Shown: positions 1 through 64,000 of the stretch, piece by piece
Layout of the letters: each line of letters starts with the position of its first letter
Position numbering within the stretch: the stretch's first letter is position 1
Assembly: GCF_029227855.1 (NCBI RefSeq)
Contig: NZ_CP074358.1
Direction: 5' to 3' (one strand)
Origin: Escherichia coli
GTDB taxonomy: Bacteria; Pseudomonadota; Gammaproteobacteria; Enterobacterales; Enterobacteriaceae
DNA length: 64,000 nucleotides
Position numbers and translations under genes: made by a program
The notes under the pieces: generated by a model
Told to the model about the DNA's origin: nothing
What the model saw: the letters and a program-made list of their open reading frames with translations, nothing else
Database searches by the model: none

Positions 1-2
1 GA

Positions 3-170
3 CGCGGGAAAGTACTTGTACTCAGGAAGGGAGATATCGAAATCCCTTCAGATCTTGCCGGGGTTCTCTATACCGAGCTTGATGAGCATGGTGGATGGAA
101 ACGCAAACTGCTGAGTGAGCTTGCGTATGCCGGTGTTCCTTTTGACAAGGATAAAGCATTAAGCGCCTGA
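3..170 (+). CDS. 3' end of an unidentified gene (55 codons in window, stop TGA 168-170)
   Basis: Open frame 3 entering from upstream of the window; ends just before a hairpin shared with the convergent gene; no motif recognised. Confidence 0.3.
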   Translation, partial: RGKVLVLRKGDIEIPSDLAGVLYTELDEHGGWKRKLLSELAYAGVPFDKDKALSA

Positions 171-185
171 TCTCCTTCATTTAGT

Positions 186-217
186 AAGAAAAAGGCCGCT
201 AAGCGGCCTTAATTTTT
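186..217. terminator. Bidirectional rho-independent terminator between convergent genes
   Basis: ggccgc-taa-gcggcc hairpin flanked by an A-run upstream and a T-run downstream (aaaaaggccgctaagcggccttaattttt). Confidence 0.6.
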
Positions 218-219
218 GG

Positions 220-2445
220 TCAGTCGTCATTTTCCAGCGCTGTTTTGAGCGCTTCCTGCTCCGGAGTCAGCTCGTTGCCGGACAGCATAACCTTCAACTT
301 CTCTTCGACTGCTGGCCAGTCATCAAAGAACGGACTGACCTGGTCACGCGCAATCCGGCGATATGCCCCTCGGTGGGAGCTGAAGACACTGGTCTGTAAT
401 CGTATCAACAGGTTAACAAGGCCTTCATCAGTGGTAGTAACTTCTCTGACCCATTGCTTCACGGTTTCACCTGAACTCATGTCTCTCCAGGCGTAGAGAT
501 ACCCGAGAAGAGACTTGCGCAGGAGAAGCTGTTGCTGAAGTTCTGGTTGATTCATACGTTCCGCAAACCTGTCACGCAACCGTTCCGTAATATCGCGACT
601 GAAAAGAGCATCTGAAGGCGAAGGTACTGCATTCTGAGCAAGTCCATGTTCCCAGATAAGATCCCGCATAAAATCGGCTATCCAGAACGGCGAAGCACCC
701 GTAACGATCAGTTTTTCCATAAGCGTGATCGTTCTGGTCTCATCAATATCCTGCATATGCTTCAGCAGATGCCGTACAACCTCATTAATGGCCATTTCAC
801 GCAGGGAAAACCATGGGTTACGGATACTGAAGCGAGTGCTCACCTCATCGGTGTGCTCGAAGAAAAAATGAACCAGTCCTGCGCACTCTTCGAAATTACG
901 TTCTCTTATCAGGCCTGGAGTCAGTCTGCTCAGTATATGTTCAAACCAGGTTCCGGACAGACTGCCCACACTGTTGATTTTTGAGAGCAGCAATTCAGAA
1001 AGCTGCTGCTGTTTTTCCGATACGCCAGCCTGTTCAAAAAGCTGTCTGAAGAATTCAGGTGGCAGAACATTCTGTGGTGAGGAGAAGGCAAAATAATATC
1101 GCCAGTGCGTCAGGCTGCTGAGTCGTTTACCGGTCGTCTGGATATGACGAAAATCCTCACTGACGGGCTCAAAAAGATTCAGATATTCATCATTATGTCC
1201 ACTGATACCTGGGATCCAGTCTGCAAGTGTCAGAAACGAGTCTGCATTTGATGCCCTGAACGTCTTCATACATCTGATAAGCCCCTCCCGGAAGTCTGCT
1301 TTCTCTCCGTCAGAAAGCATACCCTGACCGGTTTCAATCACGGACCGTTCTGTCAGGTAATGCTCTGTCCAGTCATACAGAGCCGGGTTTGTCACCCGTA
1401 TAAGCTGAAGCAGGCACAAATCAGGGAAATAAACAAAATCCCGCATCCCCGGATAAAGAAAAATCAGGGAATTAATGGCCTGATGGATTTCCCGTGGCGT
1501 CGAAAGTGCGGCACCATAGGTATCAGTCACCGCGATGAGATCCCTTACCATTCCAGAGTCTGGCGGTTGATTATTAATTTGCTGATATAGAGCCTCAGCC
1601 CGCTGGCGAAATTCATTACGTAAATCAAAGGCTTCAGGTCGGGGTAATTTAAAACTAAGCTGAATGATTTTCTGGAGATAACGGCTGCCATCTTCGATAT
1701 TCAGCGCATGTTCAACGGCATGAGTGATAATCTGCCTGTCATAACAGAGAATATGGGTAAAGCGGGGCAGATCGGCTACTGCACGCACAAGCCTGAACAC
1801 TTCCGCCACCTGGGATGGCTCCAGTCGGTCCAGATCATCCATGACAACAATGAACTTCAGATCCAGACTCACCAGTTGTCCTGCAATTTCAGCCCGAAGC
1901 TTTGTCGTGGTTTTCTGATCAACAGCCAGACGGCTGTCTGAAAATACCTTTATTCCGCCTGCTATCCAGTTAATAATGCTGGAAAACTGTCCGATATATT
2001 GAACCAGTGGAAGGACGCGCGATGAAGTATCCTGAGCATACTCAATCACTTTTTGAGCTTCCGGTGACAACAGATATTTACGCCAGAGCTTTTTGAAGCC
2101 CTTCGGGGGATAGCGTATTTCCATTTCCTGCTGGATAACCGTGGCAACCGGAAGAAAGAGCGCTTCAACCGGACTGCCGCCACTCAGCCAGGGAGAAATA
2201 TGCAGCACATGTGTGTGAGCATCTTTTTTCAGGGCAAGGTTTCTCAGGATCAGATTAAGGAGGCTTGTTTTACCCGATCCCCATGCACCTTCTATTCCGA
2301 CAACATTTGAAGCCTCCAGAGGAAGAGTAAGGATGGAACGGGATATATTTTCTGCGATATTACCGAAACCGTATCGATCCTCAGGTACATCTTCAACTGC
2401 CGCATCAAGCCCTTTCTGGTTCCACAGCTGCCTCAGTATCTTCAT
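220..2445 (-). CDS. pifA: KAP-family P-loop NTPase, 741 aa; probable PifA (phage T7 exclusion / abortive infection protein of F-like plasmids)
   Basis: Walker A GAWGSGKTS near N-terminus, Walker B-like hhhhDDLDR, size typical of KAP NTPases; PifA is a founding member of the KAP family; start 1 nt after upstream gene stop (TAATATG). Confidence 0.7.
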   Translation of the reverse strand: MKILRQLWNQKGLDAAVEDVPEDRYGFGNIAENISRSILTLPLEASNVVGIEGAWGSGKTSLLNLILRNLALKKDAHTHVLHISPWLSGGSPVEALFLPVATVIQQEMEIRYPPKGFKKLWRKYLLSPEAQKVIEYAQDTSSRVLPLVQYIGQFSSIINWIAGGIKVFSDSRLAVDQKTTTKLRAEIAGQLVSLDLKFIVVMDDLDRLEPSQVAEVFRLVRAVADLPRFTHILCYDRQIITHAVEHALNIEDGSRYLQKIIQLSFKLPRPEAFDLRNEFRQRAEALYQQINNQPPDSGMVRDLIAVTDTYGAALSTPREIHQAINSLIFLYPGMRDFVYFPDLCLLQLIRVTNPALYDWTEHYLTERSVIETGQGMLSDGEKADFREGLIRCMKTFRASNADSFLTLADWIPGISGHNDEYLNLFEPVSEDFRHIQTTGKRLSSLTHWRYYFAFSSPQNVLPPEFFRQLFEQAGVSEKQQQLSELLLSKINSVGSLSGTWFEHILSRLTPGLIRERNFEECAGLVHFFFEHTDEVSTRFSIRNPWFSLREMAINEVVRHLLKHMQDIDETRTITLMEKLIVTGASPFWIADFMRDLIWEHGLAQNAVPSPSDALFSRDITERLRDRFAERMNQPELQQQLLLRKSLLGYLYAWRDMSSGETVKQWVREVTTTDEGLVNLLIRLQTSVFSSHRGAYRRIARDQVSPFFDDWPAVEEKLKVMLSGNELTPEQEALKTALENDD

Positions 2446-2446
2446 A

Positions 2447-3538
2447 TTACAGATCTCCGTACAGGCAGCGCAGCCCGGTCAGGGCCTCCGCCAGCGGGCC
2501 TTCTTGACACCGCGTGGCGAGCTCCCGGACCAGCGTCTCAAAGGCCTCCGCCGGCATAAAAATCCGCAGGCCGTCTATCCCGAAGAAGCCCTCCGGCGTG
2601 ACGTTTCCGGGCGGGGAGAACATCACTCGCTCCCCCTGGTGACCGTGCGTCAGGGCTTCCGGATGCCGGGCATACAGCGTGAACAGGCCCAGCAGTTCGG
2701 ATAACGCTTCCCAGCCGTACGGCACCACGAAGTCCTGGCCGGTGATCAGCAGGTGCAGACGGGGTGTGGTGTACCAGGCCCCCGGGCGTTCTCCGGGGTG
2801 CTGGCCGTCAACGCGGATCTCCAGGCGCAGCGTGCCGGCCTCAATGGTTTCCGTGACGGCAGAAATAACCGGGCGCAGCTCCTGTGCCAGCGTTCTTGCC
2901 TGTTCTGTGTTCCAGTCCAGGCCGCGCAGCATCAACGGGAAAACAGCTTTCAGCCGCGGCAGGGTGAAGATTTCTGCCAGCACCGCGTCCGGCACCTCCG
3001 CCAGGCCAAAACAGTCGCTCTCGAGCGGACGCAGGAGGTGTTCGGCATACATCTGATCCACCACGGGGCGCAGCGCTGCCCGGAAGGCTTCAAACTCTTC
3101 CGTCCAGTTTTTCCCGGCCAGGCGGAAAATCCCCTTCAGGTAGTGACCGTCCACAGGGCGATCGTGCTCCACCTGCCAGGCCAGCAGGTTGCCAGTGATG
3201 TCCAGCAGCGTGTCCAGGGCCGGGAGTGTGGCCAGCCTATTATGCCCGCGCAGGAAGGCCTCCCTGACGTGAACCAGGACAAAGCGCAGTTCGTCGCGGG
3301 AGAGCGCTGACGTGCCGAAGGTCTGGCCCAGAATGATATGCCGGTACAGCTGCCGGACCGTGGCCTCCGGATCGGCAATGAGCTGAAAATACCCGTCACC
3401 GGGCGCGACCGTTTTCAGGCCGTCATCGAGGAAGCGTTCGGCTAGGGCGTTGACCGAAGTATTTTCCCGACCGGCACGCGTTTTCAGCGCCTCGATAAGT
3501 TTTTTGTGAAAACGCAGGTTAAGCTGGCTTAGCATCAT
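2447..3538 (-). CDS. pifC: 363 aa protein with N-terminal ribbon-helix-helix/Arc-like motif; probable PifC (RepC) autoregulator of the pif operon
   Basis: N-terminus LNLRFHKKLIEALKTRAGRENTSVNALAERFLDDGL resembles RHH DNA-binding domain; ~40 kDa; immediately upstream of and coupled to the KAP NTPase gene. Confidence 0.55.
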   Translation of the reverse strand: MMLSQLNLRFHKKLIEALKTRAGRENTSVNALAERFLDDGLKTVAPGDGYFQLIADPEATVRQLYRHIILGQTFGTSALSRDELRFVLVHVREAFLRGHNRLATLPALDTLLDITGNLLAWQVEHDRPVDGHYLKGIFRLAGKNWTEEFEAFRAALRPVVDQMYAEHLLRPLESDCFGLAEVPDAVLAEIFTLPRLKAVFPLMLRGLDWNTEQARTLAQELRPVISAVTETIEAGTLRLEIRVDGQHPGERPGAWYTTPRLHLLITGQDFVVPYGWEALSELLGLFTLYARHPEALTHGHQGERVMFSPPGNVTPEGFFGIDGLRIFMPAEAFETLVRELATRCQEGPLAEALTGLRCLYGDL

Positions 3539-3565
3539 CGATCCTTTAATGTTTGTTTTGTTCTT

Positions 3566-3582
3566 AATGCTAACCTAGCATT
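3566..3582. promoter_or_regulatory. Perfect palindrome aatgcta-acc-tagcatt in AT-rich region upstream of pifC; candidate operator (pifO-like)
   Basis: Inverted repeat read directly from sequence ~35 bp upstream of the pifC start on the - strand. Confidence 0.35.
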
Positions 3583-4220
3583 TTATTATTAGCTATTAAT
3601 CAGTTTTTTAGTTTTTGAAAATTGTGATGCTTCTAAAATTACTAAAATTGAGGATTTTAATGCTACAACAATGCCTGCCTCTTCTTATTTCTCCGGAGAT
3701 CCGAAAACCCCAAGTTCAGGATCTTCCTCTCCCCCCACACAACGCCACCTCCTGTAAGCACAATATGTGGTGCCGGATTCAGCTACTGATGACACTATAT
3801 GTTGTGTCATCTCCCTGACCTGTGATGCGTCGCGCAGGGGCGGAAAACAGCGATATGATGATTTCCTCAGCGTGGTACACTTCCGGAAACCCGTCAATAA
3901 CAGAAAAATCGGATCTGCCTGAAATGGGCATCCGGTAATTTAATGGCGTGGTTATATGCCTGCTTATTATCTGACAGGTGATGATTTATTTAGGGGAAAA
4001 TAATTCATGCTGACAGAGTGTTGTGCTGCCATGCGTAATAACTCTGAGCGACTGTTGCTTCCGGTATCAGTTGAGTGAGGATTTTCAGACCACCACGTTT
4101 TACTGACCAGTAAAAATTTTTTTTGCCCGCAAGGCTGACAAGTGACTTCTTTTAGAATTTCGGCATCCACAACCAATGGCAGGAAGCCCGATGCAAAAAT
4201 TTTTAAGGAGAGCTCTTTTA

Positions 4221-4460
4221 ATGAAAATTGCTCAGCAATTACTGGAAGCCGTTCTGCAATTTATGAATGCATCTGCAATGACTCAGGTGCTGACGTTGCT
4301 ATTCCTGGCTCTGATAATACAGGTACTGAAAACATTAATTACGGCGTGGATAGTAAGAAAACCATCTTCAGGAGAGATGGTTTTAGACCGGAAACCTGAC
4401 TCTGCCGGGCGTAAGGATCACTGCAGGCAGCTGTCTCAACAAAGGAAAAAACATGGCTGA
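4221..4460 (+). CDS. Small predicted membrane protein (79 aa), unknown function
   Basis: ATG 4221 preceded by aaggag; hydrophobic segment VLTLLFLALIIQVLKTLITAWIV; stop overlaps next start (ATGGCTGA). Confidence 0.35.
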   Translation: MKIAQQLLEAVLQFMNASAMTQVLTLLFLALIIQVLKTLITAWIVRKPSSGEMVLDRKPDSAGRKDHCRQLSQQRKKHG

Positions 4461-4742
4461 CTGGTTTATTGCAACTGAAGGTGTGAAGGTGGTGAAAGAT
4501 AGTGCCAGCCTGTGGCCGCAGATCATCACGGCGGTTTTGTCTGCCGGTACTGCATTTGGTGGTGTGTGGTACGGGCAGTGGCGGATAACACAGCGAGAGG
4601 AGGAAGCTGCAACAGCGAAGCTGGTCAGCGAACGTCTCTTTATTGCCACGGAGCTGGTTTTTCTGCTGGAGAGGTTTGCGCAGCGTTGTGCTCCAGCAGC
4701 AACAGCAACTGTGGAGCACGATCAGGATGGCAGAGGAGAAGC
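4453..4742 (+). pseudogene. Membrane-protein gene truncated by the IS3 insertion (about 96 native codons retained)
   Basis: Strong RBS aaaggaaaaaacATG; hydrophobic segment LWPQIITAVLSAGTAFGGVWYG; reading frame runs into the IS3 left inverted repeat and stops inside it. Confidence 0.4.
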
Positions 4743-4798
4743 TGATCTTACCCAGCAATAGTGGACACGCGGCTAAGTGAGTAAACTCTCAGTCAGAG

Positions 4799-5107
4799 GT
4801 GACTCACATGACAAAAACAGTATCAACCAGTAAAAAACCCCGTAAACAGCATTCGCCTGAATTTCGCAGTGAAGCCCTGAAGCTTGCTGAACGCATCGGT
4901 GTTACTGCCGCAGCCCGTGAACTCAGCCTGTATGAATCACAACTCTACAACTGGCGCAGTAAACAGCAAAATCAGCAGACGTCTTCTGAACGTGAACTGG
5001 AGATGTCTACCGAGATTGCACGTCTCAAACGCCAGCTGGCAGAACGGGATGAAGAGCTGGCTATCCTCCAAAAGGCCGCGACATACTTCGCGAAGCGCCT
5101 GAAATGA
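4799..5107 (+). CDS. IS3 OrfA (transposase N-terminal HTH part)
   Basis: 102 aa, helix-turn-helix and leucine-zipper-like C-terminus ([19 protein letters not shown]); inside the IS3 ends. Confidence 0.9.
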
Positions 5108-5970
5108 AGTATGTCTTTATTGAAAAACATCAGGCTGAGTTCAGCATCAAAGCAATGTGCCGCGTGCTCCGGGTGGCCCGCAGCGGCTGGTATACGTGGT
5201 GTCAGCGGCGGACAAGGATAAGCACGCGTCAGCAGTTCCGCCAACACTGCGACAGCGTTGTCCTCGCGGCTTTTACCCGGTCAAAACAGCGTTACGGTGC
5301 CCCACGCCTGACGGATGAACTGCGTGCTCAGGGTTACCCCTTTAACGTAAAAACCGTGGCGGCAAGCCTGCGCCGTCAGGGACTGAGGGCAAAGGCCTCC
5401 CGGAAGTTCAGCCCGGTCAGCTACCGCGCACACGGCCTGCCTGTGTCAGAAAATCTGTTGGAGCAGGATTTTTACGCCAGTGGCCCGAACCAGAAGTGGG
5501 CAGGAGACATCACGTACTTACGTACAGATGAAGGCTGGCTGTATCTGGCAGTGGTCATTGACCTGTGGTCACGTGCCGTTATTGGCTGGTCAATGTCGCC
5601 ACGCATGACGGCGCAACTGGCCTGCGATGCCCTGCAGATGGCGCTGTGGCGGCGTAAGAGGCCCCGGAACGTTATCGTTCACACGGACCGTGGAGGCCAG
5701 TACTGTTCAGCAGATTATCAGGCGCAACTGAAGCGGCATAATCTGCGTGGAAGTATGAGCGCAAAAGGTTGCTGCTACGATAATGCCTGCGTGGAAAGCT
5801 TCTTTCATTCGCTGAAAGTGGAATGTATCCATGGAGAACACTTTATCAGCCGGGAAATAATGCGGGCAACGGTGTTTAATTATATCGAATGTGATTACAA
5901 TCGGTGGCGGCGGCACAGTTGGTGTGGCGGCCTCAGTCCGGAACAATTTGAAAACAAGAACCTCGCTTAG
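5104..5970 (+). CDS. IS3 OrfB (transposase catalytic DDE part; expressed as OrfAB fusion by -1 frameshift)
   Basis: 288 aa with DDE/rve integrase core (WAGDITYL..., HTDRGGQY..., E in SFFHSLKVE). Confidence 0.9.
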
Positions 5971-6223
5971 GCCTGTGTCCATATTACGTGGGTAGGATCA
6001 GTTTGCATAAAAACGCAGCTATGTTGGGAGTAAAAGCACTGCGGTTATCACGAGAACTGAGAATGTTATGTGGCCTCCCTCTGCACGGCCTTTCCGATAC
6101 ACTATCGCCAACGAGGTTGGTATTGTTGAAAGCCAGAGGTAAAACACTCCAAAAGGAGTACGAAATGGTAAAGAAGTCTAAAAAGACCGAGCAAGAGATT
6201 GAGGATTTCATAAAGGGGACATC

Positions 6224-7015
6224 ATGAGTGGCCCACAATTGCTTTCCCTGCCTGGTTCTTTTTTAACGCCTCCGGCAACATTACCTGTTGCCATTGATTA
6301 CCCGGCTGCGCTGGCACTACGTCAGATGGCACTTGTGCAGGGCGAATTACCAAAATATCTGTTGGCGCCGGAGATCAGCGCCCTGCTCCGCTATGTACCG
6401 GATCTGCACCGCAAAATGTTGCTGGCCACCCTGTGGAACACGGGCGCACGTATAAACGAAGCGCTGGCGCTGACGCGGGGAGATTTTTCACTGGCGCCGC
6501 CATATCCGTTCGTACAGCTGGCCACGCTCAAACAACGGACTGAAAAAGCGACCAGAACGGCAGGCCGTGTCCCTGCTGGCAGTCAGGTGCATCGCCTGGT
6601 TCCCCTGTCCGATACACAATACGTCAGCCAACTGCAGATGATGGTGGCCACGCTGAAAATCCCACTGGAGCGCAGAAACAAACGAACCGGAAGAATGGAG
6701 AAGGCGCGCATCTGGGAAATCACCGACCGCACAGTTCGCACCTGGCTGAATGAAGCTGTAGAGGCCGCTGCGGCCGACGGCGTGACGTTCTCTGTTCCGG
6801 TTACCCCACATACTTTCCGCCATTCCTACGCGATGCATATGCTGTATGCTGGTATTCCGCTGAAGGTGCTGCAGAGCCTGATGGGGCACAAGTCGATTAG
6901 TTCGACAGATGTGTACACGAAGGTGTTTGCGCTGGATGTGGCTGCACGGCACCGGGTGCAGTTTTCGATGCCTGAGTCCGATGCTGTCACAATGCTGAAA
7001 AACAGACACGCATAA
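6224..7015 (+). CDS. resD: Tyrosine site-specific recombinase, ResD-like plasmid multimer resolvase
   Basis: C-terminal catalytic region with HTFRHSYAMHM...LMGHKSISSTDVYTKV (R..H..R..Y tyrosine recombinase signature). Confidence 0.8.
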   Translation: MSGPQLLSLPGSFLTPPATLPVAIDYPAALALRQMALVQGELPKYLLAPEISALLRYVPDLHRKMLLATLWNTGARINEALALTRGDFSLAPPYPFVQLATLKQRTEKATRTAGRVPAGSQVHRLVPLSDTQYVSQLQMMVATLKIPLERRNKRTGRMEKARIWEITDRTVRTWLNEAVEAAAADGVTFSVPVTPHTFRHSYAMHMLYAGIPLKVLQSLMGHKSISSTDVYTKVFALDVAARHRVQFSMPESDAVTMLKNRHA

Positions 7016-7152
7016 GTCACAAATCATAATTATGAATTGTGATTTATTCTATAAAAGAAGAGACCACTGCAATATGTGATCTCTTGTATGCAAGGGTGCT
7101 TAAACAGTGTGAATTCACAAGTGTGATTTCATAAGTAATAACTTCTTGATTA

Positions 7153-7428
7153 TTACGTTAGTGTTTTTAAGTATTGCTCAAGGGCTACTCTGACGATGGC
7201 ACTTACATTTTTTGGATCTTTACCATTGCGTTTATTCCTCAATGCCAGATCTTCTATTGTGACAAGCATGCTTTCACCAAGAGAGATTGTCGTCCGACAT
7301 TGTTTTTCTGGTTCGGGTTTTTCCGGCGCGCCGTATGGTTTATCCGCAAGGCGCTGAGCCAGAGCCTCTGCTTGTTCTACCGTAACTGCAGCTCTGTTTA
7401 ATGCTTGCTGGCTGGGTTTCTTCACCAT
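7153..7428 (-). CDS. Small centromere-binding protein of a type Ib partition system (ParG / small-ParB-like, 91 aa)
   Basis: Immediately downstream of and overlapping the ParA gene; RHH-like C-terminus (TTISLGESMLVTIEDLALRN...). Confidence 0.6.
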   Translation of the reverse strand: MVKKPSQQALNRAAVTVEQAEALAQRLADKPYGAPEKPEPEKQCRTTISLGESMLVTIEDLALRNKRNGKDPKNVSAIVRVALEQYLKTLT

Positions 7429-8066
7429 GGGCCAAATACCTCATTCATTAAATGTTCAATTTCTGCTCTGGCTGCTGTATTGTTCGTTTCTACTACACCG
7501 GTGCCGTTGCTCATGCAATCGCGATAGACTTTTCTGAAACAAATAACTGAATCCAGGACTTGAATTGTTGGGAATTCTTCAAGATATTCAAGGAATTCTT
7601 TTCTCTCATTTCCCCTCAAAACCGGATTGGTTGTTGCCATACTTTGTAAACAATAAACCTTAAGTTCCGGGTTAAGGTTACGCATTGCGTCTATCTGTTG
7701 TTCTAGTTCTGTAAGAGTATCCAGATCTGGTTGAGAACACTGTAGTGGCGCAATTATTTGATGTGCGACAACTCCACTCGTTATGAATTCCTTTGAGTTT
7801 CTTCCTGCGACATCCACTATTACATCATCGAACTTTTCATTCAGAGCCTGTAGTGTTTGTGTCAGGTTATCAAATTTCTCAACAAGGGTTATTGCTGGTA
7901 ACAGTCCTGCAGCTTCTCGTTCTGCATGATGTTTTGCGGCTGTTCGTTGTAGATCTCCGTTTAACAGGCAGACTTCCCTTCCTTTATTTGCGAGAGCAAT
8001 AGCCAGGTTTGATGCAATGGTAGTTTTCCCTGAACCACCTTTGTTCCCACCAACTACAGTAATCAT
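7422..8066 (-). CDS. parA: ParA-family partition ATPase (small, ParF-like, about 214 aa)
   Basis: Deviant Walker A GGNKGGSGKTT; start moved to MITVVGG (ATG at 8066 with gagg RBS) rather than the longer ORF-track start. Confidence 0.85.
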   Translation of the reverse strand: MITVVGGNKGGSGKTTIASNLAIALANKGREVCLLNGDLQRTAAKHHAEREAAGLLPAITLVEKFDNLTQTLQALNEKFDDVIVDVAGRNSKEFITSGVVAHQIIAPLQCSQPDLDTLTELEQQIDAMRNLNPELKVYCLQSMATTNPVLRGNERKEFLEYLEEFPTIQVLDSVICFRKVYRDCMSNGTGVVETNNTAARAEIEHLMNEVFGPW

Positions 8067-8084
8067 TGCAACCTCATAAATGTG

Positions 8085-8290
8085 ATGTGTGAAGTATGAT
8101 GATATTTTGACACGGTAACCTGATGTGTCAATATGCATTCATATTTATGAAGTATGAAATATGAAGTGTGTCATATGATGTAATAAATATTACTTGTGTT
8201 TTGTGATTTCATAACTATGATAGTTCTCAAATTGAGTATTACCTTGCAACCAGAAACAGTTATTTACTCAGATTGAGTATTTAAGGGGCT
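8085..8290. repeat. Iteron-rich intergenic region between divergent par operons (candidate shared centromere/promoter region)
   Basis: Repeated atgaagt(a/g)tg and tgtgatttcataa motifs between the divergent parA and parM starts. Confidence 0.5.
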
Positions 8291-8294
8291 ATAG

Positions 8295-9266
8295 ATGAAC
8301 GTATACTGCGATGATGGTTCAACAACAATCAAGTTGGCATGGAATGACAATGGGAAAATCTGTAAGTCGTTGTCGCAAAACTCATTTCGTCATGGATGGA
8401 AGGTTGACGGGTTAGGGATTCGCCAGACATTTAACTATGAACTGGATGGTAAAAAATACACGTATGATGAAGTTAGCAACCAATCTATTCTTACGACTCA
8501 TATTGAGTATCAATATACGGATGTTAACCTGTTAGCTGTGCATCACGCTTTACTGAATAGTGGATTAGCGCCTCAGCCTGTATCATTGACTGTGACTTTA
8601 CCTATCAGTGAGTTCTACACGAAAGAGTGTCAAAAAAATGAACTCAACATTCAGCGTAAAATTGAGAATTTAATGAGGCCGATTCGTCTTAATAAAGGCG
8701 ATGTTTTCACCATTGAACACGTTGATGTGATGCCTGAATCATTGCCAGCTGTGTTTTCTCGTCTGGTCATGGATAAAGTTGGTCAGTTCGAAAAATCGCT
8801 GGTAGTTGATATTGGCGGCACTACGCTTGATGTTGGTGTTATCGTTGGTCAATTTGACTCTGTAAGTGCCATTCATGGTAATTCTGGCATTGGTGTGTCT
8901 TCAGTTACGAAAGCTGCAATGAGTGCATTGCGCATGGCATCCAGTGATACCAGTTTCCTCGTTGCAGATGAATTGATTAAACGTCGTAATGATCCGGATT
9001 TTGTTCGGCAGGTTATAAATGACGAAACAAAAACTGATCTGGTCCTTAATACCATTGAGGGGGCTATTGCCAGTCTGGGGGAGCAAGTAGTCAATGAGCT
9101 CGGTGATTTTCATCATGTGAATCGTGTTTATGTTGTCGGTGGTGGGGCCCCGTTGATCTATGGTTCGATAAAAACGGCATGGCACCATCTTGGGCAAAAA
9201 GTAGTGATGATGGAGTCGCCACAGACAGCACTGGTTGAAGCTATCGCGGCTTTCAAAGAGGAGTAA
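8295..9266 (+). CDS. parM: Actin-like partition ATPase ParM/StbA
   Basis: N-terminal DDGSTTIKLAW and DIGGTTLD motifs of ParM/actin fold; 323 aa. Confidence 0.9.
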   Translation: MNVYCDDGSTTIKLAWNDNGKICKSLSQNSFRHGWKVDGLGIRQTFNYELDGKKYTYDEVSNQSILTTHIEYQYTDVNLLAVHHALLNSGLAPQPVSLTVTLPISEFYTKECQKNELNIQRKIENLMRPIRLNKGDVFTIEHVDVMPESLPAVFSRLVMDKVGQFEKSLVVDIGGTTLDVGVIVGQFDSVSAIHGNSGIGVSSVTKAAMSALRMASSDTSFLVADELIKRRNDPDFVRQVINDETKTDLVLNTIEGAIASLGEQVVNELGDFHHVNRVYVVGGGAPLIYGSIKTAWHHLGQKVVMMESPQTALVEAIAAFKEE

Positions 9267-9270
9267 TATT

Positions 9271-9663
9271 GTGGACGATGAACGGAAAAGGAAAAAATTC
9301 ACACTTTATCTGCATCCGGAAAAAGCTGCAGACTTTCAAACTTTGGAAGCGATAGAGTCCGTTCCGCGTTCTGAGCGTGGTGAGCTGTTCCGGAATGCAT
9401 TTATTTCTGGAATGGCGTTACACCAACTTGATCCTCGCCTGCCTGTATTGCTGACTGCCATTTTGAGCGAGGAGTTTTCAGCAGATCAGGTTGTAACCTT
9501 ACTCAGTCAGACGACTGGATGGAAGCCTTCTCAGGCCGATATCAGAGCTGTGTTGACTGAACTCGGTGCTTTGCAATCTGCTGAAAAAATGCCTCCTTCT
9601 GCTACTGATTCGGTGCAGGAGGCAATGAATGATGTGCGCCTTAAAATGCAAAAATTATTCTGA
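9271..9663 (+). CDS. parR: ParR/StbB centromere-binding adaptor
   Basis: Small basic ORF directly after parM; in-frame GTG at 9271 chosen just after the parM stop (ORF-track ATG at 9235 would overlap parM by 32 nt). Confidence 0.65.
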   Translation: MDDERKRKKFTLYLHPEKAADFQTLEAIESVPRSERGELFRNAFISGMALHQLDPRLPVLLTAILSEEFSADQVVTLLSQTTGWKPSQADIRAVLTELGALQSAEKMPPSATDSVQEAMNDVRLKMQKLF

Positions 9664-9674
9664 TATATCAGAAT
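9657..9674. repeat. Perfect 18-bp palindrome attctgatatatcagaat containing the stop codons of both convergent genes (parR and impB)
   Basis: Read directly; TGA at 9661-9663 (+) and TGA at 9670-9668 (-) are symmetric within the palindrome. Confidence 0.8.
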
Positions 9675-10939
9675 GAAGCAATGGGGATCTCAGTCCATTG
9701 TGTTGTATACGAAGGCGAGAGCATTTCCCGTTTCATTTGCCATTCAGGGGCGGTTCCTCGCCCCGCAAACCACACTTTCCCTTTTCCCGACTGGTTCAGT
9801 TCATCGAGTGTTTTCATTAACTTTTCACTGTTTTTACGGGGCTGGATTTCATCAAATAATCCCGGCTGCGCTATACCCGATGGTGTGAAATCAGCCAGCA
9901 TGACTCCTGCCTTCATATAGCGGTACCCTTCACGCCAGACATGGTTTAAGGCTCTGCATGCGGCGGCAATAATGTCCCGGCTGTCCTGTGTGGGCAATGG
10001 AAGCTTTTCCACAGCGGCATTGCTGTAACAGGGTTCTTTTACTGCAAAGGGGGATGTCCGTACAAATGTCGTCACCTGCCGGCAATACTGACGCTCCCCA
10101 CGTAGTTTCTCTGCGGCCCGCTCTGCATACTGAACAACAGCCTGGTGCATGGCATCTTTGTCTGTGATTCGTTCACCAAAACTGCGACTACAGACAATCT
10201 GCTGTTTTGCCGGTGGTGCTTCTTCCAGGGATATGCAGGACTCGCCGTTGAGTTCGCGTACCGTACGCTCAAGAATGACGCTGAAGTTTTTCCGGATGAA
10301 TGCCGTGTTAGCCTGCGCCAGCTGCAGTGCTGTGTTAATACCCAGCGCATTCAGCTTTTCCGTCAGTCTGCGTCCTACTCCCCAGACCTCACCAACTGGC
10401 TGCAGCCCCAGTAGCTTCAAGGTCCGATTACGGTTTTCTGCCGTCAGCGCGACCACTCCGGAAAACTGTGGCCATTGCTTTGTTGCCCACTGTGCACTTT
10501 TAGCCAGCGTTTTTGTAGGCGCAATGCCCACCCCCATGGTGAGTCCTGTCCAGCTCTTTACCTGTTCCCTGAGCTGATGACCAAAAAACTCCGGAGAGAT
10601 GCAATGATTTATCCCCCGCAAATCAATAAACATTTCATCAATTGAGTAGGGCTCAACTGCGGGAGAAAGCGACTCCAGAACAGCCATGACCCGTTGGCTC
10701 ATGCTGTGGTACAGCGCATAATTGCTGGAAAATACATGTATTTTCTTCTCCAGGCGCATCTGTCTCACCTGAAACCAGGGCTGCCCCATTCTGATGCCAA
10801 GGGCTTTTGCCTCCGGGCTGCGCGCGATCACACAGCCATCGTTATTGCTGAGTACGATGACCGGTTCGTTGCGAAGGTCCGGGCGGAAAACTTTTTCACA
10901 TGAGGCGTAGAAACTGTTGATATCAGCCAGTGCAAACAT
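9668..10939 (-). CDS. impB: Y-family error-prone DNA polymerase catalytic subunit (UmuC/MucB/ImpB family)
   Basis: N-terminus MFALADINSFYASCE...VIVLSNNDGCVIARS, typical UmuC/DinB fold; 423 aa. Confidence 0.9.
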   Translation of the reverse strand: MFALADINSFYASCEKVFRPDLRNEPVIVLSNNDGCVIARSPEAKALGIRMGQPWFQVRQMRLEKKIHVFSSNYALYHSMSQRVMAVLESLSPAVEPYSIDEMFIDLRGINHCISPEFFGHQLREQVKSWTGLTMGVGIAPTKTLAKSAQWATKQWPQFSGVVALTAENRNRTLKLLGLQPVGEVWGVGRRLTEKLNALGINTALQLAQANTAFIRKNFSVILERTVRELNGESCISLEEAPPAKQQIVCSRSFGERITDKDAMHQAVVQYAERAAEKLRGERQYCRQVTTFVRTSPFAVKEPCYSNAAVEKLPLPTQDSRDIIAAACRALNHVWREGYRYMKAGVMLADFTPSGIAQPGLFDEIQPRKNSEKLMKTLDELNQSGKGKVWFAGRGTAPEWQMKREMLSPSYTTQWTEIPIASF

Positions 10940-11376
10940 CAGCGTAACTCCCGCGTCCTGTGTATCACGTGAGTGACAACACCAAAAATACAGATGTTTT
11001 CCGGATACAGTGTGCGGAATTCCGGGCTGTCTGAAACCGGCTCCAGTGCCGGGCGTGGGCGCAACAGCAGTCGTTTGACGGTGAACTCACCGTCGATCTC
11101 AGCGATAACGATGTCCCCGTGTTGTGGTTTTTCGGCCCTGTCCACTACCAGCAGATCACCATTCTGCACGCCAGCCTGGTTCATCGATTCACCGCTGGCG
11201 CGCAGAAAGAAGGTGGCTGCAGGTCTGCTGATGCAATAGCTGTTCAGATCCAGTTCCTGCTCAGCATAATCAGTGGCAGGCGAAGGAAAACCGGCCTGGC
11301 AACGATCGGCAAACAACGGTCGCACGTAACTGTCATCGCCTGAAGGGTCAGCCGGACGGTGATAAACGGTACTCAT
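10939..11376 (-). CDS. impA: UmuD/MucA/ImpA-like LexA-type S24 peptidase accessory subunit
   Basis: 145 aa; S24 self-cleaving peptidase motifs (…AGFPSPA… SM… VVDR… GDIVIAEIDGEFTVKRL). Confidence 0.9.
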   Translation of the reverse strand: MSTVYHRPADPSGDDSYVRPLFADRCQAGFPSPATDYAEQELDLNSYCISRPAATFFLRASGESMNQAGVQNGDLLVVDRAEKPQHGDIVIAEIDGEFTVKRLLLRPRPALEPVSDSPEFRTLYPENICIFGVVTHVIHRTRELR

Positions 11377-11621
11377 GCTGCAGGCAGCCAGCTGTCGTCC
11401 TGCCAGATTTCTTCCAGCAGAGACAGGATACGTTCTTTATCCTTGTCGTTGCGGGCTCCTGTGACAGATACAGACGGGGCGCTGCCCTGGTCAATACGCA
11501 GCCAGATTTCCGGGTAGTGTGGTTTCAGACGTTGTTCGATTTCATTCTGTAGCGCCTGAAGTGTGCCTGATTTGAGGTTTTTTGTGCTCTGGCGGTCGAA
11601 AAGAATTTCAATGCGGATCAT
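11373..11621 (-). CDS. impC: ImpC-like small protein, first gene of impCAB operon (82 aa)
   Basis: Start moved to MIRIEILFDR (ATG 11621, ggaga RBS); overlaps impA start; position and size match ImpC. Confidence 0.7.
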   Translation of the reverse strand: MIRIEILFDRQSTKNLKSGTLQALQNEIEQRLKPHYPEIWLRIDQGSAPSVSVTGARNDKDKERILSLLEEIWQDDSWLPAA

Positions 11622-11644
11622 GTTCTCATCTCCCTTTTCTTTTG

Positions 11645-11660
11645 CTGTATGTATATACAG
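11645..11660. promoter_or_regulatory. LexA (SOS) box CTGTATGTATATACAG upstream of impC
   Basis: Matches CTGT-N8-ACAG consensus, about 25 bp upstream of impC start. Confidence 0.75.
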
Positions 11661-12012
11661 TATTCTAATAACTGAATTCACACAGTCAAATGTCCTTATT
11701 GTGACTAAAAAACGCTCAGCTCTCTGAGTGTGTGCCTGTATGCCTGCTGTGGACTGCTGTGTCCAGCTTATCCACAGCATTATGCGCACGGTTCTGTGGA
11801 CAAAATACCTGGTTACCCAGGCCGTGCCGGCACGTTAACCGGGCTGCATCCGATGCAAGTGTGTCGCTGTTGCCGGCCTCCTCACCCGGTCACGTTTCGT
11901 CGTTCCTCCTCCACGCGCTGCGGCTTCGGGGCCGCACCTGCATTCGTATGCGGTCGCCCGGTTACAGGTGCGGCACGGCCTGATGGAGGCCGCATGTAAG
12001 AGGAGAATTCCC

Positions 12013-12939
12013 ATGCCAAACTGGTGCGCCAATCGTATGTATTTTTCTGCCGAACCGGCACAGATTGCTGAGATTAAACGACTGGCCAGCGGTGCCGTCA
12101 CACCGTTTTATCGCCGCGCCACAAATGAAGGTATTCAGTTGTTTCTGGCCGGAAGTGCCGGACTTCTGCAAACCACTGAAGATGTGCGGTTTGAACCATG
12201 CCCCGGACTGAGCGCTGCCGGACGTGGCGTTGTATCGACGGAAAATATTGCGTTCACCCGCTGGCTGACACTCCTGCAGGACAGTGTACTGCTGGATGAG
12301 CAAAACTGCCTGATGCTGCATGAACTCTGGCTGCAGAGCGGTACTGGACAGCGTCGCTGGGAAGGATTACCGGATGATGCCAGGGAAACCATCACTGTGC
12401 ATTTCACCGCAAAAAGAGGTGACTGGTGTGACATCTGGGGTAACGAGGATATATCGGTGTGGTGGAACCGTCTGTGTGACAACGTACTGCCGGAAAAAAC
12501 CATGCCGTTTGACCTGTTGACGGTTCTGCCGACCCGCCTGGATGTTGAAGTAAATGGCTTTAACGGTGGTGTTCTGAACGGTGTTCCTTCTGCATATCAC
12601 TGGTATACAGAACGGTATGGCGTGAAGTGGCCTTGTGGGTATGACCTGAATATCAGCAGTCAGGGAGAAAACTTCATTCAGGTTGATTTCGACACGCCGT
12701 GGTGTCAGCCGGAAAGCGACGTTATTGCAGAATTAAGCCGCCGTTTCAGCTGCACGCTGGAGCACTGGTTTGCCGAACAGGGCTGTGATTTCTGTGGCTG
12801 GCAGTTGTATGAGCGCGGAGAGCTCGTTGATGTGCTGTGGGGGGAACTGGAATGGTCTTCCCCGACAGATGACGATGAGCTGCCGGAAGTCACCGGACCT
12901 GCGTGGATAGTCGACAATGTGGCGCATTATGGCGGATGA
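12013..12939 (+). CDS. Conserved hypothetical protein (308 aa), Cys/Trp-rich, first + strand gene of the leading-region block
   Basis: ATG 12013 with aggaga RBS; followed by hairpin terminator; no catalytic motif recognised. Confidence 0.55.
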   Translation: MPNWCANRMYFSAEPAQIAEIKRLASGAVTPFYRRATNEGIQLFLAGSAGLLQTTEDVRFEPCPGLSAAGRGVVSTENIAFTRWLTLLQDSVLLDEQNCLMLHELWLQSGTGQRRWEGLPDDARETITVHFTAKRGDWCDIWGNEDISVWWNRLCDNVLPEKTMPFDLLTVLPTRLDVEVNGFNGGVLNGVPSAYHWYTERYGVKWPCGYDLNISSQGENFIQVDFDTPWCQPESDVIAELSRRFSCTLEHWFAEQGCDFCGWQLYERGELVDVLWGELEWSSPTDDDELPEVTGPAWIVDNVAHYGG

Positions 12940-12952
12940 AGTATGACGGAGA

Positions 12953-12978
12953 CGGGCGGGCAACCGCCCGTTTCTTTT
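12953..12978 (+). terminator. Rho-independent terminator-like hairpin
   Basis: cgggcggg-caac-cgcccg followed by tttctttt. Confidence 0.55.
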
Positions 12979-13323
12979 CCGGTAAAGGATGTCGCCGTGC
13001 TCCTCTTTTTACTGCGCCGGCTGACGCGGCGCGGCATAAACGCTGCCTGTGGTCAGTGTCCCGCGTCCGGTGGGTACGGGACGGGCGCTTTTACCGCTCC
13101 CGGCTGGCGTCGGTGACAGTGTACGCCAGCCTGTCGCCCTTTTCTGATGAGCGCCCTTCAAGCCGCTTTCGCGGCATAGCCTTGCCGTCAAAAAGACGAC
13201 GGCTGCGGTATTCCACGGTCGGCCTGACCCGTTACCGGACGCGGTGAACAGCCCACAGGCAGCGGGGAACGGGCACCACAGGGGTGCCCTCCCGGTGCCT
13301 TCTGTAAGAGAAGGAGTGTTGTT

Positions 13324-14007
13324 ATGTCCCGTTTTGTCCTCGGTAACTGCATCGATGTTATGGCCCGTATTCCTGATAACGCCATTGATTTCATACTGAC
13401 TGACCCGCCATATCTCGTCGGTTTCCGTGACCGTTCCGGGCGCACCATCGCCGGTGATAAAACCGACGAATGGCTGCAACCGGCCTGTAATGAAATGTAC
13501 CGCGTGCTGAAAAAAGATGCGCTGATGGTGAGCTTCTATGGCTGGAACCGCGTCGATCGCTTTATGGCCGCCTGGAAAAATGCGGGATTCAGCGTGGTTG
13601 GCCACCTGGTATTTACCAAAACCTACACATCGAAGGCCGCATATGTGGGCTATCGCCACGAATGCGCTTACATCCTGGCAAAAGGGCGTCCGGCGCTGCC
13701 TCAGAAGCCATTGCCCGACGTGCTGGGCTGGAAATATTCAGGCAACCGCCATCACCCGACGGAAAAGCCTGTTACCAGCCTGCAACCACTGATTGAGAGC
13801 TTCACACACCCGAACGCGATTGTGCTGGACCCGTTTGCAGGCAGCGGCTCAACCTGTGTGGCTGCCCTTCAGTCCAGACGCCGGTATATCGGTATCGAGC
13901 TGCTTGAACAGTATCACCGTGCCGGACAGCAACGACTGGCCGCCGTGCAACGGGCCATGCAGCAGGGGGCCGCGAATAATAACTGGTTTGAACCGGAGGC
14001 TGCGTAA
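13324..14007 (+). CDS. Orphan DNA methyltransferase (N6-adenine/N4-cytosine type, beta-class motif order)
   Basis: DPPY motif IV (ILTDPPYLVGF) precedes motif I (FAGSGSTCVAA); RBS agaaggag; no restriction endonuclease partner nearby. Confidence 0.85.
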   Translation: MSRFVLGNCIDVMARIPDNAIDFILTDPPYLVGFRDRSGRTIAGDKTDEWLQPACNEMYRVLKKDALMVSFYGWNRVDRFMAAWKNAGFSVVGHLVFTKTYTSKAAYVGYRHECAYILAKGRPALPQKPLPDVLGWKYSGNRHHPTEKPVTSLQPLIESFTHPNAIVLDPFAGSGSTCVAALQSRRRYIGIELLEQYHRAGQQRLAAVQRAMQQGAANNNWFEPEAA

Positions 14008-14229
14008 ATGAACTATGCCGGACACGAAAACCTTCGTGCTGAAGTGGCGGAGGTGGCCAATGCCATGTGTGACCTTCGGGCCAGGCTGAACGATATGGAG
14101 CATCGCTGTCGCTTTGATTCCGATGTGCTCGTTGAACGCCTGGCACGCCAGACGCTGTATCGCGCCAATCGCCTGTTCATGGAGGCATATACCGAAATTC
14201 TTGAACTGGATGCGTGCTTCAAAGATTAA
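14008..14229 (+). CDS. Small hypothetical protein (73 aa), translationally coupled to the methyltransferase
   Basis: ATG directly abuts the upstream TAA stop. Confidence 0.45.
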   Translation: MNYAGHENLRAEVAEVANAMCDLRARLNDMEHRCRFDSDVLVERLARQTLYRANRLFMEAYTEILELDACFKD

Positions 14230-14241
14230 GGGGGAGACGAA

Positions 14242-14676
14242 ATGTACGGAACATGCAAAACGCTCTGCCGGGAGCTGGCAGCAAAGTATCCGGGAGACAC
14301 GCCGCTGATGCTGCTTATCTGGTCCCCGGAAGAGATTCAGGCCCTCGCTGACGGAATGGATATTTCCCTGTCCGATCATGAAATCAGGACTGTCCTGGCG
14401 CGCCTGGAGGACATCCCGGAAGACCAGCGGACTGAATCCGGTATTTCTTCCGCCGCTGCGATGGAGATTATCAGCAACGTGAGCGAAAACCGCCAGGTGA
14501 CCGTCTCTGCTGAACTGCTGGCGTCCCTGATTCAGACTGCTGAACAGGCACTGTGGAAACGTGAATGGGCCGCCCGGGATCATGGCCTCGCCGTCCCGGA
14601 ATGCGTCACCCGCCGTCAGGCGGTGATTAATCAGGCCCGCACCCTGCTGAAAAACAACACACACGAAAACGACTGA
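14242..14676 (+). CDS. DUF1380-like leading-region protein (paralog of 16394-16816)
   Basis: Shares acidic helical pattern and RQVTV(S/P)A motif with the 16394 ORF; family assignment from memory. Confidence 0.55.
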
Positions 14677-15293
14677 TGTTATCGCCGCCTGCCCTGCGGG
14701 CGGCGATACAGGGAGAACGCTTAATCATGAACGAAAACTGCACGCTGAACGCACTGATTTGTCGTCACGCCCGCAACCTGCTGCTGGCGCAGGGCTGGCC
14801 GGAGGAGACGGATGTTGATCAGCGAGATCCACAGAACTATCCGGGCTGGATCAGCATTTACGTGCGGCTGGATGCGCCCCGGCTGGCGACGTTACTCGTC
14901 AACCGCCACGATTGCGTACTGCCGCCGGTCCTGGCTTCCGCCATGCAAAAACTGACCGGAACCGGGGCGGAGCTGGTACTGTCCGGCAGTCAGTGGCAGT
15001 CGCTGCCGGTACTTCCGGCAGACGGAACGCAGGTGTCTTTCCCGTATGCCGGCGAATGGCTGATCGAAGACGAAATCAGGGCTGTACTTGCGGCGGTGCG
15101 CGATGCGGTACGCAGTGTCAGTTGCCGGGTGGCAGAAGATGCACGGCGTATCCGGGCGGCGCTGACCACCACCGGTCAGACGTTGCTGACCCGCCAGACG
15201 CGCCGCTTTCGTCTGGTTGTGAAGGAAAGCGATTACCCCTGCTGGCTTGATGAAGATGACGAAAATCTGCCGTGGTGCTCGATGCCATTCTGA
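14676..15293 (+). CDS. Hypothetical protein (205 aa if coupled start TGATG at 14676; 188 aa if ATG 14727)
   Basis: Start overlaps upstream stop; alternative ATG at 14727 has gggaga RBS. Confidence 0.45.
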
Positions 15294-15505
15294 ACCGTGG
15301 CGCACGTTTTTCCTCTGTGGAAATGTACCTGGTCTGTGAGTGTGTGGAGCATATCCTGGCCAGTGGTCTGGTCTGTGATGTGCTGCGTATACCAGATGAA
15401 CCGTCCCGTCGCTGGTTTGACCGGGATATTCTGCGGGAGGTTGTTCTGGAGGCACGGGATGAAATCCGCAGCATGGCGGATGCACTGGCGAAAATCCGGA
15501 AATGA
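15272..15505 (+). CDS. Small hypothetical protein (77 aa, GTG start)
   Basis: Overlaps end of upstream ORF by 22 nt; followed by hairpin ggcgg-ggaaaaatct-ccgcc with T-rich tail. Confidence 0.3.
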
Positions 15506-15921
15506 TGACGCTGGCGGGGAAAAATCTCCGCCTTTTCCAGCCGGTCCTCGGACAGAGCACAAAGGAAGTCGCCGCCGGGTCCGCTTTACCCGGCCATGCA
15601 GGGCATGGCCTTGTGGTTTTTCAGTTATGTGGCCTCAGCGTCGTGTGCGGGCTGTGCCGTGCCTCCATCTTAGCCGGGCTGGCGTTGATGCAAGGGTACG
15701 CTTCGCCGCTGCGGTCACCCGGTCCCTCCTTCCCGTCTGCCGTGATTTTCCGGTCGTTCACCCGCTCAGATTTCGCGGTCTCACCCTGCAACTCCCGTCA
15801 GCCGTGTGCGTCAGGCTGCGGCTTCCCTTGCGCCCCTGCATCCCCGCCTGTTCGCCCGGCTTTTATGGAGGCACGGCACCGCCCGGTGTCGCGGAATATG
15901 TGAACAACAGAGGAAAACATC

Positions 15922-16347
15922 ATGCAATATGCGAAACCTGTCACTCTGAATGTTGAAGAGTGCGACCGTCTCTCCTTTCTGCCGTATCTGTTTGGCAACG
16001 ATTTTCTGTATGCCGAGGCGTATGTGTACGCGCTGGCGCAAAAAATGATGCCGGAATATCAGGGAGGCTTCTGGCACTTCATCCGCCTGCCGGACGGTGG
16101 CGGTTACATGATGCCGGATGGCGACCGTTTCCACATGGTGAACGGTGCAAACTGGTTTGACCGTACCGTGAGTGCTGATGCCGCAGGCATCATCCTGACC
16201 TCCCTTGTGATTAACCGCCAGTTGTGGCTGTACCACGACAGCGGGGATGCAGGACTGACCCAGCTTTACCGGATGCGCGATGCGCAGTTGTGGCGTCACA
16301 TCGAATTTCACCCCGAATGCAACGCGATTTACGCGGCTCTGGACTGA
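15922..16347 (+). CDS. klcA: Antirestriction protein, KlcA/ArdB family
   Basis: [31 protein letters not shown] and [12 protein letters not shown] match recalled KlcA/ArdB pattern; 141 aa. Confidence 0.8.
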
Positions 16348-16393
16348 TTAACGGACGGGGCGGCAATGCCGCCCCTGTAAAGGAGACGAGAAC

Positions 16394-16816
16394 ATGTACT
16401 GTACTGTTAAAGAAATTATCCGCGAAGTGCTGGATACAGACGTGCCGGACAGTGAATGCGTTTTTGCCGTAGTGCTGACCCGTGGGGATGTGCGTCACAT
16501 AGCCCAGGACTGGAGTCTGACAGACGATGAGCTGGAAACCGTCATGCAGCGGCTGGACGATGCCTTTGAATATGGTGCGGATGTCAGCGTTGTTCACGGC
16601 GTTGTTCGTGAACTGATGGAAGAAAAGCGCGCCAGCCGTCAGGTGACAGTCCCGGCGGTGATGCTGGAAAAAGTGATGGCGCTGGCAGGCAGTGAAATGA
16701 AGCGCCTGTATGCCGTCGGGAGTGAGAACGGGGGCGACGGTGACGCATTCGTCAGGGAGGAACGCGAAGCAATGGACGTTGTGTTACAGGCGCTGGACGG
16801 GGAGACGATGTCATGA
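16394..16816 (+). CDS. DUF1380-like leading-region protein (140 aa)
   Basis: Acidic protein immediately after klcA, paralogous to 14242 ORF. Confidence 0.55.
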   Translation: MYCTVKEIIREVLDTDVPDSECVFAVVLTRGDVRHIAQDWSLTDDELETVMQRLDDAFEYGADVSVVHGVVRELMEEKRASRQVTVPAVMLEKVMALAGSEMKRLYAVGSENGGDGDAFVREEREAMDVVLQALDGETMS

Positions 16817-17004
16817 ATATCAGCACAGAAACCCGCGAAATTCTGCGTAATTACAGGGCCGTGATTAATGCGCGGCGTCGTGAAATGGGGCAGAAACCGC
16901 TCACCACCGCGCAGATTGTTGATGAAATCTGCGATTTTGTGGCGAATCAGCAGGCGGTTTTCCTGGGCGGTCACTACATCTTACAGGGTAGCAGAAACAG
17001 GTGA
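16813..17004 (+). CDS. Small hypothetical protein (63 aa), coupled (ATGA overlap)
   Basis: Start overlaps stop of upstream ORF. Confidence 0.4.
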   Translation: MNISTETREILRNYRAVINARRREMGQKPLTTAQIVDEICDFVANQQAVFLGGHYILQGSRNR

Positions 17005-17169
17005 TACAGGGGCAGGCGGTGGAGGCCGCCTGTCAGTCCGCGCGAAAACCCCTGGCAGGCTGACGCCTGCCGGAAGGGAAGCGGACCACGCTGGCGCGTC
17101 GCCCGTTACCCTTCCCGTCTGTGATGTGTCTGACTCAGGAGTGTTTCTTTCTTATGTTATGGAACTGTT

Positions 17170-17625
17170 CCTGATGTTGTTGTTCCTTTATCTGCTGCTC
17201 TGATTCTGACTACTGCAGTGTTGTTCTGTCTGCCGGGCGCACCTTCGGCTCCCGGCATCCCGGCAAAAGGCCGCCGGGATGTAAGGGGCAACGCCGTTTC
17301 GCGCACGCGCTCTCCGTCGTTGCGGCGGGTCCCTGCTCATTGCCTGCCGGTGCCACACACCCGTATGAGTCCCTGTCGCCGGGGGCTGATACAGCCACAA
17401 CCTGCCGCACTGACTGTCCAGGGTAAATGAACAGCCCACAAAATTTTTTACCCAAAACCCGGTAAAAAATTTTGCGTTCTGCCCAGGACAGGTGCGTCAG
17501 GCCGTGGCAGTGATGCCCCTTGCGGCGAAGGTTCTCAAACGGGTGAAGTTCATACCACAGGGAATACAGCAGCAGGTTCCCGCGAAACGTCAAAACCGCG
17601 GCTCCCGAAACTCAACGGGTGATGT
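17170..17625. repeat. Frpo/ssi-like structured non-coding repeat, copy A (short form)
   Basis: Shares 5' block ctgattctgactactgcagtgttg...cgggcgcaccttcggctcccggc and 3' block with copies B and C; lacks ~190 bp internal block; hairpin 17437-17476. Confidence 0.6.
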
Positions 17626-17853
17626 TCTTTAAAAATCAGGATTTATTTCAGGCTCCGGCAATACGCATTTATGTGTTCTGTCAGTCATCCGGCTGGCAGG
17701 TAATGAGAACGCAGGAACAGAAGGAGGAAAACACCGGAGAACGTCAGACGCAGATATGAAAAAAGCAGGTCAGGGACCTGCTTAATCCACACCGCAGAGA
17801 CTGCACGAACAGTCTTTACGGTTTCATTAATTAACGTCATAAGAGGCTAAATT

Positions 17854-18084
17854 ATGACAGTAAGTATTGTTTCACCTTCCGCAGCGGCTGTAAAGCCCCG
17901 CCGTCATCCCCGTTGCAGACGCGAAGACATCCCCGCGCCGGAAATTGACCCCGTGCTGAAAGCCTTCGGGCGACACATTGCCCGGAGTTTTCACCGGGGG
18001 CGTGGTGTACACATCCCCGCCATGAAAAACACGGCCTTCGGGCAGGTGCTCCGCACACTCGAACTGAAACGCGCTTTTAACTGA
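17854..18084 (+). CDS. Small basic hypothetical protein (76 aa)
   Basis: First ORF after repeat copy A; RBS agagg about 10 nt upstream. Confidence 0.35.
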   Translation: MTVSIVSPSAAAVKPRRHPRCRREDIPAPEIDPVLKAFGRHIARSFHRGRGVHIPAMKNTAFGQVLRTLELKRAFN

Positions 18085-18135
18085 TGAGGTGAGCCGCCCC
18101 GCGAGGGGCGGCAACAGACGGAAGGAGAACATTTT

Positions 18136-19497
18136 ATGACATTAGCAGCAATCACCATGACCGCCCCGGAAGCCGCCAGCCCTGTGCAGATGTACCGCGC
18201 GACCTACTCACCGGATGACAACAAACTGCGCCTGTATGCCGTGTCACGTCTTGACTCGGAGACGTATAAAAAAGTGCATGATGCCGGTTTCCGCTGGGCA
18301 CCAAAACAGGCGCTGTTTGTCGCGCCAGCCTGGACACCGGGCCGGGAAGACGTGCTCCTCTCACTTGCCGGAGAGATTGAGGATGAAGACAGCACGCTCG
18401 CTGAACGTCAGGAAGCACGGGCGGAGCGGTTTACCGGATACAGCGGAAAGCGGGCCAGTGAATCCGCACAGGCACTTGATGAAGTGGAAAGACTGGCCGC
18501 GATGATCCCGCCCGGTCAGCCCATTCTTGTGGGGCATCACAGCGAACGCCGCACCCGTCGTGATGCGCAGCGTATTGAAAACGGCATGAAACGAGCCGTG
18601 ATGCTCTTTGAACGTGCGGAATACTGGGAAGAGCGGGCGCGGTCGGCACTGCTTCACGCGAAGTATAAAGAACGTCCGGACGTTCGCTGGCGTCGTATCA
18701 AAAAAATCGAAGCTGATTTGCGCAAGGCTGAAAAGACCATCGCGCAGTCGCAGAAATATCTGACGATGTGGCGGGCTGAATCGCTGGATCTGAATATGGC
18801 AAAACTCATCAGCAGTCATGACCATATCAGCGCCTGTTTCCCGCTGGATACGTATCCGCGCCCGGCAGAAAAAAGCCAGTATGAAGGAAGTCGATCGTTA
18901 TGGTCGGCCCTGGATGATGACATCATCACCACGGAGCAGGCCCGCGAAATTGCGATCCGCTGTCATGAACGGCAGATTCAGCATCAACAACGCTGGGTTA
19001 ACCACTATCAGAACCGCCTGATCTATGAGCGTGCCATGCTGGACGAAAGCGGCGGCGTGGTTACCCGGACACAGGATTTTGAGCCGGGCGGACAGGTTTT
19101 CAGCCGGGGCGAGTGGCTGACCATCATCCGTGTGAACAAAAGCAACGGGGCGGTGAGTTCAGTCACAACGCCAAATTACAGTTTTCTCGGGTACAGCGGC
19201 ACGATGAAAGTGACGCCCGATCGCATCACGGACTACAAAGCACCATCGGCAGAAGAGGCTGCCGTCGCCAGTCAGGCCGCGAAGCGTCCGCCGGTAGTCA
19301 ACTATCCGGGGGAAGGTTTCCGGGAAATGACAAAGGCACAGTGGGCCGCCCTGCCCCGGGACTGTAAGGCCGTGCGCAGTGTGGCAGAAGCAGAAGACCA
19401 CGGGGCATACCGGTACCGCCGCACAATGGACAATAATTTCCGCCTGGTGAATGTGTATATCACCGACATGAAAATCACGGAAATCCCACAGAAATAA
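18136..19497 (+). CDS. Conserved hypothetical protein, 453 aa (DUF3560-like large leading-region protein)
   Basis: Long ORF with RBS ggaaggaga; charged helical middle region; family assignment from memory only. Confidence 0.65.
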   Translation: MTLAAITMTAPEAASPVQMYRATYSPDDNKLRLYAVSRLDSETYKKVHDAGFRWAPKQALFVAPAWTPGREDVLLSLAGEIEDEDSTLAERQEARAERFTGYSGKRASESAQALDEVERLAAMIPPGQPILVGHHSERRTRRDAQRIENGMKRAVMLFERAEYWEERARSALLHAKYKERPDVRWRRIKKIEADLRKAEKTIAQSQKYLTMWRAESLDLNMAKLISSHDHISACFPLDTYPRPAEKSQYEGSRSLWSALDDDIITTEQAREIAIRCHERQIQHQQRWVNHYQNRLIYERAMLDESGGVVTRTQDFEPGGQVFSRGEWLTIIRVNKSNGAVSSVTTPNYSFLGYSGTMKVTPDRITDYKAPSAEEAAVASQAAKRPPVVNYPGEGFREMTKAQWAALPRDCKAVRSVAEAEDHGAYRYRRTMDNNFRLVNVYITDMKITEIPQK

Positions 19498-19544
19498 GGT
19501 ATATCCCCCCGGGAAAATCCCCGGAGGATGACGGAGATAATGAT

Positions 19545-20108
19545 ATGCACAGTCAGTTAAGAGAACGTATCCGGCTGATGCGCGCAAGGCTGGATAACGC
19601 CGCGCCGGTTGCTGAAATCCGGGCTGAATCTCAGCTTTTTGTGACTCCTGCCCCGGTCTGTGATCGCCTGGTGATGCTGGCGGAGATCAGCAACCGTGAT
19701 CACATTCTGGAACCCTCTGCCGGCACCGGGGCCATACTGCGGGCGATTCGGGATACCGCGCCGGGGGCCATGTGTGATGCGGTGGAAATCAACAGCGGGC
19801 TGGTCCGGTATCTGCGGGAAAATTTTAACGGTGTCAGGGTTCAGTGTGGCGACTTCATGGAATGGCAGCCAGTGCAGTATTACAGCCGGGTTATCATGAA
19901 TCCGCCGTTCAGCCACGGGCAGGATATCCGGCATATCCTGCGGGCCTTTTCCCTGTTGCGTCCGGGTGGCGTGCTGGTCGCCGTCTGTCTCAACGGACCA
20001 CGCCAGCAGGAGAAGCTGTTACCGTTTTCTGACGTCCGCGAGGAGCTGCCGCGCGGCACGTTTGCTTATACCGATGTCCCGACGATGATTATTCGTCTGC
20101 GTGCCTGA
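19545..20108 (+). CDS. Small SAM-dependent methyltransferase-like protein (187 aa), candidate second orphan methyltransferase
   Basis: Motif I EPSAGTGA and NPPF motif; RBS ggagg. Confidence 0.65.
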   Translation: MHSQLRERIRLMRARLDNAAPVAEIRAESQLFVTPAPVCDRLVMLAEISNRDHILEPSAGTGAILRAIRDTAPGAMCDAVEINSGLVRYLRENFNGVRVQCGDFMEWQPVQYYSRVIMNPPFSHGQDIRHILRAFSLLRPGGVLVAVCLNGPRQQEKLLPFSDVREELPRGTFAYTDVPTMIIRLRA

Positions 20109-20264
20109 TGACACAGGGCCGGCGGGAGGATAAATGCCTGTCTGCCCGCGCCGGGAAAAAACGCGCGCCGGTGGCGCTGAAAGGGGCCGCGCTCACGCGC
20201 CGCCCCTTTCATTACGCGGACGTTCTGATGGGGGCTTCTGTTTCTTCATGCCTGTCATTTGTCT

Positions 20265-20965
20265 GTTACTGATGATGTTGTTGTTCCTGCTACTGCTACT
20301 GCTACTGCTACTGCTACTGCTACTGTTCTTCTTTTTCCTGCTGCTCTGATTCTGACTACTGCAGTGTTGTCCTGTCTGCCGGGCGCACCTTCGGCTCCCG
20401 GCTGCCTGGCGGCATCCGGTCGTCAGGCCCGACTCCGACAGGCAGCTGCTGGCGCACCTGCCAGTCTCCGCCGAACCCGCTGGCGCGGTTTCGGGCTGTC
20501 GCTACGGTCCGATGCGTGAAAACCCCGGGCTTGCAGCGACCGTTCCGGTCGCGCCACCCTTGTCGCGCCGTGGCCTGCGCTCCTGGCATCCCGGCAAAAG
20601 GCCGCCGGGATGTAAGGGGCAACGCCGTTTCGCAAACCGCGCTTCACGTCGTTGCGGCGGGTCCCTGCCCGTTGTTCTGTCCGGTGCCATTCACCTGTTT
20701 AAGCCCCTGTCGCCGGGGGCAAAGACAGCCACAACCGTCTCCGCCAGTCCAGGGGTGAAATGTACATCCCGCAAAACTTTTTGCCCAAAAGCAGGCAAAA
20801 ACTTTTGCGGTCTGCCCCCGGACAGTCGTTTCCGTCCGTGGCAGTGATGCCCCTTGCGGCGAAGGTTCTCAAAAAGGTGATGGTGAATACCGGAGGGAAC
20901 AAAAGGCAGGTCCCCGCAAAACGTCAAAACCGCGGCTCCCGAAACTCAAAAGATGATGGGGGCTG
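20265..20965. repeat. Frpo/ssi-like structured non-coding repeat, copy B (long form), immediately upstream of ssb
   Basis: Near-identical to copy C over ~620 bp; hairpin ccgcaaaactttttgcc-caaaagca-ggcaaaaacttttgcgg at 20769-20810. Confidence 0.6.
20287..20325. repeat. Hexanucleotide microsatellite (CTGCTA)x6.5
   Basis: Six perfect tandem ctgcta units plus ctg, at the 5' edge of repeat copy B; absent from copies A and C. Confidence 0.9.
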
Positions 20966-20991
20966 AAAACATCAACAGAAGGAGGCACATC

Positions 20992-21827
<836 letters not shown>

Positions 21828-21892
21828 GAGAGGTGCCGGACGGGGACACGTCCGGCAGACAATCATTATTACCGTTTTGGGAGGTACTAACT

Positions 21893-23851
21893 ATGTCAGT
21901 TACAGAGTCTAAGGCAAAAACGGAGCGTAAATCCAGCCGTAAACCTGCAAAAACGCAGGAAACAGTCCTGTCTGCCCTGCTGGCGCAGACGGAGGAAGTG
22001 AGCGTGCCGCTGGCCTCACTGATTAAATCACCGCTGAATGTGCGCACGGTGCCGTATTCTGTGGAGTCCGTCAGCGAACTGGCTGAGTCCATTAAGGGCG
22101 TTGGCCTGTTGCAGAATCTGGTCGTGCATACCCTGCCTGGTGACCGTTACGGTGTCGCCGCAGGTGGTCGCCGACTGGCTGCACTCAACATGCTGGCAGA
22201 GCGTGGCATCCTTACGGCTGACTGGCCTGTACGCGTGAAGGTCATTCCGCAGGAACTGGCGACTGCCGCATCAATGACTGAAAACGGTCATCGTCGGGAT
22301 ATGCACCCTGCCGAACAGATTGCCGGATTCCGCGCAATGGCGCAGGAAGGCAAAACACCTGCGCAGACTGGCGACCTGCTGGGCTATTCACCCCGCCACG
22401 TCCAGCGAATGCTGAAACTGGCAGACCTTGCACCCGTCATCCTTGATGCGCTGGCAGAAGACCGCATCACCACCGAACACTGTCAGGCGCTGGCGCTGGA
22501 GAACGACACCGCGCGTCAGGTGCAGGTGTTTGAAGCCGCCTGCCAGTCAGGATGGGGCGGTAAACCGGATGTGCGGGTTATCCGCAACCTGATTACCGAA
22601 AGTGAAGTGGCGGTGGCTGGGAACAGTAAATTCCGCTTCGTGGGGGCTGATGCCTTCTCGCCAGACGAACTGCGCACCGATTTGTTCAGCGACGACGAGG
22701 GTGGCTATGTGGACTGCGTGGCGCTCGATGCCGCCCTGCTGGAAAAACTCCAGGCTGTCGCAGAGTTCCTTCGGGAAGCCGAAGGCTGGGGATGGTGTGC
22801 CGGACGCATGGAGCCTGTAGATGAGTGCCGTGAGGATGCCGGAACATACCGCTGTCTGCCGGAGCCGGAAGCGGTGCTGACGGAGGCGGAAGAAGAACGT
22901 CTGAACGAACTGATGGCTCGTTACGACGCGCTGGAAAACCAGTGTGAGGAATCTGACCTGCTGGAAGCAGAAATGAAGCTGATGCGCTGCATGGCGAAGG
23001 TCAGAGCGTGGACGCCGGAGATGCGTGCCGGAGGTGGAGTGGTGGTGTCCTGGCGTTATGGCAACGTGTGTGTCCAGCGTGGTGTGCAGTTGCGCAGTGA
23101 GGATGACGTGGCTGACGACGCTGACCGCACGGAACAGGTGCAGGAGAAAGCGTCAGTGGGGGGAATCAGTCTGCCACTGCTGACGAAAATGTCTTCCGAA
23201 CGCACGCTGGCAGTCCAGGCGGCGCTTATGCAGCAACCGGACAAATCTCTGGCACTGCTGGCATGGACGCTCTGCCTGAATGTGTTTGGCAGCGGAGCGT
23301 ACAGTAAACCGGCACAAATCAGCCTGGAATGTAAACATTATTCGCTGACCAGCGATGCGCCGTCAGGGAAGGAAGGTGTCGCATTCATGGCGCTGATGGC
23401 AGAAAAAGCCCGTCTTGCTGCCCTGTTACCGGAGGGATGGTCACGGGACATGACGACCTTCCTGTCACTCAGTCAGGAGGTGCTGTTATCCCTGCTCAGT
23501 TTCTGCACCGCATGCAGCCTTAACGGTGTCCAGACCCGTGAGTGTGGTCACACGTCACGCAGTCCGCTTGACTCGCTGGAAAGCGCTATCGGATTCCACA
23601 TGCGCGACTGGTGGCAGCCGACAAAAGCAAACTTCTTCGGACACCTGAAAAAGCCGCAGATTATCACAGCCCTGAATGAGGCAGGACTGTCCGGTGCCGC
23701 ACGGGACGCGGAGAAGATGAAGAAAGGTGATGCGGCTGAACATGCAGAGCACCATAAGAAAGACAACCGCTGGGTTCCAGGCTGGATGTGTGCACCACAT
23801 CCACAGACAGATGCCACTGAACGCACCGATAACCTGGCTGATGCCGCCTGA
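21893..23851 (+). CDS. ParB-like nuclease-domain protein (652 aa) of the leading region
   Basis: N-terminal ParB/Srx box (GLLQNLVV...GGRRLAAL); RBS gggagg; start moved to MSVTESKAK. Confidence 0.8.
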   Translation: MSVTESKAKTERKSSRKPAKTQETVLSALLAQTEEVSVPLASLIKSPLNVRTVPYSVESVSELAESIKGVGLLQNLVVHTLPGDRYGVAAGGRRLAALNMLAERGILTADWPVRVKVIPQELATAASMTENGHRRDMHPAEQIAGFRAMAQEGKTPAQTGDLLGYSPRHVQRMLKLADLAPVILDALAEDRITTEHCQALALENDTARQVQVFEAACQSGWGGKPDVRVIRNLITESEVAVAGNSKFRFVGADAFSPDELRTDLFSDDEGGYVDCVALDAALLEKLQAVAEFLREAEGWGWCAGRMEPVDECREDAGTYRCLPEPEAVLTEAEEERLNELMARYDALENQCEESDLLEAEMKLMRCMAKVRAWTPEMRAGGGVVVSWRYGNVCVQRGVQLRSEDDVADDADRTEQVQEKASVGGISLPLLTKMSSERTLAVQAALMQQPDKSLALLAWTLCLNVFGSGAYSKPAQISLECKHYSLTSDAPSGKEGVAFMALMAEKARLAALLPEGWSRDMTTFLSLSQEVLLSLLSFCTACSLNGVQTRECGHTSRSPLDSLESAIGFHMRDWWQPTKANFFGHLKKPQIITALNEAGLSGAARDAEKMKKGDAAEHAEHHKKDNRWVPGWMCAPHPQTDATERTDNLADAA

Positions 23852-23905
23852 TGAACAACCACACCGCCCCGCCGGAGACGGGGCGGCAGCAAGGGAGATA
23901 TCGTG

Positions 23906-24340
23906 ATGAAAACTGAACTGACCCTGAATGCCCTGCAGTCCATGAACGCACAGGAATATGAAGATATCCGTGCTGCGGGAAGCGATATGCGCCGTAATCT
24001 CACTCACGAGGTGATGCGTGAAGTGGACGCACCGGCTAACTGGATGATGAATGGCGAGTATGGCAGTGAGTTCGGGGGCTTTTTCCCCGTCCAGGTTCGT
24101 TTCACGCCAGCCCACGAACGTTTCCACCTGGCGTTATGTTCACCGGGCGATGTCTCTCAGGTCTGGGTGCTGGTTCTGGTGAATGCCGGTGGTGAGCCGT
24201 TTGCGGTGGTTCAGGTACAGCGGCGGTTTGCACCGGAAGCCGTCAGCCATTCACTGGCACTGGCGGCGTCACTGGACGCGCAGGGGTACAGCGTCAGTGA
24301 CATCATCCATATCCTGATGGCGGAAGGAGGTCAGGCATGA
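23906..24340 (+). CDS. psiB: Plasmid SOS inhibition protein B
   Basis: 144 aa matching recalled PsiB ([25 protein letters not shown]...). Confidence 0.9.
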
Positions 24341-25056
24341 GCGCACGTTCACAGGCACTGGTTCCTCTCAGCACAGAGCAACAGGCCGCATGGCGGGCGG
24401 TGGCGGAGACCGAAAAACGCCGCCATCAGGGTAACACGCTGGCTGAATATCCGTATGCGGGGGCGTTTTTCCGCTGTCTGAACGGAAGCCGCAGGATATC
24501 GCTGTCTGACCTGCGATTTTTCATGCCGTCCCTGACCGCAGAAGAACTGCACGGCAACCGTCTTCAGTGGCTGTATGCCATCGATGTGCTGATTGAAACA
24601 CAGGGCGAGGTCTGCCTCCTTCCCCTTCCCGGTGATGCAGCAGAGCGCTTGTTCCCGTCGGTGCGGTTTCGTGTCAGGGAACGCAGTCGCCATAAATCCG
24701 CGCTGGTCATGCAGAAGTACAGCCGCCAGCAGGCGAGGGAGGCAGAGCAGAAAGCCCGTGCGTACCAGGCGCTGGTCGCTCAGGCTGAAATCGAACTGGC
24801 ATTCCATTCGCCGGAAACAGTCGGAAGCTGGCATGCACGCTGGAGTGACCGGGTGGCAGAGCATGACCTGGAAACCCTGTTCTGGCAGTGGGGCGAGCGT
24901 TTTCCGTCACTGGCCGGAATGGAACGCTGGCAGTGGCAGGATATGCCATTCTGGCAGGTCATCGCAGAGGCTGGTATGGCGGCAAGGGTGGTTGGTCATG
25001 CTGTTCGTGAGATGGAGCGGTGGATGGTGCCGAACAAACTCCGGGAGGCAGCGTGA
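24337..25056 (+). CDS. psiA: Plasmid SOS inhibition protein A
   Basis: 239 aa, coupled to psiB (ATGA overlap), matches recalled PsiA. Confidence 0.9.
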
Positions 25057-25249
25057 TGCGGCAACAATCACACGGATTTCCCGTGAACGGTCTGAATGAG
25101 CGGATTATTTTCAGGGAAAGTGAGTGTGGTCAGCGTGCAGGTATATGGGCTATGATGTGCCCGGCGCTTGAGGCTTTCTGCCTCATGACGTGAAGGTGGT
25201 TTGTTGCCGTGTTGTGTGGCAGAAAGAAGATAGCCCCGTAGTAAGTTAA

Positions 25250-25320
25250 TTTTCATTAACCACCACGAGGCATCCCTATGTCTAGTCCACATCAGGATAG
25301 CCTCTTACCGCGCTTTGCGC
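25250..25320 (-). ncRNA. sok: Candidate Sok-like antisense RNA of the hok/mok locus (approximate coordinates)
   Basis: Inferred from hok/sok architecture; region antisense to the mok translation-initiation region. Confidence 0.35.
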
Positions 25321-25490
25321 AAGGAGAAGAAGGCCATGAAACTACCACGAAGTTCCCTTGTCTGGTGTGTGTTGATCGTGTGTCTCACACTGTTGATATT
25401 CACTTATCTGACACGAAAATCGCTGTGCGAGATTCGTTACAGAGACGGACACAGGGAGGTGGCGGCTTTCATGGCTTACGAATCCGGTAA
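25278..25490 (+). CDS. mok: Mok-like overlapping reading frame (modulator of hok translation)
   Basis: 70-codon ORF overlapping hok in another frame, as in hok/sok loci. Confidence 0.5.
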
Positions 25491-25494
25491 GTAG
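25336..25494 (+). CDS. hok: Hok-family membrane toxin (52 aa)
   Basis: [52 protein letters not shown]; not in the ORF track because <60 aa; RBS aggagaag. Confidence 0.9.
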
Positions 25495-25744
25495 CAACCT
25501 GGAGGCGGGCGCAGGCCCGCCTTTTCAGGACTGATGCTGGTCTGACTACTGAAGCGCCTTTATAAAGGGGCTGCTGGTTCGCCGGTAGCCCCTTTCTCCT
25601 TGCTGATGTTGTACGGGCATGAACAACCTGACTTCAGGAAGGTCGTTTCCCTTCAGGAACGGGGATGAACGCGCGCCTGCGGCGCCCGTTCTTTTCCCCC
25701 GCCTTCTCTGGTTATGGCCTGTCAGAAATCACATCACCTTCCCT

Positions 25745-26395
25745 GTGATTATTCTCTTTTTCTTCCTGCTCTGATTCTGACTACTGCAGTGTTGTCCTGT
25801 CTGCCGGGCGCACCTTCGGCTCCCGGCTGCCTGGCGGCATCCGGTCGTCAGGCCCGACTCCGACAGGCAGCTGCTGGCGCACCTGCCAGTCTCCGCCGAA
25901 CCCGCTGGCGCGGTTTCGGGCTGTCGCTACGGTCCGATGCGTGAAAACCCCGGGCTTGCAGCGACCGTTCCGGTCGCGCCGCCTCTGTCGCGCCGTGGCC
26001 TGCGCTCCTGGCATCCCGGCAAAAGGCCGCCGGGATGTAAGGGGCAACGCCGTTTCGCAAACCGCGCTTCACGTCGTTGCGGCGGGTCCCTGCCCGTTGT
26101 TCTGTCCGGTGCCATTCACCTGTTTAAGCCCCTGTCGCCGGGGGCTGATACAGCCACAACCTGCCGCACTGACTGTCCAGGGTAAATGAACAGCCCGCAA
26201 AACTTTTTGCCCAGAAGCAGGCAAAAACTTTTGCGGTCTGCCCCCGGACAGTCGTTTCCGGCCGTGGCAGTGATGCCCCATGCGGCGAAGGTTCTCAAAC
26301 AGGTGATGGTGAATACCGGAGGGAACAAAAGGCAGGTCCCCGCAAAACGTCAAAACCGCGGCTCCCGAAACTCAACAGATGATGGGGGCTGAAAA
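25745..26395. repeat. Frpo/ssi-like structured non-coding repeat, copy C (long form)
   Basis: Near-identical to copy B; hairpin 26195-26236; 3' part resembles copy A (ctgatacagccacaacctgccgcactgactgtccagggtaaatgaacagccc). Confidence 0.6.
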
Positions 26396-26416
26396 CCAGA
26401 GAGAGGAGAAAGCAGG

Positions 26417-26704
26417 ATGAGTACCCGAAATATCCAAGTTAACACCGCGTCGTACACGCTTCTTGTTGCCGGGAAGAAAAAAAACACCGGGGAAGAGTGG
26501 GACGTCCTGGAATTCAGCAGCCTGACTGAGCTGAAAAAATATCGCAAAAGCCACCCGGAAAAGATGGCCTTCAGTTATAGCTACGCGCTCAGTCAGGGTG
26601 TGGATAAGCAGTTCCGCCATATCAACATTGCGGAAGCCGATCACTTCAAACAGTTCCTGCGTCAGATTAAGCGTGCCGGCCTCGATATCCGGGCGATCTG
26701 CTGA
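26417..26704 (+). CDS. Small conserved leading-region protein (95 aa)
   Basis: ATG 26417 with aggagaaagcagg RBS directly after repeat copy C. Confidence 0.55.
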   Translation: MSTRNIQVNTASYTLLVAGKKKNTGEEWDVLEFSSLTELKKYRKSHPEKMAFSYSYALSQGVDKQFRHINIAEADHFKQFLRQIKRAGLDIRAIC

Positions 26705-26823
26705 CCGGATGTGATGAATACCCCTCCTGATTGTTGCAATCTTGTTAATGGAGATCGGGGGGGGATGATATTAAGCGGAAAAATTTTTTATTAAATTTAT
26801 TCTTTCATAAAGGAGTAGCTGTT

Positions 26824-27588
26824 ATGCGATTAGCTTCCCGTTTTGGTCGGTATAATTCCATCCGCCGTGAACGTCCTTTAACGGATGATGAATTAATGCA
26901 GTTCGTGCCTTCGGTATTTTCCGGTGATAAACCTGAGTCCCGGAGTGAACGTTATACGTATATTCCAACAATCAATATCATCAATAAGTTACGTGATGAA
27001 GGTTTCCAGCCATTCTTTGCCTGTCAGAGTCGGGTTCGTGATTTGGGACGTCGCGAATACAGTAAACATATGTTACGTCTTCGCAGGGAAGGGCATATTA
27101 ACGGACAGGAAGTTCCTGAAATTATCCTGCTTAATTCACATGATGGTTCATCCAGTTATCAGATGATCCCCGGAATTTTTCGTTTTGTCTGCACAAATGG
27201 CCTGGTGTGCGGAAATAATTTTGGCGAAATCCGCGTTCCACATAAAGGTGATATTGTCGGGCAGGTTATCGAGGGAGCGTATGAAGTGCTCGGTGTCTTT
27301 GATAAGGTCACTGATAATATGGAGGCGATGAAAGAAATTCATCTTAACAGTGACGAGCAACATTTATTTGGCAGAGCTGCACTGATGGTCAGGTATGAAG
27401 ATGAAAATAAAACGCCAGTGACACCTGAACAGATAATTATTCCCCGTCGTCGGGAAGACAAACAGAACGATCTCTGGACAACCTGGCAGCGGGTTCAGGA
27501 GAATATGATAAAAGGTGGATTATCGGGGCGAAGTGCCTCCGGAAAAATACCAGGACAAGAGCCATTACAGGTATTGATGGTGATATAA
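26824..27588 (+). CDS. Conserved leading-region protein (254 aa), oriT-proximal
   Basis: RBS aaaggag; no catalytic motif recognised. Confidence 0.6.
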   Translation: MRLASRFGRYNSIRRERPLTDDELMQFVPSVFSGDKPESRSERYTYIPTINIINKLRDEGFQPFFACQSRVRDLGRREYSKHMLRLRREGHINGQEVPEIILLNSHDGSSSYQMIPGIFRFVCTNGLVCGNNFGEIRVPHKGDIVGQVIEGAYEVLGVFDKVTDNMEAMKEIHLNSDEQHLFGRAALMVRYEDENKTPVTPEQIIIPRRREDKQNDLWTTWQRVQENMIKGGLSGRSASGKIPGQEPLQVLMVI

Positions 27589-27940
27589 GAATCAACAAGG
27601 CGTTATGGGTGATTGCCGAACAGTTCAGAAAGTGGAAGTCATGATAATATAAGTAAAGCCCCGAAAAAATTTTCGGGGCTTTACTTATATTATCATTTTT
27701 CGGCATTGCTGTGTCGTCTGATATACCTCAATTTCATCAACCGGCTTTCCGGTTGTCTGTAAATATTGTGCCCGCGAAAAATGGTCTGGCAGGAGGCTGC
27801 GCAGTTACCGGGTATATATAAGATGGGTTCCCGCTTCGCGGGGCTTCGGCCAGTCAGTATTGTCACTCATATGATATTTTTGTGTGTGGCCTTCCATGCC
27901 GCTTTTGCGGCATAACCGGTATCTGACAATGTCTGTAAGA

Positions 27941-28450
27941 TTAATTGTTCTGCACGCTGTTAATTTCCGGAAGTGATTTCTTCGTGGCCGGAAGCCGGAT
28001 ACCTTTACTGCTTTTTATCCCGGTATAAATCCGGTAAACATCTGATGCGTAGGCAAGACGTCTCTGGTTCTGGCGTTCGGTTTTCCTGAATCCGGCATTG
28101 TATGCACCAACGGCCTCCCAGGTGACGCCCCATTTTTTAAATGCTATTGCCAGATAATAAGCACCGGTATAAATGTTCATGCAGGGATCTGTTGTCAGAT
28201 GTTCTGGCTTAATTCCGTAGCGGGCCAGTTCGTTAAAATGCTGGGAATCTACCTGCATCAGTCCGCTGCCATATCCCGTTACCGGATTAATACCGATGGC
28301 ATTAACCCGGTAACGGGATTCTTGCCATGATATTGCTCTCAGTAAATCAGGATCTATTTTGTAATCCCGGCCTGCAAGATCAAAGCAATCAGTGGCCTGG
28401 CAGATCTCATTTATAAACATCAGGCAGATGGCTAACATCCATTTTTTCAT
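27941..28450 (-). CDS. Lytic transglycosylase (F plasmid gene X / orf169 / P19 family), 169 aa
   Basis: Signal peptide [19 protein letters not shown]; SLT motifs ISWQESRY and GLMQV; start moved to MKKW (ATG 28450). Confidence 0.85.
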
Positions 28451-28499
28451 TTTTCCACCTCTGGTGACTTTATCCGTAAATAATTTAACCCACTCCACA

Positions 28500-28860
28500 A
28501 AAAGGCTCAACAGGTTGGTGGTTCTCACCACCAAAAGCACCACACCCCACGCAAAAACAAGTTTTTGCTGATTTTTCTTTATAAATAGAGAGTTATGAAA
28601 AATTAGTTTCTCTTACTCTCTTTATGATATTTAAAAAAGCGGTGTCGGCGCGGCTACAACAACGCGCCGACACCGCTTTGTAGGGGTGGTGCTGACTATT
28701 TTTATAAAAAACATTATTTTATATTAGGGGTGCTGCTAGCGGCGCGGTGTGTTTTTTTATAGGATACCGCTAGGGGCGCTGCTAGCGGTGCGTCCCTGTT
28801 TGCATTATGAATTTTAGTGTTTCGAAATTAACTTTATTTTATGTTCAAAAAAGGTAATCT
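28500..28860. other. oriT: Origin of transfer (oriT) with F-type nic region and inverted/direct repeats
   Basis: Bottom strand carries ttgcgtggggtgtggtgcttttggtggtgagaacc (F-like nic sequence, nick near 28540/28541); 14-bp inverted repeat gcggtgtcggcgcg/cgcgccgacaccgc at 28639-28676; direct repeats gctgctagcgg(c/t)gcg. Confidence 0.75.
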
Positions 28861-28863
28861 CTA

Positions 28864-29247
28864 ATGGCTAAGGTGAACCTGTATATCAGCAATGATGCCT
28901 ATGAAAAAATAAATGCGATTATTGAGAAGCGTCGACAGGAAGGGGCAAGGGAAAAAGATGTCAGTTTTTCAGCAACAGCTTCAATGCTTCTTGAACTGGG
29001 GCTTCGTGTACATGAGGCTCAGATGGAGCGTAAAGAGTCTGCATTTAATCAGACTGAGTTTAATAAATTGCTTCTTGAATGCGTTGTAAAAACACAATCA
29101 TCAGTAGCGAAAATTTTGGGTATTGAGTCTCTCAGTCCTCATGTCTCCGGAAATCCAAAGTTTGAATATGCCAATATGGTTGAAGATATCAGGGAGAAGG
29201 TATCATCTGAGATGGAACGATTTTTTCCAAAAAATGATGATGAATAA
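28864..29247 (+). CDS. traM: TraM relaxosome accessory protein
   Basis: 127 aa matching recalled F TraM (MAKVNLYISNDAYEKINAIIEKRRQEGAREKDVSFSATASMLLELGL...). Confidence 0.95.
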   Translation: MAKVNLYISNDAYEKINAIIEKRRQEGAREKDVSFSATASMLLELGLRVHEAQMERKESAFNQTEFNKLLLECVVKTQSSVAKILGIESLSPHVSGNPKFEYANMVEDIREKVSSEMERFFPKNDDE

Positions 29248-29354
29248 AAGAAATTTGACTTCGTTCAAATATCAGAGTTTTTATGATTTAAAAAGGTGAC
29301 AGTACGAAAGATAATTAGTATATTAATTACGTGGTTAATGCCACGTTAAAATTT

Positions 29355-29435
29355 GAATTTGAAAATCGCCGATGCAGGGAGTTCTCTCCTCCCTGCATCG
29401 ACTGTCCATAGAATCCTTTGTGAGGAGGTTCCTAT
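29355..29435 (-). ncRNA. finP: FinP antisense RNA (approximate), complementary to the traJ leader
   Basis: 12-bp perfect hairpin cgatgcagggag-ttctctc-ctccctgcatcg at 29370-29400 in the traJ 5' UTR; architecture of FinOP systems. Confidence 0.5.
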
Positions 29436-30123
29436 GTATCCGATGGATCGTATTCAACAAAAACATGCTCGTCAAATAGATCTGCTGGAAAATCTGACGG
29501 CAGTTATTCAGGATTATCCAAATCCAGCCTGTATCAGGGACGAAACTGGAAAATTTATTTTTTGCAATACGCTGTTTCATGAGTCATTTCTTACACAAGA
29601 TCAAAGTGCTGAAAAATGGCTTCTGTCGCAGAGAGATTTTTGTGAATTGATCTCTGTCACAGAGATGGAAGCATACAGGAATGAGCATACGCATCTTAAT
29701 CTTGTAGAGGATGTTTTTATTCAGAACAGATTCTGGACAATATCTGTCCAGTCATTTCTTAATGGACACAGAAATATCATTCTGTGGCAATTTTATGATG
29801 CTGCTCATGTTCGTCATAAAGACAGTTATAATCAAAAAACGATTGTCAGTGATGATATCAGAAATATAATCAGAAGAATGAGTGATGATTCTTCTGTATC
29901 ATCATATGTAAATGATGTCTTTTACTTATATAGCACCGGAATCAGTCATAATGCTATAGCAAGAATATTAAACATATCCATCTCCACATCAAAGAAACAC
30001 GCGTCTCTGATATGCGACTACTTCTCTGTTTCTAATAAAGATGAGTTAATCATCTTACTCTACAATAAAAAGTTTATTCATTATTTGTACGAGAAGGCTA
30101 TGTGTATCATAAATACGCGTTAA
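29434..30123 (+). CDS. traJ: TraJ transfer activator (229 aa)
   Basis: ATG 29434 with gaggagg RBS; AT-rich gene; position between traM and traY. Confidence 0.85.
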   Translation: MYPMDRIQQKHARQIDLLENLTAVIQDYPNPACIRDETGKFIFCNTLFHESFLTQDQSAEKWLLSQRDFCELISVTEMEAYRNEHTHLNLVEDVFIQNRFWTISVQSFLNGHRNIILWQFYDAAHVRHKDSYNQKTIVSDDIRNIIRRMSDDSSVSSYVNDVFYLYSTGISHNAIARILNISISTSKKHASLICDYFSVSNKDELIILLYNKKFIHYLYEKAMCIINTR

Positions 30124-30221
30124 TAAAGTGTTAATAAAATATAGGCTTTCCGTCTATTTACCTTTTCTGATTATTCTGCAAACATAAGTAGTAACCAGAA
30201 GATAAACAGCGGGAGGTGTTA

Positions 30222-30617
30222 TTGAAAAGATTTGGTACACGTTCTGCAACAGGTAAGATGGTAAAACTAAAATTACCTGTAGATGTGGAAAGTCTATTAA
30301 TTGAGGCAAGTAACAGAAGCGGAAGAAGTCGATCGTTTGAGGCAGTAATAAGACTTAAAGATCATCTTCACCGCTATCCAAAGTTTAACAGGGCAGGGAA
30401 TATCTATGGTAAGTCGCTGGTTAAGTATCTGACAATGCGTCTGGATGATGAAACTAACCAGCTACTTATTGCAGCCAAAAATCGTAGTGGATGGTGTAAA
30501 ACAGATGAGGCTGCAGACAGAGTTATTGATCATTTGATCAAGTTTCCTGATTTTTATAACTCGGAGATATTCAGGGAGGCAGATAAAGAGGAAGATATAA
30601 CATTTAATACACTCTAG
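30222..30617 (+). CDS. traY: TraY oriT-binding RHH protein (131 aa, TTG start)
   Basis: MKRFGTRSATGKMVKLKLPVDVESLLIEASNRSGRSRSFEAVIRL (tandem RHH); gggagg RBS 5 nt upstream of TTG. Confidence 0.85.
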   Translation: MKRFGTRSATGKMVKLKLPVDVESLLIEASNRSGRSRSFEAVIRLKDHLHRYPKFNRAGNIYGKSLVKYLTMRLDDETNQLLIAAKNRSGWCKTDEAADRVIDHLIKFPDFYNSEIFREADKEEDITFNTL

Positions 30618-30649
30618 TTTTATTCATTTATCCGAAATTGAGGTAACTT

Positions 30650-31009
30650 ATGAATGCTGTTTTAAGTGTTCAGGGTGCTTCTGCGCCCGTCAAAAAGAAG
30701 TCGTTTTTTTCTAAATTCACTCGTCTGAATATGCTTCGCCTGGCTCGCGCTGTGATCCCGGCTGCTGTTCTGATGATGTTCTTCCCGCAACTGGCAATGG
30801 CAGCACAGGGCCAGGACCTGATGGCAAGCGGTAACACCACGGTTAAGGCGACCTTCGGTAAGGACTCCAGTGTTGTTAAATGGGTCGTTCTGGCTGAAGT
30901 TCTGGTCGGTGCGGTCATGTACATGATGACCAAAAACGTCAAGTTCCTGGCCGGTTTTGCCATCATCTCTGTATTTATTGCTGTGGGTATGGCCGTCGTT
31001 GGCCTCTGA
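30650..31009 (+). CDS. traA: Propilin TraA (F-pilin precursor)
   Basis: Long leader then mature pilin ...[65 protein letters not shown]. Confidence 0.95.
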
Positions 31010-31023
31010 CAGGAAATAAAACG

Positions 31024-31335
31024 ATGTCGGGAGACGAGAATAAACTTAAGAAATATCGTTTCCCGGAAACACTGACCAACCAGAGCCGCTGGTTTGGCCT
31101 GCCACTGGATGAACTGATCCCCGCAGCAATCTGTATTGGCTGGGGTATCACAACATCGAAATATCTGTTCGGTATTGGTGCAGCGGTTCTGGTTTATTTC
31201 GGGATTAAAAAACTGAAAAAAGGGCGGGGCAGTTCCTGGTTACGTGACCTGATTTACTGGTATATGCCAACAGCCCTGCTGCGCGGTATTTTTCATAATG
31301 TTCCCGATTCGTGTTTCCGGCAGTGGATTAAATAG
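31024..31335 (+). CDS. traL: TraL pilus assembly protein
   Basis: Small membrane protein following traA in F order. Confidence 0.85.
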
Positions 31336-31356
31336 AACTGATACCAGGATTGTTAT

Positions 31357-31923
31357 ATGGAACACGGTGCCCGTTTAAGTACCAGTCGTGTAATGGCCAT
31401 CGCCTTTATATTTATGTCAGTGCTTATTGTTCTCAGCCTCTCTGTTAACGTCATTCAGGGGGTGAATAACTACCGTCTTCAGAATGAGCAACGCACTGCG
31501 GTGACGCCAATGGCATTTAATGCCCCCTTTGCCGTGTCACAGAATAGTGCCGATACCTCTTATTTACAGCAGATGGCGCTGTCATTTATTGCCCTCCGTC
31601 TGAATGTTTCATCAGAAACTGTCGATGCCTCACATCAGGCGCTTCTGCAATATATTCGTCCGGGGGCACAGAACCAGATGAAAGTTATTCTGGCCGAAGA
31701 AGCCCAGCGTATTAAAAACGATAACGTGAATTCTGCTTTTTTCCAGACCAGTGTCCGTGTCTGGCCTCAGTATGGCCGTGTGGAAATTCGTGGAGTGCTT
31801 AAAACCTGGATTGGTGATTCAAAACCTTTCACTGATATCAAACATTACATCCTTATTCTGAAGCGGGAAAACGGGGTGACCTGGCTGGATAATTTCGGGG
31901 AAACAGACGATGAGAAAAAATAA
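31357..31923 (+). CDS. traE: TraE pilus assembly protein
   Basis: 188 aa with N-terminal TM; F gene order. Confidence 0.9.
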
Positions 31924-32638
31924 TACAGCAATAATATTCGGCGGCCTGTTTTTTTCCTGCAACGTGATGGCCGGAGCCGGTACGCTGGCCCCCACAGTGG
32001 TGCCAATGGTGAACGGTGGTCAGGCCAGTATTGCCATCAGTAATACCAGCCCGAATCTGTTTACCGTTCCCGGTGACCGGATTATCGCCGTGAACAGTCT
32101 GGATGGTGCCCTGACCAATAATGAGCAGACTGCTTCCGGCGGTGTGGTGGTGGCCACCGTCAACAAAAAGCCCTTTACGTTCATTCTGGAAACTGAGCGG
32201 GGTCTGAACCTTTCCATTCAGGCCGTTCCCCGTGAAGGCGCGGGGCGTACCATTCAGCTGGTCAGTGACCTGCGCGGAACCGGAGAAGAAGCCGGCGCGT
32301 GGGAAACGTCCACGCCTTACGAATCCCTGCTTGTGACCATCAGCCAGGCTGTCCGTGGCGGAAAATTACCTGCAGGCTGGTATCAGGTTCCTGTGACAAA
32401 GGAAACCCTGAAGGCCCCTGCGGGTCTGTCTTCAGTGGCAGATGCAGTATGGATGGGGAATCACCTGAAGATGGTCCGCTTTACCGTGGAAAATAAAACG
32501 CTGTCTGCCCTGAATATCCGGGAAAGTGATTTCTGGCAGCCGGGAACCCGTGCCGTGATGTTCAGCCAGCCTGCCAGCCAGTTACTGGCAGGTGCGCGCA
32601 TGGATGTGTATGTCATCCGTGACGGGGAGGGCAACTGA
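31910..32638 (+). CDS. traK: TraK secretin-like T4SS protein
   Basis: 242 aa, signal peptide; F gene order. Confidence 0.9.
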
Positions 32639-34065
32639 TGGCCAGTATCAATACCATTGTGAAACGCAAGCAGTACCTGTGGCTGGGGATTGTGGTTGTC
32701 GGTGCAGCCTCCGCGATTGGTGGTGCGCTGTATCTGTCTGATGTGGACATGTCCGGTAACGGTGAAACCGTGGCTGAACAGGAGCCTGTGCCGGATATGA
32801 CCGGTGTGGTGGATACGACCTTTGATGACAAGGTGCGTCAGCATGCCACCACCGAGATGCAGGTGACGGCAGCGCAGATGCAGAAGCAGTATGAGGAAAT
32901 CCGTCGTGAGCTGGATGTTCTGAACAAACAGCGCGGTGATGACCAGCGTCGTATTGAAAAGCTGGGACAGGACAATGCCGCCCTGGCAGAGCAGGTAAAA
33001 GCCCTGGGTGCTAATCCCGTCACGGCGACCGGTGAGCCTGTACCGCAGATGCCTGCCTCACCGCCCGGCCCGGAAGGCGAACCACAGCCAGGAAACACCC
33101 CCGTATCCTTCCCGCCGCAGGGCAGCGTTGCTGTTCCACCGCCGACGGCGTTTTATCCCGGGAATGGTGTCACGCCACCACCACAGGTGACGTACCAGTC
33201 TGTGCCGGTGCCTAACCGGATACAGCGTAAGGTGTTTACCCGTAATGAGGGAAAACAGGGACCATCACTGCCGTACATTCCGTCAGGAAGTTTTGCGAAA
33301 GCCATGCTGATTGAAGGGGCGGATGCCAATGCCTCTGTCACCGGTAATGAATCCACGGTGCCGATGCAGCTGCGTATCACCGGCCTGGTGGAAATGCCGA
33401 ACAGCAAGACGTATGACGCAACGGGATGTTTTGTGGGTCTGGAAGCCTGGGGGGATGTGTCCAGTGAGCGTGCCATTGTACGCACCCGCAATATCAGTTG
33501 CCTGAAGGACGGCAAAACTATTGATATGCCGATTAAGGGGCATGTCAGCTTCCGGGGTAAAAACGGTATCAAGGGCGAAGTGGTGATGCGTAACGGCAAA
33601 ATCCTCGGCTGGGCATGGGGCGCGGGATTTGTTGACGGTATCGGTCAGGGAATGGAGCGCGCCTCCCAGCCGGCTGTCGGGCTGGGTGCCACAGCCGCTT
33701 ACGGGGCTGGTGATGTCCTGAAAATGGGTATCGGTGGCGGCGCATCGAAAGCCGCACAGACGCTCAGTGACTACTACATCAAACGTGCCGAACAGTATCA
33801 CCCGGTGATACCGATTGGTGCGGGCAACGAAGTGACCGTGGTGTTCCAGGACGGCTTCCAGCTGAAAACCGTGGAAGAGATGGCGCTGGAACGCACGCAG
33901 AGCAGAGCGGAAGAAGACAATCCGGAAAGTCCGGTTCCTGTTCCGCCATCGGCTGAAAGTCATCTTAACGGCTTTAATACTGACCAGATGCTGAAGCAGC
34001 TGGGCAACCTGAATCCGCAGCAGTTTATGTCCGGCAGCCAGGGAGGGGGCAACGATGGCAAATAA
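32638..34065 (+). CDS. traB: TraB (VirB10-like) T4SS protein
   Basis: 475 aa, N-terminal TM, coiled coil and Pro-rich linker, C-terminal VirB10-like domain. Confidence 0.9.
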   Translation: MASINTIVKRKQYLWLGIVVVGAASAIGGALYLSDVDMSGNGETVAEQEPVPDMTGVVDTTFDDKVRQHATTEMQVTAAQMQKQYEEIRRELDVLNKQRGDDQRRIEKLGQDNAALAEQVKALGANPVTATGEPVPQMPASPPGPEGEPQPGNTPVSFPPQGSVAVPPPTAFYPGNGVTPPPQVTYQSVPVPNRIQRKVFTRNEGKQGPSLPYIPSGSFAKAMLIEGADANASVTGNESTVPMQLRITGLVEMPNSKTYDATGCFVGLEAWGDVSSERAIVRTRNISCLKDGKTIDMPIKGHVSFRGKNGIKGEVVMRNGKILGWAWGAGFVDGIGQGMERASQPAVGLGATAAYGAGDVLKMGIGGGASKAAQTLSDYYIKRAEQYHPVIPIGAGNEVTVVFQDGFQLKTVEEMALERTQSRAEEDNPESPVPVPPSAESHLNGFNTDQMLKQLGNLNPQQFMSGSQGGGNDGK

Positions 34066-34645
34066 TATGTCGTCCCGTCAGGCGTGCCATGCCGCCCGGT
34101 ATGTTGTCGCCCGGGTTCTGCGAGGACTGTTCTGGTGTCTGAAGTACACCGTCATTCTGCCACTGGCCACAATGGCCCTGATGGCTCTGTTTGTTTTATG
34201 GAAGGACAACACCACGCCGGGGAAATTACTGGTTAAGGAGATTAACTTCGTAAGACAAACAGCACCTGCCGGACAGTTCCCGGTCAGTGAATGCTGGTTT
34301 TCTTCCTCTGATTCTTCAGGCAGATCAGAAATACAGGATATCTGCCATTACCGCGCGGCTGATGCTGCAGATTATGTCAGGGAGACTGACCGGTCACTGA
34401 TGCAACTGGTCACCGCATTATGGGCAACACTGGCACTGATGTATGTCTCGCTGGCAGCGATCACCGGGAAATATCCGGTGCGACCCGGAAAAATGAAATG
34501 TATCCGGGTGGTAACCGCAGATGAACATCTGAAGGAAGTTTATACGGAAGACGCTTCCCTGCCGGGAAAAATCAGGAAATGCCCTGCTTATCTTCCTGAT
34601 GACAGAACAAACAGAAACAACGGAGATAAAAATGAACATGCGTAA
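34055..34645 (+). CDS. traP: TraP
   Basis: 196 aa membrane protein in F position. Confidence 0.8.
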   Translation: MANNMSSRQACHAARYVVARVLRGLFWCLKYTVILPLATMALMALFVLWKDNTTPGKLLVKEINFVRQTAPAGQFPVSECWFSSSDSSGRSEIQDICHYRAADAADYVRETDRSLMQLVTALWATLALMYVSLAAITGKYPVRPGKMKCIRVVTADEHLKEVYTEDASLPGKIRKCPAYLPDDRTNRNNGDKNEHA

Positions 34646-34829
34646 TATTAATGTTATTACAGCCCTCTCTGTGCCAGGTAAAACCGTGTCAGATGATTTT
34701 ATGCATGCTGTTCTCTGTAACTGCGCCACAAGAATCGTACTTCCTGCACCGGAGAAATTCGGTTCTGAGTCATTGCCGGACAATTTTAATATGACTGCTG
34801 TCGGTGTGATGAAGAATTCAGAAATATAA
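34632..34829 (+). CDS. trbD: TrbD (65 aa)
   Basis: Start moved to MNMRNINV (ATG 34632); F order. Confidence 0.65.
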   Translation: MNMRNINVITALSVPGKTVSDDFMHAVLCNCATRIVLPAPEKFGSESLPDNFNMTAVGVMKNSEI

Positions 34830-34840
34830 GGAACCCTTCG

Positions 34841-35092
34841 ATGAATAAGCTGGTTTCTGATGGCAGCGTCAAAAAAATAAATTATCCGGTGCTGTATGAG
34901 TCCGGAATAACACCTCCGTTATGTGAAGTCAGTGCACCAGAACCTGATGCGGGGGGAAAACGCATTGTGGCATATGTTTATAAATCATCACGGAGTACGG
35001 TTTTTGAAAATCCTGACATTGTAAAAACCTGTACGGTCAGGGATTTGAAGAAGGATTTTGTGAACTGCGATGAGAAAGGTGAGGGACAATGA
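34841..35092 (+). CDS. trbG: TrbG (83 aa)
   Basis: Size and position as in F. Confidence 0.7.
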   Translation: MNKLVSDGSVKKINYPVLYESGITPPLCEVSAPEPDAGGKRIVAYVYKSSRSTVFENPDIVKTCTVRDLKKDFVNCDEKGEGQ

Positions 35093-35604
35093 AACAGATT
35101 TCTTTATTTATTCCTCTGCTGGGGACCTTATTACTTTCCGGCTGTGCCGGAACCAGTACGGAATTTGAGTGTAACGCCACCACATCCGATACCTGTATGA
35201 CGATGGAGCAGGCCAATGAGAAGGCCAAAAAACTGGAGCAGTCCTCAGAAGCAAAGCCGGTTGCGGCATCACTGCCGCGCCTGGCTGAAGGGAACTTCCG
35301 GACAATGCCGGTGCAGACCGTCACCGCGACCACTCCGTCCGGCAGCAGACCTGCGGTGACAGCACATCTGGAGCAGAAACTGCTGGTACCACGCCCGCTG
35401 TTTACCGCTGCCCGGGAAGTGAAAACGGTTGTTCCGGTCAGTTCAGTTACGCCGGTAACACCTCCTCGTCCGCTAAGAACGGGTGAGCAGACGGCAGCAT
35501 TATGGATAGCGCCTTATATTGATAACCAGGATGTTTATCATCAGCCATCCAGCGTGTTTTTTGTTATTAAACCGTCTGCGTGGGGAAAACCACGTATTAA
35601 TTAA
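35089..35604 (+). CDS. traV: TraV outer-membrane lipoprotein
   Basis: Lipobox LLLSGCAG; 171 aa. Confidence 0.9.
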   Translation: MKQISLFIPLLGTLLLSGCAGTSTEFECNATTSDTCMTMEQANEKAKKLEQSSEAKPVAASLPRLAEGNFRTMPVQTVTATTPSGSRPAVTAHLEQKLLVPRPLFTAAREVKTVVPVSSVTPVTPPRPLRTGEQTAALWIAPYIDNQDVYHQPSSVFFVIKPSAWGKPRIN

Positions 35605-35738
35605 CTGGCCCTGAAGTTGTATATCAGCCGGCAATGCCGGCGGGCTTTCTGTATTCAAAATCTGCCTGTAAAACGAGTGCCCTGTGCGTGAAAAGGGATG
35701 GGCGGTAGCGTGTCAGAACATGTCGGGAGGAATATTCC

Positions 35739-35960
35739 GTGAGTGATGAAGCCGATGAAGCATATTCAGTGACAGAACAACTGACCATGACAGGAATAAA
35801 CCGGATACGCCAGAAAATAAATGCTCATGGTATTCCTGTTTATCTCTGTGAAGCATGCGGAAATCCTATTCCGGAAGCCCGGCGGAAAATATTTCCCGGT
35901 GTGACGTTGTGCGTTGAATGTCAGGCGTATCAGGAAAGACAGAGAAAACATTATGCATAA
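35739..35960 (+). CDS. traR: TraR (DksA/TraR zinc-finger family)
   Basis: C4 zinc finger CEACGNPIPE...CVECQ; 73 aa. Confidence 0.9.
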   Translation: MSDEADEAYSVTEQLTMTGINRIRQKINAHGIPVYLCEACGNPIPEARRKIFPGVTLCVECQAYQERQRKHYA

Positions 35961-36119
35961 GTCAGTCGCAGAACATAGTGATTTAATTCCGGATGAACAT
36001 GAGTGGATATTCAGAAAACAGAAATCTTTGTATATGCGCCGGGAAATGGCGCGTTAATTACAGGTATTCCCTTCATGGCTACCGCATTTCTCGCTTTATT
36101 TTTCAACTAAGGAATTCAT

Positions 36120-38747
36120 GTGAATAACCCACTTGAGGCCGTCACTCAGGCGGTTAACTCCCTCGTCACAGCACTGAAACTGCCTGACGAATCCGCAAAG
36201 GCCAATGAAGTTCTGGGCGAAATGAGCTTCCCGCAGTTCAGCCGTCTGCTGCCGTACCGTGATTACAACCAGGAATCCGGTCTGTTCATGAATGACACCA
36301 CGATGGGCTTTATGCTGGAAGCCATCCCCATCAATGGGGCGAATGAGTCCATTGTGGAGGCCCTCGATCACATGCTGCGCACCAAACTGCCGCGCGGTAT
36401 TCCGTTGTGTATCCATCTGATGTCCAGTCAGCTGGTTGGTGACAGGATTGAATACGGGCTGCGTGAGTTCTCCTGGTCAGGTGAACAGGCTGAACGGTTT
36501 AACGCCATTACCCGGGCCTATTATATGAAAGCGGCAGCGACACAGTTTCCGCTGCCGGAGGGGATGAATCTGCCCCTGACCCTGCGCCATTACCGGGTGT
36601 TTATCTCGTACTGTTCTCCTTCGAAGAAAAAAAGCCGGGCCGACATTCTGGAAATGGAAAACCTGGTGAAAATCATCCGGGCGTCGTTACAGGGGGCCAG
36701 TATCACCACACAGACGGTGGATGCACAGGCCTTTATCGATATTGTCGGGGAGATGATTAACCATAACCCGGACTCCCTGTACCCGAAAAGACGTCAGCTG
36801 GACCCGTATTCTGATCTGAATTATCAGTGTGTGGAGGACAGTTTTGATCTGAAAGTCCGGGCTGATTACCTGACGCTGGGCCTGCGTGAGAACGGCAGGA
36901 ACAGCACGGCCCGCATCCTGAATTTCCATCTGGCCCGTAACCCGGAAATCGCCTTCCTGTGGAACGTGGCCGACAACTACAGCAACCTGCTGAACCCGGA
37001 ACTGTCCATCTCCTGTCCGTTCATCCTGACGCTGACTCTGGTGGTGGAAGACCAGGTGAAAACCCACAGCGAAGCCAACCTGAAGTACATGGACCTGGAG
37101 AAAAAGTCGAAGACCTCCTATGCCAAATGGTTTCCGTCCGTGGAGAAAGAGGCGAAGGAGTGGGGGGAACTGCGTCAGCGGCTGGGCTCCGGTCAGTCCT
37201 CCGTGGTGTCCTACTTCCTCAACATCACAGCATTCTGCAAGGACAATAATGAAACGGCGCTGGAAGTGGAGCAGGACATCCTGAACAGCTTTCGTAAAAA
37301 CGGTTTTGAGCTGATTTCACCGCGCTTTAACCACATGCGCAATTTCCTGACCTGCCTGCCCTTTATGGCCGGGAAAGGGCTGTTTAAACAGCTGAAAGAG
37401 GCCGGAGTGGTTCAGCGCGCAGAGAGCTTTAATGTTGCCAACCTGATGCCGTTAGTGGCGGATAACCCCCTGACACCGGCAGGTCTGCTGGCACCCACCT
37501 ACCGTAACCAGCTGGCGTTTATCGATATTTTCTTCCGGGGGATGAATAACACCAACTACAACATGGCGGTCTGTGGCACCTCCGGGGCCGGTAAAACCGG
37601 GCTGATACAGCCACTTATCCGCAGCGTGCTGGACTCCGGAGGCTTTGCCGTGGTGTTCGACATGGGGGATGGATACAAGTCCCTGTGTGAGAACATGGGC
37701 GGGGTGTATCTGGACGGTGAAACCCTGCGTTTTAACCCGTTTGCGAACATCACCGATATTGACCAGTCAGCGGAGCGTGTCCGTGACCAGTTGTCAGTGA
37801 TGGCCAGCCCCAACGGTAACCTGGATGAAGTGCATGAAGGTCTGCTGTTGCAGGCGGTCAGAGCCTCCTGGCTGGCCAAAGAGAACAGAGCACGTATTGA
37901 TGACGTGGTGGATTTCCTGAAAAACGCCAGTGACAGCGAGCAGTATGCCGAGTCACCGACTATCCGCAGCCGTCTGGACGAAATGATTGTGCTGCTTGAC
38001 CAGTACACTGCCAACGGCACTTACGGCCAGTATTTTAACTCTGATGAGCCGTCCCTGCGGGATGACGCAAAAATGGTGGTGCTGGAGCTGGGCGGACTGG
38101 AAGACCGTCCGTCACTGCTGGTTGCGGTGATGTTCTCCCTGATTATCTACATCGAGAACAGGATGTACCGCACGCCGCGTAACCTCAAGAAACTGAACGT
38201 TATTGATGAAGGCTGGCGTCTGCTGGACTTCAAAAATCACAAGGTCGGTGAATTTATTGAGAAAGGCTACCGTACGGCCCGCCGTCATACCGGTGCCTAT
38301 ATCACCATCACACAGAACATCGTCGACTTTGACTCTGATAAGGCCTCCAGTGCTGCCCGCGCGGCATGGGGTAACTCCTCCTACAAAATTATCCTCAAAC
38401 AGAGTGCGAAGGAGTTCGCGAAATACAACCAACTGTATCCGGACCAGTTCCTGCCACTGCAGCGCGACATGATTGGTAAGTTTGGTGCGGCCAAAGACCA
38501 GTGGTTCAGTTCCTTCCTGCTGCAGGTGGAAAACCATTCCTCCTGGCACCGTCTGTTTGTGGACCCGTTAAGCCGCGCCATGTACAGCTCTGACGGCCCG
38601 GATTTTGAGTTTGTGCAGCAGAAGCGTAAAGAGGGGCTGAGTATTCATGAGGCGGTGTGGCAGCTGGCGTGGAAGAAGTCAGGGCCGGAGATGGCTTCGC
38701 TGGAAGCCTGGCTGGAAGAACATGAGAAATACAGGAGTGTTGCATGA
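36120..38747 (+). CDS. traC: TraC (VirB4-like) T4SS ATPase
   Basis: 875 aa; Walker A CGTSGAGKTG; GTG start. Confidence 0.95.
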   Translation: MNNPLEAVTQAVNSLVTALKLPDESAKANEVLGEMSFPQFSRLLPYRDYNQESGLFMNDTTMGFMLEAIPINGANESIVEALDHMLRTKLPRGIPLCIHLMSSQLVGDRIEYGLREFSWSGEQAERFNAITRAYYMKAAATQFPLPEGMNLPLTLRHYRVFISYCSPSKKKSRADILEMENLVKIIRASLQGASITTQTVDAQAFIDIVGEMINHNPDSLYPKRRQLDPYSDLNYQCVEDSFDLKVRADYLTLGLRENGRNSTARILNFHLARNPEIAFLWNVADNYSNLLNPELSISCPFILTLTLVVEDQVKTHSEANLKYMDLEKKSKTSYAKWFPSVEKEAKEWGELRQRLGSGQSSVVSYFLNITAFCKDNNETALEVEQDILNSFRKNGFELISPRFNHMRNFLTCLPFMAGKGLFKQLKEAGVVQRAESFNVANLMPLVADNPLTPAGLLAPTYRNQLAFIDIFFRGMNNTNYNMAVCGTSGAGKTGLIQPLIRSVLDSGGFAVVFDMGDGYKSLCENMGGVYLDGETLRFNPFANITDIDQSAERVRDQLSVMASPNGNLDEVHEGLLLQAVRASWLAKENRARIDDVVDFLKNASDSEQYAESPTIRSRLDEMIVLLDQYTANGTYGQYFNSDEPSLRDDAKMVVLELGGLEDRPSLLVAVMFSLIIYIENRMYRTPRNLKKLNVIDEGWRLLDFKNHKVGEFIEKGYRTARRHTGAYITITQNIVDFDSDKASSAARAAWGNSSYKIILKQSAKEFAKYNQLYPDQFLPLQRDMIGKFGAAKDQWFSSFLLQVENHSSWHRLFVDPLSRAMYSSDGPDFEFVQQKRKEGLSIHEAVWQLAWKKSGPEMASLEAWLEEHEKYRSVA

Positions 38748-39130
38748 GTTCAACGCAGAAACCCGCCGACGTCACGGCAGAACGACGCAGCCACTGGTGG
38801 TGGAAGGTGCCGGGATGCCTGGCAATGGTGTTACTGAACGCAGCCGTCAGTTACGGCATTGTCAGACTGAACGCACCGGTGACTGTCGCCTTCAACATGA
38901 AACAGACCGTGGATGCGTTTTTTGACAGCGCCAGTCAGAAACAACTGTCAGAAGCGCAGTCAAAAGCCCTTTCAGCGCGTTTTAACACGGCACTGGAAGC
39001 CAGCCTGCAGGCGTGGCAGCAGAAACACCACGCGGTCATTCTGGTGTCGCCTGCTGTGGTACAGGGGGCACCGGATATCACCCGGGAAATCCAGCAGGAT
39101 ATTGCCCGGCGAATGAGGGCGGAACCATGA
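38744..39130 (+). CDS. trbI: TrbI
   Basis: 128 aa, N-terminal TM; F order. Confidence 0.85.
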   Translation: MSSTQKPADVTAERRSHWWWKVPGCLAMVLLNAAVSYGIVRLNAPVTVAFNMKQTVDAFFDSASQKQLSEAQSKALSARFNTALEASLQAWQQKHHAVILVSPAVVQGAPDITREIQQDIARRMRAEP

Positions 39131-39759
39131 GATGCCGGGGGCTGATTGCCCTGCTGATATGGGGGCAGAGTGTGGCCGCCGCCGATCTTGGTACCTGGGG
39201 CGATCTGTGGCCGGTAAAGGAGCCGGACATGCTGACGGTGATCATGCAGCGCCTGACGGCACTGGAGCAGTCCGGTGAGATGGGCCGGAAAATGGATGCC
39301 TTTAAGGAGCGGGTGATCCGCAACAGTCTGCGGCCCCCTGCCGTGCCCGGTATCGGACGCACGGAGAAATACGGTAGCCGGTTGTTTGACCCGTCCGTCA
39401 GACTGACTGCGGATATCCGGGATAACGAAGGGCGGGGGGTTGCCCGTCAGGGTGAAGTGATGAATCCGCTGCAGTATGTTCCTTTTAACCAGACGCTGTA
39501 TTTCATCAATGGCGATGATCCGGCGCAGGTGGCCTGGATGAAACGCCAGACGCCGCCCACACTGGAGAGCAAAATTATCCTCGTGCAGGGCAGTATCCCG
39601 GAGATGCAGAAGTCTCTGGACAGCCGTGTTTACTTTGACCAGAACGGTGTGCTCTGCCAGCGCCTCGGCATTGATCAGGTCCCGGCACGGGTGAGCGCCG
39701 TTCCCGGCGATCGCTTCCTGAAGGTGGAATTTATTCCGGCAGAGGAGGGCAGAAAATGA
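39127..39759 (+). CDS. traW: TraW pilus assembly protein (210 aa)
   Basis: Start moved to MRCRGLIALLIWGQSVAA (signal peptide), ATG 39127 overlapping trbI stop. Confidence 0.85.
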   Translation: MRCRGLIALLIWGQSVAAADLGTWGDLWPVKEPDMLTVIMQRLTALEQSGEMGRKMDAFKERVIRNSLRPPAVPGIGRTEKYGSRLFDPSVRLTADIRDNEGRGVARQGEVMNPLQYVPFNQTLYFINGDDPAQVAWMKRQTPPTLESKIILVQGSIPEMQKSLDSRVYFDQNGVLCQRLGIDQVPARVSAVPGDRFLKVEFIPAEEGRK

Positions 39760-40748
39760 AGCGAAGCCTGTGGCTGCTGATGTTATTCCTTCTCGCCGGT
39801 CATGTCCCTGCAGCGTCTGCGGATTCTGCCTGTGAGGGGCGTTTTGTAAACCCGATCACGGATATCTGCTGGAGCTGTATTTTCCCGCTCTCGCTGGGCA
39901 GTATCAAAGTCAGTCAGGGTAAGGTCCCCGACACGGCGAACCCGTCGATGCCCATTCAGATTTGTCCGGCACCGCCGCCGCTGTTCAGGCGTATCGGGCT
40001 GGCCATTGGTTACTGGGAGCCGATGGCGCTGACGGACGTCACCCGATCACCGGGATGCATGGTTAACCTGGGCTTCAGCCTGCCGGCTTTTGGTAAAACG
40101 GCACAGGGAACGGCGAAAAAGGATGAGAAGCAGGTGAACGGGGCGTTCTATCACGTTCACTGGTACAAATACCCGCTGACGTACTGGCTTAACATCATCA
40201 CATCGCTGGGCTGTCTGGAAGGTGGTGACCTGGATATCGCTTATCTTTCTGAAATCGACCCCACCTGGACGGACAGCAGCCTGACCACCATTCTCAATCC
40301 GGAAGCTGTCATCTTTGCCAATCCGATAGCACAGGGGGCCTGTGCAGCAGATGCCATTGCCAGCGCCTTTAATATGCCTCTCGATGTTCTGTTCTGGTGT
40401 GCCGGTTCGCAGGGCAGTATGTACCCGTTCAATGGCTGGGTGAGTAATGAGTCCAGTCCGTTGCAGTCTTCCCTGCTGGTCAGTGAACGCATGGCGTTCA
40501 AGCTGCACCGTCAGGGCATGATTATGGAAACCATCGGGAAAAATAACGCCGTCTGTAATGAATATCCGTCCCCAATCCTGCCCAAAGAACGCTGGCGTTA
40601 CCAGATGGTGAATATGTACCCGGACAGCGGACAGTGCCACCCGTTCGGGCGCAGTGTGACCCGCTGGGAAACCGGGAAAAATCCGCCCAATACAAAGAAA
40701 AACTTCGGCTACCTGATGTGGCGTAAACGTAACTGTGTCTTCCTGTGA
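39756..40748 (+). CDS. traU: TraU
   Basis: 330 aa with signal peptide; F order. Confidence 0.9.
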   Translation: MKRSLWLLMLFLLAGHVPAASADSACEGRFVNPITDICWSCIFPLSLGSIKVSQGKVPDTANPSMPIQICPAPPPLFRRIGLAIGYWEPMALTDVTRSPGCMVNLGFSLPAFGKTAQGTAKKDEKQVNGAFYHVHWYKYPLTYWLNIITSLGCLEGGDLDIAYLSEIDPTWTDSSLTTILNPEAVIFANPIAQGACAADAIASAFNMPLDVLFWCAGSQGSMYPFNGWVSNESSPLQSSLLVSERMAFKLHRQGMIMETIGKNNAVCNEYPSPILPKERWRYQMVNMYPDSGQCHPFGRSVTRWETGKNPPNTKKNFGYLMWRKRNCVFL

Positions 40749-40753
40749 GGTGA

Positions 40754-41395
40754 ATGATGAAGCTGAGTATGAAATCTCTGGCAGCACTGCTGATGATGCT
40801 GAACGGGGCGGTTATGGCGTCAGAAAACGTGAACACTCCTGAAAACCGCCAGTTCCTGAAGCAGCAGGAAAATTTAAGCAGACAACTGCGTGAAAAACCT
40901 GACCATCAGCTGAAAGCCTGGGCGGAGAAGCAGGTGCTGGAAAACCCCCTTCAGCGTTCAGATAACCATTTCCTGGATGAGCTGGTTCGTAAACAGCAGG
41001 CTTCGCAGGACGGGAAACCCCGGCAGGGTGCTCTGTATTTTGTGTCGTTTTCCATTCCCGAAGAGGGGCTGAAACGAATGCTGGGCGAAACCCGGCACTA
41101 CGGTATACCCGCCACACTGCGGGGCATGGTGAACAATGACCTGAAGACCACCGCTGAAGCCGTGCTGTCCCTGGTGAAAGACGGCGCGACTGATGGTGTT
41201 CAGATCGACCCGACGCTGTTTTCACAGTACGGCATTCGCAGTGTACCGGCACTGGTGGTGTTCTGCAGTCAGGGATACGACATCATCCGGGGAAACCTGC
41301 GGGTCGGCCAGGCGCTGGAGAAAGTGGCCGCCACGGGTGACTGCCGGCAGGTGGCTCATGATTTACTGGCAGGGAAAGGAGATTCCGGGAAATGA
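40754..41395 (+). CDS. trbC: TrbC
   Basis: Signal peptide, about 212 aa; F order. Confidence 0.85.
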   Translation: MMKLSMKSLAALLMMLNGAVMASENVNTPENRQFLKQQENLSRQLREKPDHQLKAWAEKQVLENPLQRSDNHFLDELVRKQQASQDGKPRQGALYFVSFSIPEEGLKRMLGETRHYGIPATLRGMVNNDLKTTAEAVLSLVKDGATDGVQIDPTLFSQYGIRSVPALVVFCSQGYDIIRGNLRVGQALEKVAATGDCRQVAHDLLAGKGDSGK

Positions 41396-43200
41396 AACGT
41401 ATTTTACCTCTGATACTGGCTCTGGTTGCCGGCATGGCACAGGCTGACAGCAACAGTGATTACCGGGCCGGCTCTGATTTTGCTCACCAGATCAAAGGAC
41501 AGGGAAGCAGCAGTATTCAGGGCTTTAAGCCACAGGAGAGTATCCCCGGCTATAACGCGAATCCGGACGAGACAAAATATTACGGTGGCGTGACTGCCGG
41601 CGGGGATGGCGGCCTGAAAAATGACGGCACCACGGAATGGGCGACCGGTGAAACCGGAAAAACCATCACAGAGTCATTCATGAACAAGCCGAAAGACATT
41701 CTTTCACCGGATGCACCGTTTATCCAGACCGGCAGGGATGTGGTGAACCGGGCTGACAGCATTGTGGGAAACACCGGGCAGCAGTGCAGTGCGCAGGAGA
41801 TTAGCCGGAGTGAATACACGAATTACACCTGTGAGCGGGATTTACAGGTGGAGCAGTACTGCACACGAACTGCCCGTATGGAGCTGCAGGGGAGTACCAC
41901 ATGGGAAACCCGGACGCTGGAGTATGAAATGAGTCAGCTACCTGCACGTGAAGTGAATGGTCAGTATGTTGTCTCCATTACCTCTCCCGTTACCGGTGAA
42001 ATTGTCGATGCGCATTACAGCTGGAGTCGTACTTACCTACAAAAGAGTGTACCTATGACAATTACAGTACTGGGAACACCACTGAGCTGGAATGCCAAAT
42101 ACTCAGCAGATGCCTCATTTACACCAGTACAGAAAACACTGACTGCCGGTGTGGCTTTTACGTCATCTCACCCCGTCCGGGTCGGGAATACAAAATTCAG
42201 ACGTCATACGGCAATGAAGCTGCGTCTGGTTGTCAGGGTAAAAAAAGCCTCGTACACCCCGTATGTTGTCTGGTCTGAAAGCTGCCCGTTCAGCAAGGAG
42301 CTGGGGAAACTGACAAAAACAGAATGTACGGAGGCTGGCGGGAACAGGACGCTGGTGAAAGACGGTCAGTCATACAGTATGTACCAGAGCTGCTGGGCAT
42401 ACCGGGACACGTATGTCACACAGTCAGCAGACAAGGGAACCTGTCAGACCTACACCGACAATCCAGCCTGTACCCTGGTGTCACACCAGTGCGCCTTTTA
42501 CTCCGAAGAAGGTGCCTGTCTGCATGAATATGCCACGTACTCCTGTGAGTCAAAAACATCCGGGAAAGTGATGGTCTGCGGGGGAGACGTCTTCTGTCTC
42601 GATGGCGAATGCGATAAGGCTCAGAGCGGGAAGAGTAATGATTTTGCCGAAGCAGTTTCTCAGCTGGCAGCACTGGCCGCTGCAGGTAAGGATGTTGCGG
42701 CGCTGAACGGGGTGGATGTCCGTGCTTTCACCGGTCAGGCGAAATTTTGTAAGAAGGCTGCAGCCGGATACAGCAACTGCTGTAAGGACAGCGGCTGGGG
42801 ACAGGATATCGGGCTGGCCAAATGCAGCAGTGATGAAAAAGCCCTGGCTAAAGCAAAATCAAACAAACTGACCGTCAGTGTCGGAGAGTTCTGTTCGAAG
42901 AAAGTGCTGGGTGTCTGTCTGGAGAAAAAACGCAGCTACTGTCAGTTTGATTCGAAGCTGGCGCAGATAGTCCAGCAGCAGGGGCGCAACGGTCAGCTGA
43001 GTATCAGTTTTGGCAGTGCGAAGCATCCTGACTGTCGGGGGATTACGGTTGATGAGCTGCAGAAAATTCAGTTCGACAGACTGGATTTCACTAACTTCTA
43101 CGAAGACCTGATGAATAACCAGAAAATCCCGGACAGTGGTGTTCTGACGCAGAAAGTGAAAGAGCAGATTGCTGACCAGCTGAAACAGGCAGGACAGTAA
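41392..43200 (+). CDS. traN: TraN mating-pair stabilisation outer-membrane protein
   Basis: 602 aa, signal peptide, Cys-rich C-terminal half. Confidence 0.95.
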   Translation: MKRILPLILALVAGMAQADSNSDYRAGSDFAHQIKGQGSSSIQGFKPQESIPGYNANPDETKYYGGVTAGGDGGLKNDGTTEWATGETGKTITESFMNKPKDILSPDAPFIQTGRDVVNRADSIVGNTGQQCSAQEISRSEYTNYTCERDLQVEQYCTRTARMELQGSTTWETRTLEYEMSQLPAREVNGQYVVSITSPVTGEIVDAHYSWSRTYLQKSVPMTITVLGTPLSWNAKYSADASFTPVQKTLTAGVAFTSSHPVRVGNTKFRRHTAMKLRLVVRVKKASYTPYVVWSESCPFSKELGKLTKTECTEAGGNRTLVKDGQSYSMYQSCWAYRDTYVTQSADKGTCQTYTDNPACTLVSHQCAFYSEEGACLHEYATYSCESKTSGKVMVCGGDVFCLDGECDKAQSGKSNDFAEAVSQLAALAAAGKDVAALNGVDVRAFTGQAKFCKKAAAGYSNCCKDSGWGQDIGLAKCSSDEKALAKAKSNKLTVSVGEFCSKKVLGVCLEKKRSYCQFDSKLAQIVQQQGRNGQLSISFGSAKHPDCRGITVDELQKIQFDRLDFTNFYEDLMNNQKIPDSGVLTQKVKEQIADQLKQAGQ

Positions 43201-43223
43201 GGTAGGGAAAATAACCGGGGAAA

Positions 43224-43484
43224 ATGATGAAAGTCATATTCACGTCGAACCGTTTTATTGATTTTCTTATCCGGCTTTTGATTACAGCGATTGTCATTTC
43301 CCCAGTAATTATCTGGTCGTGGGATACGGTAAAAGAAACCACTGCAGGTGAGATACTTGCTGCTGCTTTCGTTATTTTTTACTCCGGTGTGCTCCTGTTT
43401 ATTCTGTATTTTTGTTTTTCTGCCCTGACTGACCTGCAGAAACCTGATGAAAGAAAAAGTGATGAAAGGAATGAAGATGAATAA
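43224..43484 (+). CDS. trbE: TrbE
   Basis: 86 aa membrane protein; F order. Confidence 0.75.
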   Translation: MMKVIFTSNRFIDFLIRLLITAIVISPVIIWSWDTVKETTAGEILAAAFVIFYSGVLLFILYFCFSALTDLQKPDERKSDERNEDE

Positions 43485-44220
43485 AGCATTACTGCCGCTG
43501 TTACTCTGCTGCTTTATTTTTCCGGCGTCAGGAAAAGATGCAGGCTGGCAGTGGTATAACGAGAAAATAAATCCGAAGGAAAAAGAAAATAAACCAGTAC
43601 CTGCAGCCCCCCGTCAGGAGCCGGACATTATGCAGAAACTGGCCGCACTGCAGACGGCAACAAAGCGGGCGCTGTACGAAGCTATTCTGTATCCCGGCGT
43701 GGATAATTTTGTGAAATATTTCCGGCTGCAGAATTACTGGACTCAGCAGGCCGGGTTTTTCACCATGAGCGCCAAAAAAGCCATGCTGGCGCATCCCGAA
43801 CTGGACTATAACCTGCAGTACAGCCATTACAACGGCACGGTCCGGAACCAGCTGGCGGCAGACCAGGTGCAGCAGCGACAGGCCATTGCGAAACTGGCTG
43901 AACACTACGGCATCATGTTCTTTTACCGGGGGCAGGACCCCATCGACGGGCAGCTGGCGCAGGTCATTAATGGCTTCAGGGATACCTATGGTCTGAGTGT
44001 TATTCCCGTTTCCGTGGATGGCGTGATTAATCCGCTGTTGCCGGATTCCCGGACTGACCAGGGGCAGGCGCAGCGCCTCGGCGTGAAATATTTCCCGGCC
44101 ATGATGCTGGTTGACCCGAAACAGGGCAGTGTTCGTCCGTTATCATACGGTTTTATTTCGCAGGACGACCTGGCAAAACAATTCCTGAACGTTTCTGAAG
44201 ATTTTAAACCCAATTTTTAA
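43477..44220 (+). CDS. traF: TraF (thioredoxin-fold pilus assembly protein), 247 aa
   Basis: Start moved to MNKALLPLLLCCFIFPASG signal peptide. Confidence 0.9.
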   Translation: MNKALLPLLLCCFIFPASGKDAGWQWYNEKINPKEKENKPVPAAPRQEPDIMQKLAALQTATKRALYEAILYPGVDNFVKYFRLQNYWTQQAGFFTMSAKKAMLAHPELDYNLQYSHYNGTVRNQLAADQVQQRQAIAKLAEHYGIMFFYRGQDPIDGQLAQVINGFRDTYGLSVIPVSVDGVINPLLPDSRTDQGQAQRLGVKYFPAMMLVDPKQGSVRPLSYGFISQDDLAKQFLNVSEDFKPNF

Positions 44221-44235
44221 TCGCGGATTTGATTT

Positions 44236-44583
44236 ATGAGTGAAGATTATTTGAAAATGTTTACAGGTGTTGTTCTGTTAATATTTGTCATTATTGCCGG
44301 TTATTTCTTTTCTGAGCGTAATGACAGGAAAATGTTTCTCCTGAGCTCACTGGTTTTCCTTGTTATTAATATCGCGTGTTTATATGTGCTGACTGCCAGT
44401 CTCTGGTTTCTGTGTGGTGCAATTATGAATCAGGGCGCAGCAATGGTTGTTCCAATGGTTATTGGCTCATTACCGAACGTTACGAGCTTCGACGGGTTCA
44501 GAAGAATATTTATCTGTATTATGTTGTCATCAGTATGGTCCGGAGTGATGTGGTTTTTTATAAGGGGGCTTATGACAGGCTAA
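44236..44583 (+). CDS. trbA: TrbA
   Basis: 115 aa polytopic membrane protein; F order. Confidence 0.75.
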   Translation: MSEDYLKMFTGVVLLIFVIIAGYFFSERNDRKMFLLSSLVFLVINIACLYVLTASLWFLCGAIMNQGAAMVVPMVIGSLPNVTSFDGFRRIFICIMLSSVWSGVMWFFIRGLMTG

Positions 44584-44701
44584 GTCATATAAAACGGTAA
44601 TAAAAACCATACAAAATAATGAGGTTGATCTGATTAATATCACACAAACGCGAATATTACAGACATAAATACTCTCATGTAAATAATAACCGGAGTTTAA
44701 C

Positions 44702-44986
44702 ATGATAAGTAAACGTAGATTCTCTTTACCCCGGCTTGATATTACGGGAATGTGGGTATTTTCCCTGGGTGTCTGGTTTCATATCGTCGCCCGTCTTGTT
44801 TACAGCAAACCCTGGATGGCTTTTTTTCTGGCGGAGTTGATTGCGGCCATCCTTGTGCTGTTCGGCGCATACCAGGTGCTGGATGCATGGATTGCCCGTG
44901 TCAGCCGGGAAGAGCGTGAGGCACTGGAAGCCAGGCAACAGGCCATGATGGAAGGGCAGCAGGAGGGCAGACATGTCTCTCATTAA
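44702..44986 (+). CDS. traQ: TraQ pilin chaperone
   Basis: 94 aa, TM segment; F order. Confidence 0.85.
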   Translation: MISKRRFSLPRLDITGMWVFSLGVWFHIVARLVYSKPWMAFFLAELIAAILVLFGAYQVLDAWIARVSREEREALEARQQAMMEGQQEGRHVSH

Positions 44987-45518
44987 ATCACTGTTGTTCA
45001 CCCTGTTGCTGGCAGCCGCTGCCGTGCAGGCCTCCACCCGGGATGAAATTGAACGACTCTGGAATCCGCAGGGCATGGCCGCGCAGCCTGCACAACCGGC
45101 AGCAGGCACGTCAGCCAGGACAGAAAAGCCAGCCCCCCGCTGGTTCCGCCTCAGCAACGGCAGGCAGGTTAACCTGGCCGACTGGAAGGTGGTGCTGTTT
45201 ATGCAGGGGCATTGCCCTTACTGTCACCAGTTTGACCCGGTACTGAAACAGCTGGCACAGCAGTACGGCTTTTTCGTTTTTCCCTACACCCTGGATGGTC
45301 AGGGGGATACCGCCTTTCCGGAGGCATTGCCGGTGCCACCGGACGTGATGCAGACCTTCTTCCCGAATATCCCAGTGGCCACACCGACCACCTTCCTGGT
45401 CAACGTCAACACGCTTGAGGCATTACCGCTTTTACAGGGGGCAACGGATGCTGCCGGTTTTATGGCGCGGATGGATACCGTTCTGCAGATGTACGGAGGG
45501 AAAAAAGGTGCGAAATAA
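44973..45518 (+). CDS. trbB: TrbB thioredoxin-like disulfide isomerase
   Basis: CPYC active-site motif; signal peptide. Confidence 0.9.
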   Translation: MSLIKSLLFTLLLAAAAVQASTRDEIERLWNPQGMAAQPAQPAAGTSARTEKPAPRWFRLSNGRQVNLADWKVVLFMQGHCPYCHQFDPVLKQLAQQYGFFVFPYTLDGQGDTAFPEALPVPPDVMQTFFPNIPVATPTTFLVNVNTLEALPLLQGATDAAGFMARMDTVLQMYGGKKGAK

Positions 45519-45810
45519 GCAGGTGGTGTTACTCATTGCCGGAATATCCGGCATCGCGACGGGAATAATCGTCAGCCTGAATATCCCCTTTATCCATCAG
45601 GGGCTTTTTTATCCCGCCAGCCCTGTAGAAATTGTCGTTTCGCTGTGCCTTACCTTTTCTGTTTCTGTTGTGTTTTTTGTGGGGGCAATTGTGGGATGGA
45701 TTTCGGTGTCTGAAATATATTACAGCCGCAGGACTGGACGGAAATATCGGGATATTCCTGCTGAAATGTCGTATGCGCCGGGAGAACAAATTAAGGGAGG
45801 GCAAGAATGA
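45508..45810 (+). CDS. trbJ: TrbJ (about 100 aa, GTG start overlapping trbB end)
   Basis: Small membrane protein between trbB and traH; start uncertain. Confidence 0.55.
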   Translation: MRNKQVVLLIAGISGIATGIIVSLNIPFIHQGLFYPASPVEIVVSLCLTFSVSVVFFVGAIVGWISVSEIYYSRRTGRKYRDIPAEMSYAPGEQIKGGQE

Positions 45811-47183
45811 TGCCACGCATTAAACCTCTTCTGGTTCTTTGTGCTGCTTTACTGACGGTCACACCCGCAGCGTCAGCGGATGTGAACAGCGACATGAATC
45901 AGTTCTTTAACAAGCTGGGCTTCGCCTCCAATACCACACAGCCGGGCGTCTGGCAGGGGCAGGCCGCCGGTTATGCTTACGGTGGCTCCCTGTATGCCCG
46001 TACTCAGGTCAAAAATGTTCAGCTGATTTCCATGACGCTGCCGGATATCAATGCCGGATGTGGCGGCATCGACGCCTATCTCGGCTCGTTCAGTTTTATT
46101 AATGGCGAGCAGCTGCAGCGTTTTGTTAAGCAGATTATGAGCAATGCTGCCGGTTACTTTTTTGACCTTGCCCTGCAGACAACGGTGCCGGAAATCAAAA
46201 CCGCAAAAGACTTCCTGCAGAAAATGGCAAGCGACATTAACAGTATGAACCTCAGTTCCTGCCAGGCTGCACAGGGGATTATCGGCGGGCTTTTTCCCCG
46301 GACGCAGGTGTCCCAGCAGAAAGTCTGTCAGGACATTGCCGGTGAGAGCAATATTTTTGCTGACTGGGCGGCTTCCCGGCAGGGATGTACCGTTGGCGGG
46401 AAATCTGACAGTGTCAGGGATAAAGCCAGCGACAAGGATAAGGAGCGGGTGACCAAAAACATCAACATCATGTGGAATGCGCTTTCCAAAAACAGAATGT
46501 TTGACGGCAACAAAGAGCTGAAAGAATTTGTGATGACGCTGACCGGCTCACTGGTGTTTGGTCCCAACGGCGAAATCACACCGCTGTCAGCCAGAACCAC
46601 TGACCGCTCAATTATCCGGGCCATGATGGAAGGCGGCACAGCAAAAATTTATCACTGCAACGATTCTGATAAATGCCTGAAAGTGGTGGCAGAGACACCG
46701 GTGACCATCAGCCGGGATAATGCACTGAAGTCTCAGATTACTAAACTTCTGGCCAGCATTCAGAACAAGGCGGTCAGTGACACGCCTCTGGATGACAAGG
46801 AAAAAGGCTTTATTTCCAGTACCACCATCCCCGTCTTCAAATACCTGGTTGACCCGCAGATGCTCGGTGTTTCCAACAGTATGATTTACCAGCTGACGGA
46901 CTATATCGGTTACGACATCCTGCTGCAGTACATTCAGGAGCTGATACAGCAGGCCCGGGCGATGGTGGCCACAGGAAATTATGACGAAGCAGTTATCGAA
47001 CATATTAACGACAACATGAATGATGCCACCCGGCAGATTGCGGCGTTTCAGTCACAGGTGCAGGTACAGCAGGATGCGCTGCTGGTTGTCGATCGTCAGA
47101 TGAGCTACATGCGTCAGCAGCTTTCCGCCCGCATGCTCAGTCGTTACCAGAACAACTATCACTTCGGAGGGAGCACGCTGTGA
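45807..47183 (+). CDS. traH: TraH
   Basis: 458 aa, signal peptide; F order. Confidence 0.95.
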   Translation: MMPRIKPLLVLCAALLTVTPAASADVNSDMNQFFNKLGFASNTTQPGVWQGQAAGYAYGGSLYARTQVKNVQLISMTLPDINAGCGGIDAYLGSFSFINGEQLQRFVKQIMSNAAGYFFDLALQTTVPEIKTAKDFLQKMASDINSMNLSSCQAAQGIIGGLFPRTQVSQQKVCQDIAGESNIFADWAASRQGCTVGGKSDSVRDKASDKDKERVTKNINIMWNALSKNRMFDGNKELKEFVMTLTGSLVFGPNGEITPLSARTTDRSIIRAMMEGGTAKIYHCNDSDKCLKVVAETPVTISRDNALKSQITKLLASIQNKAVSDTPLDDKEKGFISSTTIPVFKYLVDPQMLGVSNSMIYQLTDYIGYDILLQYIQELIQQARAMVATGNYDEAVIEHINDNMNDATRQIAAFQSQVQVQQDALLVVDRQMSYMRQQLSARMLSRYQNNYHFGGSTL

Positions 47184-50002
47184 ATGAAGTTTATGTGATT
47201 GCCGGTGGTGAGTGGTTGCGGAATAACCTGAACGCCATTGCCGCCTTTATGGGAACCAGGACGTGGGATTCCATTGAAAAAATTGCGCTCACATTGTCTG
47301 TTCTCGCGGTGGCCGTGATGTGGGTACAGCGGCACAACGTGATGGATTTGCTGGGCTGGGTGGCCGTGTTTGTGCTTATCAGCCTGCTGGTTAATGTCCG
47401 CACATCGGTGCAGATTATTGATAACAGTGACCTGGTCAAAGTTCACCGGGTGGATAATGTACCGGTCGGACTGGCGATGCCACTTTCACTGACGACCCGT
47501 ATCGGGCATGCAATGGTGGCCAGTTACGAGATGATCTTCACGCAACCGGACAGTGTCACCTACAGCAAAACGGGGATGCTGTTTGGCGCAGAACTGGTAT
47601 CAAAAAGCACCGACTTTTTGTCCCGCAATCCGGAAATCGCCAATCTTTTCCAGGATTATGTGCAGAACTGCGTGATGGGGGATATTTACCTGAACCACAA
47701 ATACACGCTGGAGGAGCTGATGGCCTCCGCTGATCCCTACACGCTGATTTTTTCCCGCCCCAGTCCGCTACGGGGCGTTTATGACAGCAATAATAATTTC
47801 GTGACCTGTAAGGACGCGTCGGTTTCGCTGAAAGACAAGCTGAATCTGGATACACAGAGTGGCGGAAAAACCTGGCATTATTATGCCCAGCAGCTATTTG
47901 GTGGACGCCCTGATCCGAACCTGTTGTTCAGTACGCTGATTGGCGACAGTTACAGTTACTTCTATGGCTCAAGTAAATCAGCCAGCCAGATCATCCGCCA
48001 GAATGTCACCATCAATGCGCTGAAGGAGGGGATCACCAGTTATGCCGCGCGTAATGGTGATTCAGCCAGCCTGGTGAATCTGGCCACCACGTCATCGATG
48101 GAGAAGCAACGTCTGGCACATGTCTCCATCGGTCATGTGGCGATGCGGACACTGCCCATGACGCAGACCATCCTGACGGGGATCGCCATCGGTATTTTCC
48201 CGCTTCTGGTACTGGCGGTTGTCTTCAACAAACTGACGCTATCCGTCCTGAAAGGCTATGTGTTTGCCCTGATGTGGTTGCAGTCATGGCCAATGTTGTA
48301 CGCCATTCTGAACAGCGCCATGACATTTTATGCGAAGCAGAATGGTGCACCGGTGGTGCTCTCGGAAATTTCACAGATACAGCTGAAATACTCCGATCTG
48401 GCTTCCACTGCCGGGTATCTTTCCATGATGATCCCGCCATTATCCTGGATGATGGTCAGGGGACTCGGGGCCGGATTTTCCAGTGTGTACAGCCATTTCG
48501 CTTCCTCTGCTATCAGCCCGACTGCCAGTGCGGCAGGTAGTGTGGTTGACGGTAATTACTCCTACGGCAACATGCAGACGGAAAACGTGAACGGCTTCAG
48601 CTGGAGCACCAACAGCACCACGTCGTTTGGTCAGATGATGTACCAGACCGGCAGTGGCGCAACCGCCACACAGACCCGTGACGGTAATATGGTGATGGAT
48701 GCGAGCGGGGCGATGTCCCGTTTACCGGTCGGTATCAATGCAACGCGTCAGATTGCGGCGGCACAACAGGAAATGGCCCGGGAGGCGTCGAACAGAGCAG
48801 AAAGCGCCCTGCATGGGTTCAGCAGCAGTATTGCCAGTGCCTGGAACTCGCTCAGTCAGTTTGGTTCTAACCGGGGGAGCAGTGATTCTGTCACCGGTGG
48901 TGCTGACAGCACGATGAGCGCACAGGACTCCATGATGGCCAGCCGTATGCGCAGCGCAGTGGAAAGCTATGCGAAGGCGCATAATATCAGTAATGAGCAG
49001 GCGACAAGAGAACTGGCATCAAGAAGTACGAGAGGTTCTGCGGGGATGTATGGCGATGCTCATGCTGAATGGGGGGTTAAACCTAAAATTCTTGGTGTTG
49101 GTGGTGGCGTAGGTGTTAGAGGTGGTGGTCGGGCAAGTATTGACTGGAGTGATGAGGATGCGCATCAGGCCAGCAGTGGTTCACGGGCCAGCCATGATGC
49201 TCGCCATGATATCGATGCCAGGGCTACACAAGACTTTAAAGAGGCCAGCGATTACTTTACCAGTCGCAAGGTCAGTGAATCCGGCAGCCATACGGACAAT
49301 AATGCCGATTCCCGTGTGGACCAGCTGTCTGCAGCCCTGAACTCAGCAAAACAGAGTTACGACCAGTACACGACGAATATGACCCGCAGCCATGAATATG
49401 CTGAAATGGCATCCCGTACTGAAAGCATGAGTGGGCAGATGAGTGAAGACCTGTCGCAACAGTTTGCACAGTATGTGATGAAACACGCGCCGCAGGATGC
49501 CGAAGCTATTCTGACAAACACCAGTTCACCGGAGATTGCAGAACGCCGTCGGGCTATGGCGTGGTCTTTCGTTCAGGAACAGGTGCAGCCTGGTGTTGAT
49601 AATGCCTGGCGTGAATCCCGTGGGGACATCGGTAAAGGAATGGAGAGCGTACCTTCGGGGGGGGGCAGCCAGGATATTATTGCTGATTATCAGGGGCATC
49701 AGGCCATTATTGAGCAAAGAACGCAGGACAGTAATATCCGTAATGATGTAAAACATCAGGTTGATAATATGGTCACAGAATACCGAGGCAATATCGGAGA
49801 TACTCAGAGCAGCATACGTGGCGAAGAAAATATTGTAGGAAGACAGTATTCTGAACTACAAAATCACCATAAAACAGAGGCATTATCTCAGAATAATAAA
49901 TATAATGAAGAAAAATCGGGTCAGGAAAGAATGCCCGGGGCTGACAGTCCACAGGAACTGATGAAAAGAGCAAAGGAGTATCAGGATAAGCACAAGCAAT
50001 AA
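47180..50002 (+). CDS. traG: TraG (F-type, VirB6-like N-terminal domain plus mating-pair stabilisation/entry-exclusion C-terminal domain)
   Basis: 940 aa; polytopic N-terminal half, hydrophilic C-terminal half. Confidence 0.95.
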   Translation: MNEVYVIAGGEWLRNNLNAIAAFMGTRTWDSIEKIALTLSVLAVAVMWVQRHNVMDLLGWVAVFVLISLLVNVRTSVQIIDNSDLVKVHRVDNVPVGLAMPLSLTTRIGHAMVASYEMIFTQPDSVTYSKTGMLFGAELVSKSTDFLSRNPEIANLFQDYVQNCVMGDIYLNHKYTLEELMASADPYTLIFSRPSPLRGVYDSNNNFVTCKDASVSLKDKLNLDTQSGGKTWHYYAQQLFGGRPDPNLLFSTLIGDSYSYFYGSSKSASQIIRQNVTINALKEGITSYAARNGDSASLVNLATTSSMEKQRLAHVSIGHVAMRTLPMTQTILTGIAIGIFPLLVLAVVFNKLTLSVLKGYVFALMWLQSWPMLYAILNSAMTFYAKQNGAPVVLSEISQIQLKYSDLASTAGYLSMMIPPLSWMMVRGLGAGFSSVYSHFASSAISPTASAAGSVVDGNYSYGNMQTENVNGFSWSTNSTTSFGQMMYQTGSGATATQTRDGNMVMDASGAMSRLPVGINATRQIAAAQQEMAREASNRAESALHGFSSSIASAWNSLSQFGSNRGSSDSVTGGADSTMSAQDSMMASRMRSAVESYAKAHNISNEQATRELASRSTRGSAGMYGDAHAEWGVKPKILGVGGGVGVRGGGRASIDWSDEDAHQASSGSRASHDARHDIDARATQDFKEASDYFTSRKVSESGSHTDNNADSRVDQLSAALNSAKQSYDQYTTNMTRSHEYAEMASRTESMSGQMSEDLSQQFAQYVMKHAPQDAEAILTNTSSPEIAERRRAMAWSFVQEQVQPGVDNAWRESRGDIGKGMESVPSGGGSQDIIADYQGHQAIIEQRTQDSNIRNDVKHQVDNMVTEYRGNIGDTQSSIRGEENIVGRQYSELQNHHKTEALSQNNKYNEEKSGQERMPGADSPQELMKRAKEYQDKHKQ

Positions 50003-50022
50003 TATTGTATGGGGAGATGATA

Positions 50023-50520
50023 ATGAAAAATTTAGCTCATATTGCTCTGGTGACGGTGATACAGCTCATTGCCTGTTATCTGGCTGATTGGGGGAGTGCC
50101 GAAACAGTTTTTATCCTGTGCTTTATTGTACTATGGCAGGGATTGTTTATATGGTTATTTTCTCAAATACGAAAAAAACGGCATGTGTCGGATGAGTTTA
50201 AATTCAGTAAAGGCGTTTGGTATATACTGATGCCAGTATCTTCCTTACTCTCTCCGTTATTAAGCCTGATGGTTTTTATCATTGGTACACTATACGAATT
50301 AAGGCGAATTAGTGGTTGTGTAAGTGTAAGAGAATGGATGCAATCTCAGGTAAATGAACAAACTAATGAAGATTTGCATCTGGATTTTGATGATGTGAAT
50401 TTTGATTATGTGGATTTTTATCGTACTAATCCGGCAACAGGATTAGCTATGCATGGAGGATTTGATTCAGCAGGAAATACTTTTGGGACTTGTTGGCAGG
50501 ACTATGATGACAGGCGATAA
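50023..50520 (+). CDS. traS: TraS entry-exclusion inner-membrane protein
   Basis: AT-rich hydrophobic ORF between traG and traT; ATG 50023 with ggggag RBS. Confidence 0.7.
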
Positions 50521-50551
50521 GAAAACTGTGGTTTGTAATAAAGGTAATTTG

Positions 50552-51283
50552 ATGAAAACAAAAAAATTGATGATGGTTGCACTGGTCAGTTCCACTCTGG
50601 CCCTTTCAGGGTGTGGTGCGATGAGCACAGCAATCAAGAAGCGTAACCTTGAGGTGAAGACTCAGATGAGTGAGACCATCTGGCTTGAACCCGCCAGCGA
50701 ACGCACGGTATTTCTGCAGATCAAAAACACGTCTGATAAAGACATGAGTGGGCTGCAGGGCAAAATTGCTGATGCTGTGAAAGCAAAAGGATATCAGGTG
50801 GTGACTTCTCCGGATAAAGCCTACTACTGGATTCAGGCGAATGTGCTGAAGGCCGATAAGATGGATCTGCGGGAATCTCAGGGATGGCTGAACCATGGTT
50901 ATGAAGGCGCAGCAGTTGGTGCAGCGTTAGGTGCCGGTATCACCGGATATAATTCCAGTTCTGCCGGTGCCACACTCGGTGTGGGCCTTGCTGCCGGTCT
51001 GGTGGGTATGGCTGCAGATGCGATGGTGGAAGATGTGAACTATACCATGATCACGGATGTGCAGATTGCAGAGCGTACTAAGGCAACGGTGACAACGGAC
51101 AATGTTGCCGCCCTGCGTCAGGGCACATCAGGTGCGAAAATTCAGACCAGTACTGAAACAGGTAACCAGCATAAATACCAGACCCGTGTGGTCTCAAATG
51201 CGAACAAGGTTAACCTGAAATTTGAAGAGGCGAAGCCTGTTCTCGAAGACCAGCTGGCCAAATCAATCGCAAATATTCTCTGA
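50552..51283 (+). CDS. traT: TraT surface-exclusion / serum-resistance lipoprotein (243 aa)
   Basis: Lipobox LALSGCGA; start moved to [14 protein letters not shown]. Confidence 0.95.
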
Positions 51284-51290
51284 TTATCTT

Positions 51291-51317
51291 CCGGAGGCTG
51301 GTCTGACCGGCCTCCTG
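51291..51317 (+). terminator. Hairpin after traT (possible partial terminator)
   Basis: ggaggctggtc-t-gaccggcctcc stem; no strong T-run. Confidence 0.4.
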
Positions 51318-51535
51318 ACTGACGCCTCGCTTTGCTCGTTGTCCAACCCCGGAAAGAAATAAAATAAATTTTATTTCTCCCCGGCGTTTCCGAAATAAAT
51401 ATGAAAACACTGAGCGGTTGTGCAAATTCTTTGTGCGACCGTGAAGTGTTGCCGGCGAAGCCGGAATTTAACGGTTATTAATTTTTTCATCATTAATAAT
51501 CAGTCCGACTGACTTTCTTTCTTCGGAATATCATC

Positions 51536-53725
51536 ATGAGTTTTAACGCAAAGGATATGACCCAGGGCGGTCAGATTGCGTCCATGCGTATCCGCATGTT
51601 CAGCCAGATCGCCAATATCATGCTTTACTGCCTGTTTATTTTTTTCTGGATACTCGTTGGTCTGGTTTTATGGGTAAAAATAAGCTGGCAGACGTTTGTG
51701 AACGGCTGTATTTACTGGTGGTGTACCACGCTGGAAGGCATGCGGGATTTAATCAAGTCCCAGCCGGTCTATGAGATCCAGTATTACGGCAAAACCTTCC
51801 GGATGAATGCTGCTCAGGTACTGCATGATAAATATATGATCTGGTGCGGAGAGCAGCTATGGTCCGCATCCGTTCTGGCCACAGTTGTGGCACTGGTTAT
51901 TTGCCTGATTACCTTCTTTGTTGTCTCCTGGATTCTGGGGCGTCAGGGTAAACAACAGAGCGAAAATGAAGTCACAGGTGGTCGTCAGCTGACAGACAAT
52001 CCGAAAGACGTTGCCCGGATGCTGAAAAAAGACGGCAAGGACTCCGATATCCGGATTGGCGACCTGCCGATTATCCGGGATTCTGAAATCCAGAACTTCT
52101 GTCTGCACGGCACGGTCGGGGCCGGTAAGTCGGAAGTTATCCGTCGTCTGGCCAACTACGCCCGTCAGCGCGGTGATATGGTGGTGATTTATGACCGTTC
52201 AGGGGAATTTGTTAAAAGTTACTATGATCCCTCCATCGATAAGATCCTGAATCCGCTGGATGCCCGCTGTGCCGCCTGGGATTTATGGAAGGAGTGTCTG
52301 ACACAGCCGGATTTTGATAATACGGCAAATACCCTGATCCCGATGGGCACAAAAGAGGACCCGTTCTGGCAGGGTTCAGGACGTACCATTTTTGCGGAAG
52401 CGGCGTACCTGATGCGTAATGACCCCAACCGCAGCTACAGCAAACTGGTGGACACACTGCTTTCCATCAAAATCGAAAAACTGCGTACCTTCCTGCGTAA
52501 TTCACCGGCGGCCAACCTGGTGGAAGAGAAAATTGAGAAAACGGCGATTTCCATCCGTGCTGTGCTGACCAACTACGTGAAAGCCATCCGTTACCTGCAG
52601 GGGATTGAGCATAACGGTGAGTCTTTTACCATCCGTGACTGGATGCGGGGTGTCCGGGAAGATCAGAAAAACGGCTGGCTGTTTATCTCGTCGAATGCCG
52701 ACACCCATGCCTCCCTGAAGCCGGTGATCTCCATGTGGCTGTCCATTGCCATTCGTGGTCTGCTGGCAATGGGAGAAAACCGTAACCGTCGTGTGTGGTT
52801 TTTCTGTGATGAGCTACCCACGTTACACAAACTGCCGGACCTGGTGGAGATCCTGCCGGAAGCCCGTAAGTTCGGTGGCTGTTATGTGTTTGGTATCCAG
52901 TCCTATGCCCAGCTGGAAGATATCTACGGTGAGAAAGCGGCTGCCACGCTGTTTGACGTCATGAACACCCGTGCCTTTTTCCGTTCTCCCAGCCATAAGA
53001 TTGCAGAGTTCGCTGCCGGTGAGATTGGTGAGAAAGAGCACCTGAAAGCCAGCGAGCAGTACTCCTACGGTGCTGATCCGGTACGTGACGGGGTATCGAC
53101 CGGTAAGGATATGGAGCGCCAGACGCTGGTCAGTTATTCCGACATTCAGTCTCTGCCGGATTTGACCTGTTATGTCACCCTGCCCGGACCGTATCCGGCA
53201 GTAAAACTCTCACTGAAATATCAGGCACGTCCGAAGGTTGCCCCTGAGTTTATTCCGCGTGACATCAACCCGGAAATGGAGAACCGCCTGAGCGCCGTAC
53301 TTGCCGCAAGGGAAGCAGAAGGTCGTCAGATGGCCAGCCTCTTCGAACCGGATGTGCCGGAAGTTGTTTCCGGAGAAGACGTGACTCAGGCTGAACAGCC
53401 GCAACAGCCGCAACAGCCGCAACAGCCGCAACAGCCGCAACAGCCGGTGTCTCCTGCCATCAACGATAAGAAGTCAGATTCAGGTGTGAATGTTCCGGCA
53501 GGGGGGATCGAGCAGGAGCTGAAAATGAAACCGGAAGAAGAGATGGAACAGCAACTGCCACCCGGGATCAGTGAATCCGGTGAAGTGGTGGATATGGCCG
53601 CTTATGAGGCATGGCAACAGGAAAATCATCCGGACATCCAGCAGCAGATGCAGCGTCGTGAAGAGGTGAACATTAATGTGCACCGGGAGCGCGGGGAGGA
53701 TGTTGAGCCGGGAGATGATTTCTGA
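51536..53725 (+). CDS. traD: TraD type IV coupling protein
   Basis: 729 aa; N-terminal TM segments, Walker [10 protein letters not shown]-terminal (QQP)n tail. Confidence 0.95.
53393..53446 (+). repeat. 9-bp tandem repeat (caacagccg x6, first unit gaacagccg) encoding the TraD QQP tail
   Basis: Read directly from sequence; translates to [18 protein letters not shown]. Confidence 0.9.
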
Positions 53726-56700
53726 TGATGAGTATCGCGCAGGTCAGATCGGCCGGAAGTGCCGGTAACTATTATACCGACAAGGATAATTACTATGTGC
53801 TGGGCAGCATGGGAGAACGCTGGGCCGGCAGGGGGGCTGAACAGCTGGGACTGCAGGGCAGTGTCGATAAGGATGTTTTTACCCGTCTTCTGGAGGGAAG
53901 GCTGCCGGACGGAGCGGATCTAAGCCGCATGCAGGATGGCAGTAACAGGCATCGTCCCGGCTACGACCTGACCTTCTCCGCCCCCAAAAGTGTCTCCATG
54001 ATGGCCATGTTAGGTGGCGATAAGCGCCTGATTGATGCACATAACCAGGCCGTGAACTTTGCTGTTCGTCAGGTGGAGGCGCTGGCCTCCACACGGGTGA
54101 TGACGGACGGACAGTCAGAAACGGTGCTGACCGGTAATCTGGTGATGGCACTGTTTAACCACGACACCAGTCGCGATCAGGAACCACAGTTACACACGCA
54201 TGCGGTGGTGGCTAATGTCACGCAGCATAACGGTGAGTGGAAGACACTGAGCAGTGACAAAGTGGGGAAAACGGGGTTCATTGAGAATGTGTACGCTAAT
54301 CAGATTGCCTTTGGCAGGCTCTATCGGGAAAAACTGAAAGAGCAGGTTGAGGCGCTGGGCTATGAAACCGAAGTGGTGGGTAAGCACGGTATGTGGGAGA
54401 TGCCGGGCGTACCGGTGGAGGCCTTTTCCGGACGCTCACAGGCTATCCGAGAGGCCGTCGGGGAAGATGCCTCGCTGAAATCCCGGGATGTGGCGGCACT
54501 GGATACGCGAAAATCCAAACAGCACGTCGATCCTGAAGTCAGAATGGCTGAATGGATGCAGACGCTGAAGGAAACCGGGTTCGACATCCGGGCATATCGT
54601 GACGCGGCGGATCAGCGTGCGGAGACCCGCACGCAGGCGCCCGGGGCTGTTTCACTGGAGGGGCCGGATGTGCAGCAGGCGGTGACACAGGCGATTGCCG
54701 GATTAAGTGAACGAAAAGTGCAGTTTACGTACACGGACGTGCTGGCCAGAACAGTCGGCATACTGCCGCCGGAAAATGGTGTGATTGAACGGGCACGCGC
54801 CGGTATCGATGAGGCCATCAGCCGTGAGCAGCTCATCCCCCTCGATCGTGAGAAGGGGCTGTTCACGTCCGGGATTCATGTGCTCGATGAGCTGTCAGTC
54901 CGGGCACTCAGTCGTGACATCATGAAACAGAACCGGGTGACCGTACATCCGGAGAAAAGTGTCCCCCGGACGGCCGGTTACAGCGATGCGGTCAGTGTTT
55001 TGGCACAGGATCGCCCGTCGCTGGCTATTGTGTCCGGGCAGGGCGGTGCAGCCGGGCAGCGTGAGCGGGTGGCGGAGCTGGTCATGATGGCCCGGGAGCA
55101 GGGGCGGGAGGTGCAGATTATCGCCGCTGACCGTCGCTCGCAGATGAACCTGAAGCAGGATGAACGGCTGTCCGGTGAGCTGATAACCGGACGTCGTCAG
55201 CTGCAGGAGGGCATGGCCTTCACGCCGGGCAATACTGTTATCGTTGACCAGGGCGAAAAACTCTCCCTGAAAGAGACGTTAACCCTGCTGGACGGTGCTG
55301 CACGTCATAACGTACAGGTCCTGATAACCGACAGCGGGCAGCGAACCGGTACAGGCAGTGCACTGATGGCCATGAAAGATGCCGGGGTGAACACATATCG
55401 CTGGCAGGGGGGAGAACAGCGGCCGGCCACCATCATCAGTGAACCGGACCGTAATGTCCGCTATGCCCGGCTGGCAGGAGATTTTGCGGCCAGCGTGAAA
55501 GCCGGAGAAGAGAACGTGGCACAGGTCAGCGGGGTACGGGAACAGGCCATACTGACACAGGCCATTCGCAGTGAGCTGAAAACACAGGGCGTGCTCGGAC
55601 GCCCGGAGGTAACCATGACCGCCCTGTCGCCGGTCTGGCTGGACAGCCGGAGCCGTTATCTGCGGGATATGTACCGTCCGGGGATGGTGATGGAGCAGTG
55701 GAACCCGGAGACACGCAGTCATGACCGCTATGTTATCGACCGGGTGACGGCGCAGAGTCACAGCCTGACCCTGCGGGATGCGCAGGGTGAAACGCAGGTG
55801 GTGCGTATTTCCTCCCTGGACAGCAGCTGGTCGCTGTTCCGGCCGGAAAAAATGCCGGTGGCAGACGGCGAGCGACTGAGGGTGACAGGGAAAATTCCCG
55901 GACTCCGCGTCTCCGGCGGTGACCGCCTGCAGGTGGCATCCGTCAGTGAAGATGCGATGACGGTTGTTGTGCCGGGGCGGGCTGAACCGGCCTCCCTGCC
56001 TGTGAGCGATTCACCATTCATGGCACTGAAGCTGGAGAACGGCTGGGTGGAAACGCCAGGGCATTCCGTCAGCGACAGTGCGACGGTTTTTGCCTCCGTC
56101 ACACAGATGGCAATGGACAATGCCACCCTGAACGGTCTGGCCCGCAGTGGTCGTGATGTCCGGCTGTATTCCTCACTGGATGAAACCCGTACTGCGGAAA
56201 AACTTGCCCGCCATCCCTCCTTTACGGTGGTTTCTGAGCAGATAAAGGCGCGTGCCGGTGAGACATTGCTGGAAACCGCTATCAGTCTGCAGAAAGCCGG
56301 ACTTCACACGCCGGCACAGCAGGCCATTCATCTGGCCCTTTCTGTGGTGGAAAGTAAAAACCTGGCCTTCAGCATGGTGGACCTGCTGACAGAGGCGAAG
56401 TCGTTTGCTGCAGAAGGAACCAGTTTTGTTGACCTGGGACGGGAAATCAATACGCAGATAAAACGCGGTGATTTACTGCATGTGGATGTGGCAAAAGGCT
56501 ATGGCACAGACCTGCTGGTTTCCCGTGCGTCGTATGAGGCAGAAAAGAGCATTCTTCGCCATATTCTCGAAGGTAAGGAGGCGGTCACGCCGCTGATGGA
56601 GAGAGTACCTGGCGAACTCATGGAGAAACTGACATCAGGACAGCGTGCCGCCACCCGCATGATACTGGAAACGTCCGACCGTTTCACGGTGGTGCAGGGC

Positions 56701-58995
56701 TATGCCGGTGTGGGTAAGACCACACAGTTCCGGGCGGTGATGTCAGCCGTGAACATGCTGCCGGAGAGAGAGCGTCCCCGTGTCGTTGGGCTGGGGCCCA
56801 CGCACCGTGCGGTCGGGGAGATGCGCAGTGCCGGCGTGGATGCGCAGACACTGGCGTCTTTTCTGCATGACACGCAGCTGCAGCAGCGCAGCGGAGAAAC
56901 GCCGGATTTCAGCAACACGCTGTTCCTGCTTGATGAGAGCTCAATGGTGGGCAATACCGACATGGCACGGGCATACGCCCTGATTGCGGCCGGTGGCGGT
57001 CGTGCTGTGGCCAGCGGCGACACGGACCAGCTGCAGGCCATCGCGCCCGGTCAGCCTTTCCGTCTCCAGCAGACGCGCAGTGCTGTCGATGTGGCCATCA
57101 TGAAGGAGATTGTGCGTCAGACGCCGGAACTGCGGGAGGCGGTATACAGCCTGATTAACCGGGATGTGGAAAGGGCACTGTCCGGGCTTGAGAGTGTGAA
57201 ACCGTCTCAGGTGCCACGTCAGGAGGGCGCATGGGCACCGGAGCACTCCGTGACGGAGTTCAGTCACAGCCAGGAAGCGAAACTGGCAGAAGCGCAGCAG
57301 AAGTCGATGCTGAAAGGCGAGGCTTTCCCGGATGTCCCCATGACACTGTATGAAGCCATTGTCCGCGACTATACCGGCAGGACACCGAAAGCACGGGAGC
57401 AGACGCTTATTGTCACGCACCTGAATGAGGACCGGCGCGTGCTGAACAGCATGATTCATGATGCACGGGAAAAGGCCGGTGAGCTGGGGCAGGAGCAGGT
57501 CATGGTGCCTGTCCTGAACACAGCGAATATACGCGACGGGGAGTTGCGTCGTCTCTCCACCTGGGAGACACATCGGGACGCACTTGCCCTGGTGGATAAT
57601 GTGTATCACCGGATTGCCGGTATCAGCAAGGATGACGGGCTGATAACCCTGCAGGATGCGGAAGGTAACACGCGGCTGATTTCGCCCCGGGAGGCGGTGG
57701 CTGAAGGCGTCACACTGTACACTCCGGACACCATCCGGGTGGGAACCGGTGACCGGATGCGCTTCACGAAGAGTGACCGGGAGCGCGGTTATGTGGCCAA
57801 CAGCGTCTGGACGGTGACAGCGGTTTCCGGTGACAGTGTCACGCTGTCGGACGGACAGCAGACCCGGGTGATTCGCCCCGGTCAGGAGCGGGCAGAGCAA
57901 CATATTGACCTGGCCTATGCCATCACCGCCCACGGTGCGCAGGGGGCAAGTGAAACCTTTGCCATTGCGCTTGAAGGCACGGAAGGTAACCGGAAACAGA
58001 TGGCCGGCTTTGAGTCAGCCTACGTGGCCCTGTCGCGTATGAAGCAGCATGTGCAGGTGTATACCGATAACCGTCAGGGCTGGACGGATGCCATTAACAA
58101 TGCCGTACAGAAAGGAACTGCCCACGATGTGCTTGAGCCGAAATCGGACCGGGAGGTCATGAATGCAGAGCGGCTGTTCAGTACGGCGCGGGAGCTGCGG
58201 GACGTGGCGGCCGGCCGTGCCGTTCTCCGTCAGGCAGGGCTGGCCGGGGGAGACAGTCCTGCACGGTTTATTGCACCCGGGCGCAAATATCCGCAGCCGT
58301 ATGTGGCACTGCCGGCTTTTGACCGTAACGGCAAGTCAGCAGGTATCTGGCTGAACCCGCTGACCACGGATGACGGAAATGGGCTGCGGGGCTTCAGTGG
58401 TGAAGGCCGGGTGAAAGGCAGCGGGGATGCGCAGTTCGTGACCCTGCAGGGCAGCCGTAACGGAGAGAGCCTGCTGGCTGATAATATGCAGGATGGTGTC
58501 CGGATTGCCCGTGATAATCCTGACAGCGGTGTGGTGGTAAGAATCGCCGGTGAAGGTCGTCCGTGGAATCCCGGTACCATCACCGGTGGTCGCGTGTGGG
58601 GGGATATCCCGGACAACAGCGTTCAGCCGGGAGCCGGAAATGGCGAACCGGTCACGGCAGAGGTACTGGCACAGCGGCAGGCTGAAGAGGCCATCCGCCG
58701 TGAAACGGAACGCCGTGCGGATGAAATTGTCCGTAAAATGGCAGAGAACAAACCTGACCTGCCGGACGGCAAAACAGAGCAGGCTGTCAGGGATATTGCC
58801 GGGCTGGAGCGTGACCGATCTGCCATATCTGAACGGGAAGCCGCGCTGCCGGAGAGTGTACTGCGTGAACCACAACGGGTGCGGGAAGCGGTCCGGGAGG
58901 TCGCCCGGGAAAATCTGCTGCAGGAGCGACTGCAGCAGATGGAGCGGGATATGGTTCGTGACCTGCAGAAAGAGAAAACCCTGGGCGGAGACTGA
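53725..58995 (+). CDS. traI: TraI relaxase-helicase (MobF family)
   Basis: 1756 aa; N-terminal relaxase (HTH...H.H motifs), two helicase regions with Walker A GYAGVGKTT; start overlaps traD stop (TGATG). Confidence 0.97.
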   Translation: MMSIAQVRSAGSAGNYYTDKDNYYVLGSMGERWAGRGAEQLGLQGSVDKDVFTRLLEGRLPDGADLSRMQDGSNRHRPGYDLTFSAPKSVSMMAMLGGDKRLIDAHNQAVNFAVRQVEALASTRVMTDGQSETVLTGNLVMALFNHDTSRDQEPQLHTHAVVANVTQHNGEWKTLSSDKVGKTGFIENVYANQIAFGRLYREKLKEQVEALGYETEVVGKHGMWEMPGVPVEAFSGRSQAIREAVGEDASLKSRDVAALDTRKSKQHVDPEVRMAEWMQTLKETGFDIRAYRDAADQRAETRTQAPGAVSLEGPDVQQAVTQAIAGLSERKVQFTYTDVLARTVGILPPENGVIERARAGIDEAISREQLIPLDREKGLFTSGIHVLDELSVRALSRDIMKQNRVTVHPEKSVPRTAGYSDAVSVLAQDRPSLAIVSGQGGAAGQRERVAELVMMAREQGREVQIIAADRRSQMNLKQDERLSGELITGRRQLQEGMAFTPGNTVIVDQGEKLSLKETLTLLDGAARHNVQVLITDSGQRTGTGSALMAMKDAGVNTYRWQGGEQRPATIISEPDRNVRYARLAGDFAASVKAGEENVAQVSGVREQAILTQAIRSELKTQGVLGRPEVTMTALSPVWLDSRSRYLRDMYRPGMVMEQWNPETRSHDRYVIDRVTAQSHSLTLRDAQGETQVVRISSLDSSWSLFRPEKMPVADGERLRVTGKIPGLRVSGGDRLQVASVSEDAMTVVVPGRAEPASLPVSDSPFMALKLENGWVETPGHSVSDSATVFASVTQMAMDNATLNGLARSGRDVRLYSSLDETRTAEKLARHPSFTVVSEQIKARAGETLLETAISLQKAGLHTPAQQAIHLALSVVESKNLAFSMVDLLTEAKSFAAEGTSFVDLGREINTQIKRGDLLHVDVAKGYGTDLLVSRASYEAEKSILRHILEGKEAVTPLMERVPGELMEKLTSGQRAATRMILETSDRFTVVQGYAGVGKTTQFRAVMSAVNMLPERERPRVVGLGPTHRAVGEMRSAGVDAQTLASFLHDTQLQQRSGETPDFSNTLFLLDESSMVGNTDMARAYALIAAGGGRAVASGDTDQLQAIAPGQPFRLQQTRSAVDVAIMKEIVRQTPELREAVYSLINRDVERALSGLESVKPSQVPRQEGAWAPEHSVTEFSHSQEAKLAEAQQKSMLKGEAFPDVPMTLYEAIVRDYTGRTPKAREQTLIVTHLNEDRRVLNSMIHDAREKAGELGQEQVMVPVLNTANIRDGELRRLSTWETHRDALALVDNVYHRIAGISKDDGLITLQDAEGNTRLISPREAVAEGVTLYTPDTIRVGTGDRMRFTKSDRERGYVANSVWTVTAVSGDSVTLSDGQQTRVIRPGQERAEQHIDLAYAITAHGAQGASETFAIALEGTEGNRKQMAGFESAYVALSRMKQHVQVYTDNRQGWTDAINNAVQKGTAHDVLEPKSDREVMNAERLFSTARELRDVAAGRAVLRQAGLAGGDSPARFIAPGRKYPQPYVALPAFDRNGKSAGIWLNPLTTDDGNGLRGFSGEGRVKGSGDAQFVTLQGSRNGESLLADNMQDGVRIARDNPDSGVVVRIAGEGRPWNPGTITGGRVWGDIPDNSVQPGAGNGEPVTAEVLAQRQAEEAIRRETERRADEIVRKMAENKPDLPDGKTEQAVRDIAGLERDRSAISEREAALPESVLREPQRVREAVREVARENLLQERLQQMERDMVRDLQKEKTLGGD

Positions 58996-59014
58996 TACAG
59001 GAAGATAAACGCTG

Positions 59015-59761
59015 ATGACAACGGATAACACGAACACAACACGTAATGATTCACTGGCTGCCCGGACCGATACTTGGTTGCAGTCGTTGCTGGTCTGGTC
59101 ACCCGGACAGCGGGATATCATCAAAACGGTGGCACTGGTGCTGATGGTTCTGGACCATGCAAACCGCATTCTACATCTGGACCTGTCGTGAATGTTTCTG
59201 GTCGGGCGTGGGGCCTTTCCGCTGTTTGCCCTGGTGTGGGGGCTGAATCTGTCCCGTCATACGCATATCCGGCAGGAGGCCATTAACCGGCTGTGGGGAT
59301 GGGCGGTGATTGCCCAGTTCGCATATTATCTGGCCGGCTTTCCCTGGTATGAGGGGAATATCCTGTTTGCCTTTGCAGTTGCGGCACAGGTGCTGACATG
59401 GTGTGAAACGCGCACCTGGTGGCGTTCCGCAGAGACCATGTTGCTTCTGGCAATGTGGTTACCTTTCTCCGGCACCAGTTACGGCATTGCCGGGCAGCTG
59501 ATGCTGGCAGTCAACCACAGGCTGTACCGGGCGGAAGACAGAATGGAACGTCTGGCGCTGGTCGCCTGCCTGCTGGCTGTTATTCCGGCGCTTAACCTTG
59601 CCACCAGTGATGCAGCGGCGGTGGCCGGCCTTGTGATGACGGTGCTGACCGTTGGTCTGGTGTCGTGTGCAGGAAAATCATTACCCCGTTTCTGGCCCGG
59701 GGATTTTTTCCCGACGTTCTATGCCTGTCATCTGGCTGTGCTGGGCGTTCTGGCGCTGTGA
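59015..59761 (+). pseudogene. traX: traX (F-pilin acetylase) interrupted by an in-frame TGA at codon 59 (59189-59191)
   Basis: 58-codon ORF from ATG 59015 and the 189-codon ORF 59192-59761 are contiguous in one frame, separated by a single TGA; together they give a TraX-sized polytopic membrane protein. Confidence 0.7.
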
Positions 59762-59815
59762 CGGGTGTGGTATCTTTGGCCGCAAGAGGATGATTCGTCA
59801 GAGGCAGAACACAGC

Positions 59816-60376
59816 ATGACAGAGCAGAAGCGACCGGTACTGACACTGAAGCGGAAGACAGAGGGAACAGCGCCTGTCCGCAGCCGGAAAACCATCATCA
59901 ATGTCACCACGCCACCAAAATGGAAGGTGAAAAAGCAGAAGCTGGCGGAGAAAGCGGCTCGGGAGGCAGAGCTGGCGGCAAAAAAAGCGCAGGCCAGACA
60001 GGCGCTGTCCATTTATCTGAACCTGCCCACACTGGATGAAGCCGTGAACACCCTGAAGCCCTGGTGGCCGGGATTATTTGACGGTGACACCCCCCGGCTT
60101 CTGGCCTGCGGTATCCGGGACGTGTTACTGGAAGACGTGGCGCAGCGGAATATCCCGCTCTCGCATAAAAAACTGCGCAGGGCGCTGAAGGCCATCACCC
60201 GTTCAGAAAGCTATCTGTGTGCCATGAAAGCCGGTGCCTGCCGGTATGACACGGAAGGGTATGTGACGGAGCATATTTCTCAGGAGGAGGAAGCGTATGC
60301 GGCAGAGCGTCTGGATAAAATCCGTCGCCAGAACCGGATAAAGGCAGAACTTCAGGCCGTGCTTGATGAGAAATAA
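59816..60376 (+). CDS. finO: FinO fertility-inhibition RNA chaperone (186 aa), apparently intact
   Basis: [17 protein letters not shown]...; uninterrupted reading frame; hairpin gcctcc-N10-ggaggc after stop. Confidence 0.9.
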
Positions 60377-61233
60377 AAAAAAGCCTCCATCAGAGAGAGG
60401 AGGCAGGGAAATAAGGCTTAAAAGGAAATAACTTCCGTACCCGAAAGGAAGCCAGTCCACTGAATTATTTACCACAATAATACTGACGACTAAAAGGGAG
60501 GGGCAGAAAAATGAATGGATTCAGAAACAGTTCACGGAACGGTCAGGTCTGGCGCTGGCAGCGTGCCGGAAGCCGGGCCGTTATTCTGGAGGTCAGTGGA
60601 CGCTGGATGGATGCGGCAGAAGCATGGCGACGGGCTGCCGGTGTTGCGCCCCGGACAGACTGGCGGCAGTTTGCCCGAAAAAGGGCTGCACACTGCCACC
60701 GGCGCTGCCGGGGAAGGGTGTAACGAAAAAAGCAGCCTTCATTACTCCTGGAGTCAGAAGGCTGAATAATGCATGAGATTTACTTTTTTAATCTCCGGTC
60801 GGGTAGTATGACCGGACAACTCTGAGTAGCACAGAGTTTTTTTCCGTATTAAGTCGTGATTTTATATTTTGTGATTTATTTCACAAAATAAGGTGTTATT
60901 CAATGTGTGCTGCAATATTCAGGATGCCTGAAATACAGGTGCCATTTATTTGATATGGAGAATAACATGAGGGAATATATTCCACTGGTATTATTTATCT
61001 TTTCATAGCCGGTATTGTCTGCAGATATTTATGGGCAGGTTGTTCGTGTACTGGGCCAGCAGGAAAGTCTGTGCAGAAGCTTACGGTTTGAATAAGTTGA
61101 ACCCCATAAGACTCTGATTAATATAATTTGTGGCACACAGATACTTGCGGGAAAAGTGTTTCGCACTGAATCTTAACTGGAAATGTAAACTATTTTTAAC
61201 ACCCCCAAAATCCTTTTGGGGAACAACTCATGC

Positions 61234-61551
61234 TTACAATTTCTGCCCCATACATTTTCTCCAGGCACTCCCCTCATTACCATTGTCGAGGAACGTAGAG
61301 GTTGCATATGGAATGCCTCTGATTTTTGTTGATGTGAATGGGCCATCAGACGTCGAAGTTGTACGGAGTTTTGATGTTAGTACGTATTTACCACTTATGC
61401 CTTTCTCTGCCAGAGCTCTTGATTTTATGATAACTAAATCTGCACATTTCTCTGCGGCTACATATTGCGGGTCTTTTTCAACCTTTCCAGCACATGCAGT
61501 TATCGTTAAAACGGTAGCGGCGGCTAACAACTTACCTGGTTTCATCTTCAT
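61234..61551 (-). CDS. Putative lipoprotein (105 aa), unknown function
   Basis: Signal peptide with lipobox LTITACAG; modest RBS. Confidence 0.45.
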   Translation of the reverse strand: MKMKPGKLLAAATVLTITACAGKVEKDPQYVAAEKCADLVIIKSRALAEKGISGKYVLTSKLRTTSTSDGPFTSTKIRGIPYATSTFLDNGNEGSAWRKCMGQKL

Positions 61552-61888
61552 ACCTTATTGGGTGTATTAAAAACAGTAGGCTGCCAAAGTCTTAAACAAG
61601 TTTCAATTCTCCATGACTGCTCAACATCAGACAGAGGGAATTCCCATTCTGGACCAGCGGGAGCATACGAACAATAATTTACGGTTTCGCGCTATAGCTG
61701 GCTCAAGTTAGGTTGGACCCTGAATCTCCAGACAACCAATATCTGATCGCGCCAGTGGTGGCAGTTATTAAGCAACAGGGAATGTAGTATTATCGCGGCG
61801 GGTGTCTGAGCCTTTCTGGTTCAGGCAAGACGCAGGTACCAGAAATGCGAAGACCCCACTTGTTAATCCATTAACTCGTGAGGTCTGC

Positions 61889-62095
61889 ATGAAGTACCTT
61901 AACACTACTGATTGTAGCCTCTTCCTTGCAGAGAGGTCAAAGTTTATGACGAAATATGCCCTTATCGGGTTGCTCGCCGTGTGCGCCACGGTGTTGTGTT
62001 TTTCACTGATATTCAGGGAACGGTTATGTGAGCTGAATATTCACAGAGGAAATACAGTGGTGCAGGTAACTCTGGCCTACGAAGCACGGAAGTAA
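61889..62095 (+). CDS. srnB: SrnB/Hok-family membrane toxin (68-aa frame; Hok-like core from internal Met at 61946)
   Basis: MKYLNTTDCSLFLAERSKFMTKYALIGLLAVCATVLCFSLIFRERLCELNIHRGNTVVQVTLAYEARK; hairpin cggggac-ggaa-gtccccg downstream at ~62104-62128. Confidence 0.85.
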   Translation: MKYLNTTDCSLFLAERSKFMTKYALIGLLAVCATVLCFSLIFRERLCELNIHRGNTVVQVTLAYEARK

Positions 62096-62378
62096 GCTGC
62101 CGGGCGGGGACGGAAGTCCCCGCTTTCCGGAAGTGTGAGGTATTTCAGGGGCAGACACCCTATATACCAGAAACAGCCGGTCCCGCCCGGGGCCGGCACC
62201 CTGGCTAAGGCATTTCCAGCTTTTCAGTCATTTCATTATCAAAATCACATTAAACGGTCGTAATCAGACATGATTTGTGCGCCAACACAGATCATCGTCA
62301 CAACTTTCAAGTCGCTGATTTCAAAAAACTGTAGTATTCTCTGCGAAACGATCCCTGTTTGAGAATTGAGGAGGCGAG

Positions 62379-62636
62379 ATGTCGCAGACAGAAAATGCAG
62401 TGACTTCCTCATCAGGCACCAAGCGTACATACCGGAAAGGTAACCCTGTTCCGGCCAGAGAGAGGCAAAGAGCTTCTCTGGCTCGCAGAAGCAACACTCA
62501 TAAGGCTTTTCATGCGGTTATTCAGGCCCGGTTAAAAGACAGGCTGAGTGAACTGGCGGATGAGGAAGGTATTACTCAGGCGCAGATGCTTGAAAAACTG
62601 ATTGAATCAGAGCTGAAACGCAGAGCGACTTCGTAA
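62379..62636 (+). CDS. repA2: RepA2/CopB copy-number repressor of IncFII replicons
   Basis: 85 aa, [11 protein letters not shown]... with GITQAQ helix; gaggagg RBS. Confidence 0.85.
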
Positions 62637-62714
62637 ATATTCACATTCTTGCTTATCTCAGGAGTGAGTGGTAGATTGCTGATCGTTTAAGGAATTTTGT
62701 GGCTGGCCACGCCG

Positions 62715-62810
62715 TAAGGTGGCAGGGAACTGGTTCTGATGTGGATTTACAGGAGCCAGAAAAGTGAAAACCCCGATAATCTTCTCTAACTTTGGCGAGT
62801 CCAGAAAGAT
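62715..62810 (-). ncRNA. copA: CopA-like antisense RNA (approximate), targeting the repA1 leader (CopT)
   Basis: Located between copB and tap; sense strand carries tttggcg loop motif as in CopT; coordinates inferred. Confidence 0.4.
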
Positions 62811-62869
62811 TACCGGGGCTAACAAGAAACTGCATAGAAGCTGTTGCTCTATGCGGGGAGTATAGTTAT

Positions 62870-62944
62870 ATGCCCGGAAAAGTTCAAGACTTCTTTCTGT
62901 GCTCACTCCTTCTGTGCAACATAAGTGCAGGATGGTGTGACTGA
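62870..62944 (+). CDS. tap: Tap/RepA6 leader peptide (24 aa) translationally coupled to repA1
   Basis: [24 protein letters not shown]; stop TGA overlaps repA1 GTG start. Confidence 0.75.
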
Positions 62945-63794
62945 TCTTCAACAAACGTATTACCGCCAGGTAAAGAACCCGAATCCGGTGTTTACACCCC
63001 GTGAAGGAGCAGGAACGCTGCCGTTCTGCGAAAAACTCATGGAAAAGGCGGTGGACTTCACCTCCCGTTTTGATTTCGCCATTCATGTGGCGCATGCCCG
63101 TTCGCGTGGTCTGCGTCGGCGCATGCCACCGGTACTGCGTCGCCGGGCCATTGATGCGCTGCTGCAGGGGCTGTGTTTTCACTATGACCCGCTGGCCAAC
63201 CGCGTCCAGTGCTCCATCACCACGCTGGCCATTGAGTGCGGACTGGCGACGGAGTCTGCTGCCGGAACACTTTCCATCACCCGTGCCACCCGTGCCCTGA
63301 CGTTCCTGTCAGAGCTGGGATTGATTACCTATCAGACGGAATATGACCCGCTTATTGGCTGCTATATTCCGACCGACATCACGTTCACACCGGCGCTGTT
63401 TGCCGCTCTCGATATCTCAGAAGAGGCGGTGGCTTCCGCACGCCGCAGCCGTGTGGAATGGGAAAACAGACAGCGCAAAAAGCAGGGGCTGGATACCCTA
63501 GGTATGGATGAACTGATTGCGAAAGCCTGGCGTTTTGTGCGTGAGCGTTTCCGCAGTTACCAGACAGAGCTTAAGTCCCGGGGAATAAAGCGTGCCCGTG
63601 CGCGTCGTGATGCGAACAGGGAACGCCAGGATATCGTCACCCTGGTGAAACGACAGCTGACACGTGAAATCTCGGAAGGACGCTTCACTGCCAATCGTGA
63701 GGCGGTAAAACGCGAAGTGGAGCGTCGTGTGAAGGAGCGCATGATTCTGTCACGTAACCGTAATTACAGCCGGCTGGCCACAGCCTCCCCCTGA
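62937..63794 (+). CDS. repA1: RepA1 replication initiator of IncFII (RepFIIA) replicon
   Basis: GTG start at 62937; [39 protein letters not shown]... matches recalled RepA1. Confidence 0.9.
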
Positions 63795-63969
63795 ACCTGA
63801 CCTCCTCTGAATAATCCGGCCCGCGCCGGAGGCTTCCGCACGTCTGAAGCCCGATAGTGCACAAAAAAACAGCACCACATACAAAAAACAACCTCATCAT
63901 CCACCTTCAGGTGCATCCGGTTCCCCCTGTTTTTAATACAAAATACGCCTCAGCTATGGGGAATTTTGC

Positions 63970-63978
63970 TTATCCACA
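63970..63978 (+). promoter_or_regulatory. DnaA box TTATCCACA at the start of the vegetative origin downstream of repA1
   Basis: Exact consensus DnaA box about 175 bp after the repA1 stop; origin continues beyond window. Confidence 0.6.
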
Positions 63979-64000
63979 TTTAACTGCAAGGGACTTCCCC

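Follow-up and report, generated by a model that had tools for sequence, protein, structure and literature searches.

What lies directly behind psiA in this plasmid: a working toxin-antitoxin locus, a decayed copy of one, or short reading frames that arose by chance? The DNA that we analysed, referred to here as the window, is a stretch of 64,000 nucleotides from Escherichia coli (contig NZ_CP074358.1, RefSeq assembly GCF_029227855.1), and a preliminary description made from its letters had assigned positions 25250-25494 to a type I toxin-antitoxin system of the hok/mok/sok type. hok/sok is the founding example of type I toxin-antitoxin systems. Our analysis indicates that the window almost certainly carries an intact type I toxin-antitoxin locus, hok/mok/sok (parB) of the R1 type. 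The plasmid that bears it in its leading region is conjugative and F-like (MOBF/MPF_F, RepFIIA-type). The locus is of an already known kind, real but ordinary, and it is the same as the studied R1 copy wherever the two can be checked; what is added here is the exact placement of Sok and of the regulatory boxes. The value as a discovery is small, and the practical use lies in annotation.

Both protein-coding frames hold up exactly as first described. The hok toxin gene occupies 25336..25494 on the plus strand, from an ATG at 25336 to a TAG at 25492-25494, and its 52 codons translate into the 52 residues given in the preliminary description. It is overlapped, in another phase, by the 70-codon mok reading frame at 25278..25490 (+), with its TAA stop at 25488-25490. 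Family models recognize both products: Hok matches Pfam HOK_GEF (PF01848) with E=1.2e-21 and 76.5 bits (cut-off 22) and the NCBIfam Hok family NF007279 with 126.4 bits (cut-off 73), residues 1-52 of 52 being covered, while Mok reaches 151.6 bits (cut-off 110) against the NCBIfam equivalog NF010277, ‘modulator of post-segregation killing protein’, and 140 bits against Pfam DUF5431. Look-ups of the exact sequences in UniRef return ‘Protein Hok’ (representative HOK_ECOLX) for the 52-residue protein and ‘Protein FlmC homolog’ (representative FLMC2_ECOLX) for the 70-residue one. Chance reading frames are ruled out, as the Pfam and NCBIfam scores lie far above the curated cut-offs. The hok Shine-Dalgarno sequence, AGGAG, can be read at 25322..25326 (+).

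How far does the locus extend beyond these frames? The span originally proposed lies inside the locus but is too short at both ends: on the 5' side it lacks the hok promoter and the initial 87 nt of the hok mRNA, and on the 3' side all of the regulatory region. The functional hok/mok/sok unit covers about 25127-25560. This 3' limit depends on the length of the full-length, translationally inert hok mRNA, which we take to be 398 nt as in the papers of the Gerdes laboratory and which would accordingly run from 25163 to 25560 on the plus strand. The other RNA ends come from R1 oligonucleotides, used for in vitro synthesis of R1 Sok and mature hok mRNA and as a northern probe (Faridani et al. 2006, PMC1635323). 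All six published oligonucleotides can be placed on the window with 0 mismatches. The R1 hok mRNA 5' primer, after removal of its T7 promoter, lies at 25163-25181 (+) and sets the mRNA 5' end at 25163; the R1 primer for the 3' end of mature hok lies at 25510-25523 (-) and sets the processed 3' end at 25523, so that the processed hok mRNA, 25163-25523, is 361 nt long. The 55-nt R1 northern probe falls at 25440-25494 (-), in the 3' part of the hok frame. With +1 set at 25163, the window can also be read in the R1 numbering of Le Rhun et al. (PMC9841398), and the eight R1 nucleotides quoted there, G4, C5, T6, A70, G71, C72, G105 and A106, all agree.

Upstream of the mRNA start, a consensus scan returns a candidate hok promoter at 25127..25156 (+), with a -35 TGGTCA, an 18-nt spacer and a -10 TATGAT (9/12 consensus matches). 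Its -10 ends 7 nt ahead of 25163, and in the alignment the candidate is also kept in R100, in F and in three further F-type plasmids. At the other end, a perfect 8-bp inverted repeat at 25503..25523 (+) forms the terminal stem-loop of the processed, translatable mRNA and coincides with the 3' end set by the R1 primer; in R1, substitutions in this stem-loop of the mature 3' end lead to loss of function (PMC9841398). Beyond the full-length 3' end, a hairpin with 14-nt arms at 25564..25595 (+), directly 3' of the last regulatory box and followed by CTCCTT, is probably a transcription-end structure, and it is also present in the aligned F-type loci. No terminator was detected in the interval between psiA and hok. 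Two further Rfam matches close to the locus, at 24903-24989 (Betaproteobacteria-1, E = 0.54) and 25570-25589 (L25 leader, E = 0.93), fall under their gathering scores and were taken as chance.

The antisense RNA, which the preliminary description had postulated but not seen, can now be placed at the level of sequence. The two R1 Sok template primers match exactly, at 25267-25287 (-) and 25224-25245 (+), and fix both ends of a putative 64-nt Sok RNA at 25224..25287 on the minus strand, reading from 25287 to 25224. R1 Sok is likewise 64 nt long and has a tail-plus-hairpin shape (PMC1635323). The predicted fold of the window's Sok (-26.5 kcal/mol, z = -5.6) has a centroid with a free 5' tail and a hairpin, the single-stranded tail measuring about 11-12 nt before the stem-loop begins. 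Sok is complementary to nt 62-125 of the hok mRNA, a stretch that includes the mok Shine-Dalgarno sequence (nt 105-108) and the mok AUG (nt 116-118), whereas the hok Shine-Dalgarno sequence and AUG lie outside it. Because Sok covers the translation start of mok and not that of hok, control of hok would be indirect, via mok, as published.

A Sok promoter can be read by eye at 25294..25322 (-), with a -35 TTGCGC (25322 to 25317), a 17-nt spacer and a -10 TATCCT (25299 to 25294), and the Sok start at 25287 lies 7 nt downstream of this -10. The consensus promoter scan did not report it, because its 7/12 matches to the sigma-70 consensus fall under the threshold of the tool. Despite this poor match, the R1 Sok promoter is described as strong in the literature (PMC1635323). 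The proposed -10 overlaps one of the regulatory boxes of the mRNA, the downstream complementary box (dcb), in agreement with Le Rhun et al., where a Sok-promoter mutation falls in this same box (PMC9841398). An Rfam match to RF01794 at 25162-25338 scores 88.9 bits (gathering score 59; full model, 1-157). Although this family bears the name ‘sok antitoxin’, it matches both Hok-family loci of the window in the toxin-sense orientation, each match extending from +1 of the mRNA up to the AUG of the toxin gene. What the family detects is thus the hok leader, and the orientation of a match should not be taken for that of Sok.

The regulatory boxes known from R1 can all be given coordinates on the plus strand. 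The translational activator element tac lies at the mRNA 5' end (25163..25172) and forms an inverted repeat with the fold-back inhibitory element fbi near the 3' end (25549..25558). In the predicted fold, nt 1-7 pair with nt 390-396 at ensemble probabilities of 0.98-1.0, and the pairing is part of the minimum-free-energy structure. Substitution of G4, C5 and T6 in R1 tac abolishes toxicity (PMC9841398). The AAGCGCC core of fbi is unchanged in 7/7 aligned loci, an IncI2 plasmid included. Immediately 5' of fbi, the window differs by 2 nt from other plasmids: at 25545-25546 it reads GACT-ACTGAAGCGCC, as against GACTGCACTGAAGCGCC in R100, in F and in three more plasmids of the F type; the variant of the window is common to the plasmids that match it with 100% identity. 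Further inside the leader, the ucb or anti-Shine-Dalgarno box AGCCCCG (mRNA nt 70-76, beginning with A70, G71 and C72; 25232..25238) is predicted to pair with the region of the mok Shine-Dalgarno sequence GAGG (nt 105-108, with G105 and A106; 25267..25270), which itself lies within the stretch complementary to Sok. The dcb, GAUAGCCUC, lies at 25296..25304 as part of an inverted repeat, and is the alternative partner of the mok Shine-Dalgarno region (PMC9841398); its segment GCCTCTTAC is unchanged across the seven aligned loci.

These boxes fold as the R1 scheme would have it, with one qualification. The full-length RNA (25163-25560, 398 nt) has a predicted free energy of -175.9 kcal/mol, with z = -8.25 against shuffled sequences. 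In this fold the mok Shine-Dalgarno sequence is sequestered by ucb, and the hok Shine-Dalgarno sequence and AUG form base pairs with the hok coding sequence; partial pairing of the hok Shine-Dalgarno sequence with the coding region is found in the predicted folds of both the 398-nt and the 361-nt RNA. For the energetics, the published tac/ucb stem was forced in both RNAs by constrained folding: this ‘open’ stem comes at a price of 12.2 kcal/mol for the full-length RNA versus 0.2 kcal/mol for the 361-nt RNA, a modelled difference that supports the published view that trimming of the 3' end activates the mRNA. Without the constraint, however, the minimum-free-energy fold of the 361-nt RNA keeps the closed hairpin between ucb and the Shine-Dalgarno sequence and does not adopt the published open form. 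Across the seven aligned loci, tac, ucb, the mok Shine-Dalgarno sequence, dcb and fbi are invariant and the Sok recognition segment is variable, a pattern that fits conserved folding elements combined with variable antisense recognition. Covariation of tac with fbi is uninformative on these seven loci, because both boxes are invariant.

How would these elements work together? The sequence elements, their coordinates and their predicted energetics belong to this DNA; as regards transcription, RNA half-lives and killing, we infer from sequence identity with R1 that the locus behaves as its relative does. The weak promoter at 25127-25156 would give rise to a stable hok mRNA of full length, with 25163 as its first nucleotide. 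In this form, the 5' tac element and the 3' fbi element would be paired and ucb would lock the mok Shine-Dalgarno sequence, so that neither ribosomes nor Sok could bind. Slow exonucleolytic trimming from the 3' end to the stem-loop ending at 25523 would then strip off fbi, whereupon the mRNA 5' end could pair with ucb and release both the mok Shine-Dalgarno sequence and the Sok target. As long as a cell carries the plasmid, the unstable 64-nt Sok would bind over the mok Shine-Dalgarno sequence and AUG, blocking translation of mok and, with it, the coupled translation of hok; the duplex would be cut by RNase III. After plasmid loss, Sok would decay first, and the stored hok mRNA would be translated; the 52-residue Hok would damage the inner membrane and cause cell death, that is, post-segregational killing. 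For R1, the stable toxin mRNA, the unstable antitoxin RNA and the killing of plasmid-free segregants are experimental findings (PMC1635323, PMC9841398).

The comparison with known plasmids bears on which allele this is, and on whether it is still intact. With R1 (parB, GenBank X05813, T1TAdb TA07123) the window shares the exact HOK_ECOLX sequence of Hok, the six oligonucleotides, the eight numbered positions, the 64-nt Sok, the 361-nt processed mRNA and the plan of tac, fbi, ucb and dcb, with 0 differences at the checkable positions, about 55% of the 398-nt transcript lying outside the published oligonucleotides and quoted positions. R100 (NR1, NC_002134) carries the locus in the same place, in the order psiB-psiA-hok, with Sok and the Sok-target region identical to the window; the C-terminal 41 residues of its Hok have the same protein accession as in p1658/97, itself 100% identical to the window. 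Over the 521 bp it shows a handful of differences: the few substitutions lie outside the frames, and at the 2-nt site described above R100 has two extra nucleotides (GC) 5' of fbi. In F (NC_002483), flmA/flmB/flmC take up the same place in the leading region, and the promoter, tac, ucb, mok Shine-Dalgarno sequence, dcb and fbi are the same, but the antisense recognition segment (window 25225-25290) has diverged by substitutions and two small indels, so that the sequence of the antisense RNA differs in F. F Hok differs at one residue, position 39, which is Tyr (TAC) in F and His (CAC) here and in R100. srnB of F and pndA of R483 and R16 belong to the same family and follow the same regulatory plan, and the window contains one locus of this type as well.

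Could the locus nevertheless be an F-type flmA/B/C allele with the antisense specificity of FlmB? Its position after psiA is that of flm in F, and its Mok sequence carries the name ‘FlmC homolog’. However, in Sok and its target the window is identical to R100 and unlike F, which makes it the R1/R100 allele and not the F allele; residue 39 of Hok goes with R100, and the R1 Sok primers match exactly. We regard an flm allele as barely conceivable, and the alignment with R100 and F led us to reject it. Hardly more credible is a decayed or silent copy that no longer kills. Decayed or silent copies do occur among the hok loci of the E. coli K-12 chromosome, where there are several, yet nothing specific speaks for decay here apart from the 2-nt difference beside fbi relative to R100 and F. 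Against it, both frames and all regulatory boxes are intact, every checkable position equals R1, and there is neither insertion nor truncation relative to F or R100. With the 521 bp around the locus as query, matches were found in at least 5000 plasmid records, and no fewer than 1459 of these reach 99% identity, mostly conjugative plasmids of Escherichia, Klebsiella, Salmonella and Shigella; the same 521-bp sequence recurs with 100% identity in numerous conjugative plasmids across several genera, which also argues against a decayed copy. The intact R1-type locus remains the reading that we adopt, and what can still be debated is the benefit for which it is kept in this place.

The surroundings bear on that benefit. 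The term ‘leading region’, used from the start for this part of the window, is right, since the gene order is the same in F and R100: ssb (20953-21531, +), a parB-like gene (21833-23851), psiB (23903-24340, +) and psiA (24337-25056, +) lie upstream of hok, and a DUF932 gene (26824-27588), an SLT-type transglycosylase gene (27941-28543, -), an ORF in the traM position (28864-29247) and the traJ 5'UTR/FinP found by Rfam (29329-29440) lie downstream. Some 3 kb separate the hok locus from the traM/traJ side of the putative oriT, and hok has the same orientation as ssb, psiB and psiA. A direct repeat is present in three copies of about 0.5-0.66 kb, at 17164-17636, 20310-20970 and 25735-26396; the latter two share 97-98% identity at a distance of 5425 bp, and the first has diverged further. 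The many ORFs listed within the repeats (e.g. 25714-25944 and 25937-26185) probably do not represent genes. Between the two close copies, a 5.4-kb segment holds ssb, the parB-like gene, psiB, psiA and hok. F has matching repeats, one ahead of ssb and one ahead of the first ORF past flm, and to these sites Couturier et al. 2023 assign the single-strand promoters Frpo2 and Frpo1.

This arrangement makes it tempting to see the selected role of the same locus mainly in guarding the 5.4-kb ssb-psiB-psiA segment, or in early establishment or competition after conjugative entry. Deletion of ssb through hok by recombination between the bracketing repeats is conceivable, the repeats correspond to Frpo2/Frpo1 of F, and exactly such a safeguarding of the segment against recombinational loss has been suggested for flmAB in F (Couturier et al. 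2023). Samuel et al. 2024 report, moreover, that leading regions are enriched for toxin-antitoxin genes and that the T-strand encodes these genes, and the establishment idea is repeated in a 2026 survey preprint on Hok. We consider such a role a possibility worth keeping in mind, though not the one to bet on: in the literature searched it stands as a proposal, and R1 parB stabilizes unrelated replicons whatever its position, according to literature cited by Samuel et al. 2024. It also concerns the selective benefit and not the mechanism, so that it is compatible with ordinary post-segregational killing. A more speculative extension, which we think rather improbable, starts from gene orientation and the same two studies (Samuel et al. 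2024; Couturier et al. 2023). An Frpo-type single-strand promoter repeat precedes ssb, psiB and psiA, and since the T-strand templates hok-sense RNA, while a template for Sok would exist only after synthesis of the complementary strand, placement in the leading region could create a strand asymmetry at conjugative entry, with the toxin message made from single-stranded DNA before the antitoxin. If so, the slow-maturing, self-locked hok mRNA would be a safeguard as well as a post-segregational timer; alternatively, the locus could act as an ‘abort’ device, killing recipients in which conversion from single- to double-stranded DNA or establishment has failed. A study of expression early in conjugation (PMC12672017) does not mention hok, flm or Sok.

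For annotation, the locus illustrates how easily a toxin of the Hok type is missed or given a wrong start, and mok and Sok usually go unannotated altogether. The hok frame has 52 codons, or 59 if counted from an upstream TTG, and so lies under the usual listing threshold of 60 residues. At identical loci, RefSeq/PGAP lists Hok only as an N-terminally truncated form of 41 residues (e.g. WP_001372321.1), corresponding to window 25369-25494: it starts at the GTG of codon 12 and drops the first 11 residues. This form is found at 3270-3395, 5010-5135 and 47400-47525 in three annotated records (L001, L002 and L003, respectively). The characterized R1 Hok has 52 residues. mok is absent from the RefSeq gene tables of these three records, which may be incomplete.

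The locus behind psiA is not the only member of its family in the window. At 61800-62095 (+) the window has another Hok-family locus, one of the srnB/pnd type: RF01794 matches at 61800-61956 with 95.1 bits, and an ORF at 61802-62095 contains a 68-residue SrnB' frame and a 49-residue toxin, MTKYALIGLLAVCATVLCFSLIFRERLCELNIHRGNTVVQVTLAYEARK, that scores 37.3 bits against Pfam HOK_GEF; one matching record names it ‘Protein SrnB’. It differs from the locus at 25.3 kb in its toxin and in its place, which is beside the RepFIIA replicon and not in the leading region: a RepB/CopB-like ORF (62379-62636) follows after about 300 bp, with the CopA RNA at 62762-62852. The two loci show no detectable nucleotide similarity to each other (best E = 1.6), on which ground we rejected cross-talk between them; the plasmid thus has two independent type I addiction modules, and the locus at 25.3 kb helps to mark the window as an F-like conjugative plasmid carrying such a pair. 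Rfam also finds antisense RNAs originally described from plasmid pHK01, all on the minus strand and all over their gathering scores: AS-pc01 (17760-17859), just after the first Frpo-like repeat copy, AS-traG (47899-47984), AS-traI (56574-56650) and AS-pc02 (60620-60802).

Follow-up and report, generated by a model that had tools for sequence, protein, structure and literature searches.

The closest described counterpart of the locus considered here is the Frpo1-ygeA-ygeB unit of plasmid F (NC_002483, about 63600-65259), whose promoter is also known as ssp1a. Frpo and ssi elements together form the class 1 single-stranded DNA promoters (PMC12672017). According to Couturier et al. 2023 (PMC9849209), the source of all statements about F mutants and fusions below, this unit is the one in the leading region whose loss brings the largest drop in transconjugant yield. 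Production of a YgeA-sfGFP fusion precedes the conversion of the single strand to duplex; it is highest at about 5 min and has ceased by 25-35 min. The fusion is Frpo1-dependent and absent from donors, and neither YgeA nor YgeB is detected in vegetative donors. YgfA, the product of gene X, is made only after strand conversion. Transconjugants after 3 h amounted to 92.6% for the wild type, 25.2% for ΔFrpo1, 32.7% for ΔFrpo1ΔygeAB, 14.5% for ΔFrpo1ΔygeA and 3.9% for ΔygeA, apparently in matings between laboratory strains of E. coli K-12, and the construction of ΔygeB alone failed. In Wen et al. 2025 (PMC12672017), recipient RNA-seq revealed recipient-specific transcripts of the genes that Frpo1 and Frpo2 control, those from Frpo1 being early. 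Early strand conversion was located at ygeB, downstream of ssp1a, with 48% of conversion events at ygeB early on, and rifampicin abolishes these events (Fraikin et al. 2026, bioRxiv 10.64898/2026.01.09.698686), which is consistent with priming by the ssp1a transcript. These three papers assign no biochemical function to YgeA or YgeB, and full-text literature searches (DUF932 with leading region; orf273/orf95; yubO/yubP) found no other functional study.

A second point of comparison is provided by ssi1-3 of ColIb-P9 and pESBL, which drive the ssb, psiB and ardA operons. Likened here by description, these IncI1 elements form a long imperfect hairpin in the transferred strand (T-strand) upstream of co-oriented leading genes, as in the locus described below, and give a transient burst of expression in transconjugants (PMC12672017). 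Their cargo genes differ from those considered here, and no ardA is present in the window, the whole stretch of 64,000 nucleotides of E. coli contig NZ_CP074358.1 that was analysed.

The window contains hok/sok, a Frpo-like repeat, a gene of 95 aa, a DUF932 gene, an SLT gene, oriT and traM in the order seen in F and in thousands of IncF plasmids (Table 1). The annotations of plasmid F and of pHH107-2, a close relative, list hok, a hypothetical 95-aa gene, a 273-aa DUF932 gene, the SLT gene and traM, and in both of these plasmids, as in the window, the two middle genes sit between hok/sok and gene X/oriT and are transcribed towards oriT. By gene order and protein identity, the two ORFs are the conserved and already known F-type plasmid genes ygeA and ygeB. 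These names are those of the F literature and were assigned here by gene order (PMC9849209); yubO and yubP are older annotation names, and yubQ is the X polypeptide (PMC3438092). The earlier note had pointed to two ORFs on the plus strand with strong ribosome-binding sites, directly downstream of a Frpo-like repeat. The list of open reading frames agrees on both, each is preceded by a Shine-Dalgarno sequence 8 nt before its ATG, and the repeat upstream is the third copy in the window, copy C. The description of the ORFs as uncharacterised does not hold, since work on plasmid F has already named both genes and characterised them in part. The window is thus recognisable as an IncF-type plasmid leading region carrying the Frpo1-ygeA-ygeB module, and only the probably damaged ygeB of this copy goes beyond the published knowledge of the locus.

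Table 1. Features of the leading region between sok and the start of the transfer genes (window coordinates)
Feature	Position	Strand	Basis or remark
sok	25162-25338		
Repeat copy C, homologue of F Frpo1 (ssp1a), class 1 single-stranded DNA promoter by homology	25735-26396	-	core hairpin about 25990-26400
Shine-Dalgarno sequence of ygeA, GAGGAG	26403-26408	+	8 nt before ATG; read from sequence
ygeA (yubO), 95 aa, pI 9.6	26417-26704	+	92/95 identical to F protein
Shine-Dalgarno sequence of ygeB, AAGGAG	26810-26815	+	8 nt before ATG; read from sequence
ygeB (yubP), DUF932, 273 aa in relatives	26824-27644 (window frame ends 27588, 254 aa)	+	PF06067
ygeB frameshift site, GG vs GGG in relatives	27541-27542	+	alignment to pHH107-2
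Near-perfect palindrome, 20-bp stem and T run	27645-27692	.	terminator scan
Gene X (ygfA, yubQ, orf169), lytic transglycosylase	27941-28450	-	SLT annotation in relatives, IagB-like NCBIfam match
oriT nic-site motif GCGTGGGGTGTGGTGCTTT	28534-28552	-	one exact match, none expected by chance
traM	28864-29247	+	followed by traJ, traY and traA, also +

The module is widespread. The 2.8-kb segment 25800-28600 matches at least 5000 plasmid records at 90-99% identity, and at least 3822 of these cover 80% or more of it at one place; the ygeA-ygeB part is present at a coverage of at least 80% in 2304 of the 5426 complete E. coli genomes. The best PLSDB match to the window plasmid shows 97.1% identity over 22 kb. 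Gene order, orientation and neighbours are alike in F and the window, and in each the T-strand is the template for both genes. The differences lie in the repeats and in ygeB: the window plasmid possesses a third class 1 copy, its Frpo1 homologue is a mosaic of Frpo1-type and Frpo2-type segments, and its ygeB has a private 1-bp deletion (254 aa) and a rare H37P substitution.

The three repeat copies of the window are located at about 17164-17636 (A), at 20310-20970 (B) and in front of ygeA (C). The core of copy C (25990-26400) is identical to F Frpo1 in 384 of 420 alignment columns (about 91%), to copy B in 388 of 414 and to copy A in 342 of 415 (82%). The copies were folded as single-stranded DNA, with the minus strand representing the T-strand. 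The minus strand of each copy is predicted to form one long imperfect hairpin, with folding energies of -127.6 kcal/mol for copy C (z=-10.4; none of 100 shuffled sequences as stable), -117.8 kcal/mol for copy B (z=-8.8) and -114.6 kcal/mol for copy A (z=-10.2); the plus strand of copy C reaches -111.8 kcal/mol (z=-7.9). Across copies A, B and C and the Frpo1 and Frpo2 of F, 5 of the 148 predicted pairs are compensatory. Within 26100-26260, the inner left arm of copy C resembles copy B and F Frpo1, and the inner right arm resembles copy A and F Frpo2. Copy C therefore looks like a recombinant, and despite the mosaic arms its hairpin is the most stable of the three. A simple scan of the plus strand upstream of ygeA revealed no sigma-70-like duplex promoter.

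To our knowledge, F has been described with only two such promoters. Downstream of copy A of the window, the stretch 17854-20108 contains a 76-aa ORF, a 453-aa ORF to which the annotation of a relative assigns DUF3560, and a gene for a small SAM methyltransferase; a match to the Rfam family AS-pc01 'antisense to pHK01_035' (98.9 bits; 17760-17859, minus strand) is found between copy A and the 76-aa ORF. Two ORFs of 68 aa are situated wholly within Frpo hairpins (26186-26392 and 20760-20966, plus strand) and correspond to RefSeq hypothetical proteins in relatives, for example WP_000547968.1; rather than genes, they are probably spurious frames that arise from the repeat structure.

The direction of transfer follows from oriT. 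During conjugation, the nicked strand leaves with its 5' end first. The nic motif of F occurs once in the window, as an exact match on the minus strand, in agreement with the polarity proposed by the earlier note. By analogy with F and its TraI, we take the nick to fall after GTGT, between 28542 and 28541 of the minus strand. With the motif in this orientation, the T-strand serves as template for ygeA and ygeB, and with the 5' end leading, the order of entry is gene X, ygeB, ygeA and repeat C. The two ORFs are thus not literally the first genes to enter, as the same note had it, but the second and third, because gene X precedes them. The coding strand of gene X is the T-strand itself, so the T-strand provides no template for this gene; ygeA and ygeB are the first genes transcribable from the incoming single strand. 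Read from a GTG, the longest ORF of gene X (27941-28543, minus strand) has 200 aa and extends across the nic site; a start at the ATG of position 28450 yields the 169 aa expected for orf169, and RefSeq relatives have 196-200 aa. Between the convergent ygeB and gene X, directly after the restored stop codon of ygeB, begins the palindrome with arms of at least 20 bp (TAATATAAGTAAAGCCCCGAAAA / TTTTCGGGGCTTTACTTATATTA), likely a bidirectional terminator for the two genes.

These elements suggest the following course of events. The minus strand would be nicked at oriT (about 28542), and the recipient would receive gene X, ygeB, ygeA and copy C in this order, 5' end first. Once about 2.5 kb are inside, the single-stranded segment 25990-26400 would fold into a long imperfect hairpin mimicking a duplex sigma-70 promoter, at which the host RNA polymerase would start, with the T-strand as template, and read back towards oriT. 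A single mRNA would cover ygeA and ygeB and end at the palindrome. Complementary-strand synthesis would then destroy the hairpin and switch the promoter off, so that synthesis of the two proteins would be confined to a brief pulse in newly formed transconjugants. The polarity of these steps, the predicted fold and the candidate terminator are read directly from the window. Promoter activity, transcription of the T-strand and the shut-off come from experiments on F and would extend to the window by orthology; on this ground we regard the mechanism of expression as secure. The locus is very probably best explained as the Frpo1-ygeA-ygeB module in the leading region of an IncF plasmid. Against this explanation stands the hairpin promoter itself, in which the only good -35 match is TTGACG at about 26353-26348, in the 5' arm of the T-strand hairpin, and no convincing -10 element was placed at 16-18 nt from it.

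YgeA of the window agrees with the protein of F (NC_002483 64032-64319) in 92 of 95 residues. Its family is small and found chiefly on Enterobacterales plasmids. At 90% identity it comprises 163 clusters, and a profile search of 1.84 billion proteins yielded 83 representatives at 50% identity, all small and unannotated. E48, Y54, Y56, H76 and F80 are invariant, also in distant members down to 26% identity. No significant match to YgeA was found in Pfam, NCBIfam, PHROGs, PADLOC or PDB, with the single sequence or with a profile. One distant homologue lies beside SLT and TraM genes in another F-like plasmid with no DUF932 gene, and another is carried by a small Rep3 plasmid; homologues with no neighbouring DUF932 gene imply that YgeA is not tied to YgeB. 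The regions upstream of two distant ygeA homologues (locus positions 3230-4000 and 3360-4000) have conserved blocks in common, for example AAATCACGCyCAGrAyGTCGCTGyGCGCCAT, fold better than shuffled sequences (z=-4.0 and -4.8), and may represent another class of single-strand promoter. The conserved block was absent from the window. The hairpin predicted between ygeA and ygeB in the window is indistinguishable from shuffled sequences (z=-1.6). In the conjugative IncF plasmid pMRGN1031 (NZ_CP019561.1), an inserted element of the IS110 family (extracted-locus 1040-2044) separates ygeA from the Frpo-like repeat, and NZ_CP116982.1 displays the same pattern; the junction between promoter and gene is therefore disrupted in some natural plasmids.

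The 254-aa ORF noted earlier is present as read, but alignment with relatives reveals it to be a frameshifted gene of 273 aa. Positions 27540-27547 read CCGGAAAAA in the window and CCGGGAAAAA in relatives, with one G missing in the alignment to pHH107-2. With this G restored, the frame runs to the TGA at 27642-27644, and the protein is identical to that of F (NC_002483 64438-65259) in 269 of 273 positions. In the window, the frame shifts after residue 241, and the 32 residues 242-273 are replaced by 13 unrelated ones. The lost segment contains a confidently predicted terminal helix (251-272) and the residues D254, N258, A260, L261 and W262, invariant in 34 homologues. Truncated in this way, ygeB of the window has probably lost its activity, provided that the deletion is not an error of sequencing. 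None of the 3233 E. coli records holding the stretch carries the deletion; the best full-length PLSDB matches are all one position off the window, consistent with an extra G, and no full-length exact match to the window ygeB was found among the matches listed from 4005 PLSDB records. The spacer between ygeA and ygeB (26750-26757) has eight G in place of the seven in relatives. Both differences in length from relatives are thus homopolymer changes (G8/G7 and G2/G3) within 1.2 kb, a pattern typical of sequencing error; since both are homopolymeric, a sequencing error and a real mutation each fit the deletion. Codon 37 of ygeB is CCT (Pro; 26932-26934), where all 34 diverse homologues have His; H37P is shared by two of 2583 PLSDB records (CP057128.1 and CP057601.1), and ygeB of CP057128.1 is full length.

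The statement that no motif was recognised in the two ORFs stands for the 95-aa protein, which has no family match, and falls for the longer one, which belongs to DUF932 (PF06067): the window ORF matches model positions 3-211 of 227 (E=9.7e-49), and an intact relative matches positions 1-227 (E=2.8e-52). The ORF also matches a PHROG of unknown function (E=6e-138). The domain searches proposed in the earlier note thus identify the family of YgeB and none for YgeA, and neither search yields a function. YgeB has a pI of 9.3 and conserved polar residues C67, H106-D107, C123, N125 and H140. Its predicted structure (pLDDT 73) is weak in the four-stranded sheet and its loop 122-135 and good in the helical C-terminal half. 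It displays no significant similarity to Rad52-like annealing proteins or to the DNA-end-binding C-terminal domain of TnsE. Profile matches to sugar epimerases in PDB (E about 0.007, 70 residues) were rejected as due to chance. Neither for YgeA nor for YgeB did structure prediction or searches by fold, profile and family point to a function.

The YgeB family is large (6287 clusters), and members of it occur in conjugative plasmids, integrative islands and jumbo phages, next to anti-restriction genes or in DNA that may be early to enter the cell. The paralogues of E. coli chromosomal islands (YfjQ/YafZ type) are 53-56% identical to YgeB, of similar length and in the same Pfam family. They head a co-directional block in mobile DNA, in which, at two loci, DUF932 is followed by Antirestrict (PF03230) or YfjT, RadC, DUF987 and CbeA/CbtA. 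In contrast to ygeB, no oriT follows them, and neither a YgeA gene nor a Frpo-like hairpin was seen beside them. Rak2-like jumbo phages, where the vehicle is a phage and not a plasmid, carry DUF932 genes 36-42% identical to YgeB over more than 90% of its length. One of these, CBB_45 of Pectobacterium phage vB_PcaM_CBB (KU574722.1; extracted-locus 3968-4855; 36% identical), is contained in the terminal 'redundant repeat' (22,456 bp) of this 378-kb jumbo phage, and in phages related to CBB the DUF932 gene is 2-23 kb from the start of the record. The CBB terminal repeat may be among the first DNA to reach the cell. Such surroundings are compatible with a role during DNA entry, although they do not specify what it is. 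Mutations in trbE and the loss of a DUF932 start codon were jointly selected in an integrated plasmid of Variovorax after phage exposure (bioRxiv 10.1101/2025.06.20.660599).

The very early function that had been suggested for the two genes is supported, as regards an early role in the recipient, by the experiments on the F locus, which is 97-99% identical, and we infer that the products help the plasmid to establish itself. How they do so can be read in several ways. The earlier note suggested dedicated anti-defence proteins, with YgeA, YgeB or both acting against restriction, CRISPR or other recipient immunity. Leading regions are enriched in anti-defence genes under Frpo-type promoters (PMC11541004), and in chromosomal islands DUF932 paralogues directly precede Antirestrict (PF03230) genes, which points the same way, as does the homologue in the CBB terminal repeat. 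However, in the F study the ΔFrpo1 and ΔygeA phenotypes appear in what seem to be K-12 x K-12 matings, where no barrier to foreign DNA is expected (PMC9849209); such defects in isogenic matings support a role in early establishment and do not support a purely anti-defence one. Searches of Pfam, NCBIfam and PADLOC returned no anti-restriction (ArdA, ArdB/KlcA, PsiB), Acr or PADLOC family match, and both proteins are basic (pI 9.6 and 9.3), unlike acidic DNA-mimic inhibitors. A dedicated anti-defence role is thus neither demonstrated nor favoured, and we consider it unlikely. Somewhat less likely still is that the cis-acting element is what matters, the hairpin serving mainly to make an RNA primer with which synthesis of the complementary strand begins near oriT, and the ORFs being of minor importance. 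The original description of Frpo was that of a promoter that generates primers (Masai and Arai 1997, cited in PMC12672017 and bioRxiv 10.64898/2026.01.09.698686). The rifampicin-sensitive early conversions at ygeB (48%; bioRxiv 10.64898/2026.01.09.698686) agree with this reading; natural plasmids also tolerate the IS110-family insertion between repeat and ygeA, and the truncated ygeB of the window. Yet ΔygeA alone (3.9%) is more harmful to F than ΔFrpo1 (25%; PMC9849209), both proteins are conserved, with invariant residues, down to about 26-40% identity, and homologues of ygeB form thousands of clusters.

The same yields invite an explanation by a toxin and its antidote, or by a pair balanced in dosage, with YgeB damaging the new host if it is made without YgeA. 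According to PMC9849209, ΔygeA (3.9%) falls below both ΔFrpo1ΔygeA (14.5%) and ΔFrpo1ΔygeAB (33%), so that ygeB in the absence of ygeA looks deleterious. The same source, however, reports that ΔygeB, which should be easy to make if it removes a toxin gene, could not be constructed, and that neither protein was detected in vegetative donors. Pfam and NCBIfam returned no toxin-antitoxin family match for either protein, and ygeA and DUF932 genes occur apart, so their pairing is not obligate. We regard a toxic pair as improbable, to about the same degree as the purely cis-acting primer. Most doubtful of all, YgeB might promote the expression or assembly of the transfer apparatus and so let new transconjugants turn into donors sooner, the yields of the F mutants then reflecting reduced secondary spread. 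The selection of DUF932 start-codon loss together with trbE mutations in Variovorax (bioRxiv 10.1101/2025.06.20.660599) would agree with this, as would the scoring of F yields after 3 h of mating, with secondary transfer contributing (PMC9849209); this support is indirect, the first item being one preprint on a distant homologue, and DUF932 is also found in non-conjugative islands and in jumbo phages.

We prefer, though only tentatively, to see in YgeB an 'entry-phase' factor directed at nucleic acid and in YgeA its modulator. YgeB, with its DUF932 domain, would belong to a kind of factor used by many invading DNAs, and YgeA would be a small plasmid-specific partner tempering it. The basic character of both proteins is in line with this, as is the occurrence of DUF932 paralogues at the head of island blocks with an anti-restriction gene and, in one case, in the terminal repeat of a jumbo phage; the tempering of YgeB by YgeA finds support in F, where the loss of ygeA is worse than the loss of both genes (PMC9849209). 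On the other side, a YgeA homologue occurs beside SLT and TraM with no DUF932 gene, and most DUF932 genes have no YgeA gene nearby; the two are therefore separable, and the idea of a partnership is weakened. Tempering of YgeB by YgeA also leaves the failed construction of F ΔygeB unexplained, yet ygeB of the window appears to be naturally truncated. In a broader form, which we hold to be unlikely, DUF932 proteins would be general entry-phase factors of invading DNA, acting in its first minutes on nucleic acid or on a host target, with YgeA as a plasmid-specific modulator.

If DUF932 proteins are indeed entry-phase factors, a lineage with a naturally truncated ygeB would be one that now does without this step. 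The module is carried by roughly 40-50% of complete E. coli genomes and by thousands of resistance and virulence plasmids. Knowledge of the activities of YgeA and YgeB would close a gap in the understanding of how IncF plasmids become established after transfer, and might yield a target for limiting the spread of these plasmids.

Follow-up and report, generated by a model that had tools for sequence, protein, structure and literature searches.

Which strand of a conjugative plasmid is cut at its origin of transfer (oriT), and from which strand are the first genes to enter the recipient then read? Both questions are raised by a short intergenic region in the 64,000-nucleotide stretch of Escherichia coli DNA analysed here (contig NZ_CP074358.1, assembly GCF_029227855.1; hereafter the window, with positions counted from its first letter). 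The features of interest sit between gene X, on the - strand, and traM, on the + strand, with the tra operon downstream of traM. We conclude that 28515-28860 is almost certainly where a conjugative plasmid of the F type (IncF, MOBF, MPF-F) has its origin of transfer, in the F-specific allele, and that the polarity of transfer and the template strand of the leading genes can be read from it. Nothing in the sequence contradicts an F-type oriT.

The nic site and the nicked strand

The F TraI substrate 5'-TTTGCGTGGGGTGT^GGT has a single exact match in the 64 kb, on the bottom strand (Table 1). This 17-mer is cleaved by F TraI in published cleavage and ligation assays, where the sequence 5' of nic is represented by oligonucleotides with the 3' end ...GTGGGGTGT and the sequence 3' of nic by oligonucleotides starting GGTGCTTTTGG... 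or GGTGCTTTTGGTGGTGAGAACC... (PMC3074121, PMC2504302). The published substrate sequences occur verbatim in the window, on the bottom strand only, and its sequence is identical to that of the 3'oriT oligonucleotides (PMC3074121). For F itself, these bases are likewise assigned explicitly to the "bottom" strand of the standard F numbering (PMC2504302). Sequence identity to F places nic between bottom-strand T28542 and G28541, where cleavage is to be expected in this plasmid by homology to the F experiments. Positions relative to nic follow the F relaxosome cryo-EM study, which counts the T-strand base on the 5' side of nic as +1 (PMC12117103).

The original prediction, made from the letters of the window, had located an F-like nic sequence on the bottom strand at about 28515-28550. 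Its strand and its kinship with F are borne out, but its coordinates need correction, since the 35-mer quoted there, ttgcgtggggtgtggtgcttttggtggtgagaacc, occurs once, at 28520-28554 (-), against a chance expectation of 0.00. A 40-mer across nic is also unique in the window, and a search of the 64 kb with the 16-mer core, allowing up to three mismatches, returned no second nic-like site.

Layout of the protein-binding sites

Compared with the gene X-traM interval of classical F (NC_002483, the F reference throughout), positions 28440-28870 are identical at 428 of 431 nucleotides. The interval is matched by 4751 plasmid records, 992 of them at 99% or more. The three single-nucleotide differences from F K-12 are A28591, C28676 and G28691. 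The first two form a common natural haplotype that is also present in p109 and many natural plasmids; none of the 30 best plasmid hits, all matching at 99.8%, has G28691.

On either side of nic, the window has the sequences with which TraI is known to interact in F. The 8-bp inverted repeat next to the TraI site matches the F hairpin oligonucleotides (PMC3074121), and the hairpin of F oriT pushes TraI toward the joining (termination) reaction (PMC3074121). On the 3' side lies the putative loading site for TraI in its helicase mode, with an inverted repeat of its own (Table 1). Putative IHF-A and TraY sites follow between nic and sbmC, where identity to F places them (+23 to +90, with one SNP). 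That SNP, A28591 (position +50), is the one of the three differences that falls in IHF site A, and the TraY binding region is 100% identical to that of F, on which three TraY molecules are bound in a row (PMC12117103). Given this homology to the F experiments, the same protein footprints are predicted for the oriT of the window.

Table 1. Features of the oriT region, the cognate relaxosome genes and the adjoining leading region (positions in the window; numbers with a sign are relative to nic)
Feature	Position	Strand	Remarks
Frpo-like copy A	17248..17615	-	78.8% to F ssiD; z = -11.1; no F counterpart at position
Frpo/ssiD copy B	20520..20970	-	96.9% to F ssiD; z = -10.4; F Frpo2 position
Frpo/ssiD copy C	25945..26396	-	91.5% to F ssiD; -126.5 kcal/mol, z = -12.4; F Frpo1 position
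ygeA	26417-26704	+	
ygeB (DUF932)	26824-27588	+	
ssiE homologue	27758..27946	-	97.9% to F ssiE; bottom-strand fold z = -4.7
gene X (ORF169/ygfA, lytic transglycosylase)	27941..28450	-	classical start 28450
Predicted TraI helicase-mode loading site, GGTGCTTTTGGTGGTGAGAACCACCAA	28515..28541	-	3' of nic, -1 to -27; PMC12117103
Inverted repeat TTGGTGGT/ACCACCAA	28515-28522/28527-28534		inside helicase-mode loading site
TraI relaxase (trans-esterase) ssDNA recognition sequence	28539..28555	-	F 'oriT17' oligonucleotide TTTGCGTGGGGTGT^GGT
TraI trans-esterase contacts	28540-28556		-2 to +15; F relaxosome cryo-EM numbering, PMC12117103
nic (predicted scissile bond)	28541..28542	-	T28542 = 5' side, +1; G28541 = 3' side, -1
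8-bp inverted repeat GCAAAAAC/GTTTTTGC	28551..28568		directly 5' of TraI site on T-strand
IHF site A	28564..28601		+23 to +60; position transferred from F cryo-EM structure, PMC12117103
TraY binding region sbyC/sbyA	28602..28631		+61 to +90; position transferred from PMC12117103
TraM site sbmC, perfect 17-bp inverted repeat	28636..28679		+95 to +138; arms 28636-28652/28663-28679, 10-nt spacer
sbmB/sbmA region	28725..28792		two 22-nt direct repeats; TraM motifs 28766, 28784
8-bp inverted repeat ACCGCTAG/CTAGCGGT	28766-28773/28782-28789		within sbmB/sbmA region
traM	28864..29247	+	126/127 identical to F TraM; Asn5 in RHH beta-ribbon
traY	30216..30617	+	100% identical to F TraY
traI	53725..58995	+	1756 aa, 96.9% identical to F TraI

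The repeats beyond the TraY region had also been noticed in the original prediction, which gave the inverted repeat 14-bp arms. The repeat is real, but the arms are perfect over 17 nt, those of 14 bp (28639-28652/28663-28676) being their inner part. It is C28676 that makes the sbmC repeat perfect, turning ACCGTT of F into the consensus TraM motif ACCGCT; G28691 lies between sbmC and sbmB. Since A28591 and C28676 belong to a common haplotype, the perfect 17-bp repeat is the usual form and the mismatched repeat of F K-12 the unusual one. The DNA target of F TraM is the motif A(G/C)CG(C/G)T, arranged with inverted symmetry (PMC3159463); each arm holds one such motif, AGCGGT at 28638 and ACCGCT at 28672. 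The 17-bp repeat also falls within the span of the F DNA fragment from -27 to +143 relative to nic, which contains the full sbmC (PMC12117103), the TraM site of most weight for transfer (PMC3159463, PMC7555446).

Two direct repeats of GCTGCTAGCGG(C/T)GCG lie between gene X and traM as had been claimed, at 28732-28746 and 28778-28792, and two matches were reached in none of 100 shuffles. Each is part of a longer, 22-nt repeat (28725-28746 and 28771-28792), the two being 91% alike. We assign them to sbmB and sbmA from the order sbmC-sbmB-sbmA-traM, which we take to be that of the F oriT map. Exact TraM motifs occur in oriT at four places, the two in sbmC and those at 28766 and 28784, and this is the peak of motif density in the 64 kb: four in 200 bp, with all such 200-bp stretches lying within oriT. 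An F-type oriT is marked by three TraM sites in which A(G/C)CG(C/G)T motifs show inverted-repeat symmetry, and these are thus present. Both the inverted and the direct repeats of the original prediction are, on this sequence evidence, TraM binding sites that lie outside the nick determinant. In F, sbmB and sbmA are autoregulatory TraM sites that overlap and repress the traM promoters (PMC3159463, PMC7555446). A sigma-70 scan of oriT gave one weak hit, on the - strand, and no more than shuffled sequences did.

Cognate relaxosome proteins and the tra region

The window encodes the proteins that would act on these sites. When 34 F tra/trb products were compared by tblastn, 32 were matched, nearly all full-length and all on the + strand, and all relaxosome genes were among them. 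The relaxase domain of TraI is 97% identical to that of F and has Y16/Y17, of which Y16 is the catalytic tyrosine, the histidine triad H146/H157/H159 and Q193/R201. trbF aligned to F at its C-terminal end only; traS could not be aligned to F traS, and artA was absent.

Could this oriT be a relic, or at least one that is not used, with transfer starting elsewhere or the plasmid no longer self-transmissible? The states of traS and artA would fit such a history, as would a shifted reading frame in the leading-region gene ygeB (described below). We nevertheless regard it as very improbable: the window has just one nic-like sequence together with all relaxosome genes and the 32 matched products, and all protein-binding sites are kept within three SNPs, two of which are a common natural haplotype. 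A working F-type oriT remains the preferred reading.

Other parts of the tra region deserve separate mention. It departs from F in three modules, at 44580-44700, 49950-50547 and 53722-53728: the absent artA, the divergent traS and the lack of a vapBC-like insert between traD and traI. traT is 99% identical to that of F although traS, the entry exclusion gene, is not alignable. Searches with Rfam models found FinP at 29362-29440 (-) and the traJ 5' UTR at 29329-29439 (+).

Polarity of transfer and orientation of the leading genes

In F, TraI stays on the 5' phosphate; that end is the first into the recipient, and the leading region comes next (PMC9849209). Since nic lies on the bottom strand, this strand, with TraI at its 5' end, would enter 5'-first from 28541 toward lower coordinates. 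The polarity, with the leading region first and tra last, is accordingly predicted by homology to the F experiments. The bottom strand is complementary to the + strand genes and therefore can serve as their template. That + strand genes at lower coordinates are templated by the incoming strand, as originally proposed, is supported by the bottom-strand nic and the F polarity (PMC9849209). The nic strand thus fixes the polarity of conjugative entry for annotating the window.

The arrangement of genes can be set against this polarity. Using the annotated genes of the related plasmid pAA projected onto the window, we found the + strand to carry every credible gene between 12.0 and 27.6 kb, gene X being the exception in the leading region. 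They comprise genes for DUF1281, a DNA methylase, two DUF1380 proteins, antirestriction, DUF3560 and a SAM methyltransferase, followed by ssb, DUF905, a ParB-like gene, psiB, psiA, hok, ygeA and ygeB. The annotation also has two small ORFs on the - strand, which overlap other features and seem spurious. Collinearity with F spans about 11.7 kb to 60.2 kb of the window; it begins where gene orientation switches, at about 11.7-12.0 kb. Just beyond the uniformly + leading region, 9668-11621 (-) holds a dinI-like gene, umuD and a Y-family polymerase gene.

Gene X is a special case. Leading genes of F in the orientation of the + set are expressed from single-stranded DNA, whereas ygfA (gene X), in the opposite orientation, is expressed only after conversion to double-stranded DNA (PMC9849209). 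In our analysis gene X would be the first gene in, and its sense strand is the T-strand, so that the incoming strand cannot serve as its template. In related plasmids, RefSeq-style annotation gives gene X as a 200-aa ORF from GTG 28543, a coding sequence that runs across nic. This form is probably an over-extension, the classical ORF169 having its ATG at 28450.

Orientation is a necessary condition for early expression and not a sufficient one, since the T-strand templates every + strand gene, including the tra operon. It is the Frpo/ssi single-strand promoters that enable early expression, not orientation alone. The polarity and these promoters together predict which genes can be expressed from single-stranded DNA: the + operons behind Frpo hairpins with ssb, psiB, psiA, antirestriction and methylase genes, and not gene X.

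Several smaller features were seen among the leading genes. Near 27543, a G run in ygeB is one nucleotide shorter than in F and pAA, which leaves an ORF of 254 aa in place of 273, with homology ending at residue 241. Either the frameshift is real or the homopolymer was misread in sequencing; hence the leading region may not be fully functional, or the assembly may be in error here. For F, the ygeA/ygeB pair has been reported to matter in conjugation (PMC9849209). In the gap between the 3' ends of the convergent ygeB and gene X lies a perfect palindrome of 27 bp, its arms 2 nt apart (27641-27696); it is probably a bidirectional terminator, placed just before ssiE on the T-strand. The Rfam 'sok' model matches 25162-25338 (+), directly upstream of hok (25369-25491) and on the same strand as hok. 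If a real sok antisense RNA is encoded on the - strand, it would not be made from the incoming single strand, and hok mRNA could be.

Candidate single-strand promoters

Three repeats of about 450 bp, designated copies A to C (Table 1), match the two Frpo regions of F. Copy C lies upstream of ygeA and ygeB, and copy B upstream of ssb, DUF905, the ParB-like gene, psiB and psiA. Copy A precedes the DUF3560 gene (18136-19497) and the SAM methyltransferase gene (19545-20108), both on the + strand. On the bottom strand, each copy folds into an imperfect hairpin of about 320 nt (-109 to -126 kcal/mol, z from -10.4 to -12.4), a measure that alone does not tell the active strand, as both strands of a palindrome fold. 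In class 1 single-strand promoters (Frpo/ssiD/ssi1-3), the stem rebuilds a -35 and a -10 box. All three copies have a TTGACG hexamer on the bottom strand. An unbiased search for hairpins, covering 11.4 to 28.7 kb of the bottom strand, had the three copies among its top hits, together with oriT, the intergenic DNA of ygeB and gene X, and a stretch that precedes the DNA methylase gene. The ssiE homologue lies about 0.6-0.8 kb from nic on the T-strand.

The strand of these elements can be read from the published sequences. We used the ssiD and ssiE sequences of Supplementary Table 2 of PMC11541004, in which the candidate entries open with the start codon and ribosome-binding site of the downstream gene in reverse complement; the table is therefore in T-strand orientation. 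F ssiD (three times) and ssiE all map to the - strand of the window, the strand of nic, which as sequence evidence independently supports the bottom-strand assignment. Early expression in F is lost when Frpo1 or Frpo2 is deleted, and transcription there proceeds from single-stranded and not from double-stranded DNA (PMC9849209), as has also been shown for pESBL (PMC12672017). Moreover, protection by an anti-CRISPR gene is lowered when the gene is moved to the complementary strand or to the lagging region (PMC11541004). By analogy with F, the candidate promoters of the window would be active in the same way.

A different account accepts the strand assignment and explains the + orientation of the leading genes otherwise: they would be co-oriented with the tra operon or with replication, and most of them expressed only from double-stranded DNA. 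The tra operon is indeed all on the + strand as well, so that co-orientation extends across the plasmid from 12 kb to 60 kb, and a linear consensus scan of copy C found no sigma-70 -35/-10 pair at threshold. However, the T-strand carries three Frpo/ssiD homologues and ssiE immediately before + operons, and orientation is mixed below 12 kb, with dinI-umuDC on the - and parM on the + strand. The F deletions, with the delay in ygfA, and the anti-CRISPR experiments also argue against it. We therefore consider this account unlikely, though less so than a relic oriT, and retain the reading in which Frpo elements permit expression from the incoming single strand.

The three copies look like mosaics of the Frpo1 and Frpo2 sequence types of F, suggesting recombination or gene conversion between copies. 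Whether leading regions gain early-expressed, probably anti-defence, operons by duplicating and recombining a single-strand promoter cassette is a question on which we are evenly divided. Plasmids with several Frpo copies are already on record in a large-scale catalogue (PMC11541004). If true, the third cassette would be an example of such gain and not a discovery, and it is the only part of the system not already described for F.

Two further elements lie in this part of the window. The bottom strand at 13000-13330 is strongly structured (-97 kcal/mol, z = -8.0) just upstream of the DNA methylase gene (13324-14007, +), and may be the 'class 3' single-strand promoter of M.EcoGIX homologues (PMC12672017). 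Just downstream of copy A, 17760-17859 (-) matches the Rfam family AS-pc01 ('Antisense to pHK01_035') with 98.9 bits, antisense to the start of a small + strand ORF (17854-18081).

A proposed course of transfer

Taken together, the sites suggest the following sequence of events. In the donor, IHF would bend the DNA at 28564-28601, with three TraY molecules on 28602-31 and TraM tetramers on sbmC and on sbmB/sbmA, the latter repressing traM. The plasmid's own TraI would bind the melted bottom strand at 28539-28555 and cut between T28542 and G28541, its Tyr16 becoming joined to the 5' phosphate of G28541. A second TraI would load on 28515-28541 and unwind 5' to 3'. The bottom strand would then be exported 5'-first, starting with gene X, ssiE and the leading region and ending with the tra operon. 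In the recipient, before the complementary strand is made, only + genes behind single-strand promoters would be transcribed; these promoters would be the three Frpo/ssiD hairpins and possibly the structured element near 13.0-13.3 kb. Gene X, on the other strand, would have to wait for double-stranded DNA.

Comparison with F, R100/R1 and ColIb-P9

The F TraI data would be inapplicable if this oriT belonged to the R100/R1 specificity group. Its leading region is closest to those of pAA and similar plasmids. Between traD and traI, the window lacks the vapBC-like insert of F, so that the two genes abut as in R100. The determinants of specificity point the other way. The nic core is GTGGGGTGT, as in F, and not GTAGTGTGT, as in R100. 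TraI of the window has Q193/R201 as in F, whereas R100 has R193/Q201, at the two residues reportedly found by Harley and Schildbach in 2003 to set F/R100 specificity. TraM has Lys3/Asn5 as in F, in contrast to Arg3/Ile5 of R100, and TraY is of the 133-aa F form, where the annotated traY of R100 measures only 228 bp. R100 also has divergent TraY and TraM sites. The role of Asn5 of TraM has been described (PMC3159463). An R100/R1-type allele was accordingly rejected on its nic core and TraI residues, and we judge membership of that group exceedingly unlikely. Comparison with F and R100, which the original prediction had proposed as a check for the oriT, thus returned the F allele at every specificity point tested, and by each defining feature tested the locus belongs to the F-specific oriT family.

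The nick of F oriT, its strand, the relaxosome architecture and the expression of leading genes templated by single-stranded DNA are all experimentally established and already known, the mechanism and the template-strand logic of F having been worked out by biochemistry, structures and live-cell studies. To recognise an F-type oriT in the window is useful for reading its leading region and adds nothing to known biology. With the oriT of F it shares the nic sequence and strand, the hairpin 5' of nic, the layout of IHF, TraY and TraM sites, the flanking genes and the cognate TraI, TraY and TraM. With that of R100/R1 (IncFII) it shares the architecture, the position, an identical sequence 5' of the core (GCAAAAACTTGTTTTTGCGT) and the relaxase family, with 91% identity in the relaxase domain. 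The candidate single-strand promoters resemble Frpo/ssiD and ssiE of F and ssi1-3 of ColIb-P9: they are homologous (79-97% for ssiD, 98% for ssiE), lie on the nic strand, form long imperfect hairpins and precede the same operons. Frpo is present in three copies in the window and in two in F, and the extra copy precedes the module of DUF3560 and methyltransferase genes.

Follow-up and report, generated by a model that had tools for sequence, protein, structure and literature searches.

The perfect hairpin that precedes traJ in the DNA analyzed here is the terminator stem-loop (stem-loop II, SLII) of FinP, the known antisense RNA of F-like conjugative plasmids. The window, by which we mean the whole 64-kb stretch of DNA that was examined, very probably represents the transfer half of a conjugative plasmid that is F-like (MOBF12 group A) and carries a complete FinOP system. 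FinOP in this setting is the ordinary fertility-inhibition switch of most natural F-like plasmids, which laboratory F has lost. The coexistence of FinP with an intact finO gene is textbook knowledge, an intact finO is the norm for these plasmids, and the only part of our analysis that might be new is a pattern of flipped SLII loops among related plasmids. The features of the region from traM to traY are as follows.

28864 to 29247, plus strand: traM, 99.2% identical to F TraM
29296 to 29324, plus strand: PJ, a traJ promoter-like site (GTGACA-17-TATATT) found by consensus scan
29329 to 29439, plus strand: traJ 5′ UTR, the FinP target, matched by Rfam RF00243
29362 to 29440, minus strand: finP, a 79-nt antisense RNA with its 5′ end at 29440 and a 3′ GAUUUU tail that ends at 29362
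29368 to 29402, minus strand: FinP SLII (14 bp, one of them G·U), which serves as terminator and as the principal hairpin bound by FinO
29370 to 29381 and 29389 to 29400: hairpin arms, CGATGCAGGGAG and CTCCCTGCATCG, 12 nt each and 100% complementary
29382 to 29388: allele-specific apical loop of SLII, TTCTCTC in traJ mRNA and GAGAGAA in FinP
29403 to 29406, minus strand: GACA spacer between SLI and SLII, assigned from sequence and fold
29407 to 29436, minus strand: FinP stem-loop I (SLI), complementary to the traJ RBS and start codon
29434 to 30123, plus strand: traJ, whose 229-aa product activates the tra operon promoter and is 99.6% identical to that of F
29447 to 29475, minus strand: candidate finP promoter (TTGACG-17-TACGAT) found by consensus scan within the first traJ codons
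30216 to 30617, plus strand: traY, with which the tra operon activated by TraJ begins; the protein is 100% identical to that of F

The earlier note on this DNA had claimed a FinP-type hairpin at 29370 to 29400, with perfect 12-bp arms and a TTCTCTC loop, just 5′ of the traJ RBS. Indeed, the two fully complementary 12-nt arms enclose this 7-nt loop, the hairpin ends 21 nt before the GAGGAGG sequence of the RBS, and the 12 perfect base pairs sit inside the 14-bp SLII of FinP. The claimed hairpin is only half of the RNA, because the SLI structure that spans the RBS (29422 to 29428) and the ATG start codon (29434 to 29436) is present as well. The Rfam model for FinP (RF00107) matches the minus strand from 29362 to 29440 over its full length (model positions 1 to 76) with a score of 98.6 bits against a gathering threshold of 45. 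On the opposite strand at the same place, the traJ 5′ UTR model (RF00243, traJ_5) scores 124.3 bits against a threshold of 50; its match begins at 29329, 3′ of PJ, and FinP is complementary to the traJ leader along its full length.

Folding of an 83-nt minus-strand RNA from this site yields a predicted free energy of −38.5 kcal/mol (z = −6.97 relative to dinucleotide shuffles), and the MFE and centroid folds of FinP agree. The order of elements in this fold is a 4-nt 5′ tail, SLI, the GACA spacer, SLII, and the GAUUUU sequence. The spacer corresponds to the RNase E cleavage site of F FinP (PMC8136791). The putative finP promoter, which is sigma-70-like by consensus match only, is located 7 nt ahead of the 5′ end of FinP. 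PJ, the finP promoter, both stems, the spacer, the tail, and the SLI loop are base-for-base the same as in F. A GATC sequence (Dam site) at 29446 to 29449 shares bases with the −10 hexamer from which finP would be transcribed. Such an overlap reportedly accompanies Dam-dependent finP transcription in pSLT (Camacho et al. 2005, cited in PMC7690428).

Inverted repeats of this quality are rare in the window. A scan of all 64 kb for perfect hairpins with arms of at least 12 bp and loops of 3 to 10 nt recovered only four distinct examples, and 30 first-order Markov simulations of the sequence produced none. That the hairpin is a chance palindrome devoid of function is therefore hardly conceivable, given its absence from all simulations, the Rfam scores far above the gathering thresholds, and the fact that in more than 4000 plasmids the stems are invariant and variation is confined to the loop. 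The three other perfect hairpins of the window are a 26-bp palindrome (27641 to 27696) between a DUF932 gene and a lytic transglycosylase gene, whose shape resembles that of a bidirectional terminator; a perfect 17-bp inverted repeat (28636 to 28679) directly 5′ of traM in the oriT region; and a perfect, AT-rich 14-bp hairpin (17439 to 17474) in the leading region.

The same repeat is bound to fold in the traJ leader also, and the Rfam traJ_5 model includes the hairpin. It could thus be argued that the structure acts mainly on the plus strand, either by shaping or stabilizing traJ mRNA or by terminating read-through from traM. To compare the two strands, we aligned ten alleles, comprising those of the window, F, R100, a pSLT-like plasmid, and six others. 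When read in the FinP sense, each of the 240 pair cells is standard and the 14 base pairs of SLII hold throughout, whereas in the traJ mRNA sense 91.3% of pair cells are standard. Every pair that deviates is a G·U in FinP and an A·C in traJ mRNA. Compensatory double changes are absent from the ten alleles, and hence the pattern is one of conservation and strand asymmetry rather than covariation. Because pairing stays intact in the minus-strand sense only, the antisense RNA appears to be the molecule whose fold is under selection.

The sequence surrounding the hairpin likewise disfavors a plus-strand terminator. The nucleotides 3′ of the hairpin on the plus strand read ACTGTCC and lack a T-run, whereas the minus strand carries GCGATTTT and has a correctly placed promoter. 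Moreover, established FinOP biology already makes the plus-strand hairpin the target of FinP, and not an alternative to it. A predominantly plus-strand role is therefore very improbable, and we continue with the assignment of the hairpin to FinP.

The arrangement of genes near the finO locus is given below together with the IS3 element of the window.

4743 to 6000, plus strand: IS3, 1258 bp, 100% identical to NC_002483 positions 1 to 1258 and far from finO
59015 to 59761, plus strand: traX, with an in-frame TGA at 59189 to 59191 (codon 59), directly 5′ of finO
59816 to 60376, plus strand: finO, 186 aa, uninterrupted (ATG, 186 codons, stop)

The prediction that finO is a complete 186-codon gene holds, as its frame runs without a stop or frameshift and encodes both the FinO_N domain (PF12602, 135.8 bits) and the ProQ/FinO domain (PF04352, 94.6 bits). 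The protein is identical to the crystallized FinO (PDB 1DVO) at 149 of 152 positions, and the alignment to R100 FinO that the earlier note had suggested gives 179 of 186 identities. A comparable value (182 of 186) is obtained with an F FinO that we reconstructed by excising IS3 along with one of the two AGC copies that its insertion had duplicated. In F, where finO is disrupted by IS3 as had also been stated, the element (NC_002483, positions 1 to 1258) sits after codon 132, whereas the window reads without interruption at the equivalent site (60208 to 60211). The sequence from 60208 to 60641 continues into F positions 1258 to 1691, which follow the finO-splitting IS3. The gene occupies the distal end of the tra region, beginning at 59816 after the end of traX at 59761.

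The IS3 of the window was correctly described as residing elsewhere, and its 1258 bp are the same as those of the copy that splits finO in F. It is bordered by AGC on the left and GTT on the right, and thus lacks a 3-bp target duplication. Its flanks (3889 to 4743 and 6001 to 11728) have no counterpart in F, which suggests IS3-mediated rearrangement or recombination between IS3 copies. A related plasmid (CP057480.1, 36821 to 40382) that was considered as a possible case of insertion into finO was rejected, since its IS3-family element falls between traI and traX, upstream of an intact finO.

Immediately upstream of finO, codon 59 of traX is TGG (Trp) in F, in R100, and in the closest relative pECC-1470_100, and is TGA in the window. 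Judged from its sequence, traX is probably a pseudogene, or is split in two; an ATG comes immediately after the TGA (TGAATG). The traX gene is dispensable for transfer. The nonsense codon could, through polarity, lower transcription of finO, whose start lies 625 nt further on. In addition, a simple consensus scan of the plus strand from 58900 to 59816 revealed no sigma-70 consensus promoter for finO. In R100, traX and finO are separated by orf286, an 861-bp alpha/beta hydrolase gene that the window lacks; a 54-nt junction takes its place. The junction is identical to that of F, which also lacks orf286. In a study from 1992, van Biesen and Frost are said to have associated finO that lacks an upstream orf286 with weaker repression.

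How such components repress transfer is known in considerable detail. By base-pairing with the traJ leader, FinP makes the RBS inaccessible; FinO attaches to SLII and to the 3′ tail, shields the GACA spacer from RNase E, and speeds formation of the FinP–traJ duplex, which is then degraded by RNase III (PMC8136791, PMC7690428, PMC5102898). F is derepressed only because its finO is broken by IS3, and F FinP works once FinO is supplied (PMC8136791, PMC7690428, PMC5102898). In the plasmid represented by the window, FinP would be transcribed from the sigma-70-type promoter within the traJ codons and terminated by SLII and the GAUUUU sequence, after which FinO would accelerate the loop–loop “kissing” interaction and duplex formation with traJ mRNA. 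TraJ would then not be made, and RNase III would break down the duplex. In the absence of TraJ, transcription from the tra operon promoter would be off in most cells and transfer would be repressed, with transient derepression expected in new transconjugants.

As all cis elements, finP, and finO are intact, a repressed (Fin+) state is expected, and we consider it likely that steady-state transfer is truly repressed. In practical terms, this predicts a low level of transfer at steady state and bursts of transfer in new hosts. The degree of repression is uncertain, and the main doubt concerns FinO dosage, given that traX contains a stop codon, that orf286 is missing, and that finO has no consensus promoter. 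These same features raise the alternative that FinOP is present but leaky, such that FinO is under-produced and the plasmid is weakly repressed or effectively derepressed despite its intact finO. The TGA in traX, which is not found in F, R100, or pECC-1470_100, would be consistent with this alternative, as would the missing sigma-70 site and the missing orf286. The title of one paper cited in PMC7690428 further links the level of fertility inhibition to the concentration of finO mRNA. However, translation may restart at TGAATG and thereby limit polarity, the traX–finO junction is the same as that of F, and the closest relatives, which have an annotated FinO, share the traX–finO arrangement. 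Moreover, a finO promoter may exist despite the outcome of a simple consensus scan. On balance a leaky system is unlikely, and true repression is the reading we retain.

The window is collinear with F but distinct from it, as judged from 22 differences between traM and traY, an intact finO, a different traS, and the absence of vapBC. The two plasmids (F, NC_002483) are 98.4% identical where window positions 25945 to 44629 align with F positions 63562 to 82250, and 96% identical where positions 53725 to 60211 align with F positions 92673 to 99159. The 22 differences fall within 2100 nt (28600 to 30699), and six of them are concentrated in the seven nucleotides of the SLII loop (29382 to 29388). 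There, the window has TTCTCTC and F has ACGTGAA (6 of 7 nt differ), and the SLI loop is the same in both. The RNA is therefore not the F-specific finP allele. Exact matches to the complete window FinP (79 of 79 nt) were found in 539 PLSDB records, compared to 318 for F FinP, and the window thus carries a common natural allele on an F-type traJ background. Among the natural IncF plasmids whose finP is the same are NZ_CP023354.1, NZ_CP103534.1, and CP058028.1, and the traM–traY region of such plasmids is up to 99.9% identical to that of the window.

It is an established rule, reportedly set out by Finlay et al. in 1986 (cited in PMC9977716), that the loops of FinP determine its specificity. Under this rule, the F and window RNAs, which differ in loop II, should not cross-repress efficiently through that loop. 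The finP alleles of F and ColB2 are reported to differ mainly in a loop. Since the F allele and the window allele are joined to the same TraJ, they offer a clean natural pair for evaluating the share of loop II in FinP specificity.

R100/R6-5 (NC_002134), the classical repressed system, resembles the window in possessing an intact 186-aa FinO at the distal end of the tra region and a FinP with the same two-hairpin architecture and the same stems. It differs in having another traJ allele (223 aa, with a different N terminus), a 6-nt SLII loop (AGCGAC), and one base change in the SLI loop. Other antisense RNAs that employ kissing loops, as FinP does, are CopA/CopT of R1, Inc RNA/FopA of ColIb-P9, and RepX/FinO of pRSF1010. 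In these systems, a structured RNA encoded in cis pairs through its apical loop and blocks translation initiation, in some instances with the aid of a FinO-domain chaperone (PMC9977716, PMC8136791). They control replication, whereas FinP controls transfer.

To examine loop variation more broadly, we combined plasmid representatives with 120 loci recovered by a pattern scan of metagenome contigs. Among the 13 distinct SLII loops present in these relatives, four pairs are exact reverse complements of each other, and the two members of each pair occur with one TraJ type and the same SLI.

ACGTGAA and TTCACGT: the pair on F-type traJ, 318 versus 8 PLSDB records
GTCTGAA and TTCAGAC: 941 versus 288 PLSDB plasmids, with flanks identical at 799 of 800 positions
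CAGCCA and TGGCTG: a further pair
CTTGTCC and GGACAAG: a further pair
Loop-pair loci in the related plasmids and metagenome contigs: L009/L014, L021/L038, L016/L059, and L001/L135

Random loops of the same composition would be expected to yield 0.0035 such pairs. With four pairs found, inversion of the loop between its arms is the simplest reading. It is tentatively proposed, at somewhat less than even odds, that the SLII loop is a recurrent inversion hot spot between perfect arms, with flips that arise when the arms recombine or through template switching. An inversion of this type would leave repression in cis intact, as FinP and its target are read from one DNA. The flipped FinP loop would be identical, and not complementary, to the parental target loop, and thus a single step would create a new specificity allele. 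If true, this would constitute a simple mutational route for diversifying the specificity groups of antisense RNAs.

An origin of the flipped loops as assembly artefacts was considered and rejected, because assembler k-mers exceed the 12-bp arms in length and hundreds of closed plasmids carry each orientation. The two orientations of the GTCTGAA/TTCAGAC pair are each linked to two or more different haplotypes of the upstream sequence, a distribution that could fit recurrent flips rather than a single ancient inversion and that recombination explains equally well. In the literature searched, which excluded the primary papers of 1986 to 1994, we found no paper that describes loop inversion. The loop of the window itself is three substitutions from the flipped F loop and six from the F loop. 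It is not a flipped F loop, as only 4 of 7 positions match the reverse complement of the F sequence. Its own flipped form, GAGAGAA, has no exact match in PLSDB, where the flipped F loop has eight. The F loop ACGTGAA also appears in two metagenome contigs that carry a non-F TraJ (beginning MCALDRRERPL) and a different SLI loop; hence loop II and traJ alleles reassort or converge.

The remainder of the transfer region conforms to that of an F-like plasmid. A tblastn search of the window with 37 F proteins showed that the essential transfer proteins, including TraD, TraI, and those that build the pilus and the mating pair, are full length and 91 to 100% identical to those of F. Within the same search, artA, the F allele of traS, and vapBC gave no match; trbF matched over no more than 39 residues at the C terminus, with 64% identity, and trbJ, at 85%, is divergent. 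Together with the premature stop in traX, these are the points at which the gene content departs from that of F. The artA, vapBC, and trbJ/trbF differences correspond to sites at 44629, 45734 to 45810, and 53725. In place of traS there is an unrelated 171-aa ORF (50005 to 50520), which probably confers a different entry-exclusion specificity. No sequence in PLSDB or among complete E. coli genomes matches the whole window; the best database match is 97.9% identical over traX–finO and 95 to 99% identical over the first 25 kb.

Seven additional Rfam matches exceed their gathering thresholds. Four of these correspond to antisense RNAs that were first described on pHK01 (AS-pc02, AS-traI, AS-traG, and AS-pc01).

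60620 to 60802: AS-pc02
56574 to 56650: AS-traI
47899 to 47984: AS-traG
17760 to 17859: AS-pc01
25162 to 25338: sok
61800 to 61956: sok
62762 to 62852: CopA-like replication-control RNA of the plasmid’s own replicon, assigned by Rfam

What the first reader, a model, noticed from the sequence alone, without database searches (positions are those of the whole stretch)
45508..45810. No room for a trbF-like gene between trbJ and traH
In the F gene order as I recall it, trbF lies between trbJ and traH. Here the trbJ-like ORF ends at 45810 and traH starts at 45807. This may be a lineage difference (R100-like) rather than a deletion.
Basis: inference. Interest (0 to 1): 0.15.

Follow-up and report, generated by a model that had tools for sequence, protein, structure and literature searches.

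The report
Common trbF-deletion allele of F-like plasmids
This F-like plasmid lacks the small accessory gene trbF because about 345 bases were deleted, joining the front of trbJ to the last codons of trbF just before traH; the same deletion is in about a fifth of sequenced F/R100-type plasmids, so it is ordinary.

Summary
The ORF 45508-45810 is TrbJ, traH starts at 45807/45810, and no trbF gene lies between them.

F and R100 both carry trbF, so the arrangement is not R100-like. It is also a deletion in origin. Compared with trbF-bearing plasmids, the window lacks one clean block of 345-346 bp, with the junction at 45737|45738.

What remains is an in-frame chimera. It keeps TrbJ residues 1-78, including both membrane helices, followed by the 22-codon tail that F-type trbF uses. 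It ends at the same TGA that overlaps the traH ATG.

A remnant of the R100-type TrbF C-terminus is still readable in the +1 frame. The closest trbF-bearing relative, pAPEC-O2-MS1657-1, shares the SNPs at both breakpoints, and its trbF carries a nonsense codon.

The identical junction occurs in 779 PLSDB plasmids, against 2805 with trbF. It also occurs in 683 of 5426 complete RefSeq E. coli genomes. One carrier is pAPEC-O2-R, which is used as a conjugative donor. Apart from artA, trbF and a variant traS, every F tra gene (traM to traX) is present at essentially full length.

This is an ordinary, already-sequenced allele: loss of a dispensable, fast-evolving accessory gene.

The parts
44973..45518 (+). 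trbB (thiol-disulfide isomerase). Its last 11 nt overlap the GTG start of trbJ.
   Evidence: NCBIfam NF010288 scores 324.8 bits against a cutoff of 199. tblastn gives 96% identity to F TrbB over its full length.
45495..45500 (+). Shine-Dalgarno-like GGAGGG, 7 nt upstream of the GTG start of trbJ
   Evidence: Read directly from the sequence. The function is inferred.
45508..45810 (+). Chimeric trbJ'-'trbF ORF of 100 aa from the GTG start (120 aa from the alternative ATG at 45448 that PGAP uses in homologues)
   Evidence: Searches give the ORF and its translation. NCBIfam TrbJ NF010265 scores 187.7 and 238.7 bits against a cutoff of 164.
45508..45737 (+). trbJ-derived part: residues 1-76 plus the first two bases of codon 77. 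It contains both predicted membrane helices (aa 6-24 and 42-60).
   Evidence: Alignments A1 and reg.aln. The first 75 codons are identical to TrbJ of L009. Hydropathy analysis gives the two helices.
45737..45738 (.). Deletion junction. A block of 345 bp (relative to L009) or 346 bp (relative to F) is missing between these two bases.
   Evidence: The 66-mer spanning this junction is found in 779 PLSDB records and in 683 of 5426 E. coli genomes.
45738..45810 (+). Remnant of the trbF 3' end, read in the frame used by F-type trbF. It encodes the tail RKYRDIPAEMSYAPGEQIKGGQE plus the TGA stop.
   Evidence: F TrbF ends with RKYRDIPAEMSYAPGEHIKGGQE. This stretch is 95.9% identical in nucleotides to F.
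45734..45823 (+). The same remnant read in the +1 frame: the last 28 codons of an R100-type TrbF C-terminus (...GIFLLKCRMRRENKLREGKNDATH*). Its stop lies 14-17 nt inside traH. It is not a gene.
   Evidence: The tail of ORF 45632-45823 matches TrbF model NF010306 at positions 113-140, scoring 21.7 bits with E=1.3e-4. R100, L008 and L009 TrbF end the same way.
45793..45801 (+). Shine-Dalgarno-like AAGGGAGGG for traH, lying inside the remnant tail
   Evidence: Read directly from the sequence. It is identical in F, L001, L002 and L003. The function is inferred.
45807..47183 (+). traH (pilus assembly). ATG codons at 45807 and 45810 overlap the TGA stop at 45808-45810.
   Evidence: NCBIfam NF010279 scores 917.1 bits against a cutoff of 625. 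tblastn gives 99.3% identity to F TraH over its full length.

Best explanation
The window carries a widespread derived allele of the F-type tra operon. A single illegitimate deletion of about 345 bp removed the last roughly 17 codons of trbJ and all of trbF except about 70 nt at its 3' end.

The deletion keeps the trbJ reading frame open. The result is a chimeric small inner-membrane protein. It has the TrbJ core with both membrane helices and a new 22-residue tail encoded by the trbF 3' end. It terminates at the same TGA that overlaps the traH ATG in F, behind the same Shine-Dalgarno sequence. Expression of traH, and any translational coupling into it, is therefore expected to be unchanged.

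trbF is a fast-evolving accessory gene found only in the F/R100 clade. Its loss is tolerated: the rest of the transfer operon is intact, and plasmids with this junction conjugate. The allele arose once, in a lineage close to pAPEC-O2-MS1657-1 where trbF was already decaying, and has since spread onto several tra backgrounds by descent and recombination.

Shown here: the anatomy, the junction, the remnant, the distribution and the nearest relative. Inferred: neutrality, preserved coupling to traH, and a single origin.
For: Clean block and in-frame chimera:
- Alignments show one clean missing block.
- Translation shows an in-frame chimera.

Remnant:
- The trbF C-terminal remnant hits TrbF model NF010306 at positions 113-140.
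- tblastn with F TrbF finds only residues 88-126.

Polarity (deletion, not insertion):
- trbF is present in every deep branch sampled: F, R100 and L008, which is only 84% identical in the flank.
- The compact alleles cluster with trbF-bearing L009. The left flank is 99.0-99.3% identical. The first 75 TrbJ codons are identical. The SNPs at both breakpoints are shared. The tail of L010 is 100% identical to that of L009.
- In L009 trbF carries a premature TAA.

Dispensability:
- trbF has dN/dS of 0.5-0.6 and only 56-61% amino-acid identity between alleles, against 0.12-0.31 for trbB.
- pSLT-like and Klebsiella IncFII plasmids lack both trbJ and trbF.
- Every other F tra gene from traM to traX except artA and traS matches F over its full length, or from residue 12 for traX.
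- 773 of the 779 junction-bearing plasmids are typed as conjugative.
- pAPEC-O2-R carries the junction and yields transconjugants (PMC7840957).
- pEC_B24 is reported to lack trbF yet to be easily transferred (PMC2887853).
- Non-essential F genes are less conserved across MOBF12 plasmids (PMC5102898).

Expression signals:
- The traH Shine-Dalgarno sequence and the ATGATG overlap are identical to F.
Against: - No conjugation assay compares isogenic trbF-positive and trbF-negative plasmids, so neutrality is inferred.
- The pAPEC-O2-R donor strain also carries a second F-like plasmid that could help in trans.
- I could not retrieve the pEC_B24 sequence, so I did not confirm that it has this exact junction.
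- No repeat of 3 nt or more flanks the breakpoints, so the deletion mechanism is unknown.
- Polarity and single origin rest on a sample of 9 loci rather than a full phylogeny.
- Whether the fusion protein is made and is functional was not tested.
Confidence: 0.88

Rival explanations
1. The compact arrangement is ancestral. On this view trbF was inserted between trbJ and traH in the ancestors of F and R100, and captured the old TrbJ tail as its own 3' end.
For: More distant MPF_F plasmids (pSLT-like, Klebsiella IncFII) have no trbF at all, so trbF was gained at some point. The F-type TrbF tail equals the tail of the compact TrbJ.
Against: Those outgroups also lack trbJ, so they say nothing about the order of events within the trbJ-bearing clade. 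trbF is present in all deep branches sampled (F, R100, and L008 at 84% flank identity), and it has diverged to 56-61% amino-acid identity, which means it is old. The compact alleles are almost identical to one another and nest next to trbF-bearing L009. The window still encodes the R100-type TrbF C-terminus in the +1 frame. That is expected for a remnant and not for a sequence that predates trbF.
Confidence: 0.05
2. One reading: an R100-type lineage difference in gene order, not a deletion.
For: The window resembles R100 in two other respects. It lacks artA between trbA and traQ, with a 119-nt gap in both. traD abuts traI directly.
Against: R100 has a 393-bp trbF between trbJ and traH. The window's TraM, TraJ and TraY are 99% identical to those of F. 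The missing block is a clean deletion relative to all trbF-bearing plasmids.
Confidence: 0.02
3. The loss of trbF was positively selected. For example, trbF might be costly, or might act as a plasmid-specific determinant, and the chimeric TrbJ tail might have gained a role. That would explain why the allele reached about 22% of the clade on several backgrounds.
For: The allele is frequent and sits on at least three different flank backgrounds: window/L002, L010 and L003. The 5' third of trbF is hypervariable, at 40-58% nucleotide identity, next to a highly conserved trbJ. That pattern is compatible with diversifying pressure. An independent nonsense mutation inactivates trbF in L009.
Against: Hitch-hiking with successful plasmid lineages explains the frequency equally well. 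dN/dS of 0.5-0.6 is below 1. The chimeric tail itself varies freely between compact alleles: RKYRDIPAEMSYAPGEQIKGGQE against RKYQDIPVETPYAPGEHIKGGQQ. There are no phenotype data.
Confidence: 0.1
4. Assembly or sequencing artefact, or a private deletion in this one record.
For: None.
Against: The identical junction 66-mer is found in 779 PLSDB records and in 698 RefSeq E. coli records, from many laboratories and sequencing platforms.
Confidence: 0.01

Closest known systems
F plasmid (NC_002483) trbB-trbJ-trbF-traH segment
   Same: The gene order is the same on both sides. trbB is 96% identical, TraH 99.3% and the TrbJ core 95%. The traH Shine-Dalgarno sequence and the TGATG stop/start overlap are identical. 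The window's TrbJ tail equals the last 22 residues of F TrbF, apart from one H-to-Q change.
   Different: F has a separate 93-aa (GTG start) or 113-aa (ATG start) TrbJ with the tail MTGLNESSEISEGTYNERK, and a complete 126-aa TrbF. The window lacks that 346-bp block.
R100 (NC_002134) tra operon
   Same: artA is absent in both, with a 119-nt trbA-traQ gap. traD abuts traI in both. The TrbJ core shares the IATG and SLCL residues.
   Different: R100 has a 130-aa TrbF whose C-terminus is in another frame and ends 14 nt inside traH. The window has no trbF, and its regulatory genes are of the F type.
pAPEC-O2-R (NC_006671), pRHB03-C16_2 (CP058028), p45407_1 (NZ_CP041393), pEC12-2 (NZ_CP060934) and about 775 other PLSDB plasmids
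   Same: They have the identical compact junction. They are annotated as a 363-bp trbJ directly abutting traH, with no trbF. pRHB03-C16_2 is 99.9% identical to the window over 1.4 kb.
   Different: Nothing differs at the junction. The flanks differ by recombination: the traH 5' allele varies, and pEC12-2 has a different trbB N-terminus.
pAPEC-O2-MS1657-1 (NZ_CP135958), the closest trbF-bearing relative
   Same: The SNPs at both breakpoints are the same. The first 75 TrbJ codons are identical. The left flank is 99.0% identical.
   Different: It still carries the 345-bp block, but its trbF has a premature TAA at codon 63 and is left unannotated in the PLSDB table.
pSLT-like and Klebsiella IncFII MPF_F operons
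   Same: There is no trbF upstream of traH, and the operon is still typed as conjugative.
   Different: These lack trbJ as well, so trbB abuts traH directly. That is a different and older state, not this deletion.

Membership tests
F-type TrbJ (NCBIfam NF010265 / PRK13711) | Whole-protein score above the curated cutoff of 164 bits | tested here: met
   187.7 bits for the 100-aa GTG form and 238.7 bits for the 120-aa ATG form.
F-type TrbJ (NCBIfam NF010265 / PRK13711) | Two hydrophobic membrane helices, and a position immediately after and overlapping trbB | tested here: met
   Hydropathy peaks at aa 6-24 and 42-60, the same as F TrbJ. The GTG at 45508 overlaps the end of trbB at 45518.
F-type TrbJ (NCBIfam NF010265 / PRK13711) | Canonical C-terminal tail (…SRMTGLNESSEISEGTYNERK) followed by trbF | tested here: not met
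   From about residue 77 the tail is RKYRDIPAEMSYAPGEQIKGGQE, encoded by the trbF 3' end.
F-type TrbF (NCBIfam NF010306 / PRK13743) | An ORF scoring at least 144 bits over the 140-position model, lying between trbJ and traH | tested here: not met
   Only a 28-residue C-terminal fragment matches, at 21.7 bits over model positions 113-140, in a frame with no N-terminus. tblastn with F TrbF finds only residues 88-126. F and R100 TrbF score 195 and 238 bits as positive controls.
TraH (NCBIfam NF010279) | Score above the 625-bit cutoff, at full length | tested here: met
   917.1 bits, covering residues 1-456 of 457. 99.3% identical to F TraH.
   R100 (NC_002134) has trbJ at 69079-69426, trbF at 69407-69799 and traH at 69786-71159.
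Complete MPF_F (F-type) transfer operon | Homologues of the F genes known to be needed for transfer, present over the full length of the F protein: traA, L, E, K, B, V, C, W, U, N, F, H, G, D and I, trbC, and also traQ and trbI | tested here: met
   tblastn with 34 F Tra/Trb proteins found matches from traM to traX covering the full length of the F protein (traX from residue 12). Only artA, trbF and F-type traS were missing. Conjugation itself cannot be tested with these tools.
   Accession KY749247 is not in the collections.

The most novel reading that the evidence does not exclude
The hypervariable trbF might be a plasmid-specific accessory determinant of the F-type secretion machine, for example one that modulates mating specificity or exclusion. 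On that reading, the recurrent loss of the gene (this deletion, plus independent nonsense alleles) and the TrbJ protein with a borrowed tail would be adaptive changes in about a fifth of clinical and veterinary IncF plasmids, rather than neutral decay.
Probability: 0.06. Interest if true: 0.4.

Novelty: already known. Interest (0 to 1): 0.08.

Why it matters
It matters little. The result confirms that trbF is dispensable in natural F-like plasmids. It shows that the gene annotated trbJ in about 780 PLSDB plasmids is really a trbJ'-'trbF chimera, which is useful for annotation and for typing tra regions. The junction 66-mer is a convenient marker for one sublineage or recombinant block of IncF transfer regions. 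It does not open a new biological question unless a function for trbF is found.

Tried and rejected
- **Promoter and terminator scans.** I ran them on the window and on the F segment to see whether the deletion removed an internal promoter upstream of traH. I recall such a promoter from Ham, Firth and Skurray 1989, but that paper is not held in the library. The scans found nothing above the shuffled expectation in either sequence, so they are uninformative.
- **Repeats at the breakpoints.** I looked for direct repeats that could explain the deletion. No repeat of 3 nt or more sits at the breakpoints. A 10-nt direct repeat, CGGAAATATC, exists, but its left copy lies 14 nt inside the deleted block. 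Recombination between the two copies would give a product different from the one observed.
- **Records not retrievable.** AP001918, KY749247 (R1) and GU371926 (pEC_B24) are not in the collections. F was obtained as NC_002483 instead. R1 and pEC_B24 remain unchecked.
- **Papers not retrievable.** The Maneewannakul and Ippen-Ihler 1993 paper on trbJ mutants (PMC193242) is not held. Two paper searches failed on term syntax, and one found nothing.
- **Wrong trbF.** The bioRxiv paper with 17 mentions of trbF concerns the unrelated RP4/IncP trbF.
- **Pfam.** It has no family for TrbJ or TrbF.
- **Searches deliberately skipped.** I ran no further search on TrbF function, because the verdict on this finding does not depend on it.

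Full report
**1. The observation**

Window 43447-50002 is the traF-trbA-traQ-trbB-trbJ-traH-traG stretch of an F-type transfer operon. Each ORF passes its NCBIfam curated cutoff.

It stops at TGA 45808-45810. This is the classical 93-aa-type start of F TrbJ. PGAP uses ATG 45448 in homologous records. traH begins at ATG 45807 or 45810, so the two genes overlap.

No ORF in the window reaches the TrbF model. tblastn with F TrbF finds only its last 39 residues.

**2. What is really there**

I aligned the window with trbF-bearing plasmids: F, the near-F plasmid L001, R100, L008 and L009. The alignment shows one clean missing block, 346 bp relative to F and 345 bp relative to L009. The junction lies between window bases 45737 and 45738.

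The block runs from codon 77 of trbJ to 70 nt before the end of trbF. Translation shows that the surviving ORF is a chimera:
- It keeps the TrbJ core …GWISVSEIYYSRRTG. Both hydrophobic helices (aa 6-24 and 42-60) are untouched.
- This is followed by RKYRDIPAEMSYAPGEQIKGGQE, which is the C-terminus of F-type TrbF.

The chimera stops at the same TGA that overlaps the traH ATG in F. The same AAGGGAGGG lies upstream.

Read in the +1 frame, the same 70-85 nt still encode …GIFLLKCRMRRENKLREGKNDATH. This matches positions 113-140 of the NCBIfam TrbF model, at 21.7 bits and E=1.3e-4. It is also the C-terminus of TrbF in R100, L008 and L009. The window therefore holds an unmistakable trbF 3' remnant.

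**3. Deletion or lineage difference?**

- F and R100 both have trbF. The "R100-like" suggestion is wrong. The window's TraM, TraJ and TraY are 99% identical to F.
- More distant MPF_F operons (pSLT-like, Klebsiella IncFII) lack both trbJ and trbF. The pair is therefore an accessory module of the E. coli F/R100 clade.
- Within that clade trbF occurs in every deep branch sampled. This includes L008, whose flank is only 84% identical to the window. Its alleles have diverged to 56-61% amino-acid identity.
- The compact alleles (window, L002, L010) are 99.3-99.7% identical to each other in the left flank. They are 99.0-99.3% identical to one trbF-bearing plasmid, pAPEC-O2-MS1657-1 (L009).
- L009 shares the diagnostic SNPs on both sides of the breakpoints (GCAGGACTGG | ACGGAAATATCGGG). 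Its first 75 TrbJ codons are identical to the window's. Its tail is 100% identical to that of compact L010.
- In L009 trbF has a premature TAA at codon 63.

The most parsimonious history is a single deletion in an L009-like lineage where trbF was already dispensable or decaying.

The same junction is also found with other flanks: L003 has a different trbB N-terminus, and L010 and L003 have a different traH 5' allele. No repeat sits at the breakpoints to drive recurrence. The allele has therefore probably moved between backgrounds by recombination. This last step is inferred.

**4. How common is it?**

| Query | Collection | Result |
|---|---|---|
| 66-mer centred on the junction (E ≤ 1e-12, so a hit must cross the junction) | PLSDB | 779 records, 773 typed conjugative |
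| The deleted trbF block | PLSDB | 2805 records |
| Same junction 66-mer | RefSeq complete E. coli genomes | 683 of 5426 genomes (692 places on plasmids, 9 on chromosomes) |

The compact allele therefore accounts for about 22% of the clade in PLSDB. Carriers include pAPEC-O2-R (NC_006671) and the plasmid of the E. coli type strain DSM 30083. In all of them the region is annotated as a 363-bp trbJ abutting traH.

**5. How it works (function)**

Shown:
- Every other F transfer gene from traM to traX except artA and traS has a match covering the full length of the F protein (traX from residue 12).
- The traH ribosome-binding site and the stop/start overlap are unchanged.

From the literature:
- pAPEC-O2-R is used as a conjugative donor and yields transconjugants (PMC7840957). 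The caveat is that the donor strain also holds a second F-like plasmid.
- pEC_B24 is described as lacking trbF and artA yet "easily transferred by conjugation" (PMC2887853). I could not verify its junction.
- Genes that are non-essential for F transfer are less conserved across MOBF12 plasmids (PMC5102898).

Sequence evolution agrees with this:
- trbF has dN/dS of 0.5-0.6, and its 5' third falls to 40-58% nucleotide identity.
- The adjacent trbJ core is the most conserved stretch of the region, at 93-98% even against L008.
- The left breakpoint sits exactly where that conservation ends.

Inferred: the deletion is tolerated because three things survive. These are the constrained TrbJ core, an open frame running to the normal stop, and the traH start signals. 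The new tail varies freely between compact alleles, so it is probably unconstrained.

**6. Comparison with what is known, and novelty**

The closest known things are the F and R100 operons, which have the same neighbours but carry trbF, and the hundreds of database plasmids with the identical junction. The absence of trbF in some IncF plasmids has been noted in print.

I did not find the chimeric nature of the annotated trbJ stated in the papers I could search. It is an annotation detail, not a new kind of system. Verdict: already known and ordinary, of low interest.

**7. Limits**

- There is no isogenic phenotype test.
- Polarity and single origin rest on nine loci.
- R1 and pEC_B24 could not be retrieved.
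- The older primary papers on trbJ and trbF are not in the library. What I recall of them is not used as evidence: the 93-aa TrbJ, the 126-aa TrbF, and a reported internal promoter near traH.

Noticed in passing
L005 (F) 3676-4056 compared with L004 (R100) 9408-9800, L008 2383-2775 and L009 2377-2768: F's own TrbF C-terminus (…VRINIRKYRDIPAEMSYAPGEHIKGGQE) is a frame variant. F has a run of 7 T where L009 has 6. This shifts its last roughly 30 codons relative to R100, L008 and L009, which end …RRMRRE..REG.NNASH with a stop 14 nt inside traH. The NCBIfam TrbF model follows the R100-type tail: R100 scores 238 bits and F scores 195 bits.
   Followed up: partly
L009 (NZ_CP135958.1, pAPEC-O2-MS1657-1), locus 2377-2756: trbF here is a pseudogene, with GAA changed to TAA at codon 63, and it is absent from the PLSDB gene table. 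Several other records (H55, H60, H62, H148 and H149) also hold the block without an annotated trbF. This suggests further independent inactivations.
   Followed up: partly
window 45440-45737 (trbJ core) compared with its flanks: trbJ is far more conserved at the nucleotide level than its neighbours. Between F or R100 and the divergent plasmid L008 it is 93-98% identical with dS of 0.07-0.11. In trbB the dS is about 0.7, and the trbF 5' third is only 40-58% identical. This could be a recombination patch or a nucleotide-level constraint. It is unexplained.
   Followed up: partly
window 44584-44701: The trbA-traQ spacer is 119 nt, as in R100. In F it is 397 nt and holds the antisense artA ORF. 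artA is therefore also absent from this plasmid.
   Followed up: partly
window 50005-50520: The traS position holds a 171-aa hydrophobic ORF with no tblastn match to F TraS. TraG, at 91% identity, is also the most divergent large Tra protein. This is presumably a different entry-exclusion specificity allele.
   Followed up: no
window 53722-53725: traD is followed directly by traI, as in R100. In F the two are separated by about 715 bp, annotated as an antisense vapBC toxin-antitoxin pair in the trbH region.
   Followed up: no
NCBIfam NF010265 naming: PGAP names this 93-120-aa two-helix F protein 'P-type conjugative transfer protein TrbJ'. From general knowledge, the IncP/RP4 TrbJ is an unrelated, larger VirB5-like protein, so the product name looks like a misnomer carried into thousands of records. 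I did not test this here.
   Followed up: no
E. coli genomes: Nine of the 701 junction matches lie on chromosomes rather than plasmids. These would be integrated F-like elements (Hfr-like) or misassigned replicons.
   Followed up: no

Follow-up and report, generated by a model that had tools for sequence, protein, structure and literature searches.

Introduction

Early comparisons of F with R100 are reported to have noted the QQP difference in TraD. A variable 'QQP motif' region in the C-terminal extensions of F-like TraD proteins was described by Lang et al. (2011, Mol Microbiol, PMC3245843, Fig. 8), who gave QPQQP for F and 23 residues for R1 and referred to its significance as 'under investigation'. 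In Salmonella Typhimurium, a '9 bp VNTR in traD' (PSLT104) of pSLT was sized by PCR at 5-19 copies, and several tract sizes were found within single genotypes (Hiley et al. 2019, PLoS One, PMC6459517). A literature search found no paper linking TraD QQP copy number to a phenotype.

What is known of the function of this end of the protein concerns its last residues. The TraM tetramerisation domain is contacted by the last eight residues of TraD, Asp710-Phe717 in F (PMC7555446 section 5.4, PMC3159463). The binding of tail to TraM is weak, and avidity has been proposed as its basis, with several flexible tails of a TraD hexamer engaging the TraM tetramers on oriT (PMC7555446, PMC3159463). F-like plasmids are important vehicles of antibiotic resistance, and in their transfer TraD is the gate at which DNA is selected. 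Here we describe a QQP tract in an Escherichia coli sequence and compare it with its relatives at the DNA level.

Results

A perfect 9-bp array in traD of an F-like transfer region

The window, by which we mean the whole stretch of 64,000 nucleotides of E. coli DNA that was analysed, contains the following features of the transfer region that are relevant here.

28864..29247, + strand: traM, 127 aa, relaxosome protein bound by the TraD tail (ORF)
50552..51283, + strand: traT, upstream neighbour of traD (Pfam TraT, E=4e-83)
51536..53725, + strand: traD, type IV coupling protein of the F-type transfer system, 729 aa plus stop (Pfam, TrwB structures)
52109..52132, + strand: Walker A motif GTVGAGKS of the TraD ATPase, aa 192-199 (translation)
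53393..53446, + strand: 9-bp tandem array, GAACAGCCG followed by five CAACAGCCG, encoding EQP(QQP)5 (sequence, Tandem Repeats Finder)
53725..58995, + strand: traI relaxase/helicase, downstream neighbour of traD (Pfam TrwC, TraI_2B, AAA_30, TraI_C)

The ORF that harbours the tract had been identified as TraD in the initial annotation. This is supported by Pfam matches of its product to TraD_N (PF12615, aa 32-128, E=1e-33) and TrwB_AAD_bind (PF10412, aa 172-561, E=4e-117), by the alignment of the TrwB crystal structures (1e9r/1gl6) to aa 161-573 (E=3e-47) and by its position between traT and traI. Residues G192, G195, G197 and K198 are nearly invariant in an alignment of 83 sequences. A TraD_N domain, a TrwB-like domain with Walker A motif and an acidic extension with an EPGDDF-type end are the characteristics of an F-type TraD coupling protein. 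The gene order traT-traD-traI, with traM present, is that of an F-like tra operon and is likewise annotated in related plasmids; the start codon of traI overlaps the stop codon of traD. The 127-aa traM product we take to be F-type TraM, recognised from the F sequence.

When read directly, positions 53393-53401 of the window are GAACAGCCG, and these are followed by five perfect CAACAGCCG units up to position 53446. Tandem Repeats Finder reported 53394-53446 with a period of 9, 5.9 copies, 100% matches and a score of 106. The array encodes EQP(QQP)5 in frame, at aa 620-637 of TraD. Re-reading of the sequence and translation of the ORF gave the same coordinates, units and peptide as had been described initially. 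In random sequence of 64 kb, about 3e-17 perfect five-unit arrays of 9-mers are expected by chance. On the minus strand an ORF of 76 aa (53210..53440) was considered as a gene and rejected, as it is the QQP array read on the complementary strand and has no independent support.

Only one other tandem repeat in the whole window scored 60 or higher. It consists of 6.5 copies of CTGCTA with 100% matches (20287-20325) and is located about 630 nt upstream of ssb (20953..21531). In pSLT, 10.2 copies of CCTGTT (the MLVA locus STTR10pl) occupy the equivalent place between PSLT064 and ssbB. The CTGCTA repeat probably corresponds to this locus in position, with another unit. Two pairs of direct repeats were also observed in the leading region, 20330-20629 with 25755-26054 (300 nt, 98%) and 20758-20970 with 26184-26396 (213 nt, 97%). 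In both pairs the two copies are about 5.4 kb apart, and they bracket the ssb, parB-like, psiB and psiA genes.

Copy number varies between near-identical plasmids

A query of 626 nt around the tract matched 3,982 plasmid records, from which a spread sample of 58 was taken. In 57 of the 58 plasmids the difference in length between matched span and query was a multiple of 9 nt, which implies about 1-17 units. For the 60 closest records (at least 98.9% identity over 4,465 nt) the implied counts were 3-28, with modes at 9-10. Such span arithmetic on BLAST matches is valid for one of the two codon lineages described below (CCG) and under-counts the other (CCA) by one unit, because the left flank of the latter (LFEPEVASGED) is shorter by 9 nt (3 aa); this was corrected by direct reading. 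In total 35 arrays from complete plasmids, metagenome contigs and pSLT were read directly and contained 2-28 units, with changes in whole 9-nt units throughout, some individual counts being derived from assemblies that may mis-size repeats. The first unit encodes EQP and each of the remaining units encodes QQP, and 34 of the 35 arrays stay in frame, the exception being pUS03_1. The largest array, of 28 units, was found in pRHB42-C22_2, the annotation of which gives traD as intact. Copy numbers were unevenly distributed, with modes near 2 and 9-10 in our samples, and selection as well as ancestry could be the source of this.

The speed of change can be judged from close relatives. Over 44.5 kb, two E. 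albertii plasmids differ by 3 substitutions, 2 single-nucleotide gaps and an 18-nt gap in the tract, so that one has 11 units and the other 9. K. pneumoniae plasmids with identical alignment scores were split into 9-unit and 10-unit alleles. A repeat number that varies among F-like plasmids had been anticipated from the sequence of the window, and the comparison bears this out with 2-28 units and with near-identical plasmids that differ by two. The tract is thus a VNTR, with identical units arranged head to tail and a number of units that differs between otherwise near-identical sequences. In the same pair of E. albertii plasmids, traH (locus ~14275-15648) is annotated in one (L002) and is absent from the gene table of the other (L001). 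One of the two single-base gaps, which lie outside the tract, may be a traH frameshift or a homopolymer error.

Other searches were less productive. Scanning genome contigs for the left flank plus the first unit gave only 2 loci. A protein search with the C-terminal 171 aa gave mostly TraD fragments, many of them cut inside the tract; it was unsuited to unit counting and was replaced by the analysis of complete plasmids. Many database proteins named 'TraD, partial' have their start or their end inside or beside the QQP tract; the clusters to which they belong (P0014, P0020-P0022, P0028, P0046, P0048, P0055-P0057, P0059 and P0066) comprise up to several hundred members. Contig breaks at the tract thus seem to be routine in short-read assemblies.

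We also looked at the tract position in other TraD proteins. In pSLT of LT2 the homologous position is occupied by GAACAGCCG, nine CAACAGCCG units and one CAACAGCCA unit, 11 units together. In distant TraDs, for instance those of Serratia, this position is taken by non-repetitive sequence that is P/V/A-rich or Q/P-rich and varies in length, and a search of 148 representatives from more distant T4CP clusters found no tandem peptide repeats. The array is thus restricted to the F/R1/R100/pSLT-like group.

Two codon lineages and hybrid arrays

The units belong to two codon lineages, CCG (CAACAGCCG) and CCA (CAACAGCCA). The right flank of the CCG lineage encodes VSPAIND, and the flanks of the CCA lineage encode PEVASGE(D/G)VTQA on the left and VSSVIND on the right. 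Arrays of the E. coli type, with F/R1/R100-like flanks, consist of CCG units only, of CCA units only or of a block of CCA units with a block of CCG units after it; the two unit types are never interspersed. Only two exceptions to this homogeneity were observed, a CCT second unit in a 2-unit allele (L005) and the terminal CCA unit in pSLT. One contig with an F-like traD and at least 8 CCA units (CAAGKF010000127.1, L021) has been assigned to a Lachnospiraceae metagenome-assembled genome, most likely through mis-binning of an enterobacterial plasmid contig.

A scan of metagenomes for the CCA-to-CCG junction yielded 29 matches. Fifteen of these were set aside as unrelated Q/P-rich genes from environmental samples, and 14 were traD loci with hybrid arrays (contigs L023-L027, L032-L034, L037-L039, L041, L045 and L047), 12 of them intact with both flanks. 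All 12 intact hybrids have a single switch from CCA to CCG, the left flank of the CCA lineage and the right flank of the CCG lineage. Six hybrids with identical flanks vary in the size of both blocks (3+4, 2+5, 5+4, 5+6, 6+6 and 13+2). Homogeneous blocks whose sizes vary independently are as predicted by local slippage after at least one crossover inside the array. Judged from their sequences, the hybrid arrays are a record of recombination inside the tract, which was probably followed by slippage.

The single out-of-frame array was found in pUS03_1 (L006, CP048866.1, 2285-2470). It consists of 10 CCA units, the dinucleotide CT, GAACAGCCA, 4 CCA units and 2 CCG units. This corresponds to a duplication of 92 nt, which includes 2 nt of the left flank and puts traD out of frame; the record has no annotated traD. 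Either the allele is a genuine null or the array was misassembled. In this plasmid the sequence changes from the CCA to the CCG parental type precisely at the tract. Mosaicism extends over the whole tra region, with about 25 switches of type in 4.6 kb.

The tract lies in a predicted disordered linker upstream of the TraM contact

An AlphaFold2 model of TraD was built on the alignment of 83 sequences and had a mean pLDDT of 88.6. From it, together with the sequence, the following parts of the C-terminal extension were delimited.

53372..53551, + strand: predicted disordered linker with the QQP tract, aa 613-672 (pLDDT <50; composition)
53552..53677, + strand: small helical module, aa 673-714, with helices 687-696 and 699-713 (AlphaFold2, confident prediction)
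53699..53722, + strand: extreme C-terminal tail DVEPGDDF, aa 722-729 (sequence; counterpart of F TraD Asp710-Phe717)

In the model the extension runs from a helix (579-603) through the disordered linker (613-672) and the helical module (approximately 673-714) to a disordered tail. The pLDDT was below 50 at aa 613-672 and 715-729 and averaged above 90 in the remainder of the protein; this call of disorder rests on the AlphaFold confidence, and the extension is covered by few of the aligned sequences. The composition is in line with it. In the extension (aa 574-729) 72% of the residues are disorder-promoting and the net charge is -21, compared to 55% and +1 in the ATPase core. The helical module had a mean pLDDT of about 76-93 in 10-residue blocks, with its last four residues in a lower-scoring block, and the corresponding segment is conserved in the C-termini of distant TraDs.

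The initial annotation had placed the tract in the C-terminal tail that interacts with TraM, and had suggested that the repeat number may tune this interaction. The tract is indeed inside the C-terminal extension, but it is outside the TraM-binding element: the contact residues are the last 8 aa (722-729), and the tract ends 84 residues upstream of them. The segment of 92 aa that follows the tract was constant in length and in its C-terminal ending in every intact allele that we read, from 2 to 28 units (the frameshifted pUS03_1 excepted). Copy number therefore does not co-vary with the determinant of TraM specificity.

Discussion

We consider it probable that the array is a slippage-prone, in-frame VNTR in traD which encodes a length-tolerant, flexible spacer in a disordered linker. 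The acidic disordered linker with its (Gln-Gln-Pro)n stretch would join the membrane-anchored hexameric ATPase body to the helical module and the tail by which TraM is captured on oriT. As a flexible spacer it would give the six tails of a TraD hexamer the reach needed to contact TraM tetramers. Since the units have the same DNA sequence, whole units could be gained and lost by replication slippage, and unequal or homologous recombination within the array may sometimes add or remove units as well. Whole-unit changes of this kind would always preserve the reading frame. TraD presumably tolerates a wide range of linker lengths, and the copy number would for that reason drift quickly, mostly as a mutational by-product and not as a set-point. 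Near-neutrality of the tract is inferred from the wide range of alleles among plasmids predicted by MOB-suite to be conjugative.

It seems unlikely to us that the copy number is an adaptive tuning knob, that is, that it sets the reach or avidity of the tails for TraM on oriT and is selected for transfer efficiency or for a balance of self-transfer against the mobilisation of other plasmids. An influence of linker length is plausible, since avidity from several flexible tails has been proposed for the weak TraM binding (PMC3159463). Removal of C-terminal residues is described to alter efficiency and mobilisation range in the passage of PMC3338209 that cites Sastre 1998, pSLT genotypes differ in their copy-number range (PMC6459517, Table 1), and a Q/P-rich segment is kept at the tract position in divergent F-like TraDs. 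However, the TraM-contact residues and the whole distal 92 aa are unchanged across 2-28 units, near-identical plasmids differ by 1-2 units, and a lineage-specific set-point is not evident in the copy-number data. A further reading is that the QQP array acts as an evolvable length dial, in which rapid slippage would alter the reach of the six disordered tails and so produce donor subpopulations that differ in self-transfer efficiency, mobilisation promiscuity or susceptibility to RNA phages; through its perfect homology the array would also be a preferred crossover point for swapping TraM-recognition modules between plasmid lineages. This we regard as quite unlikely.

Another reading, to which we give a low probability, is that the array matters mainly through its perfect homology, at which crossovers between divergent traD lineages take place, so that ATPase body and C-terminal module are shuffled. 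The 12 intact hybrids, with flanks from different lineages on the two sides, and the parental switch exactly at the tract in pUS03_1 are what one would expect from such a joint. On the other hand, the tra region is mosaic everywhere, and the hybrids could all stem from one event. Moreover, a role as recombination joint is compatible with the slippage-prone spacer and is not an alternative function.

Diversification driven by phages, in which variation in the length of the extension would affect how RNA phages such as R17 enter by way of TraD, and would be maintained by phage pressure, is in our opinion very improbable. Plasmid-specific differences in TraD-dependent R17 infection have been reported, and the authors pointed to C-terminal heterogeneity including the QQP region and suggested phage resistance as a driver of T4CP diversification (Lang et al. 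2011, PMC3245843). This was purely a suggestion there and the phenotype was not tied to the repeat, and our copy-number data give no association with host or phage. Finally, assembly or sequencing errors could in principle produce differences in copy number, as short-read assemblies evidently break at the tract, many TraD fragments start or end inside it and one record (pUS03_1) has an out-of-frame duplication, but because copy number varies among thousands of complete plasmids that were sequenced in many laboratories and on many platforms, in the Sanger-era sequences of F and R1 (PMC3245843) and in PCR fragment sizes (PMC6459517), an artefact is excluded as a general explanation and we give it almost no weight.

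If linker length affected the efficiency or specificity of transfer, plasmid spread could vary simply through the rapid mutation of a repeat. At present the practical use of the tract is more modest. It can serve as a plasmid typing marker, as is already done for pSLT, and the CCA and CCG unit types are a marker of recombination between traD lineages. It also calls for caution in assembly and annotation: contigs break at the tract, and some records may carry a mis-sized or frameshifted traD.

The array shares with the phase-variable simple-sequence contingency loci a coding tandem repeat that is hypermutable by slippage. Contingency loci switch expression ON and OFF by frameshift or by altered promoter spacing, whereas the 9-nt unit of traD keeps the frame, with one aberrant allele (pUS03_1). 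With a unit of 9 nt and 34 of 35 arrays in frame, we rejected phase variation as a reading of this locus. FtsK, a related membrane-anchored hexameric DNA translocase, has a low-complexity, P/Q-rich, length-variable, disordered linker that joins the membrane domain to the motor. Unlike this, the TraD linker joins the motor to a partner-binding tail, and we claim no homology between the two linkers.

The closest described systems are the QQP region of Lang et al. and the pSLT tract. With the former the window shares the protein, the position and the motif, and nothing essential differs; by our count F has 2 units and R1 has 8, and the 17 residues of the window correspond to 6. Lang et al. compared a handful of proteins, without the DNA units, the codon lineages, the hybrid arrays and the range of 2-28 units. 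The pSLT tract is homologous to that of the window, although the flanking protein has diverged and the pSLT TraD tail ends in KDEPEPGDDF; Hiley et al. used it as a typing marker, without a functional reading. The QQP tract and its variability were thus already known, and the finding in the window is real but ordinary. What we add to these descriptions is incremental: the CCA and CCG lineages, the common hybrid arrays, the 28-unit allele, the frameshifted allele and the apparent contig breaks at the tract.
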